Source: a virus (taxonomy: Duplodnaviria > Heunggongvirae > Uroviricota > Caudoviricetes). Taken from it: a stretch of DNA of 19,227 bases. Each line of letters begins with the position of its first letter. Position 1 is the first letter of the stretch. The stretch lies in the IMG/VR virus record IMGVR_UViG_2778261379_000001. The stretch is one strand, 5' to 3'. Below the pieces are notes generated by a model. That model ran no database searches. It worked only from the letters and a program-made list of their open reading frames with translations, and was not told the DNA's origin. The translations under genes were made by a program, and so were the position numbers. Below are positions 1-19,227 of this stretch, in pieces.

Positions 1-1152
1 GGTTGCCATACGATCGGGAATAATGCCACGACGCGCCCATGAGCTGAAATGCGTCTGGCGATTTGATGATACCCAGTTTTTGTTCGTTCGGGATGCCGAA
101 CCGTAATATCCCTCACTTGCAGCATCCGGATCTTCCGTTGGTGCGTTGGTGGAGGTATTGTTGCCACTACCATCGGTCAGGAACGGCACAAAGAAAACGT
201 TGTCGCTCTCCCTGTTTTTGTACGCCCCGTAAATGGTGTCGTACTGCGTGCCGTAGGTGTTTTTCCAGTAATACGTCGTGTCACCACAAATCCATGGCAC
301 ACTTGCCGCTCTGCCTCCATGACACTGCGTGTTAAACTCGGTAATGTCCGCACGAAACTGTTTCAGCATGGCCGTAAACAGCGGAGGTTGCTGTGAGTAC
401 GTAGCGGCGCTCATGTCAAATTCGCCCTGCATCCAGCATACGGCCAGCAGCATGTTTTTTGGGTTTTTCTGCAATGCGGCCTTCGTGCGCAAAATCAGGT
501 CCTGATATAAAGGTTTACCCACACCCCAGCGAGCCGAATCCTGACTGGCTCCTGTGGACTCGCTGAATGTCCCCTCCGCGCCCTGGGTGAATGCCGAACC
601 ACCACGACAGCATGGAACCAGTAAAATCCCGGCATTCTGTGGAATGTAAGGCAACAGGCGTTTGGCAATATGCAAGCCCTGTCCGACACAGCCATACTGC
701 CCTTTGCTCAGGTCTGCATTCGGGTGATTCAGTGCGCTCATATCCTGAACATCATGCAGGCAGTGGTCTGCCGGAATGATGTCGTTAAATGCGCATGCTT
801 TACCACCGGGAGTCACTGTGTTGCGACGGGCCAGTTGCTTAATGCGTGGGTGGGGCGCATCGTAAGAATCCGGCAGCGGCATTCCCTCACCATATGACAT
901 GGCATTGGATTGACCAGCAAGTACCACCACGTAATACCACTCCGGCACGCTGCCGTGCTGGGGGGAATCAGGTGAGATGTCTGTAGTGCCATCGGCCACC
1001 ATTGCCTGCATTAGATACCACGGGGTGCCGGGTTCGTAGGCAACCCGCGTCTCCCCCTGAAGATGCCACCCTTTCGCAAGATGTTCATTCACCTTTTGAG
1101 TCAGTTCAGCCTGTGTCATGGCTGTAATCAGTGCAAAGTTCTTACTGGTCAT
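1..1152 (-). CDS. NanS-p-like sialate O-acetylesterase (N-terminal DUF1737-like domain plus SGNH/DUF303 esterase domain); 3' end lies beyond window start
   Basis: Not in the ORF track because no stop falls in the window. My own minus-strand translation from ATG 1152 reads MTSKNFALITAMTQAELTQKVNEHLAKGWHLQGE...VVVLAGQSNAMSYGEG... The GQSN block is the catalytic-serine motif of the esterase family. SD GGGAG lies 7 nt upstream. The ATG overlaps the o-spanin stop (ATGA). Confidence 0.6.
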   Translation of the reverse strand, partial: MTSKNFALITAMTQAELTQKVNEHLAKGWHLQGETRVAYEPGTPWYLMQAMVADGTTDISPDSPQHGSVPEWYYVVVLAGQSNAMSYGEGMPLPDSYDAPHPRIKQLARRNTVTPGGKACAFNDIIPADHCLHDVQDMSALNHPNADLSKGQYGCVGQGLHIAKRLLPYIPQNAGILLVPCCRGGSAFTQGAEGTFSESTGASQDSARWGVGKPLYQDLILRTKAALQKNPKNMLLAVCWMQGEFDMSAATYSQQPPLFTAMLKQFRADITEFNTQCHGGRAASVPWICGDTTYYWKNTYGTQYDTIYGAYKNRESDNVFFVPFLTDGSGNNTSTNAPTEDPDAASEGYYGSASRTNKNWVSSNRQTHFSSWARRGIIPDRMAT

Positions 1153-1430
1153 TGTGTTACTCCCGTCTGGTGTGTCAGTTCGGCTATTCTCTTATCCAGT
1201 TCAGCAATGGCCCGTTTATCCGCGTTACAGGTTTCCAGTGCATCCAGAAGGCGGTCGCCCCATATTCCGAGGTTTCCCCATGTGGGTGGGTCAGGGAAGG
1301 GGGGAGGCGTTACCGGCATGGTCAGCGTCTGCGGTATAAGCCGGACTGACGGCGCTGGCCCTGGCGCGTTCTGCGTGCCTGCGCAACCTGTCAGTAAAAC
1401 GAGCGTCAGGCAAAGCGTGGGCGCATTCAT
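1149..1430 (-). CDS. o-spanin (Rz1/LysC-like outer-membrane lipoprotein), overlapping the 3' end of the i-spanin gene and extending past it
   Basis: Lipoprotein signal with lipobox MNAPTLCLTLVLLTGCAG followed by a proline-rich segment. Start taken at the internal ATG at 1430; the track ORF 1149..1460 begins at a GTG. Overlapped architecture as in P2 lysB/lysC. Confidence 0.5.
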   Translation of the reverse strand: MNAPTLCLTLVLLTGCAGTQNAPGPAPSVRLIPQTLTMPVTPPPFPDPPTWGNLGIWGDRLLDALETCNADKRAIAELDKRIAELTHQTGVTQ

Positions 1431-1686
1431 CTTTTGCAATATCGTTGCGTAGCTGTTCACGTCTTACCTCTCCGTCCTGATTGCGTTGCTGATTTTCCGC
1501 GCGGAGCTGAGCCAGCACCTGCTGCATATCCTGTACCCCGGCGCTGATGATATTCAGTGTGTCGACGGTACTTTTCAGGGTGCTGGCCTGCGCTTCGTTT
1601 CTGGCGTTCTCCCGGCCCAGCGACCACGACAGACGCATGGATGTAATCAGAAGGAAAGCGACGCCAAGCGTGGGCCAGAGCTTCAT
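1291..1686 (-). CDS. i-spanin (Rz/LysB-like)
   Basis: Internal ATG of track ORF 1291..1830 gives MKLWPTLGVAFLLITSMRLSW..., an N-terminal TM anchor followed by a Q/R/E-rich coiled-coil-like region. The ATG overlaps the endolysin stop (ATGA). Confidence 0.55.
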   Translation of the reverse strand: MKLWPTLGVAFLLITSMRLSWSLGRENARNEAQASTLKSTVDTLNIISAGVQDMQQVLAQLRAENQQRNQDGEVRREQLRNDIAKDECAHALPDARFTDRLRRHAERARASAVSPAYTADADHAGNASPLP

Positions 1687-2075
1687 GCCGGATAGGCTCC
1701 GTGTGGTAACTGAAAATGCGGTCCGTCTTTCAGGGTCTTCCAGTCGCCGCCCCATTCCACCGGAATATTCAGTTCCTGGCTGGCCTGTCTGAATGCTGCT
1801 GCGATTTTTTCGTACAGCGGCCATTCCCATGACACCTGGTTGCCGACATAAGCCACAACATCCACGGCATGCCCTGTGAGATGGCGACTGTTCATGGTCT
1901 GGCTCTTGCCTGTGGTCACGAGCTGCTTCTGACGATAACGACTGCGCAATCCTTCGGTGATACCAAAATCCACTTCCGAGATTTCCAGCGCCCGTCGGGT
2001 CACTTTCACCAGATCAGGATTTACACCCTGCAAATTCTTTTCGCTCCGGCTGCTGAATTTAAATGTGTTGCTCAT
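1683..2075 (-). CDS. endolysin, peptidase M15 family (cell-wall peptidase)
   Basis: 130 aa with zinc-peptidase-like blocks SRHLTGHAVDV and WGGDW...DGPHFQL. Strong SD GAAGGAGAGG upstream. Start overlaps the holin stop. Position is between holin and spanins. Confidence 0.75.
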   Translation of the reverse strand: MSNTFKFSSRSEKNLQGVNPDLVKVTRRALEISEVDFGITEGLRSRYRQKQLVTTGKSQTMNSRHLTGHAVDVVAYVGNQVSWEWPLYEKIAAAFRQASQELNIPVEWGGDWKTLKDGPHFQLPHGAYPA

Positions 2076-2395
2076 TCGTTCCTCTCCTTCACCCTGCGAT
2101 CAAATATTGCAATAACCTTGTCGCGTGCTTTCTCTGCGCCCATAAAACCGATTGAGGCACCAAAAAACGTCACTGCATCCTCAGGGATCCCGAAGAAGCG
2201 CAGCGACCCGGCCACGGCCATGGCAAGAACGCCGCACGCCAGCGATCCCGTTACGGTCTGAACCAGTGTTCGTCCGTCATAAAGACTCATCAGCGCGGAA
2301 ATGCTGACCGCCGCGCCTACTGCATACACCGTTGGCAGGTGGTCAAAGAGCCACGCAATAACCTGCTCTGTGATCCCTGTTTGAATGGTGCTCAC
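2072..2395 (-). CDS. holin (class I-like, three predicted TM segments); start uncertain
   Basis: C-terminal about 107 aa of track ORF 2072..2614 carry three hydrophobic helices and a charged tail (KARDKVIAIFDRRVKERNE). Proposed GTG start at 2395 sits just downstream of a GGAG that overlaps the X stop. The 5' part of the 180-aa track ORF overlaps X and is not coding in this frame. Confidence 0.55.
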   Translation of the reverse strand: MSTIQTGITEQVIAWLFDHLPTVYAVGAAVSISALMSLYDGRTLVQTVTGSLACGVLAMAVAGSLRFFGIPEDAVTFFGASIGFMGAEKARDKVIAIFDRRVKERNE

Positions 2396-2397
2396 TG

Positions 2398-2598
2398 CTA
2401 CTCCCCCCACAACTGAATCATTTCTCGTTTCTTCTTCTCCGGCTCCGGCATCTCCACTTCCTGCCCGGCGTCCAGAAATACCTGCTGACAGAGTCCGGGG
2501 TTGGCATCCAGCACCTTTTCGGTGACGCCCTGTGTCGTGCCGTAGTACCGGAAACAGAGCGAATCCACGGTGTCGCCTTCCAGTGCCTTCACTTTCAT
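2398..2598 (-). CDS. X: tail protein X (gpX-like)
   Basis: 66 aa MKVKALEGDTVDSLCFRYYGTTQGVTEKVL... resembles P2 gpX. ATG at 2598 overlaps the L stop (TGATG) with GGAG 8 nt upstream. Track start 2604 is a GTG. Confidence 0.7.
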   Translation of the reverse strand: MKVKALEGDTVDSLCFRYYGTTQGVTEKVLDANPGLCQQVFLDAGQEVEMPEPEKKKREMIQLWGE

Positions 2599-3092
2599 CA
2601 GCACAGCTCCGCAAACATTCGCGGTCGTCCCAGAATGTCAGAGATGGCCCAGCTCACATCGCGCCACAAATCCGATGTCTGTATATCCAGTGCGTCCGCC
2701 CGGCGGTCGCCCTTGTCCGTTGTGTCCGCATCGCGGTAACGCTCCAGAATCAGGGCGCGTGTGGCGGTATAAACAGCATTGCGCCAGTGCCAGAGATTGA
2801 CGCTTTCTCCGTTAATTACAGGGGCCGGAACATCGGCCAGCGTCTGATAGCCAGCCGCCTGTTGTTCCTGCTGCCATGCTTCCAGCTCGCGGGTAACGTG
2901 TGCTATGGCCCCGGTGGCGGTATGCAGCAGGCGGGAGGTGGTCACGCGGCCCGGCAGTCGTACCGCCAGACGCAGCTCGCGCAGCACAATATCCGGCCAG
3001 AATGCACCCGCTGAAATACGGGTATCGCCATCATCGGTGTCGGTGATGTCGTCCTCTGCGGGGCCGGGGTTAGTTCTGGCAACCATACTCAT
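2598..3092 (-). CDS. L: head completion/stabilisation protein (gpL-like)
   Basis: About 164 aa at the position and size of P2 gpL. ATG at 3092 is 8 nt from SD CAGGAG. Track start 3101 is a GTG that overlaps the SD. Confidence 0.8.
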   Translation of the reverse strand: MSMVARTNPGPAEDDITDTDDGDTRISAGAFWPDIVLRELRLAVRLPGRVTTSRLLHTATGAIAHVTRELEAWQQEQQAAGYQTLADVPAPVINGESVNLWHWRNAVYTATRALILERYRDADTTDKGDRRADALDIQTSDLWRDVSWAISDILGRPRMFAELC

Positions 3093-3104
3093 GGGGTTCA
3101 CTCC

Positions 3105-3177
3105 TGAAAAAATCGGGCGGTGGGTGCGCGGTGTAAACGGTCACGGAGTCAAACCGGAACACCGCGCACGCCGCCCG
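3105..3177 (-). terminator. GC-rich hairpin with T-tract on the minus strand between M and L (candidate intra-operon intrinsic terminator)
   Basis: Arms 3114..3134 (CGGGCGGTGGGTGCGCGGTGT) and 3159..3177 (ACACCGCGCACGCCGCCCG) are near-complementary. On the minus strand the stem is followed by TTTTTT, then the L SD. Confidence 0.4.
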
Positions 3178-3193
3178 CTGACGGGGTCAGTCG

Positions 3194-3994
3194 TTAACCG
3201 CGCTTTGCCTTCTGCGTCGCGGTGGTTTTTCGTGTTGCAGGCTTCCGCGTTGTCTTTTTACTTTTGCTGCTTTCGTCCTGCGCCTGCTGTGCGCTGGCGT
3301 CTTCTGGTTCGGCTGCGGAATCGGCTTTTTTCAGGGCGCGGGAAAGGGTTGCAATCTCGCGTTTCACACCTGCGTTCGGGTTCAGGTGCATCGCTTCGCG
3401 CAGCAGCTTCAGTGATGAGGCCATGTTGTCTGCATCGGTCAGGCCACGACGGGCAAAGGCACACGCCTTGCATAATTTGGCGCGCACTTCGTCCGGCATG
3501 TCCTGGTTGGCGATAATTTCCCAAAGTGTGTCCAGTGGTTCGATAAAGGCGGATAAATCCGCGTCGGCATCCGTCCCAGCCTGCGTCAGTACCGGGTTGC
3601 AGATTTCTTCGGTCAGTACCGTGGCAGCAGTACGGCCAAAGTTATCCGGCATGATGAGGTTGTGACGGACCACATATGCACCAATACGCAGCGCCAGCGG
3701 AAGATCGCCGCAGTCAATCGCCCACACCATCAGCGTGGCAATTACTTCGTCCTGTTGCCCGCCGTCAGCCTCCAGCGTTCCCTCAATCCAGCCGGAAAAG
3801 TCCGGCAACAACTCTTTTTTGATGGCGGCTTTCGCGCTTCTGGCCTGTATGGCCTTTAGCCTGGCCTGTGCCAGACGCAGACGATACAGCACCTCTTCAT
3901 GCGCGGTACACGCGGCGTGGTCCACACCTTCATTCGCCCGGCCTGCGCGCTGTGCCATCACGTTCTGCCAGTGTTGTTGTGCAGGAGTAATCAT
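3194..3994 (-). CDS. M: terminase endonuclease (small) subunit, gpM-like
   Basis: 266 aa at the P2 gpM position between N and L. ATG with SD GGAGAG upstream. Confidence 0.8.
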   Translation of the reverse strand: MITPAQQHWQNVMAQRAGRANEGVDHAACTAHEEVLYRLRLAQARLKAIQARSAKAAIKKELLPDFSGWIEGTLEADGGQQDEVIATLMVWAIDCGDLPLALRIGAYVVRHNLIMPDNFGRTAATVLTEEICNPVLTQAGTDADADLSAFIEPLDTLWEIIANQDMPDEVRAKLCKACAFARRGLTDADNMASSLKLLREAMHLNPNAGVKREIATLSRALKKADSAAEPEDASAQQAQDESSKSKKTTRKPATRKTTATQKAKRG

Positions 3995-4039
3995 TTTTTC
4001 TCTCCGTTACAGGCGGGCATGATGCCCGCCGTGAGTTGA

Positions 4040-5092
4040 TTAGCTGTCGGCGAACTTCAGGCCAGTGACCATCGCGCACTTGCCATAGTCTTCAACGACA
4101 TAAGCGTCATTGATGGACTGGTAGGTGGCGATGCGGTTGTATTCCGGCTCGTCTTTCATCAGGCGACGCATTGAACCTTTCTGCCAGTAAATCGACAGGT
4201 TGTTGAACGAGGTGATAAGCATCGTTGCATCCGGGAAGAACGGCGCAAGGAACACGCCCAGCCCGCCAATGGTGCGCGATGACAGGATGAGCTGCCCGGC
4301 AAGTAATTCCGCATTGGGATTCTGGCCGCTGATGCTGTTCAGCACGGGCAGACGCAGCGAGTTAAACAGGTTGCGCCCCATAATCACCGCGAGGTCGTCA
4401 GCTTCCTTGTGCCATTCATCCAGCAGGGATGAGCGCGCATCCTGTACCAGAGCATCGGCATTCGCATACTTACCCGCGTGCGCCACAGTGTTGTCCATGT
4501 TGCGGGAGGTCAGCGTCACGTCATTCATTACGCGCTCGCTGGCATCGGTTCTGATGTGCTCCAGCCAGCCCACGTTAACGTCCTGAAGCAGCTTGTTGGT
4601 GTGAAAATCAGACTCGTAGGCGTGGGATGTGCCGTTAAAGCCAATCATGATGCGATCAAGCGCTACCTGCCGGGCGATCTGTGTACTGATACGGGACTGA
4701 AAATCGCTGTGGGCCGCCCAGGTATCAAGCTGTGGGTACGAAATAAAGGTATCGTAGTTCACCTGTTCGCACTGGTACTGACGAGACTTCATATCGATCA
4801 CGTTATTCGGGTTACGGCGTTTGATGCCGTCATAACTGCTATTCGTGCGCGCAATTGGCCCGGTGGTGTCCAGGAGGATTTTTTCGCCTTTCTGGTCGGT
4901 CACGCCGATCACGTTAATTCTTTTCGTAAATTCGGTACTTTCCTTTGAGGCGTTTTCAAAACGCTGCTGCACCGCGGGTTCCACGGTAAATCGCGATACC
5001 AGTGCAGATACCGGGATATTGTTAAGCGACGCCTGCTGCGCCATATAGCAACCCAGCTTGTTGCGGGTAATATCTGACATCACCAGATTCAT
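4040..5092 (-). CDS. N: major capsid protein, gpN-like
   Basis: 350 aa with blocks matching remembered P2 gpN: RFTVEP, GWLEHIR, LSIYWQ, YVVEDY. A second ATG at 5080 is an alternative start. Confidence 0.9.
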   Translation of the reverse strand: MNLVMSDITRNKLGCYMAQQASLNNIPVSALVSRFTVEPAVQQRFENASKESTEFTKRINVIGVTDQKGEKILLDTTGPIARTNSSYDGIKRRNPNNVIDMKSRQYQCEQVNYDTFISYPQLDTWAAHSDFQSRISTQIARQVALDRIMIGFNGTSHAYESDFHTNKLLQDVNVGWLEHIRTDASERVMNDVTLTSRNMDNTVAHAGKYANADALVQDARSSLLDEWHKEADDLAVIMGRNLFNSLRLPVLNSISGQNPNAELLAGQLILSSRTIGGLGVFLAPFFPDATMLITSFNNLSIYWQKGSMRRLMKDEPEYNRIATYQSINDAYVVEDYGKCAMVTGLKFADS

Positions 5093-5115
5093 AAAAAATT
5101 TGCTCCTTTGTCTTA

Positions 5116-5952
5116 TCAGAAGTCAGCCAGCTGGTCGGAGGCTGCGCCCGTTGCGGTGAAGCGGTTCTGCGGATCGCCGTCCTGCGTGCGCAGTTTTTCC
5201 TTCAATGCTGTCAGCTCTGTGGTCAGTGACGTGATTTTCTGGCGGTCCTGCTGATGGCGGGTTTCCAGCACATTAAAACGGTCGATAATGTCGGCCTGTG
5301 ACGTTGCAACGCCTTCCACCGCTTCCTGAATTCGGGAGAAACTGGCGTCATCCGCTTTGCGGCCACGACCAATAATCCCCATTACGCGGTTAAACCACTG
5401 GGTGCCTTCTTCCTGGCGTTGTTCTGCCATTTCGATGATTTCAGACTCGATGGCTTCGGAGATAAGCGGTGCTTCACCCTGGATACTGTTGAACGTCATC
5501 ACCGCCTGACGTTGCTGTGCCGTGAATTTCAGGCGCTCAGTGCCCAGGCTTGCCGGGGTGTCGGTCATCGCCAGCCCGACCAGATAGGCGCGCCCGTTAA
5601 CGGAGAACTGCGGGTGCAGTTCGATACTGGAATAGATTTTCTTGCCGTCAGCGACAAGCTGCTTCATGCGCTCGGTCGGTTCGATTTCTGCATACAGCGC
5701 AGTACGTCCGGCCAGCGGACCTTCCGTAATGTCTTCCGTACTCAGTGCGGTGACATCGCCCATTGCGGAAAATTCGCTTGACGGACATGGCGAGAGATAG
5801 TGCTCAACGTTCACGCGGGCAGCGTAAACATCCGGGTTGAAGTTCTCGGCGGCTTCACGCAGATGCACCGGACTGATTTCACGGCCATCAACAGTTGATC
5901 CGGAGACAGCCACGCGAAACTTTTTGCGGGATGTCTTTTTTTCATTAGCCAT
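5116..5952 (-). CDS. O: capsid scaffold protein, gpO-like
   Basis: Start taken at the internal ATG at 5952, which has SD GAGGGG 8 nt upstream: MANEKKTSRKKFRVAVSGSTVDGREIS..., matching the P2 gpO N-terminus. The track ATG at 5985 has no SD. Confidence 0.85.
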   Translation of the reverse strand: MANEKKTSRKKFRVAVSGSTVDGREISPVHLREAAENFNPDVYAARVNVEHYLSPCPSSEFSAMGDVTALSTEDITEGPLAGRTALYAEIEPTERMKQLVADGKKIYSSIELHPQFSVNGRAYLVGLAMTDTPASLGTERLKFTAQQRQAVMTFNSIQGEAPLISEAIESEIIEMAEQRQEEGTQWFNRVMGIIGRGRKADDASFSRIQEAVEGVATSQADIIDRFNVLETRHQQDRQKITSLTTELTALKEKLRTQDGDPQNRFTATGAASDQLADF

Positions 5953-5985
5953 AGTTTTTGCCCCTCTGACTGGTTCTTCAGTCAT

Positions 5986-6106
5986 GATGGCAAAGCGTAA
6001 CAGGCTGATACAAAGGGCTTTTGTTGTAAGAAAACAGTCAGAACAGAGGGTTAAGGAGAACAGTTTCGCGCGCGGGTAATCTTCCTGTAATTACTCAGGG
6101 GGAGCA
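5986..6106. promoter_or_regulatory. divergent late-promoter region between O (minus) and P (plus)
   Basis: 121-bp intergenic region separating divergent late operons, as for P2 PO/PP. I could not place a TGT-N12-ACA activator dyad with confidence. Confidence 0.4.
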
Positions 6107-7858
6107 ATGATTCAGGACGCTTTTGTGCGCCAGCGTGCGCGGCAACTTTACTGGCAGGGTTATCCGCCCGCAGAAATATCACGTCTGATGGGAATAAACC
6201 CGAACACGATTTATGCGTGGAAAAAACGTGACCAGTGGGATGAAACGCCACCCGTGCAGCGTGTCACGCAGTCCATCGATGCGCGCCTCATCCAGCTTAC
6301 TGAAAAACAGAATAAAACAGGCGGTGACTTTAAGGAAATAGACCTGCTGACCCGGCAGCTTAAAAAGCTGCATGATGGCCAGCCGGATGTGATGGCCGCA
6401 GGAAAGAAAGGCCGGGCGAAAAAACTCAAAAATCATTTCACGCCGGAACAGATTGCCGCACTGCGGGAAAAAATCATCAGCAGGCTGGAGTGGCATCAGC
6501 GGGGCTGGTTTGACTCCCTGACCCTTTGCAGGGAAGCCGGGATACGTAACAGGATGATCCTGAAATCCCGACAGATTGGGGCGACCTGGTATTTTGCACA
6601 GGAAGCACTGCTGATGGCGCTGCGTGACGATGTGGCGCAACCTTACCAGCGTAACCAGATTTTTTTGTCTGCGTCGCGTCGTCAGGCGTTCCAGTTTAAA
6701 AGCATTATTCAGAAGGCCGCGGCTGAAGTTGATGTGGAGCTGAAAGGGGGCGATAAAATCATCCTCTCCAACGGCGCAGAGCTGCATTTTCTCGGCACTT
6801 CTGCTGCGTCGGCACAGTCCTATACGGGCAATTTTTATTTTGATGAATTTTTCTGGGTCAGTCGCTTTGCTGAACTGCGCAAGGTGGCTGGCGCTATGGC
6901 AACCCTCAGCGGACTGCGGCGCACCTACTTCTCCACGCCATCCACCGAAACGCACGAGGCATACGCCTACTGGAACGGCGACCGCTGGAACGAGAAAAAG
7001 GCCTCGCATAAACGCCAGCGTTTTTCTGTGGACTGGAAAACGCTGCATAATGGGCTTATCTGCCCTGACCGGACGTGGCGGCAAATTGTCACGCTGGAAG
7101 ATGTGGTTAATCACGGCTGGAAACACACCGATATCGACGAAATTCGTGATGAAAACACCGAAGACGAGTTCCTCAATCTCTATATGTGTGAGTTTGTCCG
7201 CGAAGGGGAATCGGCATTTAACCTGAATATCCTGATTGGCTGCGGTGTTGACGGATACGACGACTGGAAAGACTGGAAACCTTTTGCTCCCCGCCCGATG
7301 GGGAATCGTCCGGTATGGATTGGGTATGACGCAAACGGCAGTAGTGGCAACGGCGACAGCGGCGCTGTGTCCGTGGTGGTTCCTCCGGCTGTTCCTGGCG
7401 GCCGTTTTCGAACGGTGGAGACGCGACGCGTTCAGGGGCTGGAGTTTGAAGAACAGGCCAGAGTCATTGAAGAGTTCACGTGTCGCTACAACGTGGAACA
7501 CATCGGCATTGATGTGACGGGCGGGAACGGGGAGGCTGTTTATCAGATAGTGAAGCGGTTTTTCCCTGCTGCTATTCCGTACACCTTCACGCTGTCATCA
7601 AAACGGTCGCTGGTACTGAAAATGCTGCAAATAATGCGTGCCGGGCGGTGGGAATACGATCGCGCCGAACGCGAGCTGGTCGCGGCCTTTAACGCCGTGC
7701 GTAAGGTGAAAACACCGGGCGGCTTTATCACTTACGAAACGGACCGCGCGAGGGGGATCAGCCACGGCGACCTTGCGTGGGCAACCATGCTTGCTGTCAT
7801 TAACGAACCAATTGGCGGCGAAGGAGAAAACGAGCGTTTCATGGTTATGGAGTTCTGA
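6107..7858 (+). CDS. P: terminase ATPase (large) subunit, gpP-like
   Basis: 583 aa. N-terminus LYWQGYPPAEISRLMGINPNTIYAWKKRDQWDE matches remembered P2 gpP. Stop overlaps the Q start (TGATG). Confidence 0.9.
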   Translation: MIQDAFVRQRARQLYWQGYPPAEISRLMGINPNTIYAWKKRDQWDETPPVQRVTQSIDARLIQLTEKQNKTGGDFKEIDLLTRQLKKLHDGQPDVMAAGKKGRAKKLKNHFTPEQIAALREKIISRLEWHQRGWFDSLTLCREAGIRNRMILKSRQIGATWYFAQEALLMALRDDVAQPYQRNQIFLSASRRQAFQFKSIIQKAAAEVDVELKGGDKIILSNGAELHFLGTSAASAQSYTGNFYFDEFFWVSRFAELRKVAGAMATLSGLRRTYFSTPSTETHEAYAYWNGDRWNEKKASHKRQRFSVDWKTLHNGLICPDRTWRQIVTLEDVVNHGWKHTDIDEIRDENTEDEFLNLYMCEFVREGESAFNLNILIGCGVDGYDDWKDWKPFAPRPMGNRPVWIGYDANGSSGNGDSGAVSVVVPPAVPGGRFRTVETRRVQGLEFEEQARVIEEFTCRYNVEHIGIDVTGGNGEAVYQIVKRFFPAAIPYTFTLSSKRSLVLKMLQIMRAGRWEYDRAERELVAAFNAVRKVKTPGGFITYETDRARGISHGDLAWATMLAVINEPIGGEGENERFMVMEF

Positions 7859-8904
7859 TGAGCAGAAAAAATAAAAAAGTGCGCATGAGTTCACGCATTG
7901 ATCTCGCTGATGCGCTCAGGAAAGAATCATCGCTCAGTGCATTCACATTTGATGGTCCTTATCGCCTGACCGGGCATGACCTGCTGGACAATATGTACTG
8001 TGCTGATAACGGGCGGTGGTATGAAACCCCGGTGGACTGGTACGGTCTGGCAAGAGCAGCCCGGCAAACGTCCTGGCATCAGTCTGCGCTTTACTTTAAG
8101 CGCAATGTATTACTCGGTTGCTACATCCCGCACCCGCTGCTTTCCCGGCAGGATTTCTCGGCGCTGGCGCTGGACTGGTTTGTGTTCGGTAACGCATTCC
8201 TTGAGCTTCGAAGCAATATGCTCGGCGAACCGCTTAAATTACGGCACGCCCTGGCGAAATACATGCGACGCGGAAGCGATCTTGAATCATGGTGGTATGT
8301 GCAGGATGGCAAGGACGCGTTTCAGTTTCGTCCTGGCAAAGTGTGCCACCTGATGAATCCGGATATTAACCAGGAAATCTACGGCATGCCGGAATATCTT
8401 GGCGCATTACTCTCGGCCAGCCTTTCTCATTCGGCGGACATGTTCAGAAAACTGTACTACGACAACGGATCCCACGCCGGGTGCATCATCTACATCGGTG
8501 CAGCGCAGGTAAACCGCGAAAGCATGGACTCCCTGAAAGAAACGCTACAGGGGGCACGTGGTGGTGGTGCGTTTAAAAACGTGCTCATTCATGCGCCCAA
8601 CGGGGGCAAAGAGGGGGTGCAAATTTTGCCGTTCCAGCAGATCACCGCAAAAGATGAATTCATGAATGTTAAGGCGGCATCCCGTGATGATGTGCTGGCT
8701 GCGCACCGCGTTCCGCCGCAACTGATGGGGGCGATGCCGGGCGAAAAAAGTGCGTTTGGCGATGTGGAGAAGGCAGCGCGGGTTTACGCAATTAACGAGC
8801 TGATGCCCGTTATGGAGGCTATGAAGCACATCAATGACTGGCTTGGCGAAGAGGTGATCCGTTTTAACTCTTATGCTCTTCTTGATGAAAAAACAGCCCC
8901 GTGA
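7858..8904 (+). CDS. Q: portal (capsid vertex) protein, gpQ-like
   Basis: 348 aa with blocks NGRWYE, FVFGNAFLE, DINQEIYGMPEYL, HRVPPQLMG, WLGEEVIRF matching remembered P2 gpQ. Confidence 0.9.
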   Translation: MSRKNKKVRMSSRIDLADALRKESSLSAFTFDGPYRLTGHDLLDNMYCADNGRWYETPVDWYGLARAARQTSWHQSALYFKRNVLLGCYIPHPLLSRQDFSALALDWFVFGNAFLELRSNMLGEPLKLRHALAKYMRRGSDLESWWYVQDGKDAFQFRPGKVCHLMNPDINQEIYGMPEYLGALLSASLSHSADMFRKLYYDNGSHAGCIIYIGAAQVNRESMDSLKETLQGARGGGAFKNVLIHAPNGGKEGVQILPFQQITAKDEFMNVKAASRDDVLAAHRVPPQLMGAMPGEKSAFGDVEKAARVYAINELMPVMEAMKHINDWLGEEVIRFNSYALLDEKTAP

Positions 8905-8920
8905 TGGGGCTGTCCTTTTT
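8888..8920. terminator. bidirectional intrinsic terminator between convergent Q and the 174-aa gene
   Basis: Stem ACAGCCCC (8893..8900) pairs with GGGGCTGT (8906..8913) around a 5-nt loop. A T-run follows on the plus strand (8916..8920) and on the minus strand (complement of the A-run 8888..8892). The hairpin overlaps the Q stop codon. Confidence 0.5.
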
Positions 8921-9443
8921 ACCAGAGTTGAACCATTTTCTGGGTGCCGTCAGGCTTGAGATTATCAATTTCAGAGAGAACGTAATATTGAATGGCTTCA
9001 CAAACGGTGGTGTAGGGTGAATTACCTTCTTTAAGTGGCACGATATTATTATTAACGCGAACCTGTATTTCATCGTTATACATTGCGATCGAAACAGGAG
9101 TGTGCACGAACGCGACTTCGCCAGGTGTGTCGTCAACCACCGTTTCAATACTAAAAGTCAGTTTTCGCTCATCATTGCTGCCCCGTGCTTTGGGGGTAGC
9201 GGCAGGGATCTGGGATAAAGGCATTCTGCGAAATCCTTCGGCTGCTTCCAGTCCGCATGAAACGTAATGCTGGCGATTACCGTCGCTATCTGTCCAGGTC
9301 TGTGATGGCAGCTCCAGCGAGATTTCATAAGCATCAACAATGCCCTGGGCAAGGCGTACAAGCGGGGTCAGATCTTCATTGCGGCGAAAGCTCTCCTTTA
9401 CCTGCTCCCGTTTTTCTCTTAACTGCTTGTAATTAATGACCAT
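8919..9443 (-). CDS. hypothetical protein, 174 aa (orphan accessory gene convergent with Q)
   Basis: Start taken at ATG 9443 with SD GGAGG 7 nt upstream (MVINYKQLREKREQVKESF...). The track start 9482 is a GTG. No motif I recognise. Ends in the shared terminator hairpin. Confidence 0.55.
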   Translation of the reverse strand: MVINYKQLREKREQVKESFRRNEDLTPLVRLAQGIVDAYEISLELPSQTWTDSDGNRQHYVSCGLEAAEGFRRMPLSQIPAATPKARGSNDERKLTFSIETVVDDTPGEVAFVHTPVSIAMYNDEIQVRVNNNIVPLKEGNSPYTTVCEAIQYYVLSEIDNLKPDGTQKMVQLW

Positions 9444-9542
9444 AAGACAGCCTCCATTGATTTCTTTGCTCGTATTTTGCACTTATGAAGTATGGTCGGC
9501 AAGGTGCCGTATCGCTGACGCGCTTCGCTTGTCTGCTGCTTC

Positions 9543-9571
9543 GCCGGGGCATAAAAAATTTATGCCCCGGC
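9543..9571. repeat. perfect 13-bp-stem palindrome GCCGGGGCATAAA/TTTATGCCCCGGC with 3-nt loop
   Basis: Read directly from the sequence. No T-tract on either side, so not a classical intrinsic terminator. Lies about 100 bp upstream of the 174-aa gene start. Confidence 0.5.
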
Positions 9572-9848
9572 TCTCCAGCTCCTGTATCAATCAGATAATT
9601 TCACGACGCCTTCCAGTTTATCGCCACCATCGACGGTCAGACTCTTACGCAATTCCACCGCGTTGACTGCATGTTCTCGCTGCCTCAGTGCGATTTTGAC
9701 GGCCTTACCTTTCACCCCATCAAATCAAAAGCCCTCACGCCTTTTTCATGCTCAGCGTGAGAAATATGGCCATTCTGTTGTGTCTCTGCGACATCGTTCA
9801 GGGAATGCTATTTACCCCCTGAAACGCGGGCTGTTCCCCCGTCACCTG

Positions 9849-9872
9849 CGCGCAGAAAAAGCGCGTTTTTTT
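9849..9872 (+). terminator. candidate plus-strand intrinsic terminator
   Basis: CGCGC-AGAAAAA-GCGCG followed by TTTTTTT. No convincing coding ORF lies upstream on the plus strand. Confidence 0.35.
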
Positions 9873-9942
9873 GTGCACGCACGGATCCTTGACGGATCCA
9901 GCCGCCATGCGGGCCGGAAGGGTAAAAAGTCGTTCAAAAAAA

Positions 9943-9969
9943 TTGTGCAAATTTGTGCACTTTTGTGCA
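9943..9969 (+). repeat. three direct TTGTGCA heptamers at exact 10-bp phasing (9943, 9953, 9963)
   Basis: Sequence reads TTGTGCAaatTTGTGCActtTTGTGCA. The last copy ends about 20 bp upstream of the candidate -35. Confidence 0.45.
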
Positions 9970-9988
9970 GGTAAGCATGCCTATATAT

Positions 9989-10017
9989 TTGACCGTGGCT
10001 TGCCTTTGATGTAGTTT
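9989..10017 (+). promoter_or_regulatory. candidate sigma70-type promoter for the AT-rich cassette
   Basis: TTGACC (9989..9994), 17-bp spacer, TAGTTT (10012..10017). Weak -10, pattern match only. Confidence 0.25.
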
Positions 10018-10069
10018 ATACGTCACAAAAACCACAAAACGTGGTTATGATTTCTATGAGGGGGTTGAT

Positions 10070-10105
10070 ATGAAAAAAATGTATGATGAATTTGATGGTT
10101 TCTAA
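10070..10105 (+). CDS. candidate 11-codon leader peptide (MKKMYDEFDGF)
   Basis: ATG preceded by GAGGGGG SD with about 6-nt spacer, stop TAA at 10103..10105, followed 20 nt later by an intrinsic terminator and then the first cassette gene. Confidence 0.25.
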   Translation: MKKMYDEFDGF

Positions 10106-10125
10106 GCTACGTTGACCTCTAATGA

Positions 10126-10152
10126 GGCGGGGATTTGCTCCCCGCCTTTTTT
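10126..10152 (+). terminator. intrinsic terminator / candidate attenuator just upstream of the cassette
   Basis: GGCGGGGA-TTTGC-TCCCCGCC followed by TTTTTT. The stop of the hairpin is 14 nt before the 10167 start codon. Confidence 0.45.
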
Positions 10153-10166
10153 ATGGATGAAATAGG

Positions 10167-10664
10167 ATGAACCCAATAACACTACAAATCATCAGCAATG
10201 CTATTGTTCTGCTTGGCGTTTTGGTTGCCATTGGAACCATTATCTACAATGTGCGTACCGCAAAAAAAACTCAAACGGCCAACTTTCTTTTTGAGAGTCG
10301 GCAAGATATGCAATATATAGAGTCATTGCATACCCTGAAACAAGTGCATCGTTCAGGCAAATCATTTCGTTCTTATGTTTTTCCTTGTGATGGTTGCATA
10401 ATAACAGATGAAGAAATGGCCGAGCGTCGAAAATTTCAATATATTTTAAATTTTTACGAGCGAGTTGCTGTAAGTATTCGTGAAGGTATTTATGATGAAA
10501 AAATGATAAAAAGAACATCTTACACAACAGTTGTAGAGACATATGATATTGCCGAGCCATTAATTAAAGCAATCAGAGAAAGCATTAATTCGGATACTAC
10601 ATATCAAGAATTCGAATGGTTAGTAAGAAGATGGAAAGCTAATCCTTTACGGAAAAACAAATAA
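10167..10664 (+). CDS. hypothetical membrane-anchored protein, 165 aa (one N-terminal TM helix plus soluble domain); first gene of AT-rich cassette
   Basis: ATG start. N-terminus ITLQIISNAIVLLGVLVAIGTIIY is a clear TM helix followed by a charged, mixed soluble region. Codon usage is strongly AT-biased relative to neighbours. No motif I recognise. Confidence 0.65.
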   Translation: MNPITLQIISNAIVLLGVLVAIGTIIYNVRTAKKTQTANFLFESRQDMQYIESLHTLKQVHRSGKSFRSYVFPCDGCIITDEEMAERRKFQYILNFYERVAVSIREGIYDEKMIKRTSYTTVVETYDIAEPLIKAIRESINSDTTYQEFEWLVRRWKANPLRKNK

Positions 10665-10703
10665 TGTTTTACCCTTTAATTTACAAGTAACACAGGGGGA
10701 AGT

Positions 10704-11546
10704 GTGACACAGAATCCGTTTTCATTTTATGACTTTTTGGGCTATCTAATTCCAGGTGGGTTATTCCTGTTTATCCTTTTTTTGTTTTCTATTGAAATTA
10801 ACCCTGTTTATATAGAAGGTATTCTTAACCATATCCTGAAATATAAAGAAATAATAAGTGTATTTATATATGTGGTATTAATCGTTCTATCATATATTTC
10901 AGGTCACTTCATATCTATTCTATCATCCTGTTTAATTGAAAAATACATGAACAGTAAACTTGGGTATCCTTCAATTTATCTGTTTTCTAAAAGAAGCTCC
11001 CTGAAAATAAAACGACATAATACTAAGTTCAGTATAGTTAATTTTATTCGTGGAGTTTTTTTATTTCCTGTATCAGCTTTTGATAAAGCAGAACATCATA
11101 AAACCACACTGCATTCTATACTTATTAAAGTCTTTTGGCCGCAAATACGAGATGGTTATATAAATGTTTTTTCTGTATCTACGCTATATCGACGTAAGGG
11201 CTTGAGGGGCGATCTTTTTCGCCTTGCTTATCATTATGTGTATGAACATTCTAAAAATCATCAGGTGAAAATGCAAAACTATGTTGCTTTGTATGGTTTT
11301 TGTAGAAACATTACATTTGTTTTTCTCGCTTCAGTCTGGTTGCTTATGTTCCTGCTCCTTCTATCCTTTTTAATAGATATAAATATCAGACTGTTACCTT
11401 TTTGTTTTCTTCTCTTGTTTTGTATTGCTGCATCCCGAGTATTTTATTATGGTTTTGTTAAGTATTATCGCCGCTATTCTCTTGAGGTTTTAATGGCATT
11501 TGCGGTACTTCAGCACGATAAAAAAACTTCGGCAATTTCATCATGA
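10704..11546 (+). CDS. hypothetical polytopic membrane protein, 280 aa (about four TM helices: two N-terminal, two C-terminal, with a central cytosolic region)
   Basis: GTG start with GGGGGA SD just upstream. Hydrophobic segments at about residues 12-29, 52-75, 197-220 and 225-245. AT-rich like the upstream gene, 39-bp gap, same strand. Confidence 0.65.
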   Translation: MTQNPFSFYDFLGYLIPGGLFLFILFLFSIEINPVYIEGILNHILKYKEIISVFIYVVLIVLSYISGHFISILSSCLIEKYMNSKLGYPSIYLFSKRSSLKIKRHNTKFSIVNFIRGVFLFPVSAFDKAEHHKTTLHSILIKVFWPQIRDGYINVFSVSTLYRRKGLRGDLFRLAYHYVYEHSKNHQVKMQNYVALYGFCRNITFVFLASVWLLMFLLLLSFLIDINIRLLPFCFLLLFCIAASRVFYYGFVKYYRRYSLEVLMAFAVLQHDKKTSAISS

Positions 11547-11557
11547 TTTGAAACATT

Positions 11558-11580
11558 GGCACCCTGTTAGCAAGGGTGCC
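11558..11580. other. hairpin GGCACCCT-GTTAGCA-AGGGTGCC between the convergent cassette and parR
   Basis: Read directly from the sequence. No adjacent T-tract on either strand. Confidence 0.3.
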
Positions 11581-11629
11581 AGAATGATGTGTTGGTCTGT
11601 ATTTTATTAGTTCACATACAATTATCAGA

Positions 11630-11944
11630 TTATTCTGGGAATAAGGTCTGAATATTCTTTTTTATTTTATAAAAATTGCATTCAACTCCGCTAGGCTGAT
11701 TATCCTGGTATGTTTCCTTGATGCTAACGGTATTGAAGGGGAGGTTGTCCTCTGGCCATTCGGCCATCCAGTAGGCAAATGCTGGGTTGCGCTTTATGAG
11801 CGCTAGCCCAGCCAGAAAGGCCGCGCGTTGCGCGCGGCTGCGTTCGGAGGCTGGCAGGCTATCGAGGTAATTGCACGCCTCCTGTTCACTCTTGACGGCG
11901 GCGGGCTTCAGATAGAAACTTATCCGTCTGGTTGGTGTCGTCAT
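11630..11944 (-). CDS. parR: ParR-like partition adaptor (ribbon-helix-helix centromere-binding protein)
   Basis: Internal ATG at 11944 with SD AAGGAG 7 nt upstream, 4 nt after the parM stop. N-terminal region RRISFYLKP...LDSLPASERSRAQRAAFLAGLALIKRNP aligns with remembered R1 ParR (RRTIAFKLNP...LDSIPQGERSRLNRAALTAGLALYRQDP). Confidence 0.6.
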   Translation of the reverse strand: MTTPTRRISFYLKPAAVKSEQEACNYLDSLPASERSRAQRAAFLAGLALIKRNPAFAYWMAEWPEDNLPFNTVSIKETYQDNQPSGVECNFYKIKKNIQTLFPE

Positions 11945-11948
11945 TGGT

Positions 11949-12908
11949 TTACTCCTTGTCCATTGCGTACAGCCCATTAACCAGAGCAAACTGTGGCACC
12001 CCGTCCGCGATGAAAGTCGCATTAACTCCGCAGACTTCGCGGATAGCGGGTGCCACAATCTCCGCCCCTCCACCGACAACCATCACCCGCCCGTAACCCG
12101 AAAAAACCGCCAGCGCGCGGATCACGCGTTGTTTCAGTGTTTCTTCCTTTTCACGAATAACCGCCATCAGGCTGGCGTAATGCGCGTCATTGTGGATGTG
12201 CTGGCGCAGCCAGGCTTCATCATGGCGATGTTCGATAATGGTATTGGCGATGTGGTGACTGGTGCGCATACCGTTAGTGGCCATCACCGACAGTACGGCA
12301 TCGGCCATCAGGGAAACGCCTACGTGTGGATCGCAAAACACCTGGCTGATACCTGCCAGTTGCCCTTGAACCTTTGCCACATCCAGCGTGGTTCCGCCTA
12401 AATCCACAATCAGCAGGGATTCAAACGGACTCATGTCAGCCAGTGCTTTAAAGCCAGCCGGAATGGATTCAGGCATAACCCGCACGTTACGGATAGTGAA
12501 TGCTTCGCCGTTCTGGTATTCCACCGGGCGCATAACGTTCGCTTTTTTGCGGTTGATGTTGGCCATGTCCGGCTGTGCGTTTGTGTCGAAATACTCGCTC
12601 AGTGGCAGGGTGACAACCACATCCACCTCCTGTGGCGTGATGCCTGATTTGACCAGCGCGTGATGAATGGCGATTACATTCACATCGCTGTACTGGTATT
12701 GCGTGTCGGTCGTCTGGACAAAGCGATCGCTAACCGGATCAAAACCATAGCGCACGCCATCAAGCATGTAGTTCGCGGGCTGCATGCCACCGAACGGCGC
12801 AGACCATTCCGACTTGAAGCTGTTCGGGCTGATGGCGTTGCGGCGTTCGCCATTCTCAGTCCATGCCAGCTTGATGTTGGTGGAGCCGTCGTCGATACAA
12901 ATTTTCAT
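11949..12908 (-). CDS. parM: ParM/StbA-family actin-like segregation ATPase
   Basis: 319 aa. N-terminus MKICIDDGSTNIKLAW...ISPNSFKSEW...YQYSDVNVIAIHHALVKSG closely matches remembered R1 ParM (MLVFIDDGSTNIKLQW...ISPNSFKREW...WQYSDVNVVAVHHALLTSG). Good SD AAGGA. Confidence 0.85.
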   Translation of the reverse strand: MKICIDDGSTNIKLAWTENGERRNAISPNSFKSEWSAPFGGMQPANYMLDGVRYGFDPVSDRFVQTTDTQYQYSDVNVIAIHHALVKSGITPQEVDVVVTLPLSEYFDTNAQPDMANINRKKANVMRPVEYQNGEAFTIRNVRVMPESIPAGFKALADMSPFESLLIVDLGGTTLDVAKVQGQLAGISQVFCDPHVGVSLMADAVLSVMATNGMRTSHHIANTIIEHRHDEAWLRQHIHNDAHYASLMAVIREKEETLKQRVIRALAVFSGYGRVMVVGGGAEIVAPAIREVCGVNATFIADGVPQFALVNGLYAMDKE

Positions 12909-12939
12909 GTCGCTTTTCCTTATGTTGATTAATTAATCG

Positions 12940-13051
12940 TTTACGGGATTCTGAAATCCCGTTTTTGCCTGTTTTGTGCGCGCTTCATATATCGCTGCGC
13001 GTTTTTTGCTCATTTACGGGATTCGTAAGTCCCGTTTCTGTCTGTTTTTTG
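12940..13051. repeat. two about 39-bp direct repeats (12940..12978 and 13013..13051, 33/39 identical), each containing an ACGGGA(TT)/(AA)TCCCGT inverted repeat; candidate parC centromere/operator
   Basis: Repeat 1 lies in the A-parM intergenic region 32-70 bp upstream of parM. Repeat 2 lies within the last codons of gene A. The two copies are 73 bp apart. Confidence 0.45.
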
Positions 13052-15807
13052 TTTCCACTGGTCAGGCCACCCCGCAGCAGGTCTGCTTTGCGGCTGGCGC
13101 GTTCAGTGGTTTCACTGATTCTCTGTGCGTGCTCTGCGTCGCGGATGGCGCGCAGCATGTCAGAAAGCACGGTAACGGGTGTTTTCATGGTGTTCTGGCC
13201 CTGCTGAAGTGTGGATGCCAGGCGTGCGGCGGCTTCAGGGTCTGATGCCCCCAGCTGTGCCAGATAGCTGGCGACCGGGTTATGGCGGATCTCCGTGCTG
13301 CTTACGCCATGATTACGGCTCAGGCGCTGCCAGAGCTGCGTGATTCGGCTGTCCGGGCGGGTATCCGGTTTGCGTACAATTTCAAATCCCTGCGGTGCAA
13401 TGATGCTGCCGTCAACGTACAGACTGCCGCCCCGTAACAGGTGCTGCATCTGTTGTTCACCGATATGCAGGCCGAGAGATTCAGCAGACTCCCGCCATTC
13501 TTTAGCGAGTAATTCGTGGTTATCAGGCAAAGGCCGCTGCTGTTTGCGGCTCTGTGTCCAGCTCTGCATTTCATCGCTGCTGTTTTTTGCCTGTTTGTCA
13601 CGAAGCGAACGCATCAGCGCCCGGCGTTCGTGTCGTTTCAGTGAGCGCATCCATTCGTTCACTTCAACGCCGTCAGGGAGCTGCGGCCACGGTGCTGGCC
13701 GTTCTTCCGGCTGTTCTGTCCCGTTGTTGTCCGTTTCCTGTACACGGGGACAGTTATTGCCACGAGTCCAAGGGGCGGCAGGGCCGCCCTGAAGGTCAAA
13801 ACCATTTTCGCGGGCGCTGTCTTCCGCTTCCGGTTTACGTCTTACCAGCTTCCAGTTATCCGGATGCGTGCACACACGGGAGGATTCCCCGATGAGTGGT
13901 GACCAGATCCCGTAAATCTGTACGCTCTGTTCGCCGTAATCGTTCAGCTCATCTGCGAGGTCGTAGGCGGTGCGAATCAGGTAGTCCTTGCGTGGAACAA
14001 GCACGCCACCCTGTTTTTCAATGTAGGTGGCAAAACACCCGGCATCGGCGGCAGCGAGTACCGCATCCATTGCATCATCTTTCAGCCGTTGCGGGCCTTC
14101 CGGATTGCGTGCCATCTGGCTGGCAAGGCGGCGCAGTTCACGCCACACCTGACGGGAGGGGATGCCAAAGAACTGGAACTGACGGACCCGGTGAAGGCGC
14201 GCCCAGCCGATGGCGCGCTCCACGCTCTCGGCCATTGATTTTCCGGTTTCGTGGTCCACGCGTGGCTTGCCCGTTTTCGGGTCGATGCCATCCACGGCGC
14301 GGCTGTCCAGGTTCTTTCCGATGTAGGTGGCGATGTAGCTGGTTGGCGTGCCTTTTGAGCCGTCGACATACTCCACCTTAAAGCGCGGAGTAATATCATT
14401 GCCCAGCTCGTGGCGGTCTTCCTGAATGGCAATATCGCGGGTATGGGACACAATGGTGTCGATTTCTTCCGGATGTGCAAAGACCATCATATGCCAGTGC
14501 ACGGTGCCGTCATGATGAGGCTCCACCGTGCGGATGCCATACCAGCGCAGGCCGTCGCGGTTCAGTTTTTTGCGGACCGCCGCAAAAAACGTGTTAACCA
14601 GGTAATCGCTGGAGTCGCGCATTGTGGCCCCGTTCCATTTGGGATTCGGATGACCGTTCTCCGTTGTGGCGTGGTATTTTGACGGGCAGGTGACAGTCAG
14701 AAACACCGCTTTGTCGCCACGGGCTTCGGCCAGAAGTTCCAGTCCCTTCATGGTGGCCATCATTTCTGCCTTACGGTGAACCGGGTTACTTACTCCCGCG
14801 TAATACACTGTCTCGAGATCAATCGTGAACCCGTCTTCATTTTCCAGCATGAAACTTTTCAGGAAATCGCGTGTTTTCTCGCGCTGTGCGCGAAACTCGC
14901 TTAACGCGTCCTGGCTCAGATAGGGTGATGTTTTTCTGGAAACCAGACAGGCGGCGCGGAGTTGTTCTTCTCTCCACTCGCAACGTAACAGCCACAGTTT
15001 GCGTTTCCACCATTCCGCACAGGTCAGGCGAAGGATTGCGCCCGGCAGCAGCTCCGTGTCCGGTTCGTTCCTCCGGTCTTTGTCTGTTGTCAGTGCGTCA
15101 TAATGTGGAGGCATGGCGTGCAGGTGTAACGCCATGCGGGCCAGCATCTGATACGCCTTCAGGGTTACATCCATGGTCAGCTCGCCATCGGTCGCGCCAA
15201 AGCCATCGCAGAGTTTTTCGAAGGTGCTGCTGAACATCGCCGCCGTCATGGTGGCCAGCGTCTGTATCTGGTGTTTGTTGAGCTGCGGCAGGTAAAGCAA
15301 ATCGTCCAGGCGTTCGCGTCCGGCAAGGGAGCGATAACCCGGTGTCAGCCAGCGTCCGTCAGTGCTATCCAGACGTTCGAATATTTTGCGCAGGGTTCCG
15401 CGTGCATAGCGTTCCGCCTGCCAGCTCTTTTTGCCTTTCCGGCGATCGGCTTCCTGTTTTTTGCGCAGGAAGGAGAGGTGGCGAATAAGCGGATCGCGCA
15501 GATAGGACGGCAGCAGGCGCAGCGAGGCCATGGCTTCATCCACCGCGCCACGTGCCTGTTTTCTGGCGTCTCCTGCCAGTGTGATGGTTTTGTCCTGTTT
15601 TTCCTGTGCGTCCAGGCTTTTATTAATCAGGTTGCCCAGCGGCGTGGCTGAGAACGCCGCATCAGCCATTTCCTGGCGGCGCTCGTTCTCTGCCCGGTAG
15701 GCATCCAGCCAGGAGGAAAGCGCGGATTCAGGAGCGGGGATCCCCGTTCCTTCACGCCCCACTGCGTGGCGCGGTTGTTGCCAGTCCCTGAGGTACTCTG
15801 CCGTCAT
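12985..15807 (-). CDS. A: replication initiation endonuclease (gpA-like, HUH rolling-circle nickase)
   Basis: 940 aa containing HUH motif DGTVHWHMMVFAHPEE and the tyrosine pair SYIATYIGKN. Position after the early genes is as in P2. Longer than P2 gpA as I remember it (761 aa), with the extra length C-terminal. Confidence 0.85.
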   Translation of the reverse strand: MTAEYLRDWQQPRHAVGREGTGIPAPESALSSWLDAYRAENERRQEMADAAFSATPLGNLINKSLDAQEKQDKTITLAGDARKQARGAVDEAMASLRLLPSYLRDPLIRHLSFLRKKQEADRRKGKKSWQAERYARGTLRKIFERLDSTDGRWLTPGYRSLAGRERLDDLLYLPQLNKHQIQTLATMTAAMFSSTFEKLCDGFGATDGELTMDVTLKAYQMLARMALHLHAMPPHYDALTTDKDRRNEPDTELLPGAILRLTCAEWWKRKLWLLRCEWREEQLRAACLVSRKTSPYLSQDALSEFRAQREKTRDFLKSFMLENEDGFTIDLETVYYAGVSNPVHRKAEMMATMKGLELLAEARGDKAVFLTVTCPSKYHATTENGHPNPKWNGATMRDSSDYLVNTFFAAVRKKLNRDGLRWYGIRTVEPHHDGTVHWHMMVFAHPEEIDTIVSHTRDIAIQEDRHELGNDITPRFKVEYVDGSKGTPTSYIATYIGKNLDSRAVDGIDPKTGKPRVDHETGKSMAESVERAIGWARLHRVRQFQFFGIPSRQVWRELRRLASQMARNPEGPQRLKDDAMDAVLAAADAGCFATYIEKQGGVLVPRKDYLIRTAYDLADELNDYGEQSVQIYGIWSPLIGESSRVCTHPDNWKLVRRKPEAEDSARENGFDLQGGPAAPWTRGNNCPRVQETDNNGTEQPEERPAPWPQLPDGVEVNEWMRSLKRHERRALMRSLRDKQAKNSSDEMQSWTQSRKQQRPLPDNHELLAKEWRESAESLGLHIGEQQMQHLLRGGSLYVDGSIIAPQGFEIVRKPDTRPDSRITQLWQRLSRNHGVSSTEIRHNPVASYLAQLGASDPEAAARLASTLQQGQNTMKTPVTVLSDMLRAIRDAEHAQRISETTERASRKADLLRGGLTSGNKKQTETGLTNPVNEQKTRSDI

Positions 15808-15813
15808 AGTGAT

Positions 15814-16179
15814 TTACTTCGTCATGCCATTCAGGGTGTCGCGGCAGACTGTAGCCAGCCGCTGAATTTCCAGCACGGTGTCTTCTGTGTCGGCATGGCG
15901 ATGTGTGATGCGGATGCTGTCGGCAATCACATCGACGATTGCAGAGGATGGGCGCTGGTAAATGCCAATAACGGACGGGGTGCCACCTTCAATGCGGTAA
16001 AGCCTGTAATTTCCCTCGTGGCTGTCAATCATGTAGCGACCATCAATAACAATCTTTCCGTCAGCGAGCTGCGGTACAGGCAGGGATTTCAGGTACATGT
16101 CATAACGATCACGCACGCGAGCGGCAAGATCACGTTCTGTATTGAGCAGGTATTCAAGAAAGTCGTTGGCGAGAATCAT
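15814..16179 (-). CDS. hypothetical early-operon protein, 121 aa
   Basis: ATG with SD AAGAGG 9 nt upstream. Stop is 6 nt before the A start. Confidence 0.6.
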   Translation of the reverse strand: MILANDFLEYLLNTERDLAARVRDRYDMYLKSLPVPQLADGKIVIDGRYMIDSHEGNYRLYRIEGGTPSVIGIYQRPSSAIVDVIADSIRITHRHADTEDTVLEIQRLATVCRDTLNGMTK

Positions 16180-16251
16180 TGCGGCAATCCTCTTGTTACA
16201 GATGTGCGAAGGCCTCCCGCCGCAAGGTGCAGGAAAGGCCCGGAACAGGAA

Positions 16252-16482
16252 TTAATGGAGTTTGTTTTGCTGCTGGATGAGCTGTTGAAGCTCGTGCAGA
16301 TCATCCGCCAGATAGCTGAAAACAGAGGCGGAATAAATGTTTGATAGTGCGTGGCTGCGCTCATGCAGCATATTGATGTGCATGATTTGCGCGACGCGTG
16401 ATGCGCGGGAAAGTCTGCGGTTGATTTCAGTCTGGATGTGACGACGCTCCGCGATAGCGCGGTGCTGTTTGCGGTTTGCCAT
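16252..16482 (-). CDS. hypothetical early-operon protein, 76 aa (charged, helical)
   Basis: ATG with SD AAGGGG 7 nt upstream. Protein-like composition, unlike the overlapping 205-aa track ORF. Confidence 0.55.
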   Translation of the reverse strand: MANRKQHRAIAERRHIQTEINRRLSRASRVAQIMHINMLHERSHALSNIYSASVFSYLADDLHELQQLIQQQNKLH

Positions 16483-16804
16483 GGTGTGGCCCCTTGTGTA
16501 GTAAGTTGTGAAAACTCACCATCCAGAGCTGCGAAACTGTGGGTGGCGAGACGTACGAGGTTCGCAGTACCGGCTACACAAGAACCCGGCCCGACCGAAG
16601 TCGGCCCCGTACGCCCCGCCATAATTCTGACGCGAAAAAAACGTGGCAATACAGTACGCACAAAAAAACCGCTGGCGCGGTTGTGCGCTTGTGTAGTCAG
16701 CAGGCTGCGAAACCCGGCACCCGTTTTATGAGGTGCAGCGGAAATGTAACCTGACTGATTGCGGCATGGCAAGCGGTTTTTTTGTGTGTGCATGCTCTGG
16801 TTTC

Positions 16805-17104
16805 TTACTGGTTCAGAAAAAAATCAAAAACCTTGTCAATACGTTGCAGCAGCTCTTGCTGTATTGCTTCCGGCGTTTCCGGTTCGCCTGGCACCTCCAA
16901 TGTCGCGCAGAAATCAGCGATTTCATGATGGAGCGTCAGGCGAATGGCAGGAGCCGTGGTTCTGGCGTGCTCCAGCTCATCCAGCAATGCCAGCGCAGCA
17001 GACGGCGAGAGCATTGCGCGAAATGCCAGTAATTTTTGAGGTGTTGCCATTCGTTGCAGGGCAAATGCCAGTTCGCGTAGCTTCTGGTGGTTGATGGTGC
17101 TCAT
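16805..17104 (-). CDS. hypothetical early-operon protein, 99 aa
   Basis: ATG start. Its start overlaps the stop of the upstream gene (ATGA). Confidence 0.55.
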   Translation of the reverse strand: MSTINHQKLRELAFALQRMATPQKLLAFRAMLSPSAALALLDELEHARTTAPAIRLTLHHEIADFCATLEVPGEPETPEAIQQELLQRIDKVFDFFLNQ

Positions 17105-17367
17105 GTTCTGGCTTCCTTCAGTAGCTGGTTAAACATGTGAGTAAGTGGATTGCTACACCCGAACGGCATCGGGTTTACGTGGTAAGAAGCCTGGCCTCCA
17201 GTTTTGCGAGCGCGACCACCTGTGCTGCGGTTTGTTCTGATGACTAAGCCGCCGCGCCAAAGTTGGCGTAACTCAGCATTAATGGCTGTGGTTGGAGTAT
17301 TCAGTGCTGCGGCGATCTCTCCGCCGCTACACCCCGGATGAGTAGCGATGTAGTCCAGAATGGTCAT
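17101..17367 (-). CDS. hypothetical protein, 88 aa, possible winged-helix DNA-binding fold
   Basis: ATGA-coupled to both neighbours. N-terminal ILDYIATHPGCSGGEIAAALNTPTTAINAELRQL resembles a wHTH recognition region; this is an inference. Confidence 0.5.
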   Translation of the reverse strand: MTILDYIATHPGCSGGEIAAALNTPTTAINAELRQLWRGGLVIRTNRSTGGRARKTGGQASYHVNPMPFGCSNPLTHMFNQLLKEART

Positions 17368-17567
17368 CTGCGTGGCTCCTGTACCTGTCGGATAAGGTTT
17401 ACCCGCGCCACATTAGTGGCGCAGAAGTAAGTGCCGTCAGTGAGGTAGATGTGGTGTGCATCCTTTTCCGAACGATGTTTGTCGATAGTGGTAATCAGGC
17501 GTTCGTCGACCTCGTATTCGCGCCCTCTGGAGGTAAAGCGAACGACGGGAAAATGCTTAATTGCCAT
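17364..17567 (-). CDS. hypothetical early-operon protein, 67 aa
   Basis: ATG start with G-rich SD. Stop overlaps the downstream start. Confidence 0.5.
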   Translation of the reverse strand: MAIKHFPVVRFTSRGREYEVDERLITTIDKHRSEKDAHHIYLTDGTYFCATNVARVNLIRQVQEPRR

Positions 17568-17590
17568 TGCGCCCCCTTTGTCCAGTAACT

Positions 17591-18001
17591 CTATGCGTTA
17601 AATACGGTGCACTGTGCGTCATCAATGAATGCGACTTGAGAGCGCTCTATCAGGCGGAGATTTGTCAGAATTTCTGATTCCCTTATGGGGTGAGGAGTGA
17701 TCAGGTATTTATCCTGTAACCCGGCGATAATGGTGTATCGCTGTAGCTCCGAGCCAATTGTGTAAATAAGGCGTCCGGTGTTAGACAAATCCAGTCCGGT
17801 GACTGGTTGTGTTCTGAGAACCGCCAGTTCAGCATCCTGTTTTGCGATAATTTCGGCTGCTTCTGCCGTGACTCTTGCGACTATCAGTGTGTGGGTTGCG
17901 ACGTCCATATGATTATTTGCTATGGCTTTTTTCGCTACTTCGTTTTCTGTCTTTGAAATTTCTTTCAGTGCTCTGATGATACCTTCTTCTTTTGCGTGCA
18001 T
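17591..18001 (-). CDS. hypothetical early-operon protein, 136 aa
   Basis: ATG with SD GGAG 8 nt upstream. No motif I recognise. Confidence 0.55.
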   Translation of the reverse strand: MHAKEEGIIRALKEISKTENEVAKKAIANNHMDVATHTLIVARVTAEAAEIIAKQDAELAVLRTQPVTGLDLSNTGRLIYTIGSELQRYTIIAGLQDKYLITPHPIRESEILTNLRLIERSQVAFIDDAQCTVFNA

Positions 18002-18094
18002 TTTTGTATCTCCGTTATTTGCGTGTGCGAATACCTCCGTTAATACGGATGGTTTTCACGTTTTCTTATTTAATTTGATGTTTTATTTGTATCG

Positions 18095-18208
18095 TTATTC
18101 ACCAGTGAAAAAACGTTCAATCTTTTTTACTGAATGAATAATTCGCACAATGCCAATTGCGCAGACCACTGAAATAATCAGAACAATCCATGACATAAAT
18201 ATACTCAT
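18095..18208 (-). CDS. candidate small membrane peptide, 37 aa (MSIFMSWIVLIISVVCAIGIVRIIHSVKKIERFFTGE)
   Basis: Below the ORF-track size cutoff. ATG overlaps the stop of the upstream gene (ATGA), SD GGGGA 7 nt upstream, single hydrophobic helix. Confidence 0.4.
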   Translation of the reverse strand: MSIFMSWIVLIISVVCAIGIVRIIHSVKKIERFFTGE

Positions 18209-18447
18209 GCGATATTCCCCAGCTTATACGGTTCAATATGTTCCCCGCATTCTGCGGCACAGATCAGCTCGGAAAGTTCGTTAAGTGCATCCAGATCATC
18301 AGCGTAAAAAGCCACGTCATACAGACTCCGGATTGCCCTGGTCAATGAGTCACGGGCTGCACGTTCAGCATGAGCGCCTGATGCACTTAAGCGAAAATAA
18401 AAACGCTCAAGTGCTTTGTTAATGAGAGTTTTATATTCTTTGCCCAT
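18205..18447 (-). CDS. hypothetical early-operon protein, about 80 aa
   Basis: Start taken at internal ATG 18447 (MGKEYKTLINKALERFYF...) with SD AAGGG 7 nt upstream. The track start 18498 would overlap the upstream gene by about 40 nt. Confidence 0.5.
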   Translation of the reverse strand: MGKEYKTLINKALERFYFRLSASGAHAERAARDSLTRAIRSLYDVAFYADDLDALNELSELICAAECGEHIEPYKLGNIA

Positions 18448-18458
18448 CGCAACGCCCT

Positions 18459-18737
18459 TTAATCTGCTTTCTGAATTTCTGCTTCTGAATCCATACAAAT
18501 AATTTCGATATAGGGTTCATCGCCATTAGTCTTACGTGCTTTTTCCGCTTCGCTAATGATTTCGTGTACAGTCTGGTACGGAAGTTCTACGGTCAGGCGC
18601 GTGCCGTTCAGATAAACGTAAGTAGCTGCATTTTTTTCGGATGGAACAACTCCGTCAATGGCTGATGCGCGTAATAACAGTTCACCGCGAAAATCAATAA
18701 AACGGATAAATACACCTTGTGCATGCTCTTTGGTCAT
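18459..18737 (-). CDS. hypothetical early-operon protein, about 92 aa
   Basis: Start taken at internal ATG 18737 (MTKEHAQGVFIRF...), 11 nt after the upstream stop. The track start 18797 would overlap the upstream gene by 50 nt. Confidence 0.5.
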   Translation of the reverse strand: MTKEHAQGVFIRFIDFRGELLLRASAIDGVVPSEKNAATYVYLNGTRLTVELPYQTVHEIISEAEKARKTNGDEPYIEIICMDSEAEIQKAD

Positions 18738-18747
18738 AAAGCACCTG

Positions 18748-19098
18748 TTATAAATCAGCCTGTTTAATAAAACTTTGCCCGTGAAGCAGACGATCAACCG
18801 TGCGAAGTGCTTCGTATAATGTGAAATCCTGCCCGAACTGATTGTCGCCGTTGCTCAGTGCAAAAATGCGGTTTCCGGTAAATGGGTTGCGCTGGCATCT
18901 GTGAACCACGATTCCTGCTTTTTCAATCAGCCAAGTGTGTTCACCAATTTGTTTTACTGGGTAGCCATCCGGCGTTGCGTGTGTTTCGCTCAGGCTGTAG
19001 CGAGAGTTGCTACGTGATGCACTGGTAGCGAAACGGTTAGCATGGCGTTCCGCACCGTTGCGGAAGCGCTGCTGTGAAGAATTGCGCTGTAGTTTCAT
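18748..19098 (-). CDS. hypothetical first gene of the early operon, 116 aa (Cox/Apl position, not recognisably Cox-like)
   Basis: ATG at 19098 and a basic, arginine-rich N-terminal region. Its position next to the control region is the only basis for the positional analogy. Confidence 0.5.
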   Translation of the reverse strand: MKLQRNSSQQRFRNGAERHANRFATSASRSNSRYSLSETHATPDGYPVKQIGEHTWLIEKAGIVVHRCQRNPFTGNRIFALSNGDNQFGQDFTLYEALRTVDRLLHGQSFIKQADL

Positions 19099-19205
19099 AT
19101 TAAAACTCTGTACCTTCGGTAAGGTGTACTCGTGTCACCTTGTATTGATTTGTGGTATTTTTTTTGTGTGTCTGAAGTGGTTTACTGAATTTGGCCACCT
19201 GAACA

Positions 19206-19224
19206 GAGGTGATATGCTCACCTC
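19206..19224. promoter_or_regulatory. candidate operator palindrome GAGGTGA-tatgc-TCACCTC in the early control region
   Basis: Perfect 7-bp inverted repeat with 5-bp spacer, about 110 bp upstream of the first early gene, at the edge of the window. Confidence 0.3.
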
Positions 19225-19227
19225 AGA

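Follow-up and report, generated by a model that had tools for sequence, protein, structure and literature searches.

The window, by which we mean the whole 19,227-nucleotide stretch of DNA that was analysed, begins inside a gene (Table 1). On the minus strand, 384 codons without a stop run from position 1152 to position 1, and the frame is still open past window position 1. As an earlier note on this DNA had stated, the frame is missing from the program-made list of open reading frames because that list skips frames that run off an end. Its ATG (1152-1150) shares bases with the TGA (1151-1149) of a LysC-family o-spanin gene to give ATGA, an overlap that had likewise been described beforehand and that is seen both in the sequence and in the RefSeq annotation of the two genes. 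The same strand carries genes for a LysB-like spanin, an M15 endolysin, a holin, X, GPL, gpM, a P2-family capsid protein and GPO, while the terminase and portal genes lie on the opposite strand and a GPA replication protein is encoded further along. Judged by its gene content, the host element is a P2-like prophage (Peduoviridae, P88/Xuanwuvirus type), in agreement with the earlier assignment. Its P2-type genes stand in P2 order, with Q and P on one strand and O, N, M, L, X, holin, endolysin, lysB/lysC, R, S, V, W, J and I on the other, and P88-type phages are 95-96% identical to it over window positions 1205-3200. No pinholin gene and no Q of the lambdoid Q/pR' system was found near the esterase gene.

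Table 1. Features of the esterase gene and the adjoining lysis cassette, in window coordinates.
Feature	Position	Strand	Basis
nanS-p-like gene, codons 1-384 of 625 (WP_000202148.1 in ST131 JJ1887)	1..1152	-	Open frame, identical full gene, phrog_143
NanS-type SGNH/SASA esterase core, aa 69-384 in the window (end near aa 388, just outside)	1..948	-	3PT5, Pfam SASA
In-window part of the 1995-bp segment absent from P88-type phages	1..1204		blastn; P88 homology restarts at 1205
Codon of His368, (T/S)HFSS motif, presumed catalytic histidine	49..51	-	Alignment A1, six alleles, 3PT5
GQSN, aa 80-83, with presumed nucleophile Ser82	904..915	-	A1 and 3PT5 alignments
DUF1737 N-terminal domain, P2-type variant, aa 4-53	994..1143	-	Pfam PF08410, 29.6 bits
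ATGA, esterase start over lysC stop	1149..1152	-	Sequence and RefSeq annotation
GGGAG Shine-Dalgarno sequence, 7 nt 5' of the esterase ATG, within the replaced lysC 3' end	1160..1164	-	
lysC, o-spanin, Rz1-like	1149..1409	-	Pfam LysC E=1.6e-13, annotation
lysB-like i-spanin (DUF2570)	1291..1686	-	phrog_214 Rz-like spanin E=1.7e-39, annotation
M15-family endolysin	1683..2075	-	Pfam Peptidase_M15_4, phrog_465
Lambda-S-type holin	2072..2395	-	Pfam Phage_holin_3_1 E=1.9e-18, annotation

The complete gene can be recovered from public chromosomes. Chromosomes of E. coli ST131 (JJ1887, O25b:H4 and others) match window positions 1-3200 with 100% identity, and the overlap of the window with the JJ1887 locus (L001) is identical up to the end of L001. 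In JJ1887 the gene measures 1878 bp (L001 11275..13152) and encodes a 625-residue protein, WP_000202148.1, which is annotated as a 'DUF6645 domain-containing protein'. It continues for 241 further codons beyond window position 1, and the frame thus does not close just past the window edge, the outcome that the earlier note had named as contrary to an esterase. In PHROGs, the window part of the protein matches phrog_143 (E=3.8e-225) over profile positions 1-384 of 634, and therefore some 250 residues are absent from it; NCBIfam holds no model for the esterase protein. The prophage is most likely Phi1 of ST131. Interpolation of locus tags puts EC958_1029 at ~965 kb, in prophage Phi1, in agreement with the JJ1887 coordinates, and the present gene is very probably EC958_1029. 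That gene has been cloned and overexpressed, with no effect on motility, unlike its 617-residue lambdoid paralogue EC958_1546, to which it is 82.7% identical (PMC5425062). The same study treats it as a NanS-like paralogue in a lineage in which other NanS-like genes are already present, and is silent on the P2-like context and the N-terminal domain (PMC5425062).

Profile and structure searches place the predicted product in the NanS-p family. In the full 625-residue protein, DUF1737, SASA and DUF6645 all score above the Pfam cut-off, the first two alone being visible in the window: DUF1737 (PF08410) covers residues 4-53 with 29.6 bits against a cut-off of 24, and SASA (PF03629) covers residues 75-271 with 46.3 bits against a gathering cut-off of 24.8. 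Among solved structures, NanS/YjhS (3PT5) matches residues 69-388 (E=1.7e-125) and the C-terminal domain of NanS-p (6YP6) matches residues 430-622 (E=1.7e-29). The GQSN motif occupies residues 80-83, and its Ser82, like His368 of the (T/S)HFSS motif, is constant in alignment A1, among six alleles and in the alignment with 3PT5. We take these two residues, whose codons both lie within the window, to be catalytic from general knowledge of SGNH enzymes. Identity to 'yjhS' of the lambdoid phage JLK-2012 is 80% over the full length, and identity to NanS-p of the 933W/phi24B type, the comparison that had been proposed with STEC prophages, is ~48-51%. The product is thus predicted to consist of DUF1737, a NanS-type SGNH core and a lectin-like jelly-roll C-terminus, which bears out what had been read from the partial frame, namely a DUF1737-like N-terminus and a GQSN-motif SGNH esterase in the architecture of NanS-p. 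The earlier note had also named a lack of significant family matches as contrary to this identification; the matches are strong. The predicted esterase is intact and conserved, in its 625-codon frame as well as in its presumed catalytic residues. By a crude measure of hydropathy, its N-terminus lacks the hydrophobic stretch expected of a signal peptide (maximum Kyte-Doolittle mean, 1.0).

Comparison with P88 defines how the gene is seated in the prophage. When the P88 locus (L003) is compared with L001 by blastn, L001 11210-13204 (1995 bp) stands in place of 93 bp of P88. Both breakpoints fall in coding sequence, one inside lysC and the other inside R, and the parts that differ from P88 are the last ~19 codons of lysC (window 1149-1204) and the first ~14 codons of R. 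In P88, which is without the esterase gene, lysC and R themselves overlap, stop on start; overlap is therefore ancestral at the lysC-R junction, and the inserted segment recreates it for the esterase start. In JJ1887, R begins 23 nt past the esterase stop and S overlaps R, both genes being intact. The esterase gene had been thought to sit in place of the tail-completion genes R and S; it is instead an insert between lysC and R. A donor for the altered ends of lysC and R was sought in the phage collection, where the R-head variant has no further match.

Signals that might set the gene apart from its operon do not exceed chance. A simple scan of the region for sigma-70-like promoters found 2, against 2.6 by shuffle expectation, terminator-like sites number 5 against 4.3 by shuffle expectation, and the GC profile has no composition break around the esterase gene. 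A strict Ogr-type TGT-N12-ACA dyad was found neither at the O/P intergenic region, at the operon head, nor inside the operon, and the only two matches, at 9776 and 10010, are fewer than chance frequency would give. The assignment to the late operon therefore rests on synteny with P2. We infer that the esterase gene is a late gene without its own promoter or terminator, whose expression would be expected in the lytic cycle, although a weak internal promoter giving basal expression in the lysogen may exist, the sigma-70 scan being a simple one. With neither a promoter nor a secretion signal of its own, the esterase would therefore be made only in the lytic cycle. A role in lysogenic conversion, which the earlier note had offered and which strictly means expression while the prophage is repressed, is not supported by this anatomy: there are no signals above chance and no break in composition, and the gene lies inside the late O-to-S string.

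The N-terminal coding part of the gene was found in 376 of 5426 complete E. coli genomes, and in 367 of the 376, which belong to unrelated lineages, its DNA is at least 99% identical. The N-terminal match overlaps an annotated lysC in 27 of 30 sampled rows, with no lysC listed in the other 3. Both the whole lysis-esterase arrangement and the esterase-R junction occur in 375 of the 5426 genomes. Besides ST131, the gene is carried by the O104:H4 strain C227-11, where its context is the same, by O103:H2 and O111:H11, and by strains of bovine or environmental origin. The C227-11 allele is WP_000202135.1 and lies at 1,681,594-1,683,474. Among phages, an esterase homologue is encoded in 353 of 50,697 records, only 3 of which are P2-like; all three are at least 99% identical to the window and were confirmed as Peduoviridae or P88-type. 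The other listed records are Stx-converting or other non-P2 phages of E. coli or Shigella, and each one inspected is lambdoid. Two records, vB_EcoM-569R5 and 705R2, were considered as proof of induction and set aside because they derive from prophages located in genome sequences. In a collection with one genome per species, relatives were confined to Escherichia sp. and E. albertii, where the context is lambdoid, while matches in Proteus faecis and in a MAG labelled Bacillota cover the core only (NanS-like), without the DUF1737 module. The phage background had been called unusual. This is correct insofar as NanS-p is otherwise almost wholly lambdoid, but the arrangement is not rare: the P88-type lysis cassette occurs in 1010 genomes, which puts the esterase in ~37% of such prophages, and much-studied strains are among the carriers.

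The N-terminal module of the P2-borne protein is a type of its own. It is 22-34% identical to the N-termini of lambdoid NanS-p proteins (22% to phi24B), whereas the esterase core and C-terminus are 86-87% identical to those of JLK-2012, and DNA homology to lambdoid alleles ends at window position 946, beside the domain boundary near 948. Between the ST131 and O104:H4 alleles the module is 100% identical while the cores are 89% identical; the O104:H4 core agrees with the lambdoid allele at several positions and looks mosaic. Four loci (L022, L023, L030 and L043) look like P2/lambdoid chimeras and may be true recombinants. An exhaustive phmmer search of 1.84 billion representatives recovered only 11 relatives of the module. 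A word-indexed protein search with the 68-residue module yielded nothing beyond fragments of the same allele, and the module alone gave only chance coiled-coil matches among solved structures. Two proteins that looked like stand-alone modules (P0011 and P0013) are frameshift fragments of a full esterase gene on a low-coverage contig. The nearest relative lies on a metagenome contig (L015), where a different type of endolysin is followed by a LysB-like gene, a LysC-like gene (65% identity) and a DUF1737-esterase gene. Its DUF1737 is 55% identical to the P2-borne one and 31-34% identical to the lambdoid types, and its core is 81% identical; with the order lysB-lysC-DUF1737-esterase, this contig indicates that a deeper P2-type lineage of the gene exists.

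A possible function of the module is suggested by a recent preprint, in which the DUF1737 of phi24B gp84, itself a NanS-p, is reported to bind the capsid. By that account, six copies of the domain assemble as a hexamer that plugs into the central hexon of the T=9 shell by means of a Tyr42 loop, and the enzyme part of gp84 is later cleaved off (10.64898/2026.04.10.717836). At the anchor-loop site of phi24B (AGYGAEF), the P2-borne module, a divergent DUF1737 (29.6 bits in Pfam), has GTPWY. Among 80 viral contigs, the P2-type module has a lysC upstream in 11 of 11 cases, against 0 of 68 for the other contigs compared; this association is real, yet physical linkage alone gives it, and it was not retained as functional evidence. 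Nor does the type of N-terminus track the capsid family. Across six alleles and five head types, lambdoid N-termini are 51-83% identical over major capsid proteins that are unrelated by BLASTP; JLK-2012 and PhiR12_2, for instance, have 83% identical N-termini and major capsid proteins unrelated by that measure. The P2 type is the sole N-terminal outlier among the six alleles.

In EHEC, NanS-p is a prophage-borne esterase of Neu5,9Ac2 that is active on mucin, supports growth on Neu5,9Ac2 and is co-induced with late genes (PMC8065619, PMC10462455, PMC5923452). According to a review, all five NanS-p enzymes of strain C227-11 are active (PMC8065619). Five nanS-like places were found in C227-11 by blastn and the present gene is among the contents of that genome, so that the present allele is probably one of the five tested enzymes. 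With the identity, architecture, intactness, position and distribution of the gene established by the comparisons above, we favor, at a probability of about 0.8, the reading that it encodes a NanS-p esterase carried as an extra late gene of a P88/P2-like prophage, released by lysis and acting on sialic acids. When the prophage enters the lytic cycle, the esterase would be made with the late genes, and a ribosome-binding site of its own, lying where the 3' end of lysC was rebuilt, would direct its translation. Its exit would depend on lysis by the holin, endolysin and spanins, whose genes directly precede its own. Once outside the cell, it would take 9-O-acetyl groups (possibly also 7/8-O-acetyl groups) off the sialic acids of mucus glycans, and its C-terminal lectin-like domain may keep it on carbohydrate. 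The freed Neu5Ac could be used by surviving sibling lysogens, and the phage particle might also be helped in mucus. In the JJ1887 copy the tape-measure gene is annotated as frameshifted and an IS1A lies in the tail-fibre region; given this, lysis-dependent release may be impaired in some hosts. As for origin, because the breakpoints lie inside lysC and R, the segment probably entered the P88-type backbone by homologous recombination with a P2-like phage that already carried it, and exchange between the esterase core and the lambdoid nanS-p copies of the same genomes would be continuing.

Other uses of the protein have to be weighed against this. The gene sits among virion genes, and if its DUF1737 behaved as the phi24B domain is reported to behave, the module could anchor the esterase and its lectin on the hexons of a P2-type capsid and aid the binding or crossing of mucus, any benefit to the lysogen being secondary. 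Such a virion decoration overlaps the main explanation and is not exclusive of it, and we hold it as a minority reading that is unlikely. It would fit the existence of a separate P2 type of module despite the close similarity to JLK-2012 elsewhere in the protein, the complete conservation of the module between alleles whose cores differ by 11%, its recurrence in the second, divergent lysB/lysC cassette of L015, and the aromatic loop at the anchor-loop site. The same comparisons also weaken it, since the lambdoid N-terminal type is independent of capsid family, as the pair JLK-2012 and PhiR12_2 illustrates, and since linkage alone predicts the association with lysC. Binding in phi24B is moreover confined to the flat central hexon of its T=9 shell. 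A P2-type T=7 shell is without the flat, face-centred hexon that gp84 uses, and we know of no decoration protein in P2-like phages. The more specific proposal, that the DUF1737 of the P2 lineage is a capsid anchor fitted to the P2-type T=7 shell and that particles carry esterase and lectin, is in our view doubtful.

It is also conceivable that the substrate is bacterial. In some phages SGNH esterases are tailspike enzymes, and the gene lies between lysis and tail-completion genes, so an enzyme that deacetylates bacterial glycans (O-antigen, O-acetylated polysialic acid or other capsules) might aid adsorption or block re-adsorption to lysed cells. The esterase core is very close to the sialate-specific NanS, however, the N-terminal DUF1737 is reported to bind capsid and not to act as a tail or baseplate adaptor, and the carriers are of many serotypes with differing O and K antigens, which argues against a host-specific receptor role. 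Although the possibility has been raised for NanS-p in a review (PMC8065619), we consider it very unlikely here. Finally, the gene could be a neutral or decaying passenger, spread by the success of the prophage and now without function. This is hard to reconcile with a 625-codon frame and catalytic residues that are intact in 375-376 complete genomes of unrelated lineages, with a divergent second lineage (L015) that keeps the arrangement, and with a fitted ribosome-binding site and translational continuity to R. The partly degraded appearance of the JJ1887 prophage, the further NanS-like genes of ST131 and the lack of a phenotype on overexpression of EC958_1029 in one reported assay, motility, would be in keeping with a passenger (PMC5425062), but we regard this as a highly improbable account of the gene.

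The main consequence of these findings is that a NanS-p-type enzyme is present in a P2-like prophage lineage as well, in ~7% of complete E. coli genomes, among them the pandemic ST131 clone and the outbreak strain of O104:H4. A lambdoid setting should therefore not be taken for granted when nanS-p alleles are counted or when their regulation (Q/pR', co-expression with stx) is considered. The claim that DUF1737 anchors capsid can also be put to a simple test with this distinct N-terminal module. If the module were indeed a T=7 capsid anchor, Peduoviridae would have a first described decoration protein, and enzyme cargo would have been moved between unrelated phage types by a swap of the anchor module alone. 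What is new here is the P2-like background, the insertion site inside the late operon and the lineage-specific DUF1737; the enzyme family is characterised, the genomes are heavily studied, and the gene has probably been cloned before. The gene is thus a well-conserved member of a characterised family and opens no new kind of biology.

No literature linking NanS-p or DUF1737 to P2-like phages was found, and neither an esterase nor a sialic-acid gene is mentioned in a survey of P2-like viruses from 2026. The closest known systems are the NanS-p proteins of lambdoid and Stx phages (933W L0105/z1466; phi24B vb_24B_21, which is gp84; JLK-2012 'yjhS'). Like them, the present protein has the same three modules, keeps the Ser of GQSN and the His, has no signal peptide and is encoded in a late region beside lysis genes. 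Unlike them, it belongs to a P2-like (Peduoviridae) background and has a DUF1737 that diverges strongly from theirs. Its gene follows those of the spanins and precedes R, whereas lambdoid NanS-p genes lie between stx/Q and holin S, and it is presumably controlled by the P2 late-activator system rather than by Q/pR'. Chromosomal NanS of E. coli (YjhS, 3PT5) is homologous to the core over its whole length and has the same motifs. It is without DUF1737 and the C-terminal lectin-like domain, belongs to the nanCMS sialoregulon and is exported to the periplasm, while the present protein is a phage late product. A last comparison is with the morons and cargo genes of P2-like phages, such as the cdt-V operon in P2-like prophages of O157, or genes in the hotspot between Q and A. 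Like these, the esterase gene is an extra gene on a conserved P2-type backbone; unlike them, it lies outside the usual variable hotspots, has no promoter or terminator of its own, and is embedded in the middle of the late operon among overlapping or closely spaced frames.

The esterase alleles of E. coli O104:H4 and ST131 share an identical N-terminus of 68 aa and are also identical over most of the C-terminal domain, whereas the esterase core between these ends is only 89% identical. At several core positions the O104:H4 allele agrees with that of the lambdoid phage JLK-2012, and the combination of identical ends with a divergent, partly JLK-2012-like core suggests within-genome gene conversion among nanS-p paralogues.

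In four viral contigs (L022, L023, L030 and L043), apparent P2/lambdoid chimeras span the esterase gene. In L022 and L023, lambdoid pinholin S takes the place of R/S downstream of the gene. The P2-type C-terminus found in L030 and L043 is 97-100% identical. These structures reflect either recombination of P2-like with lambdoid prophages via their nanS-p paralogues or mis-joins of draft assemblies at the repeat. Among 5426 complete E. coli genomes, the lysis-esterase arrangement, the N-terminal coding part and the esterase-R junction occur in near-equal numbers (375, 376 and 375, respectively), which suggests that P2/lambdoid recombinants are rare at most.

Features compared within and outside the window
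Feature	Location	Strand	Details
Esterase allele, O104:H4	L010 2323-4203		
Esterase allele, ST131	L001 11275-13152		
L022 and L023 chimeras	about 6061-12247		P2 capsid gene, lysB/lysC, P2-type N-terminus, then lambdoid pinholin S
L030 chimera	2769-5735		JLK-type N-terminus, P2-type C-terminus, then P2 R and S
L043 chimera	10001-12967		JLK-type N-terminus, P2-type C-terminus, then P2 R and S
lysC-esterase arrangement of L015	L015 931-1329		
JJ1887 region outside window	L001 1-5255		tape-measure gene, IS1A, tail-fibre fragments, invertase gene
Cargo genes of variable region flanked by portal gene Q and replication genes	window 10167-11546	+	with 8919-9482 (-)
ParM (StbA) and StbB-like plasmid partition pair	window 11630-12908	-	ParM_N/StbA_N E=2.7e-82; Plasmid_stab_B E=1.9e-28
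GPA-family replication endonuclease, 940 aa	window 12985-15807	-	Pfam GPA domain

The divergent cassette on the metagenomic contig L015 carries a DUF1737-esterase gene that begins about 30 nt past the LysC-like frame without overlapping it, and the ATGA overlap is thus not universal for the lysC-esterase arrangement. This gene appears frameshifted, and coverage of the contig is low (1.6x).

In the ST131 strain JJ1887, the annotation records a frameshift in the tape-measure gene adjoining the prophage, and this gene is on the strand opposite to the other tail genes. The invertase gene is flanked by IS1A and tail-fibre fragments. This prophage copy may be rearranged or defective, in which case lysis-dependent release of the esterase in JJ1887 would be affected.

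The variable region between Q and the replication genes is a frequent site of defence genes in P2-like phages. Its cargo genes here encode a DUF4760 protein (E=1.8e-34), followed by a protein of 280 aa for which the only match, Csx27-like in PADLOC, is weak (E=1.1e-5); a 187-aa ORF gave no match in the family search. In the replication endonuclease, the Pfam GPA domain is limited to aa 179-503, and Pfam assigned no family to the ~440 C-terminal residues. Adjoining the replication gene, within this P2-like prophage, is the ParM/StbB-like pair, which suggests a capacity for plasmid-like maintenance.

Follow-up and report, generated by a model that had tools for sequence, protein, structure and literature searches.

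The 174-amino-acid (aa) gene that lies beyond the portal gene Q in this prophage is a moron of ordinary appearance with sharp borders, and the accessory site that it occupies was already known. Its family is uncharacterised, with a novel-looking fold and an unusually consistent placement in two phage lineages. The explanation that accounts best for the data overall, and which we consider probable, is that an autonomous unit of about 628 bp encodes a binder protein of PHROG 5091 with a role in conflict. The window, by which we mean the whole stretch of 19,227 nucleotides that was analysed (IMG/VR virus record IMGVR_UViG_2778261379_000001), matches many chromosomes of E. coli ST131 (O25b:H4) with 100% identity, and the matching ST131 region is annotated in RefSeq as a P2-family prophage. 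Its gene order is made up of the terminase small subunit, capsid, and scaffold genes, all on the minus strand, and the terminase large subunit and portal genes on the plus strand. Beyond the portal come the "hypothetical protein" WP_000236495.1 (minus strand) that is the subject of this work, a DUF4760 protein and a further hypothetical protein (plus strand), and then ParM-type partition genes with a replication endonuclease of 940 aa (minus strand). Isolated phage relatives are classed as Xuanwuvirus (P88 type), and we place the window, as a P2-family prophage of E. coli ST131, in this group. The features discussed below are collected in Table 1.

Table 1. Coordinates of the moron, its signals, and its surroundings (positions of the window).
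Feature	Position	Strand	Remarks
Portal gene Q	7858..8904	+	3' end remodelled through the insertion
Whole inserted unit, ~628 bp	8887..9514	-	Missing in sibling prophages; swaps the last 5 portal codons
Bidirectional intrinsic terminator (predicted), common to moron and Q	8893..8913	.	U-runs on both strands; Q stop in the loop
174-aa CDS (WP_000236495.1)	8919..9443	-	PHROG 5091 member; soluble, pI 5.0, no transmembrane segment
Shine-Dalgarno GGAGG	9451..9455	-	7 nt 5' of the ATG at 9443
Candidate sigma-70 promoter, TTGCCG (9502-9497)-17-CAAAAT (9479-9474)	9474..9502	-	8/12; kept in Salmonella
Strong hairpin, ancestral tQ	9543..9571	.	-31.6/-29.3 kcal/mol; now upstream of the moron promoter
Probable cos region	9825..9969	.	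Sole non-coding block kept (72-80%) in Salmonella and Trabulsiella relatives

The 174-codon open reading frame is a genuine gene. Among E. coli alleles its dN/dS is 0.06 to 0.09, which rules out a chance open reading frame and places the gene under strong purifying selection within E. coli. The existence of some truncated database copies could be taken to indicate a decaying pseudogene without function, but there is next to no chance of this, as selection is joined by coverage of at least 80% of the gene in 395 of the 397 E. coli copies, by full-length homologues down to 20-25% identity, and by a fold that is predicted with confidence. The initial annotation, made from the letters of the sequence, had described a well-formed gene on the opposite strand that converges on Q and has a good Shine-Dalgarno sequence, and both descriptions hold. 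The GGAG core of the latter is kept before the Salmonella and Trabulsiella homologues. A longer reading frame opening with GTG at 9482 is unsupported; every homologue opens with MVINY or MxITY. The codon usage had also been described as not AT-biased, but the composition is not neutral, as the GC content at third codon positions (GC3) is 47% and thus below the 59-69% of Q, P, N, ParM, and A. The adjoining cargo, with a GC3 of 26-27%, is nevertheless far more AT-rich than the 174-aa gene.

The limits of the unit can be read from prophages that lack it. In an alignment with UTI89, identity is about 95% up to position 8879 and again from 9515, and 8880-9514 is missing there. The portal proteins encoded with and without the insert differ in their last five residues alone (EKTAP and TQPTS, respectively), and from these two observations the borders of the insert are placed at approximately 8887 and 9514. 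A leftover of the original Q stop (CTGA) is present at 9515-9518. In prophages without the insert, such as UTI89, the hairpin listed as ancestral tQ lies about 25 nt past the Q stop, so the insertion landed between Q and its original terminator. The insert supplied a new terminator that is now common to Q, in agreement with the bidirectional terminator that had been proposed for the two genes. When folded as RNA, its two strands give -21.5 and -16.9 kcal/mol (z of -5.1 and -4.5 against shuffled sequences), values that describe the terminator at the level of sequence.

The candidate sigma-70 promoter falls within the 71 bp that separate the ATG from the right border. Despite diverged flanks, the Salmonella homologue (63% protein identity) carries TTGTCT-17-CAAAAT at an equal distance, and an element resembling a -10 box and ending about 30 nt before the ATG is found in several other family members (approximately half of the scanned loci). 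It is thus from sequence that we infer an active sigma-70-type promoter for the gene. With 8 of 12 consensus positions, the candidate scores below threshold and is missed by a standard consensus scan, which counts against our main reading. The late-activator site TGT-N12-ACA has no exact copy directly upstream of the gene, and the window as a whole holds two copies where 4.4 are expected by chance. The nearer of these (9776-9793) was considered as an Ogr/B-type late promoter for the moron and rejected; it lies 333 bp upstream, in sequence common to insert-free siblings. A scan of 8700-12200 against Rfam gave sub-threshold matches only.

The concept of the moron was put forward by Juhala and Hendrix from HK97 and HK022, and bor and lom of lambda are examples. 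Presence or absence among relatives, an own terminator, a probable own promoter, and foreign composition match this definition, and the 174-aa gene is very likely a moron and accessory. The suggestion of a candidate moron at the accessory position is therefore strongly supported, by these features together with the kept promoter footprint and the dispensability described below. Like the morons of temperate phages, it is a single gene with its own terminator and candidate promoter, it comes and goes in collinear relatives, and it is distinct in composition and dispensable. Expression from the repressed prophage, a further mark of morons, is for this gene a prediction from sequence.

The gene and Q lie on one side of the probable cos, and the swappable cargo lies on the other. 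The block given in Table 1 as the probable cos region contains the direct repeat ACGGATCC twice and TTGTGCA three times, and one linear Xuanwuvirus record begins at approximately window position 9924. Placing cos within this block is probable, and is based on conservation across genera and the start of that one record; the cos sequences of P2 and 186 had no match in the phage, even with 3 mismatches allowed or by local alignment. The distance from the 174-aa gene to the probable cos end is about 400-500 bp. P2 and 186 have nothing but a terminator between the portal gene and cos, which is 167-176 bp away, so an extra gene after the portal is a real difference from both phages. The gene had been said to occupy the interval between Q and cos, and with cos at its probable place this is correct. 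The companion statement that this interval in P2 is about 120 bp long and empty needs correction, as the end of Q and the cohesive end are 167 bp apart with the terminator tQ between them. Homology with phages that carry other cargo stops at 9969 and restarts at 11799. The swappable cargo is thus 9970-11798, which encodes the DUF4760 protein and a 280-aa protein and has a GC content of 30-36%.

The distribution of the gene was followed by searching 5426 complete E. coli genomes with positions 8700-9990. The locus is present in about 1281 of these genomes and the 174-aa gene in 397 of them, or around 7% of all complete genomes, many belonging to ST131. In about half of the sampled loci the flanks are directly joined and span approximately 656 bp instead of 1270 bp. 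Upstream of the gene, the cargo falls into 20 unrelated clusters across 35 loci, namely 34 IMG/VR loci that carry the gene and extend far enough upstream, and the window itself. A gene 95-100% identical to that of the window sits beside other cargo in PhiR44_2, O111 11128, and SK6988, and an IS1 element interrupts it in ETEC H10407. The variety of the cargo and this IS1 disruption show that the gene is dispensable and no partner of the adjoining cargo; it is independent of its gpA-side neighbors.

These data bear on two other explanations. The first would join the gene into one multi-gene system with the AT-rich cargo, that is, the DUF4760 protein (10167-10664) and the 280-aa protein (10704-11546). 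The three proteins are nearly always together in ST131, and they are counted as one "arrangement" in Table S5 of Rousset et al., with 167, 164, and 161 occurrences (PMC9122126). However, the co-occurrence in ST131 is clonal, and the same gene is found beside some 20 differing cargo sets, with homology to the phages concerned running from the gene through to 9969 and breaking only past that point. The gene is also on the opposite strand, differs in GC3 (47% against 26%), and has the cos block between itself and the cargo. A single system of the 174-aa gene and the DUF4760 cargo is contradicted by the homology break and the 20 clusters, and we give it hardly any weight.

The second would make the protein an accessory component of the virion or of packaging, whether head-internal, portal-associated, or a helper of cos and terminase. 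Its gene does adjoin the portal and terminase genes in P2-like phages and opens the late operon of lambdoid phages. Against this, it is missing from approximately two thirds of sibling loci in which the portal, terminase, and cos are about 95% identical, and plaque-forming isolates exist both with it (PhiR44_2 and vB_EcoM-705R2) and without it (P88_4B11); P2 and 186 lack it as well. With the disruption in H10407, the position on the strand opposite to the late operon, and the missing exact late-activator site directly upstream, such a role is very improbable. Scans against Pfam and NCBIfam likewise returned no match to a conserved structural or packaging protein of P2, the kind of match that had been named as evidence against a moron. 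The virion does not need the gene, which also stands apart from the swappable cargo on the gpA side.

Although the gene had been called an orphan, it belongs to a phage family that recurs. The protein matches PHROG 5091 with an E value of 1.4e-67, residues 1-168 aligning to profile positions 1-164 of 164, and 87 matches, mostly of 155-175 aa, came from a profile search that covered 1.84 billion cluster representatives. All 50 aligned relatives match PHROG 5091, and a Pfam scan of these 50 gave stray single matches only. Members that carry organism names are all from Enterobacterales (Escherichia, Salmonella, Trabulsiella, Klebsiella, Serratia, Morganella, Yersinia, Xenorhabdus, and Pectobacterium), and all are annotated as "hypothetical". 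In our literature search, no paper named accession WP_000236495 or the PHROG number. Single-protein scans for distant members found little, and the family has no stretch conserved enough for an alignment-based locus search. The contexts that were found are temperate phages and prophages or short metagenomic contigs that cannot be assigned (P0076, P0103, and P0095), with no defence island among them, and plasmid records numbered only two.

Two positions recur in these contexts. In P2-like elements the gene converges on the portal gene, as in the Salmonella member and a Morganella member (23% identity), and the same slot in E. coli strain 135 holds a 20%-identical protein that hhalign relates to the family with a probability of 98.6%. 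In Trabulsiella, the homologue (46% identity) lies just after gpA and on the same side of the cos block as gpA; this block is downstream of it, as are HicAB and Phd/Fic cassettes. In lambdoid phages or prophages, the gene is found between the antiterminator gene Q and the holin/lysis cassette in all 7 loci. In each of the 3 loci scanned (L011, L014, and L062), the lambdoid gene is followed by a hairpin terminator. The interval between Q and S is the classic moron slot of lambdoid phages, where stx is located, and the portal-adjacent and pre-holin positions are both classic accessory slots.

The lambdoid placement raises the question of a late-phase or lysis helper, either a protein that adjusts when lysis occurs or one that shields DNA during replication or after packaging. 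In 6 of the 7 loci the gene is 146-220 bp upstream of the holin gene, although the holins are of four families and the antiterminators of several. This interval is, however, the textbook slot for lambdoid morons in any case, and the terminator stands between the gene and the holin in every locus scanned. The P2-like gene is far from the lysis genes and the protein has no membrane segment, and such a helper is very improbable. The two placements are in conflict over timing, since the lambdoid gene heads the late operon, where strong late transcription is expected, and the P2-like gene faces the late P-Q operon.

The protein itself is small, soluble (maximum Kyte-Doolittle value of 0.86), and mildly acidic, with a pI of about 5, close to the family median of 5.1. 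Using the 50-sequence alignment, AlphaFold returned a model with a pLDDT of 90 and a pTM of 0.80, in which two N-terminal helices, an antiparallel sheet of 6 to 7 strands, and a C-terminal helix are predicted to form an alpha+beta structure. The columns conserved in the family are mostly aromatic or hydrophobic (Y39, S42, L43, L45, W50, Y60, V61, F97, and T101), and the near-invariant K152 is Q in the clade of the window. The best fold matches are P1 DarA, actin-capping protein, and the PI31 FP domain, which share with the model a similar alpha+beta layout of helices on an antiparallel sheet. These matches are weak and heterogeneous and stand at noise level, no better than those to unrelated eukaryotic proteins. 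A fold search of BFVD gave no match, a sequence profile search of the PDB gave only noise (E of 0.1 or above), and scans of the protein against Pfam and NCBIfam found no domain. PHROG 5091 has no catalytic signature, and for this reason the protein is proposed to act by binding and not as an enzyme.

Taken together with the anatomy of the unit, these properties outline how the moron may work. The unit consists of a weak candidate promoter of sigma-70 type, a Shine-Dalgarno sequence, the reading frame, and a predicted bidirectional intrinsic terminator, and it was inserted between the last Q codons and the original Q terminator, on the Q side of cos. An own sigma-70-type promoter with no exact late-activator site suggests transcription by the host polymerase in the lysogen or after entry, and this timing favors a conflict-related role. 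Host RNA polymerase would thus transcribe the gene from its own promoter without the phage late activator, and the protein would be made in the lysogen, immediately after DNA entry, or both. It would bind another protein rather than catalyse a reaction, and would act in conflict between phages or between phage and host.

Which side of such a conflict the protein serves is a matter of more tentative judgement. Defence, exclusion, and lysogenic conversion had been raised as possible functions at the outset, and all three are still conjecture. The design as a moron and the place in the hotspot speak rather for lysogenic conversion, and exclusion or defence on behalf of the lysogen is a reasonable possibility that falls somewhat short of an even chance. 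A PADLOC-DB scan, which had been proposed as a check for a defence function, found no family for the protein at E values up to 1. Machine-learning estimates flag just 15-32% of unknown P2 proteins as defensive (PMC13586616). The phage-only contexts of the family speak against defence insofar as they fit a function that benefits the phage at least as well as one that protects the host.

Alternatively, the protein may serve counter-defence by binding and neutralizing a host immune sensor or effector, or by sequestering a signalling molecule, with expression from its own promoter near the genome end or together with the late genes. Restriction to phages and extreme divergence at one slot lean in this direction. 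The family is found in temperate phages and prophages and never in chromosomal defence islands, and its sequence diversification at one fixed slot (20-63% identity) resembles that of an arms race. A small, acidic, soluble protein without catalytic motifs, encoded close to the probable cos end, would also suit such a function. Within E. coli, however, selection is strongly purifying and not diversifying, the fold matches are noise of the same level as those to unrelated eukaryotic proteins, and a published DefenseFinder scan for anti-defence found such systems in just 28 P2 elements. We regard counter-defence as somewhat unlikely, and below exclusion or defence in probability.

A broader proposal, which we hold as tentatively as exclusion or defence, is that PHROG 5091 represents a new and structurally unprecedented family of binding conflict proteins, active in counter-defence or exclusion. 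Temperate phages of Enterobacterales with two unrelated architectures would then keep a self-transcribed unit at fixed, tolerant slots, beside the portal near the cos end in P2-like phages and, in lambdoid phages, ahead of the holin where the late operon starts. At these slots, the gene would diversify rapidly.

The binding reading of the moron finds a working analogy in P2 Tin and Fun(Z), which are single-gene exclusion proteins and, like the window gene, small, non-essential, prophage-borne, and located at an accessory site. Tin differs in its length of 253 aa, in lying on the other side of cos, and in being co-transcribed with old, and a comparison of Tin and Fun(Z) with the window protein found no relationship in sequence or fold. 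The lambdoid members of the family sit in exactly the slot between Q and holin S that is used by cargo of the stx type. Unlike stx, the family protein is no toxin, has no signal peptide, and is encoded at an unrelated slot in P2-like phages as well.

The genomic position of the gene has precedents as well. Nakayama reportedly placed the ctx gene of phiCTX between cosL and the portal gene in 1999. P2-like phages are described as gaining foreign genes in the interval between cosL and Q without disturbing the neighboring genes, with Dodd & Egan 1996 and Nakayama 1999 cited for the site and ORF1-4 of phiRSY1 located there (PMC5694545). The window gene shares this genome position with ctx and with ORF1-4, but their cargo is unrelated (a cytotoxin and a Vgr-like protein, in Pseudomonas and Ralstonia hosts), and the site in the window encodes a single cytoplasmic protein. 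On a larger scale, the interval between gpA and gpQ is a published, defence-rich hotspot of P2 (PMC9122126; PMC13586616; bioRxiv 10.1101/2024.10.15.618418). Like the old/tin cargo of this hotspot, the gene is inside the interval and has neighboring cargo that swaps fast; unlike it, the gene lies between Q and cos, is not exchanged together with the cargo on the gpA side, and matches no known defence model. WP_000236495 appears 167 times as "hypothetical" in Table S5 of Rousset et al. 2022, and not in Table S2, which lists the systems evaluated for defence (PMC9122126). Both positions are already published, and the site itself is not new.

What our analysis adds is the exact borders of the unit, the independence of the gene from the neighboring defence cargo, and its link to a family at two classic accessory slots of temperate phages with a confidently predicted fold that has no characterised relative. 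Because of this independence, published arrangements that join the gene and the cargo should be split. Should defence or counter-defence activity be found, the gene would define a new family of single proteins, and the P2 hotspot would gain a meaningful second sub-site on the side of Q; failing that, it would be an ordinary hypothetical moron. The exact borders make the unit easy to clone with its native signals, and the gene is a cheap experimental target.

The true swappable cargo of the hotspot, the interval between gpA and gpQ of P2-like phages, is found in this prophage at 9970-11798. This segment is AT-rich, with a GC content of 32-35% and GC3 of 26-27%. Its DUF4760 protein and 280-aa protein make up a candidate two-gene defence system; the latter gave a single weak PADLOC match, to Csx27 (E 1e-5). 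The pair is present in Table S5 of Rousset et al. (PMC9122126) and absent from that paper's table of evaluated systems. The stretch 10022-10148 holds a promoter-like site, an 11-codon ORF, and a strong terminator hairpin, a layout that might serve the cargo operon as a leader peptide or an attenuator. The cargo is followed by a plasmid-type partition module, and putative partition systems have been reported in about one quarter of P2-like phages (Rousset et al., PMC9122126).

Features of the window outside the 174-aa gene
Feature	Coordinates	Strand	Remarks
gpM, terminase small subunit gene	3194-3994		uninterrupted 266-codon frame of normal length (window ORF list)
42-codon ORF, GTG start	9587-9715	-	between probable cos and old tQ hairpin (ancestral terminator of Q)
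Exact TGT-N12-ACA dyad	9776-9793		pattern of P2 late-activator sites; centre ~70 nt upstream of 42-codon ORF
Direct repeats ACGGATCC x2	9882-9900		within cross-genus conserved block
Direct repeats TTGTGCA x3	9943-9969		within cross-genus conserved block
Promoter-like site	10022-10051		5' of DUF4760 gene
11-codon ORF, MKKMYDEFDGF	10071-10106		after promoter-like site
Strong terminator hairpin	10124-10148		between 11-codon ORF and DUF4760 gene
DUF4760 protein, hydrophobic N-terminus	10167-10664		cargo gene
280-aa protein	10704-11546		cargo gene
ParM/StbA-type plasmid partition module	11630-12908		between cargo and 940-aa replication endonuclease

The slot adjacent to the portal gene, which holds the moron encoding the 174-aa protein, is home to strongly diverged "alleles" of a single family, as the member occupying it in E. 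coli strain 135 (NZ_CP080260.1; L071 3269-3979) shares just 20% identity with the window protein, its assignment to the family being made by hhalign with a probability of 98.6%. In that strain, the 42-codon ORF is in frame with the divergent member, and the two are annotated as one 236-aa fusion. This small ORF is annotated in some other records, including P88_4B11 and H10407, and is still carried by sibling prophages that lack the moron. The TGT-N12-ACA pattern of the nearby dyad shows no excess over chance, occurring twice in the window versus 4.4 times expected. In ETEC H10407 (L018 5248-6388) the 174-aa gene is cut short by an IS1 insertion, and databases hold several further truncated copies. 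The family member of a P2-like prophage in Trabulsiella guamensis (L006 6738-8053) lies on the gpA side of cos; after it come toxin-antitoxin cassettes of the HicAB-like and Phd/Fic kinds, and then the cos block.

Neither P2 cos nor 186 cos is similar to the cos found in this group of phages. The direct repeats in the conserved block probably serve as binding sites for terminase or as accessory sites of cos. The gpM of strain 4/1-1 is flagged as a pseudogene in RefSeq, with an internal stop; the frame of the window copy is uninterrupted.

Follow-up and report, generated by a model that had tools for sequence, protein, structure and literature searches.

The cos sites of P2 and P4 have long been established. 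A core of 55 bp conserved between the two is given in two later papers (PMC5694545, PMC9594776, citing Ziermann and Calendar 1990), and sequences flanking that core reportedly affect cosmid transduction (PMC9594776). P2 and P4 have been reported to have only the cos region in common, and satellites are packaged by the terminase of their helper, with which they share little beyond cos (PMC9122126). In P2-like phages, cos and an adjoining hotspot of accessory and defence genes lie between the portal gene and gpA (PMC9122126; also PMC13586616). The small terminase subunit generally recognises viral DNA, and in the case of lambda the cosB region is made up of the sites R3-I1-R2-R1, which are bound by the small subunit gpNu1 (PMC7617512).

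The right ends of P2, 186 and P4 show the same order of elements, namely the cohesive end, a GC hairpin with a T-run, one AATGCA copy, a spacer of unrelated sequence and three ATGCA copies. Counted from the first base of cosN, the four copies start at +44, +116, +126 and +138/139, and by our own position count the 55-bp core covers the solitary copy, which corresponds to the element we call R0 below, and not the three clustered copies that correspond to R1-R3. Our literature search, whose reach did not include Ziermann and Calendar 1990, returned no description of these RTGCA repeats, of a rule that sets them 72 bp apart or of a cos site in the P88 lineage.

The window that we analysed (the whole stretch of 19,227 nucleotides) is, judged by its sequence, a P88-like (Peduoviridae) prophage of E. 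coli, and BLAST against phage records found it to be 100% identical to ST131-associated phage records. Its features are collected in Table 1. The array of heptamers with which this work is concerned sits between the portal gene gpQ and gpA, the interval that holds cos in the P2 family, and 1157 of 5426 complete E. coli genomes (~21%) contain the phage version of the cos region, array included. Some of the surroundings differ among relatives. A ParM/StbB-like plasmid partition module (11630-12908) lies between the hotspot and gpA; it is found in most P88-like relatives and is absent from the phiT5282H-like group. Compared with P88 and most relatives, the window also has an insertion of ~610 bp (8905-9514) that extends from the portal stop codon to the conserved left part of the cos region and holds a minus-strand ORF of 187 aa (8919-9482) with no match in Pfam or PADLOC. 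Among relatives the portal is found at either -437 or -1042 from the array and, since this offset takes two values, 8905-9514 is a second, small variable locus.

Table 1. Features of the window, from the terminase genes to gpA (positions in nucleotides of the window; cos elements are predicted)
Feature	Position	Strand	Basis or remark
gpM-type small terminase subunit	3194-3994	-	Pfam Phage_term_smal, E = 2.4e-37; presumed binder of the repeats
P2-type capsid	4040-5092	-	Pfam
Scaffold	5116-5985	-	Pfam
gpP-type large terminase	6107-7858	+	Pfam Terminase_6N, Terminase_6C, Terminase_5, HTH_23; N-terminal helix-turn-helix
Portal gpQ	7858-8904	+	marks the left side of the cos region
cosN, predicted cohesive end	9828-9846	-	reads 5'-GGTGACGGGGGAACAGCCC; plus strand GGGCTGTTCCCCCGTCACC
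GC-rich inverted repeat with T-run, GCGCGCagaaaaaGCGCG-T7	9848-9870	+	between cosN and R0; terminator-like in scan
R0, solitary TTGTGCA	9871-9877	+	24-26 nt past cosN
Spacer	9878-9935		sequence variable, length fixed; R0 to R1 72 bp start to start
A7 tract	9936-9942	+	abuts R1; nearly invariant in GTGCA-type relatives
R1-R3, three TTGTGCA at a period of 10 bp	9943-9969	+	exact copies at 9943-9949, 9953-9959 and 9963-9969; the array of the initial annotation
Left edge of the variable cos-adjacent hotspot	9970		similarity to relatives stops here
Cassette promoter candidate	9989-10017	+	-35 TTGACC, 17-nt spacer, -10 TAGTTT (10012-10017)
Leader ORF of 11 codons, MKKMYDEFDGF	10071-10106	+	conserved in DUF4760 cassettes
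Intrinsic terminator with T-run	10124-10148	+	within leader region 10071-10154; just before the DUF4760 start codon
DUF4760 protein gene	10167-10664	+	cassette gene 1
280-aa protein gene	10704-11546	+	cassette gene 2
Plasmid_stab_B protein	11630-12079		Pfam; ~1.7 kb from the array
ParM	11949-12908	-	Pfam
Replication protein gpA	12985-15807	-	Pfam

The initial annotation of this DNA had drawn attention to three identical TTGTGCA heptamers in exact 10-bp phasing that end about 20 bp upstream of a candidate -35 element. This description holds. Tandem Repeats Finder reported a period-10 array at 9939-9969, and the gap from the end of R3 to TTGACC (9989-9994) measures 19 bp. TTGTGCA occurs six times in the whole window against 4.86 expected, an unremarkable total; it is the clustering that is unusual. 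When sequences were simulated from a first-order Markov model of the window, any non-trivial 7-mer was present three times at a period of 8-12 in just one of 2000 simulations, and at a period of 10 in none of 2000. A fourth TTGTGCA (R0), which had been overlooked, lies exactly 72 bp upstream of the first array copy. The two copies that remain, at 3977 and 18717, are singles compatible with chance, and neither the immunity region nor any other part of the window holds a second cluster. Phased TTGTGCA arrays of three to five copies also occur in unrelated viral contigs of IMG/VR (L014, L041 and L047; L068 and L085; L035), which are non-P2 contexts with neither a portal nor a cos core nearby; the TTGTGCA array is therefore not unique to this type of cos.

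We consider it likely that the four heptamers are terminase recognition repeats flanking cos, the P88-lineage equivalent of the RTGCA repeats of P2, 186 and P4. The layout in the window is homologous to that of P2, 186 and P4 in that: (i) the repeats lie between the portal gene Q and a variable region near gene A; (ii) one RTGCA copy follows a T-run at 24-26 nt from cosN and three more follow 72 bp on, R0, R1, R2 and R3 starting in the window at +46, +118, +128 and +138 from the first base of cosN, such that R0 is the counterpart of the AATGCA copy ~25 nt past the cohesive end; and (iii) the window lineage, like P2/P4, has a cos that is shared by dependent satellites. There are also differences. 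The repeat is GTGCA (extended, TTGTGCA) in the window lineage and ATGCA in P2, 186 and P4, and the step from R2 to R3 is 10 bp in the window as opposed to 12-13 bp. The A7 tract in front of R1 is a feature of the window that P2, 186 and P4 do not have, and the hairpin and spacer sequences of the window are unrelated to theirs, although a hairpin with a T-run is found at the same position in all three. In addition, the cos of the window lineage is a prediction from sequence, whereas that of P2 and P4 is long established.

The predicted cohesive end of the window is identical to that of P2 (GGCGAGGCGGGGAAAGCAC) at 13 of 19 positions when the two are aligned by eye. This G-rich stretch of 19 nt is invariant or nearly so among 26 dereplicated relatives; it lies ~115 bp upstream of the R1-R3 array, and its placement relative to the first repeat is as in P2. 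The hairpin that follows it is not conserved in phiT5282H-type relatives. No phage record in the collection searched starts at the predicted cosN, and the ends of records were set aside as evidence for its position, as those of P88_4B11 and 500465-2 begin inside or beyond the cos region at mutually mismatched positions that are probably arbitrary assembly or prophage boundaries. Folded as single-stranded DNA, 9825-9975 did not exceed shuffled sequences in stability (z = -1.03), and a role of the array as a structural hairpin is therefore unsupported. The terminator scan did flag a 5-bp 'terminator-like' stem within R1-R2, which arises because GTGCAC is palindromic.

The geometry of the four repeats is fixed to a degree that their sequence surroundings are not. 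P2, 186, P4 and the window all have R0 and R1 exactly 72 bp apart. Among GTGCA-type loci, 128 of 130 share this distance and the remaining two have 71 bp; among the ATGCA-type loci with a cos core that a separate IMG/VR scan returned, 106 of 108 have it. Despite this fixed length, the sequence of the spacer is unrelated between lineages. As our first IMG/VR set was retrieved with the array as bait, the conservation seen in it is partly circular, and this was countered by repeating the search with the cosN core alone and by using BLAST-based sets. With the cosN core alone, three phased copies were found at the expected place in 101 of 102 evaluable cos contexts, that is, those in which the cos context was present and enough sequence was available. 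Individual copies had changed at zero to two positions in this set, and the core T-G-Y-G-C was retained. Conservation of this kind suggests that R1-R3 would be needed for packaging.

The sole exception in this set (L156, IMG/VR contig 2648501669_000002) has a deletion that fuses R0 to R3, TTTTGTGCACTATTGTGCAGCAGGG; the deletion probably arose by recombination between GTGCAC copies, and the prophage is presumably packaging-defective. A further five IMG/VR loci (L013, L062, L064, L065 and L128) combine the P2-like cohesive-end core CCCCGCCTCGCC with GTGCA-type repeats, and in two of these (L064 and L128) R0 is doubled, GTGCACTTTGTGCA. Since the CCCCGCCTCGCC core occurs together with GTGCA repeats, it would seem that the recognition repeats and the site of cleavage can evolve independently of each other.

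Where the conserved region ends bears directly on what the array is for. In BLAST against phage records, the matches to nearly all relatives run up to 9969, where R3 has its last base, and no further; the alignments with P88 and 500465-2, and with phiT5282H, a distant Enterobacter phage, break at this same base. An IMG/VR scan with the array as the pattern returned 120 loci, at least 104 of which have the portal at a fixed upstream offset together with the same cos-like block. Past R3, by contrast, these loci fall into at least 25 unrelated junction classes. The first ORF of at least 90 aa is on the minus strand in 17 of 25 classes, i.e. transcribed towards the array, and such convergent cassettes often end in a terminator that abuts it; in the other 8 of 25 the first gene is on the plus strand. 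The array thus belongs to the conserved phage backbone and not to the cassette. It is not co-inherited with one promoter or one gene. The best explanation for its closeness to the DUF4760 cassette is that the cos-adjacent hotspot (described in PMC9122126) starts where the constraint on cos stops.

The repeats are also retained in satellites. Fifty-eight ATGCA-type loci are P4-like, having matches to psu, delta, sid, alpha or int and no portal. In these, psu is transcribed towards the array and its 3' end is ~45 bp short of it. In P4 itself the repeats face psu, and gop, beta and cII, which make up the variable hotspot, lie across cosN from them. For the GTGCA type, BLAST of E. coli genomes uncovered a satellite-like island of ~11 kb next to hpt/can (L130, positions 3155-12138; also L133 and L134). 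This island encodes MazEF, a P2-family capsid protein (423 aa), an ogr/Delta zinc-finger protein and an integrase, as well as an 889-aa toprim primase, an Icd-like protein and a 236-aa protein without known function; no portal or terminase genes were found in it. Its cosN, R0 and AAAAATTGTGCAAATTTGTGCACTTTTGTGCAG are intact and all four GTGCA repeats are present, with a 72-bp spacer that has diverged, and it is in carrying cosN, R0 and R1-R3 together that this island shares a cos with the phage, as satellites of the P2 family do. Downstream of the array, the island has annotated genes on the opposite strand only. The island's version of cos was found in ~56 complete E. coli genomes.

The initial annotation had read the heptamers as a cooperative protein-binding array that makes the membrane-protein cassette regulated rather than constitutive. 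The first part of this stands, in that there is a phased array, probably bound by protein, under strong selection with a fixed helical geometry; the second part does not, given that at least 25 unrelated junction classes, of which 17 are convergent, follow this array in one relative or another, and that satellites have kept it. That the heptamers form an operator array through which a host or phage transcription factor controls the promoter of the DUF4760 cassette is in our view very improbable: being retained with other cassettes in either orientation, the array is unlikely to be an operator of this one. What speaks for such an operator is that the phased array lies 19 bp upstream of a -35 element shared by DUF4760 cassettes; relative to the probable start of transcription this is about -57 to -83, a range in which activators bind. 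The likeness to phased operator and iteron arrays is real as far as it goes (short direct repeats with helical periodicity, upstream of a promoter in this genome), but the array of the window is conserved regardless of the identity and orientation of the gene downstream, the hpt-linked satellite has kept it with no plus-strand gene downstream, its ATGCA form lies past the 3' end of psu in P4-like elements, and a second motif cluster, as might be looked for in the immunity region, is lacking in the window. Moreover, the cassette comes with a promoter, a leader ORF and a terminator of its own. Related DUF4760 cassettes in other phages share the TTGAC of its -35 and its -10 region (TAATTT in relatives), and differ from one another in the sequence between R3 and the -35; a consensus promoter scan did not call this promoter, and the sites that it found were no more numerous than in shuffles. 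A second use of the repeats would be compatible with packaging: they would be a cos element first, and A/T-rich phased DNA or occupancy by terminase late in infection would also modulate the adjoining promoter. We regard this as unlikely. In P2, by our own reading of the sequence and the annotated starts (33424/33426), the -35 of the old-tin promoter (TTGAAT, 17-nt spacer, TAAAAA) overlaps R3, in the window the array is placed as an upstream element or activator site would be with respect to the cassette promoter, and 8 of 25 junction classes have a first gene on the plus strand. However, the distance from array to promoter is not conserved across cassettes, most cassettes are convergent, and the idea is a purely inferential one that draws no support from the comparisons.

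Two other readings take the repeats out of transcription and packaging alike. One is that they are a recombination signal that sets the boundary of the hotspot and drives the exchange of cassettes. In all relatives the junction does coincide to the base with the end of R3, the fusion of R0 to R3 in L156 implies that the repeats can recombine, and Rousset et al. (2022) speculate that closeness to cos promotes exchange (PMC9122126). Still, purifying selection on an essential site would give an equally sharp junction, the hotspot and the repeats of P4 are on opposite sides of cosN, implying that the repeats are not tied to the hotspot, and the constant 72 bp and the persistence of the repeats in satellites are as expected for packaging; we would give a recombination signal very little chance of being the correct explanation. 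The other is that the repeats are a parC-like centromere for ParM/StbB, replication iterons or a product of chance, which we find extremely improbable. Centromeres and iterons are both phased direct repeats, and ParM and the Plasmid_stab_B protein are encoded only ~1.7 kb away, but the array is present in many relatives without a ParM match (e.g. L009, L012, L017 and L019) and in P2, 186 and P4, where the regions that we looked at contain no gene annotated for partition. It is also downstream of the par operon, not upstream, with a variable cassette in between, and chance is excluded by the Markov simulations.

Ogr/Delta-dependent late promoters carry a TGT-N12-ACA motif centred near -55. We considered such a site as well and rejected it, as TGT-N12-ACA is absent from the array and the window has two matches (9776 and 10010) against 4.4 expected.

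If the cassette is regulated, its leader is a better candidate for the site of control than the array. The leader (10061-10154) has a strong ribosome-binding site, the 11-codon ORF and the terminator, and these are conserved across diverged cassettes (L051, L082/L009, L096 and L166). The ORF has the form M[KRT]K[MVR][FY]DEFDGF in relatives, i.e. M-x-K-x-[FY]-DEFDGF. It is a candidate for a leader-peptide attenuator or, alternatively, for a micro-protein gene. An Rfam search of 9400-10400 at a permissive threshold gave only a sub-threshold chance match on the cassette terminator. The 280-aa protein encoded by the second gene of the cassette has no significant Pfam family and only a weak PADLOC match, to Csx27, a CRISPR type VI-B associated membrane protein (E = 1.1e-5).

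Returning to the repeats as part of cos, the binder is likely to be the phage terminase and the function likely to be packaging, because the array belongs to the backbone, stands before unrelated cassettes and is kept in satellites. A plausible scenario is that, late in infection, terminase would assemble on R1-R3 along one face of the helix, behind the A7 tract. The protein in contact with the repeats would most likely be gpM, the small subunit, possibly together with the helix-turn-helix N-terminus of gpP; gpP, presumed to be the cosN nuclease, is also the alternative candidate for binding the repeats. By looping or wrapping of the spacer, terminase would also contact R0, 72 bp (~seven helical turns) away. 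The nuclease of gpP would in this way be placed on the 19-nt cosN (~9828-9846) just upstream, where it would cut, and packaging would start. An oligomer that contacts both groups of sites is suggested by the 10-bp phasing taken together with the invariant 72 bp, which is also ~seven turns. We looked to the terminase subunits themselves for a pointer to the binder, but their identity to the P2 proteins is only 37% for gpM and 45% for gpP, a divergence that cannot by itself assign it. This divergence would be compatible with the change from ATGCA to GTGCA, without proving that the two are linked.

There is precedent for such an arrangement in lambda cosB, where the same logic applies: short repeats beside the nicking site serve as a platform on which the small subunit assembles, with bending of the DNA between sites. 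The resemblance is an analogy of function only, as there is no sequence homology and the number, orientation and spacing of the sites differ. Another difference from lambda is that the repeats of the window and the terminase and portal genes are on opposite sides of cosN, and a reading of the spacer sequence of the window revealed no IHF consensus.

We would go one step further, although only tentatively, as we think the following possible but rather doubtful. The '1 + 3' layout of RTGCA repeats with its 72-bp gap may be a platform for terminase assembly throughout the Peduoviridae and their satellites, an analogue of cosB that reaches well beyond the 55-bp core and may have gone unrecognised, and the choice of G (P88 lineage) or A (P2, 186 and P4) as first base of the repeat may be a code for specificity between helper and satellite. 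If this were true, the island next to hpt, with its own capsid gene, would be a parasite specialised on P88-like phages. The P88-lineage element extends the known cos of P2 and P4, and there is a modest possibility that the extended layout and a G/A specificity are features not described before.

Reading the heptamers as part of cos turns a putative regulatory element into a packaging signal, and prevents a mistaken conclusion about control of the cassette. The same reading accounts for the base-precise start of the hotspot of defence genes and morons. What emerges is a likely complete cos signal (~9828-9969) for a lineage that is present in ~21% of complete E. coli genomes, ST131 among them, and this signal would be usable in the design of cosmids and transducing particles and of cos-knockout helper strains. 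Finally, the 72-bp geometry and the G/A difference offer a simple, testable model of how terminase may assemble, and of how helper-satellite specificity may be set, in the P2 family.

Follow-up and report, generated by a model that had tools for sequence, protein, structure and literature searches.

A conserved micropeptide gene and an intrinsic terminator precede DUF4760 in a defence hotspot of P2-like prophages

What does an 11-codon open reading frame followed by an intrinsic terminator do in front of a prophage membrane-protein cassette? The locus lies in a 19,227-nt stretch of viral DNA (IMG/VR record IMGVR_UViG_2778261379_000001), here called the window, which corresponds to a P2-like (P88-like, Xuanwuvirus) prophage of E. 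coli ST131; positions 9400-11600 are 100% identical to EC958, JJ1886 and phage vB_EcoM-705R2. The original prediction took the arrangement for translation-coupled attenuation or a riboregulated leader. Homology to the window ends at ~9970 in relatives with different cargo (PhiR44_2, P88, and P88_4B11), and the island that begins there (Table 1) therefore occupies the gpQ/cos-gpA defence hotspot. This hotspot, the old and tin locus of P2, carries defence cargo (Rousset et al. 2022, PMC9122126), and the island agrees with such cargo in both position and orientation. The exact set of WP_001068329 (DUF4760), WP_000193205, and their neighbours appears in >160 entries of the hotspot supplementary table of that study; the set is not among the systems cloned or tested there, its mini-ORF and terminator are unmentioned, and the main text does not mention DUF4760 (PMC9122126). 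A 196-nt element of this locus is found in 299 of 5426 complete E. coli genomes.

Table 1. Features of the locus and its surroundings, in window coordinates
Feature	Position	Strand	Remark
Scaffold gpO	upstream of gpP in gene order	-	
Terminase gpP	6107-7858	+	
Portal gpQ	7858-8904	+	
174-aa ORF	8919-9443	-	
Conserved cos-side region with terminal three TTGTGCA repeats	three repeats at 9939-9969		TTGTGCA arrays span 9924-9969
Variable island	9971 to about 11600		after the TTGTGCA repeats
-35-like hexamer TTGACC of the putative leader promoter	9989-9994	+	predicted from sequence
-10-like hexamer TAGTTT	10012-10017	+	predicted; 53-58 nt upstream of the mini-ORF ATG
5' hairpin AACCAC-AAAAC-GTGGTT	10030-10046	+	near the predicted 5' end of the leader
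Shine-Dalgarno (SD) GAGGGGG of the mini-ORF	10058-10064	+	5 nt before the ATG; read from sequence
Micropeptide gene (MKKMYDEFDGF)	10070-10105	+	11 codons and TAA (10103-10105)
GUUGACCUCU, predicted pairing partner of the SD region, enclosing the mini-ORF	10112-10121	+	RNAfold
Intrinsic terminator	10124-10152	+	10-bp G+C-rich stem, 5-nt loop, T6
DUF4760 gene	10167-10664	+	165 aa
280-aa multi-pass membrane protein gene	10704-11546	+	lineage-specific accessory cassette gene
ParR-like, ParM, and gpA-type replication endonuclease genes	beyond the island	-	

The strong SD and the 11-codon ORF (ATG AAA AAA ATG TAT GAT GAA TTT GAT GGT TTC TAA) stand where the original prediction had placed them. The hairpin downstream, GAGGCGGGGA-TTTGC-TCCCCGCCTT (10124-10148, with the T6 run at 10147-10152), ranks first among the terminator-like sites of the window, with 10 pairs of which 7 are G-C. 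It folds at -21 kcal/mol, against -10.6 +/- 2.4 kcal/mol for shuffled sequences (z = -4.4; none of 200 shuffles was as good), which bears out the claim of a canonical intrinsic terminator before the cassette. The distance given from its T-run to the DUF4760 ATG, 14 nt, is correct; the gap between ORF and terminator had been put at 20 nt and measures 18 nt from stop codon to stem.

Other readings of this stretch were tried. A second ORF across the terminator (AUG at 10121, MRRGFAPRLFYG, with a UGA overlapping the DUF4760 AUG) was rejected because it is absent from other loci. The likeness of GAGGCGGGGA to GGCGAGGCGGGGAAAGCAC had prompted us to consider the G-rich hairpin as a P2 cos site, and this candidate was dropped when no match was found within 3 mismatches. 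The genome ends of P88_4B11 map near 9925, ~200 nt upstream of the G-rich hairpin. Rfam covariance models, run over 9850-10250 at gathering and permissive thresholds, returned no family, the best score being 19.3 bits for SorX against a gathering score of 46.6. The sole repeat arrays are those on the cos side, and 9971-10166 holds no tandem or direct repeats of the ToxI kind.

To guard against circularity, DUF4760 loci were retrieved by protein patterns alone, ignoring the mini-ORF. In representative genomes (Enterobacterales at 61-88% DUF4760 identity and Halomonadaceae at 36-41%), a mini-ORF lies 50-200 nt upstream of DUF4760 in all 21 full-length loci, each time equipped with an SD and followed by a hairpin and T-run. 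The consensus ending is D-E-[FYN]-D-[GW]-[FYL]-stop; at one locus (L091), the stop codon is lost and the mini-ORF runs four codons longer. Metagenomes gave a mini-ORF before DUF4760 in 12 of 12 loci, with the variants MREVIDGL, ...EVFGGF, MQTNQKRDDFQGF, MTFKRDDYEGF, MNRIKRDDYEGF, and ...RVLDENDGY. In total, an acidic-aromatic-Gly mini-ORF precedes 33 of 33 protein-retrieved loci, over 36-88% DUF4760 identity. Eight further DUF4760 genes at 23-45% identity were located via their exact proteins, and a mini-ORF accompanies seven of these more distant members; none was found at the eighth (L149). A strong terminator still follows the ORF in Stenotrophomonas (...MSEGYEGF) and Pseudomonas (...IRDEYEGF), and a Massilia MAG has the ORF MNMKFSEGWDG with just a weak hairpin. 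In four uncultured lineages, MSYLFNEGWDG, MRLRDGWEDI, MILRDGWEDI, or MLHDTWDD lies 3-49 nt from the DUF4760 start, without a hairpin or T-run. In all homologous mini-ORFs, the start is preceded at 5-9 nt by an SD of the GGAGG or GGGGG type.

What is conserved in these mini-ORFs is the peptide. Conservation covers the six C-terminal residues, and the N-terminal part varies; position 5 may be F, Y, H, C, or Q, and N is also seen at position -3. Three diverged loci that we aligned (Citrobacter phage Shae_phiSM, E. coli JNEC-KY208, and plasmid pMS21199B) encode the same peptide with synonymous changes (GAT/GAC, AAA/AAG, GGT/GGA, and TAA/TGA). Over the last six codons of 16 Enterobacterales loci, retrieved through the DUF4760 protein only, the amino acids are almost invariant and the third positions vary, close to an even split (GAT 11/GAC 5; GAA 9/GAG 7; GAC 8/GAT 8; GGC 6/GGT 7/GGG 1; TTC 11/TTT 4); the stop codons are TAA in 12, TGA in 3, and TAG in 1. 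Such synonymous variation around near-fixed amino acids speaks directly for selection on the peptide. The mini-ORF also survives a complete turnover of the surrounding nucleotides. Hence, these codon comparisons show the mini-ORF to be a genuine coding sequence under purifying selection, and the layout proposed for this locus, a leader ORF and a terminator upstream of the cassette, holds: both elements are genuine, the ORF being selected and SD-equipped.

Across the family, the motif drifts with DUF4760 divergence (DEFDGF, DEYDWF, DENDGY, DDYEGF, DDFQGF, EGYEGF, DEYEGF, EVIDGL, EGWDG, DGWEDI, and DTWDD), a parallel that is also expected from shared ancestry alone. The shared core is an aromatic residue flanked by acidic ones, usually with a Gly within the last five positions. 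Meanwhile, the terminator is kept as a structure: the stems diverge while hairpin and T-run stay (GAGGCGGGG/CCCCGCCUU, GGCGGAGA/UCUCCGCC, AAUGGAGGC/GCCUCCAUU, and AAGGCGC/GCGCCUU), with compensatory changes between lineages. It occurs in the sampled gammaproteobacterial lineages and is missing from four distant ones, a fifth (the Massilia MAG) having the weak hairpin. Judged by this distribution, the terminator is an addition in the sampled gammaproteobacterial lineages, unlike the constant peptide. Because the mini-ORF is kept where the terminator is missing, the constant partner of DUF4760 is the micropeptide, and the survey of loci shows this linkage to be family-wide. We found nothing relevant in the literature on DEFDGF-, DDYEGF-, or DENDGY-type peptides, and the family, 8-21 residues long with an acidic-aromatic-Gly-aromatic end, is previously undescribed.

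The peptide also occurs away from DUF4760. A degenerate DNA pattern for [FY]DEFDGF-stop matched 73 viral contigs, against an estimated chance expectation of <1; about half of these are DUF4760 leaders and the rest are stand-alone. The variant [RS]DDYEGF-stop matched 14 viral contigs, 12 of them without DUF4760. The stand-alone mini-ORFs encode MYDEFDGF, MFDEFDGF, MRDDYEGF, or MSDDYEGF. First, 8-codon MYDEFDGF and MFDEFDGF genes lie between a Q-like antiterminator and the holin of lambdoid prophages. Second, several DUF4760-less [RS]DDYEGF mini-ORFs are directly upstream of terS, the small terminase subunit gene. Third, T4-like Karamvirus phages carry a 21-codon ORF, MFSLRKFD(A/E)ED..FFDEFDGF, with a terminator, located between a-gt.2 and gp47; PG7 lists this ORF as hypothetical gp053. 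Many stand-alone copies end a transcription unit or face a convergent gene; in several contigs, L070 and L076 among them, the mini-ORF does both. The motif is doubled in tandem in MLDEFEGFDEFDGF, and in some members of a prophage protein family of 70-77 aa it forms the C-terminal tail (...FYDEFDGF).

A further setting is provided by ~47-kb phage-plasmids of the pMS21199B type, which carry, as a lone insertion, a 175-bp unit made up of promoter, mini-ORF (MKKRYDEFDGF), and terminator. The unit lies at a resident terminator and has GCCTTTTTTA at either junction; in 52 related plasmids, the match is confined to the portion of the query downstream of the module, and the one of them that we aligned lacks the 175-bp unit. 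The near-identical plasmid copies may be a recent remnant, and stand-alone copies could differ in function from those linked to DUF4760. Taken together, the stand-alone, doubled, and tail copies fit a trans-acting peptide better than a purely cis-acting leader.

How would peptide and membrane proteins be expressed in this lineage? The two hexamers of the putative leader promoter are separated by a 17-bp spacer and give 8 of 12 consensus matches, under the threshold of the promoter scan, which offered GTCACA-18-TATGAT (10022-10051) as an alternative. The -35-like TTGACC has TTGATA as its counterpart in the plasmid copy, and -10-like counterparts lie at a similar distance elsewhere: TATAAT in L024, TAGAAT in L115, L121, and L131, and TAATTT in L033, L049, and L084. 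From TAGTTT, transcription is predicted to start at ~10024. The 5' hairpin recurs at the same place in many Enterobacterales lineages with unrelated sequences, and folding z-scores of the upstream region are -2 to -3 in about half of the Enterobacterales lineages, which gives moderate support for a conserved 5' leader hairpin. The leader RNA would thus be ~130 nt long, with this hairpin at its 5' end and the terminator at its 3' end. A literature search for EC958 transcriptome data found nothing usable.

Between the terminator and the DUF4760 ATG, we found no promoter hexamers with usable spacing. Only 14 nt separate T-run and ATG, which leaves no room for a promoter, so DUF4760 expression in this lineage would have to come from read-through, probably as the only source of DUF4760 mRNA. 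Since expression depends on read-through, the terminator should keep the membrane module low. This much stands of the proposal that the module is held tightly off until triggered; the signal-triggered attenuation that was to do the triggering is not supported, for the reasons given below.

DUF4760 (RefSeq WP_001068329.1) matches Pfam PF15956 at E = 1.8e-34 (119.3 bits against a cut-off of 25, covering profile positions 2-141 of 141), and 2584 clusters at 50% identity reach E <= 1e-3. Its confident AF2 model (pLDDT 92.7) shows an all-alpha domain behind a long N-terminal helix; on this model, DUF4760 is a single-pass membrane protein with an N-terminal transmembrane helix and an all-alpha cytoplasmic domain, and no enzyme-like fold was seen in it. 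The family is PHROG 2284, annotated as function unknown; PADLOC has no DUF4760 model, a BFVD fold search was uninformative, and we found no literature on DUF4760 function. Its neighbours in other loci (an integrase, an S24 repressor, a NACHT-like ATPase, and a Schlafen/AlbA-type gene) point to prophage or defence-island settings. The 280-aa membrane protein is confined to E. coli-type loci and absent from other DUF4760 loci; it belongs to PHROG 12528, also annotated as function unknown, with a weak PADLOC match to Csx27 (1.1e-5).

We suggest that the mini-ORF is a micropeptide partner gene of DUF4760 and that the terminator sets a high peptide-to-DUF4760 ratio, much as at mccA, a reading that we rank first and hold to be about as likely as not. 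A sigma-70-type promoter (~9989-10017) would make the leader RNA, from which the strong SD would yield the 11-residue peptide MKKMYDEFDGF. Most transcripts would end at the terminator, and a minority would read through into the genes for DUF4760 and the 280-aa membrane protein, both presumably lacking promoters of their own. The terminator would thus act as a fixed valve, giving much peptide mRNA and little membrane-protein mRNA, and not as a sensor of ribosome position. Promoter, transcript ends, and this ratio-setting role are all inferred here. The peptide would act in trans on the cytoplasmic domain of DUF4760, either as ligand or as inhibitor; that it binds DUF4760 directly, and the sign of such binding (inhibition, antitoxin-like), is hypothetical. 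That the peptide itself is the functional product is favoured, at the level of sequence comparison, by the purifying selection on it, by its stand-alone and tandemly doubled copies, and by its occurrence as the tail of a protein. Cytosolic peptides of 8-11 residues are normally short-lived, and few are known to act in trans. A bolder form of the idea, that DEFDGF-type micropeptides and DUF4760 make up a new, widespread peptide-gated membrane effector system of prophages and defence islands, in which the peptide is the cognate inhibitor or ligand of a membrane-anchored, EP-domain-like sensor and the stand-alone copies of lytic and temperate phages (Karamvirus gp053 and the mini-ORFs before holin or terS) serve as counter-defence or lysis-timing ligands, is speculative and we regard it as unlikely.

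Arrest peptides, too, are marked by a conserved peptide right in front of a gene, and the leading alternative, an updated form of the original prediction, is a cis-acting leader, in which nascent DEFDGF stalls the ribosome or changes it in another way at the end of the mini-ORF upon a signal and so controls read-through, mRNA stability, or DUF4760 translation. In each lineage, the conserved peptide runs right up to the stop codon, the mini-ORF always immediately precedes DUF4760 and is read in the same direction, and in most lineages the terminator lies between them; many stand-alone copies, too, are the first ORF before terS or holin, a typical leader position. MgtL carries sequences of a kind that destabilises the ribosome, and the acidic residues near the N-terminus of this peptide resemble them. 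Against a cis-acting leader stand the structure of the RNA and the distribution of the peptide. MFE and centroid folds keep the terminator, and we found no mutually exclusive antiterminator and no conserved pairing with a terminator arm; the sole candidate, CCUC/GAGG, has 4 bp and is missing in Halomonadaceae and other lineages. A ribosome at a stop codon covers roughly 12-15 nt downstream. In the window, it would end ~6 nt short of the hairpin, and the spacing from stop codon to hairpin is 16-48 nt across lineages, so a stop-codon ribosome cannot reach the stem; nor did folds across lineages place any RNA element within its reach. The mini-ORF has no regulatory codon runs, only 2-3 scattered aromatic codons.

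Pairing of the SD region was the other candidate for such regulation. In the RNAfold structure of 10024-10180, the terminator is intact and the SD region pairs with GUUGACCUCU on the 5' side of the terminator, enclosing the ORF; RNAfold predicts this topology in most lineages, and the ACCUCU core of GUUGACCUCU is conserved at the nucleotide level among Enterobacterales. Of 42 sequences, however, only 4 had SD:anti-SD duplex energies better than those of shuffled spacers at P <= 0.05, and the longest Watson-Crick runs average 4.41 against 4.27 in reversed spacers (P = 0.16). As the helix is no better than these controls, we do not claim it.

The absence of a disrupting pairing, the spacing, the lack of codon runs, and the use of all three stop codons leave classical translation-coupled attenuation, as originally proposed, unsupported. 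The distribution points the same way: the mini-ORF persists without a terminator in four distant DUF4760 lineages, and the peptide occurs without a downstream gene, at operon ends, facing convergent genes, or alone in plasmids. Motif doubling and C-terminal-tail use are likewise unexpected of an arrest peptide. We therefore consider a cis-acting leader a possible, if doubtful, explanation. The mechanism first suggested for the locus is partly supported, and the feature that is in fact conserved, the peptide sequence, had not been considered in it.

A second alternative holds that the peptide targets a conserved host or phage factor, for example by mimicking a C-terminal docking tail, and is used by phages in general, with DUF4760 an unrelated neighbour or a guard or sensor responding to such peptides. 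The DDYEGF-type stand-alone copies outnumber those linked to DUF4760 in viral contigs (the 12 of 14 above), and the phage types that carry copies are unrelated to one another (T4-like, lambdoid, and terS-adjacent). In docking tails already known, among them SSB-Ct (DDDIPF), those of T7 gp2.5 and gp4, and that of chemoreceptors (NWETF), an acidic tail ends in a C-terminal aromatic residue, a general form that the peptide shares by eye. No known docking motif that we compared by eye (SSB-Ct DDDIPF, beta-clamp QLxLF, the RB69 polymerase tail, NrdF DDDWDF, or chemoreceptor NWETF) is an exact match, however, and the motif varies between clades whereas the candidate universal targets are conserved. 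Near-universal adjacency to DUF4760 over 23-88% identity is also hard to explain without a functional link, and we judge this explanation quite improbable. Lastly, a non-coding regulatory RNA, or a terminator of the upstream unit with a fortuitous ORF, would account for a ~130-nt promoter-to-terminator unit of the size and shape of an sRNA gene that exists alone in plasmids, but it is largely refuted by the codon-position pattern of protein-level selection, the persistence of the ORF through full turnover of flanking nucleotides, and the lack of an Rfam match or ToxI-like repeats, and seems to us barely credible.

The finding goes beyond the initial proposal because the "leader" is an undescribed, widespread micropeptide tied to DUF4760 in a defence hotspot. 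DUF4760 is a large family of no known function and, with >160 supplementary-table entries in Rousset et al., among the most frequent cargoes of the E. coli P2 defence hotspot. That it has an almost constant companion in an unannotated peptide gene of 8-21 codons changes the design of cloning and testing: a construct beginning at the annotated DUF4760 ATG lacks half of the module, together with promoter and terminator. Gene callers do not see the peptide family, which is absent from the literature we searched and spread over very different phages, and it thus offers a concrete, testable case of a micropeptide in phage-host conflict. The locus is also a natural case in which recoding could separate transcription-level from peptide-level explanations of a "leader".

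Among known systems, mccA-terminator-mccB is the closest in architecture. There, the peptide gene has 7 codons, and the intrinsic terminator behind it gives rise to a short, abundant transcript; both the stability of the transcript and ribosome-induced termination have been measured, and the MccA peptide is the substrate adenylated by MccB (Zukher et al. 2014, PMC4231749). Both loci have a tiny ORF (7 versus 11 codons) with a strong SD; the terminator comes directly behind it, ahead of the partner gene and without a promoter in between. An intergenic terminator giving a short peptide mRNA of ~105-130 nt and minor read-through is a further likeness, here predicted from sequence, and the peptide itself is the functional product at mccA, as we propose for the DEFDGF peptide. 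The two peptides are unrelated in sequence, and MccB is an enzyme acting on MccA, whereas DUF4760 is a predicted single-pass membrane protein without an enzyme-like fold; the analogy therefore covers architecture only.

Other comparisons are looser. The trp, his, and pheA attenuators likewise have a short translated ORF upstream in the same orientation, with a terminator between in this lineage, but they differ in that regulatory codon runs and a conserved antiterminator are absent here and the hairpin lies beyond a stop-codon ribosome. With arrest leaders (TnaC, SpeFL, ErmCL, ErmL, MgtL, and SecM), the locus shares peptide conservation that is strongest at the C-terminus; unlike in those leader systems, the DEFDGF peptide is also a free-standing gene and a protein tail, and the terminator is gone in four distant members. 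In type III toxin-antitoxin ToxIN, a promoter-proximal small product is similarly followed by a terminator that limits the downstream protein, and both systems reside on mobile elements or prophages in a defence context. The ToxIN antitoxin is a repeated RNA, whereas the DUF4760 module has a translated peptide and no tandem repeats, and its toxin and antidote roles are putative.

Small ORFs that share the C-terminal motif of the mini-ORF (DEFDGF in the window) also occur in phages without DUF4760 (loci L012, L018, L034, L128 and L133, among others). In lambdoid prophages, stand-alone ORFs of 8-14 aa lie with the Q antiterminator on one side and holin on the other; the stand-alone 21-aa ORF of Karamvirus phages is flanked by a-gt.2 and gp47; and in environmental phages, terS is preceded at 0-135 nt by ORFs encoding MRDDYEGF or MSDDYEGF.

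In plasmids, a promoter, an ORF for MKKRYDEFDGF and a terminator make up a 175-bp unit that is 80% identical to the window and is found in six plasmids. Comparison of plasmid loci L007 and L139 showed that, in phage-plasmids of about 47 kb, the lone unit is inserted at a resident terminator, and both junctions of the insertion carry GCCTTTTTTA. Only the region downstream of the module is present in 52 related plasmids, and the unit itself is missing from the one of these that was aligned. The T-run of the unit is directly followed by the ATG of a 33-codon hydrophobic ORF (MATFKRWSALSLSILLHVPILAWLIARQINARL).

Natural variants affect both the mini-ORF and its terminator. In some ST131 and other strains, IS421 is inserted within the terminator 3' arm (...GATTTGCTCCC|ataagcgc...) and thereby splits the mini-ORF from DUF4760. 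In Enterobacter pulveris (L091), the mini-ORF stop codon is changed from TAA to TAC, so the peptide is lengthened to MKKAFDEFDGFYIMK. At no other locus does the motif lie away from the C-terminus, so this natural variant merits testing.

Features located in the window and in related loci.
Feature	Location	Strand	Annotation
IS421 in terminator	L009 about 3172; L062; E. coli LS4; OX637964 (H17-H19)		
175-bp unit	L007 2987-3161 (plasmid pMS21199B)		
Karamvirus 21-aa ORF	L019 10681-10746; L109 849-914 (phage PG7 CG98_gp053)		
174-aa ORF	window 8919-9443	-	PHROG 5091, function unknown
Three TTGTGCA-containing repeats	window 9924-9969		period 10
280-aa membrane protein	window 10704-11546		
C4 antisense RNA	window 16539-16626	-	Rfam, 83.2 bits, E = 2e-15
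isrK Hfq-binding RNA	window 16662-16736	-	Rfam, 65.2 bits, E = 3e-12

The TTGTGCA repeats mark the end of the conserved backbone, next to the variable island. The cos region is probably located around these repeats, because for phage P88_4B11 the deposited genome ends fall at about 9925; the P2 cos 19-mer itself is missing. The 174-aa ORF, which has no match in Pfam, is flanked by the portal gene on one side and the cos-side region on the other. P88_4B11 and Shae_phiSM lack it at the corresponding position, an indication that there is another small site of variability here. Elsewhere, in the prophage early region, the C4 antisense RNA and isrK adjoin each other.

The mini-ORF codons ATGTATGATGAA (M-Y-D-E; 10079-10090) reappear as ATTTATGATGAA (I-Y-D-E; 10488-10499) in G-I-Y-D-E, the most conserved motif of DUF4760, a recurrence that may be coincidental. 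DUF4760 is found together with the multi-pass 280-aa membrane protein in the E. coli lineage only. The latter weakly matches Csx27 in PADLOC (E = 1.1e-5), a membrane protein associated with type VI-B CRISPR.

Follow-up and report, generated by a model that had tools for sequence, protein, structure and literature searches.

In phage P2, the slot between the replication gene A and the portal gene Q is occupied by old and tin, established phage-exclusion genes of foreign composition that are expressed apart from the core operons. Old is an ATPase-TOPRIM nuclease. Two papers, among them Rousset et al. 2022, identify this gpQ/gpA interval as the main defence hotspot of P2-like phages, with known defence genes in the same slot of related phages. 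In the P2-like phage AC1, this hotspot encodes a TIR + 2TM + 1TM system that defends against lambda and P2 (Rousset et al. 2022). Small inner-membrane proteins are also encoded in accessory slots of other prophages, as in the case of RexAB from lambda (directly downstream of cI), SieA from P22, and gp15 from HK97. A further protein to be considered here is Csx27, a four-TM accessory protein of type VI-B1 CRISPR-Cas13b systems, for which a wider four-TM family is said to have been described by Makarova et al. in 2019. According to PMC7642515, this family is predicted to form membrane channels for ssDNA, and bioRxiv 10.1101/092577 reports Csx27 to repress Cas13b interference, and not to defend.

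The locus analysed here is situated in a window of 19,227 nucleotides (the whole stretch of DNA that was analysed) from a P88-like (Xuanwuvirus) P2-family prophage of Escherichia coli ST131. Between the portal gene gpQ (7858-8904) and the replication gene gpA (12985-15807), this prophage carries a cargo of two genes, here designated A and B, followed by ParR/ParM, a gene order that corresponds to the P2 old/tin position. The segment 9970-11625 is an exchangeable cargo segment of the hotspot, since it lies between Q and A and varies among similar phages, with other Xuanwuviruses holding different genes there (Table 1). GC content drops to 0.29-0.36 in the region 10200-11600, while it is 0.52-0.60 on both sides. 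By gene, it is 0.349 for A and 0.317 for B (GC3 0.27 and 0.26, respectively), compared with 0.51-0.58 (GC3 0.58-0.64) for terminase, portal, ParR, ParM, and gpA.

These data agree with a previous sequence-only reading of the locus in its coordinates and strand, in the hydropathy of the two co-oriented genes (one TM plus a soluble domain, and about four TMs), in their AT-richness with respect to the flanks (GC 0.35 and 0.32 versus 0.52-0.58), which the composition check shows to be atypical, and in the assignment to the P2 old/tin defence hotspot, as judged from gene order and published hotspot status. That reading had also recognised both genes of the cassette, while overlooking the conserved leader that would govern gene A. 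Its tentative description of the module as undescribed does not hold for the arrangement, as the exact protein accessions are given in Table S5 of Rousset et al. 2022, outside the systems evaluated for defence (Table S2) in that study.

Table 1. Features of the cargo segment and its surroundings (positions in the window).
Feature	Position	Strand	Remarks
Variable segment, left edge	~9970	+	Five Xuanwuviruses aligned: backbone invariant to ~9969, divergent beyond
Promoter-like site GTCACA-18-TATGAT	10022-10051	+	Consensus scan, within 9970-10057
Shine-Dalgarno (SD) GAGGGGG	10058-10064	+	
uORF MKKMYDEFDGF-stop, 11 codons	10070-10105	+	
Small hairpin	10096-10109	+	Loop contains last sense codon and stop codon of the uORF; RNAalifold and pair counts
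Conserved UUGACCUC	10112-10119	+	Candidate anti-SD, could pair with the SD region of the uORF
Intrinsic terminator	10124-10152	+	10-bp GC-rich stem and T-run; terminator scan; ends 15 nt 5' of the gene A ATG
Second tiny ORF MDEIG-stop	10153-10170	+	Starts at the end of the T-run; stop overlaps the gene A start (ATGA)
Gene A	10167-10664	+	DUF4760 protein, 165 aa, 1 TM
Gene B	10704-11546	+	280 aa, 4 TM, Csx27-family relative
GC-rich hairpin GGCACCCT-loop-AGGGTGCC	11558-11580	not assigned	Between gene B and parR, which converge here; read from sequence
Variable segment, right edge	~11625		Just past the ParR stop

The leader of gene A combines a short upstream ORF (uORF) with an intrinsic terminator. 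The uORF is found 5' of DUF4760 genes at over 20 loci, which represent many genera, and its residues DE(F/Y)D(G/W)F are preserved despite synonymous codon changes; selection acts on the peptide sequence. The same uORF also appears ahead of other hotspot cargo, and in front of one different cargo gene it precedes a hairpin without a T-run. A literature search with the peptide motif gave nothing relevant. In the small hairpin at the stop codon of the uORF, three of the five pairs are changed on both sides (UA six times versus CG six times), and its covariation score was reached by none of 500 shuffles, with lower values in slid controls. In E. coli itself, this stem is weak and contains two G-U pairs. 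Downstream of it, the ACCTC of the candidate anti-SD box is invariant in the first six aligned leaders and present in most of the 15, and for 12 of these 15 leaders, pairing of the box with the SD region gives a duplex energy of -9 to -12 kcal/mol (z -1.1 to -2.8 versus shuffles). These values are suggestive of SD:anti-SD pairing in the leader; the helix is absent from the RNAalifold output, and the SD region aligns poorly.

The terminator is kept in all leaders, and a compensatory change from G-C to A-U is observed in its stem in the Citrobacter phage Shae_phiSM. At the second tiny ORF, the leaders share the consensus TTTTTTATGGATGAA, and the stop/start overlap with gene A recurs in Kluyvera and Dryocola, an arrangement by which the translation of gene A may be coupled to that of the MDEIG ORF. 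Because there is no room for a promoter between the terminator and gene A, this gene would be made only from read-through transcripts. The promoter-like site upstream of the uORF is to be regarded as a candidate, since shuffled sequences give at least as many consensus matches as this region. A search of the leader for an antiterminator helix gave no clear candidate, and no Rfam family reached its gathering score on it (SorX scored 19.3 bits versus 46.6, and caiA 26.2 versus 55.5). It is proposed that translation of the uORF would set the level of read-through, so that little of gene A would be made before a disturbance of translation or of the ion balance. The leader, with its DEFDGF micro-ORF and terminator, is a conserved candidate regulatory element without earlier description, and it travels with gene A into chromosomes.

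The hairpin at 10124-10148 contains GAGGCGGGGA, a sequence of the P2 cos, which raised the reading of this element as a cos site. This reading was discarded on account of the compensatory change in the stem, the movement of the hairpin with DUF4760 into chromosomes, and the lack of any match in the window, even at 3 mismatches, to the P2 cos 19-mer. The true cos is probably located within the conserved segment 9519-9969.

Gene A matches the Pfam family DUF4760 (PF15956) with 119.3 bits (cut-off 25, E 1.8e-34) over profile positions 2-141 of 141. Hydropathy places one N-terminal TM at residues ~5-28, followed by a soluble domain. By the positive-inside rule, the product is predicted to be a single-pass inner-membrane protein with N-out/C-in orientation, and its soluble domain (residues ~35-165) is predicted to be all-helical and cytoplasmic. 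Residues E98, E111, R137, E148, E150, and W156 are invariant. The gene is under purifying selection (dN/dS 0.07). Its fold resembles by two methods, with weak Foldseek E values (0.4-3), the EP domain of the EDS1 family, which has been reported to be without structural relatives outside that family. In the plant proteins EDS1, PAD4, and SAG101, this domain (PF18117) is the receptor for TIR-made pRib-AMP/ADP and ADPr-ATP, and EP domains work as heterodimers that build the nucleotide-binding pocket. At the sequence level, EDS1_EP was not matched in a Pfam scan of gene A at E values up to 1, which returned only DUF4760 and one spurious match. The PADLOC family PDC-S35 (E 0.014) was rejected as the family of gene A, as it is matched by only two of 18 relatives. 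A search of BFVD gave one viral protein and nothing informative, and a PDB sequence search with the profiles of both genes gave nothing meaningful. In the literature searched, DUF4760 turned up in one unrelated paper, and searches with the protein accessions gave nothing relevant.

Gene A is found alone in the same hotspot in Shae_phiSM (same genus, 78% aa) and in P2-like prophages of Xenorhabdus and Pectobacterium. Elsewhere, it also occurs alone, either between housekeeping genes in chromosomes or in other prophages. In other genera, DUF4760 adjoins diverse housekeeping genes (20 neighbours annotated), and solitary chromosomal copies without a surrounding phage are common.

Gene B starts with GTG, preceded by the SD AGGGGG, and every homologue can be aligned with the protein from its first residue onwards. 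Hydropathy defines TM segments at residues ~12-30, 51-77, 203-223, and 229-250, in agreement with the long helices of the AF2 secondary structure; the AF2 model itself, with a pLDDT of 54 from a 13-sequence alignment, is unusable. Between the two N-terminal and the two C-terminal TMs there is a basic central domain of ~120 aa (21 K/R versus 6 D/E), predicted to be cytoplasmic. The protein has no Pfam or NCBIfam match. It matches phrog_12528 with an E value of 1.1e-71, and 358 relatives were recovered by a word-indexed search, or 1125 cluster representatives by full HMMER. The gene is under purifying selection (dN/dS 0.26-0.28).

The kinship of gene B is with Csx27, although remote. The PADLOC Csx27 profile is matched with an E value of 1.1e-5, residues 6-244 aligning with profile positions 4-179 of 206 (85% of the profile), and by 54 of 76 diverse members of the B family (best 2.2e-10), while the related tm_4 is matched by 18. 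In PADLOC-DB 2.0 (2023), neither protein matches a validated defence family, gene B giving only these Csx27/tm_4 matches. The check with PADLOC proposed by the sequence-only reading has consequently given no defence family, although it has revealed a remote relationship of B to a CRISPR-associated protein. Its observation that no catalytic motif is present stands, since no catalytic domain was recognisable in A or B in Pfam searches, and a relationship with transporters or with other functions outside defence, which it had named as refuting, was looked for in both proteins and not found. Relatives of gene B are solitary in lambdoid prophages. Of the 67 viral B loci that lack gene A, 54 have a co-oriented gene for a cI-like repressor on the upstream side. 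In some prophages, B directly follows cI in the series cro, cI, B, xis, int, which is the place of rexAB in lambda, while in most lambdoid prophages B is found at the far end of the early-left region, adjoining xis/int. The latter location is equally compatible with a role in the lytic cycle or in counter-defence and with one in the lysogen.

The cassette had been read as a compact two-gene operon, and the distribution of both genes speaks against a dedicated two-gene system. Gene B was not found within 6 kb of DUF4760 at any of 29 species-level A loci, and gene A is missing from the 5 kb around B at 67 of 76 viral B loci, so that each gene is far more widespread alone than paired. Linkage is confined to E. 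coli P88-like phages, including P88-like contigs of IMG/VR. Among 5426 complete E. coli genomes, largely those of pandemic ST131 (EC958, JJ1886) carry the cassette, and the leader with A, B, and the whole cassette are found in 289, 289, and 289 genomes, respectively. Complete linkage of this kind is also expected of a functional pair. It has to be considered that in these phages A and B constitute one two-component defence system, in which, for instance, A would act as a sensor through its EP-like domain and B as a membrane effector. Besides the linkage, the shared strand, the spacing of 39 nt, the common composition, and the maintenance of the pair in the IMG/VR contigs and in one decayed prophage remnant, in which the cassette is intact, are in line with this proposal. 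Gene B is probably co-transcribed with A, given the 39-nt gap and the lack of a terminator in it. The hairpin downstream of B, close to where the variable segment ends on the right, has no T-run, and an analogue is present at the same place in Shae_phiSM; it is the probable end of the transcript, to which it may contribute as a terminator. Against a two-component system, B alleles are exchanged independently of A, as in the variant L020 dS is 0.039 for A and 0.276 for B, a sevenfold difference, and the conserved leader is specific to A, with which it moves into chromosomes. A two-component system is accordingly considered decidedly unlikely.

The best explanation, to which we give an even chance, is that of an exchangeable cargo in which two single-gene modules, each mobile by itself, have come to lie next to each other (the leader with A, and B), without forming an obligate two-component system. 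These modules would encode exclusion or abortive proteins expressed in the lysogen. Judged from position only, exclusion of phages at the membrane or abortive defence is the role considered most likely. Each of the two inner-membrane proteins would by itself exclude other phages or abort their infection, either by keeping phage DNA from entering or by making the membrane permeable. It is unlikely that A and B serve instead the phage's own cycle or counter-defence, acting in DNA passage, lysis timing, or inhibition of host immunity. The lambda early-left region, at whose distal end most lambdoid relatives of B are encoded, also holds genes with anti-defence functions, for instance ral and gam. 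Csx27 has been described as a repressor of interference, and an attenuated leader would be appropriate for a gene whose expression is toxic at the wrong time. On the contrary, the abundance of gene A in chromosomes with no phage around, the location of B directly after cI in some prophages, and the persistence of the cassette in a decayed prophage unable to replicate speak against such a role.

A benefit for the host unrelated to phages, through lysogenic-conversion cargo that improves envelope, stress, or colonisation fitness in ST131, appears very improbable. In its favour, a large set of genomes of the ST131 type has the cassette fixed, DUF4760 is found beside housekeeping genes in other genera, and neither protein matches a defence family; however, the same slot in related phages is occupied by known defence genes, both families are strongly associated with phages, each with its PHROG family, and B is related to a CRISPR accessory protein. 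AT-rich DNA can also yield long spurious ORFs, of which the antisense 106-aa ORF at 10240-10560 is an example, and both genes might then represent non-functional hitch-hiking DNA. This probability is close to nil and is effectively refuted by the conservation data, namely dN/dS ratios of 0.07 (A) and 0.27 (B), Pfam and PHROG matches with E values as low as 1e-74, each protein falling in one PHROG family, and the conservation of both genes across genera.

A more far-reaching combination of the individual observations can be formulated, although we consider it a long shot. According to it, DUF4760 would be a membrane-tethered prokaryotic or phage counterpart of the EP domain that perceives a nucleotide-derived or other small-molecule signal of infection, the uORF ending in DEFDGF-stop would be a new, portable ribosome-sensing attenuator that turns on hotspot cargo in response to disturbances of translation or ion balance caused by an infecting phage, and B would be a phage-borne channel of the Csx27 type acting on DNA passage. 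If true, it would provide new single-gene defence families and a microbial relative for the EP domain; a true homology of the gene A fold would make it the first EP-domain relative outside the EDS1 family. Both families are large and have no assigned function, DUF4760 on the one hand and the Csx27-related family, with more than 1100 cluster representatives, on the other. A phage-exclusion activity, if confirmed, would bear on phage therapy against ST131, and the recurrence of the DEFDGF micro-ORF before different hotspot cargo may explain how potentially toxic cargo is silenced in lysogens.

Compared with the systems described above, the cassette occupies the same slot as P2 old/tin and is likewise cargo of foreign composition. 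Nevertheless, A and B have no sequence relationship with old and tin, are membrane proteins without catalytic motifs, and lack an Old-type ATPase-TOPRIM domain in the Pfam scan. The AC1 system similarly combines small membrane proteins; in contrast to the cassette, which lacks an enzyme partner and is not matched by the PADLOC models of that system, it includes a TIR enzyme thought to make an activating signal. Neither a TIR nor any other signal-making gene was found beside DUF4760 at the 29 loci examined (20 neighbours annotated), and while EDS1-family proteins have a lipase-like N-terminal domain, gene A, with 165 aa, has instead only a TM anchor. Gene B shares with Csx27 the four predicted TMs and differs from it in the extra basic central domain (280 aa versus a 206-position profile) and in being solitary and prophage-borne. 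No cas13b gene or CRISPR array is located by gene B, whose neighbours are DUF4760 and parR, between portal and gpA, and in the identical phage record, the 11 features annotated over the surrounding 11.2 kb include no cas gene.

The leader of gene A, which differs from pheL, tnaC, and mgtL in having no Rfam family and no clear antiterminator, resembles these leader-peptide attenuators and arrest peptides in its organisation, with a short uORF of conserved peptide, an intrinsic terminator, and then the regulated gene. Finally, no homology of A or B to RexAB, SieA, or HK97 gp15 was detectable in Pfam, PHROGs, and PADLOC searches; like these, A and B are small prophage inner-membrane proteins in accessory slots, some B relatives being found directly downstream of cI as RexAB is. 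It is this analogy of position and topology to exclusion proteins that underlies the proposal of A and B as exclusion or abortive modules.

The two co-oriented genes proposed in the sequence-only reading, gene A (165 aa) and gene B (280 aa), were recovered at the same coordinates, 39 nt apart. Its remark on AT-rich composition also holds, since GC is 0.29-0.36 over 10200-11600 versus 0.52-0.60 in both flanks, with gene A (GC 0.349, GC3 0.27) and gene B (GC 0.317, GC3 0.26) set against the terminase, portal, ParR, ParM and gpA genes (GC 0.51-0.58, GC3 0.58-0.64). Both are genuine genes: A matches DUF4760 (1.8e-34), B has hundreds of relatives, and pairwise dN/dS is low (0.07 for A, 0.26-0.28 for B); that this AT-rich region is junk is regarded as extremely improbable. 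The 106-aa ORF antisense to gene A most likely arises from AT-rich composition and is no gene.

The window shares 100% identity with P88-like (Xuanwuvirus, Peduoviridae) prophages from E. coli O25b:H4-ST131, EC958 and JJ1886 among them. Its gene order (terminase, gpQ, a minus-strand 187-aa ORF, a non-coding stretch, A, B, and then parR, parM and gpA on the minus strand) places the cassette in the gpA|gpQ slot, which is the P2 old/tin position suggested earlier and the chief defence hotspot of P2-like phages (Rousset et al. 2022; Moura de Sousa et al. 2026). Different genes occupy this site in related phages: in an alignment of five Xuanwuviruses the backbone is invariant to ~9969, with unrelated cargo beyond, and the right edge of the variable segment lies just past the parR stop. 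The cassette is real, common cargo in a well-known hotspot.

Features of the window around the A/B cassette
Feature	Position	Strand	Remarks
Portal gpQ	7858-8904		after terminase in gene order
187-aa ORF	8919-9482	-	between portal gene and conserved non-coding stretch; GC 0.47
Conserved non-coding stretch	9519-9969		~450 bp, precedes leader and A
Shine-Dalgarno GAGGGGG	upstream of uORF	+	leader
uORF MKKMYDEFDGF	10070-10105	+	leader; 11 codons
Small hairpin		+	leader; loop holds last sense codon and stop codon of uORF
UUGACCUC box, conserved	between stop-codon hairpin and terminator	+	leader
Strong intrinsic terminator	10124-10152	+	ends 15 nt 5' of gene A ATG
Five-codon ORF MDEIG-stop	10153-10170	+	begins at last T-run bases; ends ATGA over gene A start codon
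Gene A	10167-10664	+	DUF4760
Antisense ORF inside gene A	10240-10560	-	106 aa; ORF only
Gene B	10704-11546	+	Csx27-family relative
ParR-like (Plasmid_stab_B) and ParM/StbA actin-like partition pair	11630-12908	-	adjoins gpA
gpA	12985-15807	-	after parR, parM
Second moderately AT-rich stretch	17800-19100	-	GC 0.39-0.46; small genes and unannotated ORFs
DUF4754 gene	18205-18498	-	Pfam match
DUF4761 gene	18748-19098	-	Pfam match

Other parts of the prophage also vary. The 187-aa ORF, which has no Pfam match and corresponds to WP_000236495 in Rousset's table, is a further exchangeable cargo gene, present in some P88-like phages and missing from others with A and B (L057, L059; L-numbers are handles of individual loci compared); a 45% relative adjoins gpA in a Trabulsiella prophage (L043). 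The stretch 9519-9969, near-invariant across five Xuanwuviruses and with internal hairpins (e.g., GGGGCATAAAAAATTTATGCCCC near 9546), probably serves in packaging as the cos region, although a 19-mer taken as the P2 cos sequence is absent from the window. About one in four P2-like phages carries such a partition module, and plasmid-like maintenance has been suggested for it (Rousset et al.). The near-consecutive numbers of DUF4754, DUF4761 and DUF4760 suggest that these families were defined from the same kind of prophage.

The leader of gene A matches no Rfam family, and moves together with DUF4760 in E. coli, Citrobacter, Xenorhabdus, Pectobacterium, Kluyvera, Klebsiella, Enterobacter, Atlantibacter, Franconibacter and a Rahnella chromosome. 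All six DEFDGF codons vary synonymously, with the amino acids unchanged in 10 of 15 aligned leaders, which argues that the uORF peptide is kept by selection. In three of the five pairs of the stop-codon hairpin both partners are replaced, in some cases at synonymous sites within the Asp and Gly codons; the covariation score is reached by none of 500 shuffles and is higher than in slid controls. The terminator shows one compensatory change. Pairing between the Shine-Dalgarno and the UUGACCUC box (-9 to -12 kcal/mol in 12 of 15 leaders) is only suggestive. Since there is no room for a promoter between terminator and gene A, this gene must be made from read-through transcripts, and the uORF would set the read-through. 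Conservation of the motif TTTTTTATGGATGAA at the MDEIG ORF across leaders, together with the ATGA overlap, suggests that gene A is translationally coupled to this ORF. According to the mechanism proposed, the leader would hold gene A low, and disturbed uORF translation would release it.

The micro-ORF is found elsewhere. A scan of viral contigs for DEFDGF-stop codons gave 80 loci, 50 of them short ORFs (<=25 codons), and in 29 a DUF4760 gene starts 0-60 nt downstream. A second recurrent class (L135-L137, L140, L159, L173, L177, L183, L184, L208, L210) lies in the same hotspot of other P88-like phages, on the opposite strand after parR, where the uORF MKKKRMNDEFDGF is followed by a GC hairpin without T-run, a Shine-Dalgarno and a 174-aa protein that Pfam does not match. 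In unrelated phage contigs (L163, L164, L202, L209) additional copies stand ahead of ordinary terminators. The micro-ORF is thus not specific to DUF4760 but an element that phage accessory cassettes reuse; its product may regulate as a nascent peptide or act as a free micro-peptide.

Hydropathy bears out the transmembrane counts of the sequence-only reading: gene A has one N-terminal helix, and gene B has four, two near each terminus, flanking a basic central domain of ~120 aa. For gene A (PHROG 2284, function unknown in PHROG), NCBIfam gave no match and PADLOC none that was consistent. The basic C-terminal flank of its helix (RTAKK) and its uncharged N-terminus predict a cytoplasmic helical domain. 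Its confident AlphaFold2 model (pLDDT 92.5, pTM 0.79) retrieved with Foldseek, at TM-score >0.5, only chains of the plant EDS1 family (probability up to 0.97, with weak E-values of 0.4-3). The modelled fold thus resembles the C-terminal EP domain (PF18117) of EDS1, PAD4 and SAG101. A resemblance is reported, not membership, because a Pfam scan did not relate the sequence of gene A to the EP profile, gene A lacks the lipase-like domain of EDS1-family proteins, and none of the DUF4760 loci examined has a TIR gene or another signal-producing gene beside it. Residues A21, A32, L94, E98, E111, R137, E148, E150, W156 and P160 are invariant in relatives down to 29% identity.

Gene B (PHROG 12528, function unknown in PHROG) has no match in Pfam or NCBIfam, and a full HMMER scan gave 1125 cluster representatives of its family, 244 of them below 1e-30. 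It matches the PADLOC Csx27 model (1.1e-5) over most of the profile; among 76 diverse members, which share no consistent Pfam family, 54 match Csx27 (best 2.2e-10) and 18 the related tm_4. These matches make gene B a distant member of the wider 4-TM Csx27 family. The conserved motifs NPFSxYDFLGYLIPG (N-terminus), KxQNYVALYGFxR (before TM3) and FxKFYRR (after TM4) are predicted to face the cytoplasm.

Genes A and B travel separately. None of 29 DUF4760 loci (species level) has B within 6 kb, 67 of 76 viral B loci lack A, the nine with A are all P88-like E. coli phages, and Shae_phiSM, a phage of the same genus, carries A alone. In variant L020, A is 99% identical (dS 0.039) and B 87% (dS 0.276), a contrast that points to exchange of B independently of A. 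The "two-gene system" of the sequence-only reading is therefore probably wrong, and we conclude that A and B are two stacked single-gene modules, here probably co-transcribed. Leader plus A, B and the whole cassette each occur in 289 complete E. coli genomes. That the two genes work as a dedicated pair in this lineage in particular is given a low probability.

The reading favoured, with about even confidence, is that A and B are lysogen-expressed inner-membrane proteins, each of which alone would exclude other phages or abort their infection; the cassette belongs with the candidates for prophage membrane-protein exclusion or defence. For gene B the proposed site of action is the cytoplasmic side of the membrane, where it might affect DNA passage, in line with the prediction for its family. 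A role in the phage cycle or in counter-defence is a minor possibility. In L130, a decayed P88-like remnant in E. coli AST205 (NZ_AP043614.1 518232-526766), terminase and replication gene are truncated, A, B, parR and parM are intact, and an IS421 insertion cuts the leader, removing the first 74 nt of its region. A host fitness benefit unrelated to phages is judged unlikely. The proposal of defence or exclusion is reasonable but unproven: the data establish the anatomy, conservation and position of the cassette and the independence of its two modules, whereas topology, co-transcription, the regulatory logic and the defence role are inferred.

The term "undescribed" is not borne out: a table of Rousset et al. 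2022 already lists the arrangement, with >160 occurrences in the part covered. Its name and accessions are absent from their table of tested systems, and a literature search for "DUF4760" gave main-text mention only in one unrelated paper, so the arrangement is catalogued yet uncharacterised. As far as our searches reach, the EP-like fold, the link of B to Csx27, the independence of the modules and the uORF leader are new; the locus itself is expected for the hotspot, while neither the fold resemblance nor the portable micro-ORF leader was to be expected.

Several known systems invite comparison. The acidic tail of the micro-ORF peptide, which ends in Phe, is reminiscent of the C-terminal tails found in SSB and T7 gp2.5. 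A 288-aa lambdoid relative of B, found on >1000 contigs (L002-L006; an E. coli prophage beside zur/dinF/lexA), comes after homologues of YfdP, YfdQ (DUF2303) and YfdR; the K-12 CPS-53 prophage has yfdS at this place, which makes it another exchangeable slot. The wider 4-TM Csx27 family has been predicted to form ssDNA channels (Makarova et al. 2019, as relayed in PMC7642515). Gene B differs from Csx27 proper, since no cas13b is found nearby. Its relatives with 35-47% identity are solitary in lambdoid prophages, and a cI-like repressor lies upstream on the same strand in 54 of the 67 viral B loci without A; some B loci are ordered cro | cI - B - xis - int, with B in the position that rexAB occupies in lambda.

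Follow-up and report, generated by a model that had tools for sequence, protein, structure and literature searches.

An integrated P88-type (P2-like), Xuanwuvirus-like prophage of Escherichia coli, represented by the stretch of 19,227 nucleotides analysed here (the window), was found to carry a parMR cassette which, on balance, is probably a working type II (ParMRC) DNA-segregation module of the phage's own, acting on free genome circles. This reading is based on homology, intactness, purifying selection, cross-genus synteny and paired-box conservation. The gene pair is already annotated and has been published together with the guess that the phage might also be a plasmid (Pfeifer 2020 preprint; Rousset 2022); the cis-site, the synteny across genera and the arguments against a lasting existence as a plasmid are added here.

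The P2-type gene order of the element and its near-identity to genomes of the P88 group place it among the P88-like (Xuanwuvirus) members of the Peduoviridae. A 1.6-kb query (window 11550-13150) was found to be 100% identical over its length to the P88-like Xuanwuvirus prophage of E. coli ST131 EC958 as well as to vB_EcoM-569R5 and vB_EcoM-705R2, and 96-98.6% identical to P88, phiSM, 520873 and P884B11. The prophage adjoins dmsA. Its early/replication genes are arranged in the order cox-B-A-parM-parR, with parMR at the tail of the block, directly downstream of replication gene A as the preliminary description had stated, and in the same orientation (Table 1). The gene A protein, a P2-type HUH endonuclease with a P2-like nick site, is 30% identical to P2 A; in the P2 record the nick site is annotated at 29892, inside gene A.

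Table 1. Positions of the annotated features in the window.
Feature	Position	Strand	Basis or remark
parR, adaptor / putative centromere-binding protein	11630..11944	-	104 aa; Plasmid_stab_B
Hairpin GGCACCCT-N7-AGGGTGCC	11558..11580		between converging parR and a 280-aa cargo gene
parM, actin-like ATPase	11949..12908	-	319 aa; Pfam and PDB matches
Putative parM promoter and ribosome-binding region	12914..12955	-	proposed from the sequence
Proximal 42-nt repeat, candidate parC box 1	12937..12978	-	gene A-parM intergenic space
Distal 42-nt repeat, candidate parC box 2	13010..13051	-	in the last 22 codons of gene A
Gene A, replication endonuclease	12985..15807	-	940 aa; Phage_GPA 4.9e-131
P2 ori nick-site homologue GCCGCCCCTTGGACTCGTGGCAATAAC	13753..13779	-	protein and DNA alignments to P2

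Both proteins are true homologues of the R1-family type II partition proteins, as had been proposed. ParM aligns with R1 ParM (PDB 1mwk) over residues 2-316, which is the full length, with an E value of 1.1e-92, and is matched by the Pfam families StbA_N (2.7e-82) and ParM C-terminal domain (1.1e-68). The IDDGSTNIKL, MPESIPAG, DLGGTTLD and GGGAE motifs are identical in the two proteins, and the intact nucleotide-binding motifs identify the element's ParM as the actin-fold ATPase of a type II (ParMRC) system. In a neighbour-joining tree the phage ParMs form two sister clades apart from the plasmid ParMs, including that of R1, and homologues at 52% identity or less come from plasmid or ICE contexts. 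The gene was intact in all 83 related loci and is under purifying selection (dN/dS = 0.065, 65 alleles). The NCBIfam search returned no match above threshold.

The small parR gene begins with an ATG 4 nt past the parM stop codon and encodes an N-terminal Plasmid_stab_B domain (Pfam 7.7e-29, aa 6-75), as found in the adaptor of a type II system. An N-terminal ribbon-helix-helix is predicted for ParR from this Pfam match and from a weak match to pB171 ParR (2jd3; E 0.012). The conserved N-terminal domain is followed by a hypervariable linker (aa ~66-95), despite which the C-terminal KKNIxxLFPE is kept across all the ParR alleles; N97 and F102 are invariant among the nine phage and plasmid ParRs aligned. 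The hairpin located beyond parR is likely to mark the end of the parMR transcript, and it was missed by the terminator scan because its T-run is weak.

The parR gene is mosaic, with an allele breakpoint near window 11890. This would agree with the cassette being cargo of the P2 gene A-Q hot spot that is aimed at the host or at competitors, for example by ParR/parC-mediated incompatibility towards related phages or plasmids entering the cell, or by an effect on chromosome segregation. The cassette does lie between gene A and Q, a hot spot catalogued for defence systems (Rousset 2022), and AT-rich cargo genes directly adjoin it. On the other hand, the cassette itself adjoins gene A and keeps its position across genera, its GC is phage-like (0.53-0.555 for parM, close to the phage core, compared with 0.29-0.41 in the neighbouring hot-spot cargo), and the box motif described below occurs nowhere else in the window. 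Unlike the cassette, the true cargo beyond parR varies. ParM and ParR gave no match in the PADLOC defence-system search, and a defence system was rejected on this ground; we consider the cargo explanation hardly credible.

Direct repeats with internal palindromes were found upstream of parM, as previously described, with a length of 42 nt instead of the 39 given then. The two repeats are identical at 35 of 42 positions (83%) and have a start-to-start spacing of 73; among 300 dinucleotide-preserving shuffles the best 42-mer match had a mean of 24.3 (sd 0.9) and a maximum of 28. Each repeat holds a 20-bp palindrome with CGGG-N10-CCCG, the proximal one being ACGGGATTCTGAAATCCCGT at 12943-12962 (coding-strand reading ACGGGATTTCAGAATCCCGT) and the distal one ACGGGATTCGTAAGTCCCGT at 13016-13035, and these are the only two sites of the motif [CT]GGG-N10-CCC[GA] in the whole 19.2-kb window. 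The earlier placement of one repeat in the 3' end of gene A was confirmed for the distal repeat, which lies 25-66 nt inside the gene. In the proximal repeat, a -35-like TTCAGA (12955-12950) falls within the loop of box 1. Together with a -10-like ATTAAT(CAA) at 12933-12925 and a Shine-Dalgarno sequence AAGGAAAA at 12921-12914, it may form the parM promoter and ribosome-binding region; this putative promoter was not called by the consensus scan (8/12 matches). The arrangement ATTAATCAA..AAGGAA is conserved among the elements of E. coli, Hafnia and Plesiomonas.

In all 81 related E. coli loci examined the repeats stay next to parM. Conservation within this species is not clearly higher in the box arms than in the sequence flanking them, and CCTG replaces CCCG in the proximal box of 10 out of 40 variants. 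A cross-genus comparison was needed because the E. coli elements are too similar to judge site conservation. ParM homologues of 54-62% identity were found in P2-like prophages of Hafnia, Plesiomonas, Serratia and Enterobacter, and in all four genera parM is placed in the interval from gene A to the portal gene, reads in the same direction as gene A and has a Plasmid_stab_B gene behind it. In Hafnia and Plesiomonas, where ParM is 62% identical, two GGG-N12-CCC boxes occur just upstream of parM with a spacing of 73 bp and 72 bp respectively (73 bp in the E. coli element), and the boxes equivalent to the proximal repeat lie 10-13 nt upstream of the conserved ATTAATCAA (L087 5945 in Hafnia, L089 5941 in Plesiomonas). 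The boxes follow parM and not gene A, since the Hafnia distal box sits in a different ORF. The retention of the paired boxes and their 72-73-bp spacing in both genera supports a parC-like ParR site, and the earlier suggestion that the repeats are plausible parC sites gains from this as well as from the 81 E. coli loci. Absence of the repeats from other carriers, which the preliminary description had named as a ground for refutation, was looked for and not seen, with the qualification that the Serratia/Enterobacter sister clade has a different inverted-repeat layout. The ParR beta-strand TRR[IV]SFYL pairs with GGG/CCC boxes and NRKISFYL with the other repeat type. A scan of GTDB genomes with ParM gave only three near-identical loci, and scans of IMG/VR gave one locus for the Plesiomonas type and no match for the Hafnia type.

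In related plasmids, too, the parC region upstream of parM is made up of two clusters of repeats, with 72-94 bp between them. Against a working parC, the sites visible here amount to only two boxes (four half-sites) compared with the ten iterons in R1 parC, and a full ParR ring or helix on so short a two-box site would be conjectural.

The repeats could also be read as plus-strand intrinsic terminators, as hairpins in the gene A-parM mRNA or as part of the origin. In the plus strand the palindromes are followed by T-runs and both were called terminator-like, the RNA of the E. coli junction folds well (z -4.6), and the most frequent change in the arms (CCCG to CCTG) would still allow a G-U pair. 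However, no plus-strand transcription reaches the repeats, which leaves the T-runs on the untranscribed strand, and the coding-strand hairpins are without T-runs. The fold is not conserved in Plesiomonas (z -1.5) or Hafnia (z 0.05), where the arms are only 3-4 bp, unlike the GGG/CCC half-sites and their 72-73 spacing, and no Rfam family matched. Terminators and RNA hairpins were therefore disfavoured. An origin of replication was rejected because the P2 nick-site homologue is ~700 bp away and because other genes separate gene A from the parM-proximal repeats in Hafnia and Enterobacter. Taken as a whole, this set of explanations is very improbable.

The parMR cassette was found in 1321 of 5426 complete E. 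coli genomes, so that about a quarter of them, the pandemic ST131 included, carry it as part of an integrated prophage, for which the use of a plasmid partition system is not obvious. A stably inherited episomal phase, which the preliminary description had suggested, is not supported by where the cassette occurs. Among these genomes 1465 of the 1467 cassette copies are chromosomal, and integrase, Cox and repressor are all kept in the element. Matches were found in only seven of 72,556 PLSDB plasmids; five of them measure between 228 kb and 1.4 Mb, one is a linear fragment and only one is a phage-only circle. One of the large matches was examined and turned out to be an IS26-captured fragment in an IncC plasmid.

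These observations weigh against the published guess of a true phage-plasmid, that is, a long-lived low-copy plasmid prophage maintained by ParMRC. In favour of the guess, Pfeifer et al. listed P88 among possible phage-plasmids, with 'episomal and integrative states', the 34,461-bp circular record NZ_CP148288.1 holds P88-like phage genes only and also carries a Hok/Gef gene, and the contig of the Plesiomonas element has the size of a phage (32 kb) and stops 141 nt past the int stop codon. No plasmid-type replicon was seen in the element, and neither its occurrence, with a single phage-only circle in PLSDB, nor its P2-type replication gene and retained integration genes are those of a plasmid prophage. 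In addition, rolling-circle replication by P2-type gene A is tied to late-gene activation. A true phage-plasmid is thus improbable, while a transient episome after infection or excision is plausible. On these data a lasting life as a plasmid is disfavoured, and a passing role on free phage circles is the better fit.

In the mechanism that we infer for ParR binding, promoter overlap, filament function and substrate, ParR dimers would use the N-terminal ribbon-helix-helix to bind the two CGGG-N10-CCCG boxes, which directly precede parM at a distance of 73 bp (~seven helical turns) from each other. ParR on the proximal box may autoregulate the operon, which we propose because this box overlaps the likely -35 of the parM promoter. 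The C-terminal KKNIxxLFPE tail of ParR would capture the ends of ATP-ParM filaments, and filaments growing between two ParR-parC complexes would push sister DNA circles apart. The substrate would be the free circular phage genome and not the integrated prophage, with the module acting in the interval from infection to integration, after excision, and during the gene A-driven rolling-circle replication that makes monomeric circles. The benefit might be a copy in both daughter cells until integration or packaging. It counts against such a module that P2 and 186 manage without one, and to our knowledge no partition need has been demonstrated for a phage that integrates soon after infection.

The ParMR proteins might alternatively be made with gene A and serve in the lytic cycle by moving or spreading replicating circles in the cell, which would raise the efficiency of replication or packaging and not inheritance at cell division. 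In all five lineages the cassette follows gene A, co-oriented and with no terminator between them (the terminator scan found no coding-strand terminator-like site between gene A and parM), and it lies ~700 bp from the ori nick-site homologue. P2 packages monomeric circles. The prophage CGP3 offers an analogy, as its AlpA binds upstream of alpAC and connects the phage circles with AlpC filaments, and efficient replication requires AlpA as well as AlpC (PMC4446434; PMC5539076). This lytic role is nevertheless rather unlikely, as the element's ParM is of the close R1 type (~50% identical), known for pushing paired plasmids apart in a bipolar manner, and P2 and 186 replicate well without the cassette.

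A wider reading of the same module, which we put forward tentatively, is that a multi-genus P2-like branch (Escherichia, Citrobacter, Salmonella, Hafnia, Plesiomonas, Serratia and Enterobacter) inherited ParMRC vertically from its ancestor as a core module, which provides a phage-owned actin cytoskeleton for free circles. The module would act in establishment or lytic growth through a minimal two-box centromere, would be no plasmid-maintenance device, and might be the Gram-negative myovirus counterpart of AlpAC or PhuZ.

One of the closest known systems is the R1/NR1 ParMRC (stbAB). Besides the full-length ParM match (E 1e-92), in which the ATP-binding motifs are identical, the two systems share the Pfam family of ParR and its C-terminal (K)xN..LF motif. 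The order is (putative) cis-site, parM, parR, and the candidate cis-site, as in R1, consists of two repeat units upstream of parM, 70-90 bp apart. The element differs in that its replicon is an integrative P2-like phage and not a plasmid, in having two 18-20-bp palindromic boxes, one of them inside a coding region, where R1 has 2 x 5 direct 11-bp iterons, and in a ParM that is only ~50% identical and falls in a clade of phage ParMs.

Precedents for a partition module serving the excised form of an integrative element are found in SXT/R391 srpMRC (PMC4489591) and CGP3 AlpAC (PMC4446434). SrpMRC is a ParM-type module in a normally integrated element; binding to repeats upstream of srpM and stabilisation of a test plasmid were both demonstrated, and its proposed target is the excised circle during its transient existence (PMC4489591). 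In contrast to the element described here, SrpR has no recognisable ParR domain, SrpM is of a different, IncA/C-like ParM lineage, expression is driven by SetCD and the host is an ICE and not a phage (PMC4489591). AlpAC/alpS of the Corynebacterium glutamicum prophage CGP3 similarly combines an actin-like ATPase with an adaptor binding to sites ahead of its own operon, and is expressed early after induction to act on circular phage DNA (PMC4446434, PMC5539076). AlpC is, however, a distant actin-like protein and not an R1-type ParM, its host is an actinobacterium, and the AlpAC role was shown in replication efficiency, for which a part of ParMR would be hypothetical. Temperate phages with plasmid partition genes also include P1, P7 and N15 (ParAB) and the P1-like D6, whose StbA-type ParM is 47.8% identical to that of the element. 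Those phages do not integrate into the chromosome and regularly occur as plasmids, whereas the element has int and Cox and is chromosomal in >99% of its occurrences. A JBC 2025 paper on chromosome-encoded ParMs makes no mention of phages.

If the cassette does act on transient circles, integrative phages would, like the SXT-type ICEs, invest in segregating a short-lived free form, and this would have a bearing on lysogenisation efficiency and prophage loss. The two palindromic boxes would then represent a very small natural centromere for an R1-type ParR.

Positions 11630-15807 read, on the minus strand, gene A, parM and parR, with a pair of direct repeats upstream of parM. The preliminary description, which had set parMR and the repeats beside gene A with the distal copy in the 3' end of that gene, was right in every particular.

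Coordinates of the features of the module and of its surroundings
Feature	Position	Strand	Description
DUF6645 gene (partial)	1-1152	minus	large gene, 1878 nt in EC958, between tail and lysis genes
Cargo region	9900-11546		GC 0.29-0.41, P2 gene A-Q hot spot
Cargo ORF 1	10167-10664	plus	in gene A-Q hot spot
Cargo ORF 2	10704-11546	plus	in gene A-Q hot spot
parR	11630-11944	minus	104 aa, Plasmid_stab_B 7.7e-29
parM	11949-12908	minus	319 aa, both ParM Pfam domains, 2.7e-82 and 1.1e-68
Proximal 42-nt direct repeat	12937-12978		upstream of parM
Distal 42-nt direct repeat	13010-13051		inside gene A (final 22 codons)
gene A	12985-15807	minus	940 aa, Phage_GPA domain 4.9e-131
Homologue of P2 ori nick site	13753-13779	minus	inside gene A, GCCGCCCCTTGGACTCGTGGCAATAAC

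The ParM aligned with R1 ParM (PDB 1mwk) over residues 2-316 (E 1.1e-92), and no difference was found between the two in the phosphate-binding and catalytic motifs. The N-terminus of ParR gave a weak match to the pB171 ParR structure 2jd3 (E 0.012). Residues 1-65 and a C-terminal KKNIxxLFPE are common to the ParR alleles, the linker is hypervariable, and Asn97 and Phe102 are invariant across nine aligned phage and plasmid ParRs; judged from sequence, this is what would be expected if a flexible linker joined a DNA-binding domain to a ParM-binding tail. RefSeq already names the two genes "plasmid segregation protein ParM" and "plasmid partitioning/stability family protein". The gene A product exceeds that of P2 (761 aa), and about 75 N-terminal and about 140 C-terminal residues were left unmatched in the alignment of the two.

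The repeats are 83% identical and start 73 bp apart, matching at 35 of 42 positions compared with 24.3 +/- 0.9 (maximum 28) in 300 dinucleotide-preserving shuffles. A 20-bp palindrome with CGGG-N10-CCCG as its core lies in each, and this motif is found nowhere else in the 19.2-kb window. Plesiomonas carries two CGGG-N10-CCC[GA] boxes 72 bp apart, with no others in 13 kb, and here too the distal box is inside gene A, at its 3' end. Hafnia has a box pair upstream of parM at a spacing of 73 bp, where the distal box lies inside an unrelated 167-aa ORF, an insertion separating gene A from parM. In all three lineages (E. coli, Hafnia and Plesiomonas) the proximal box is followed 10-13 nt on by ATTAATCAA..AAGGAA, which resembles a -10 element and Shine-Dalgarno sequence; with a -35-like TTCAGA inside the proximal palindrome's loop, this would make a putative promoter. 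Within E. coli the box arms are not clearly better conserved than their flanks, and one variant in four has CCTG in its proximal box. The layout differs in the Serratia/Enterobacter clade, where an inverted repeat with 14-20-nt arms stands directly upstream of parM (..GGGAAC..ATAGAAAAAT / ATTTTTCTRT..GTTCCC..), and the ParR strand predicted to contact DNA differs accordingly (NRKISFYL versus TRR[IV]SFYL).

The R100-type parC consists of 11-bp AAACCCA iterons in two clusters that stand 94 bp apart, and a Pantoea plasmid relative has two TTTCTCT clusters 72 bp apart. Phage and plasmids therefore share a plan in which two units, about seven turns from each other, lie upstream of parM, although the putative phage sites are single palindromes whereas those of these plasmids are iteron arrays.

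Of the other readings of the repeats, an origin was rejected, and a terminator or an RNA hairpin is disfavoured. The P2 origin nick, according to the P2 record, is inside gene A, and its homologue here lies about 700 bp from the repeats. As terminators, the repeats have the appropriate form on the plus strand only, where no transcription heads towards them. An RNA hairpin would fit the E. coli junction (z -4.6) but not that of Plesiomonas (z -1.5) or Hafnia (z 0.05), where half-sites and spacing persist despite the poor folding; no Rfam family matched.

Each of the 83 related loci drawn from IMG/VR and GTDB has an intact parM of 319 aa, ParR is intact in virtually every one, and a mean pairwise dN/dS of 0.065 among 65 distinct parM alleles demonstrates strong purifying selection. 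The GC content of parM (0.53-0.555) is that of the phage core. ParMs at 54-62% identity were found by protein search in Hafnia, Plesiomonas, Serratia and Enterobacter, each encoded in a P2-like prophage by a gene that has the same orientation as a Phage_GPA gene and lies downstream of it; next come a Plasmid_stab_B gene, a short stretch that varies, and the portal and terminase genes. Homologues at 52% identity or less occur in plasmid or ICE settings with Rep3, ParA/ParB or Tra genes. In a neighbour-joining tree (no support values), the phage ParMs form two sister clades apart from plasmid ParMs including that of R1. From synteny and tree, the module is therefore an old resident of a P2-like phage branch and not a recent acquisition.

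The AT-rich cargo just past parR encodes a DUF4760 protein and a 280-aa protein with a weak PADLOC match to Csx27 (1.1e-5), which from sequence could be an anti-phage candidate as yet uncharacterised. The match to P88 and to the majority of the other relatives ends inside parR at about 11890; the first 18 codons are common to the alleles, which beyond them are about 56% identical and have a hypervariable linker, so that the hot-spot recombination boundary seems to lie within parR. The DUF6645 gene is possibly an unusually placed moron.

The 1.6-kb stretch compared (11550-13150) shows 100% identity to the prophage adjoining dmsA in EC958 (E. coli ST131) and to phages vB_EcoM-569R5 and vB_EcoM-705R2, and 96-98.6% identity to P88 and relatives (Xuanwuvirus, Peduoviridae). 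Among 50,697 phage records, this ParM family is encoded only by the P88 group and by the P1-like phage-plasmid D6 (47.8% identity). A genome labelled as the Firmicute 'Vagococcus sp. WN89Y' has a 226-kb contig (NZ_JBQPOM010000071.1) encoding a ParM that shares 97% identity with that of the E. coli phage, probably through assembly contamination or mislabelling.

P88 was noted by Pfeifer et al. as bearing partition genes, and "episomal and integrative states" were proposed; the finding as first stated is thus already known, and no functional study of the module was found in the literature. Our additions are a putative cis-site of two boxes and evidence that it is conserved, synteny across genera, the separate phage ParM clade, the strong purifying selection on parM, and distribution evidence against a plasmid-prophage.

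Of 5426 complete E. coli genomes, 1321 carry the cassette, at 1465 chromosomal places and two on plasmids. With more than 99% of copies chromosomal, the stably inherited episomal phase suggested earlier is not supported, and retention of integrase, Cox and repressor also argues against a stable plasmid lifestyle, as does the finding of a phage-only circle in just one of 72,556 PLSDB plasmids. All six plasmid records at 95-100% identity carry prophage DNA, and the genuine plasmid ParMs among the matches listed are at most 52% identical. The single circle (NZ_CP148288.1, 34,461 bp, deposited as a plasmid) consists of P88-like phage genes throughout (int, Cox, A, parMR and structural genes), with a gene for a Hok/Gef toxin and, near ogr, a Com/methyltransferase pair; it represents either a lysogen in a rare episomal state or a replicative form captured in the assembly. 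The other plasmid matches looked at were a linear contig and an IS26-captured fragment in an IncC plasmid. In the latter, the 228-kb conjugative KPC plasmid pC-Ec2-KPC (NZ_MK439959.1), a rearranged portion of this prophage stands between IS26 copies and is 100% identical over the query. In Plesiomonas shigelloides, a ParMR-bearing P2-like element occupies a phage-sized contig of 32,167 bp (WEKF01000002.1) that ends 141 nt beyond the stop codon of int, close to where attP is expected, which could reflect a mixed integrated and excised population or a mere junction repeat.

The module closes the early gene block, and a scan found no terminator between gene A and parM; on this basis its products would appear while the genome is a free, replicating circle. 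An AlpAC-like part in lytic replication, which has a precedent in prophage CGP3 (PMC4446434, PMC5539076), is the main rival interpretation of these sequences. The best-supported reading is that of a genuine ParMRC that would act on free phage circles following infection or excision, with a demonstrated precedent in srpMRC of the SXT/R391 ICEs (PMC4489591).
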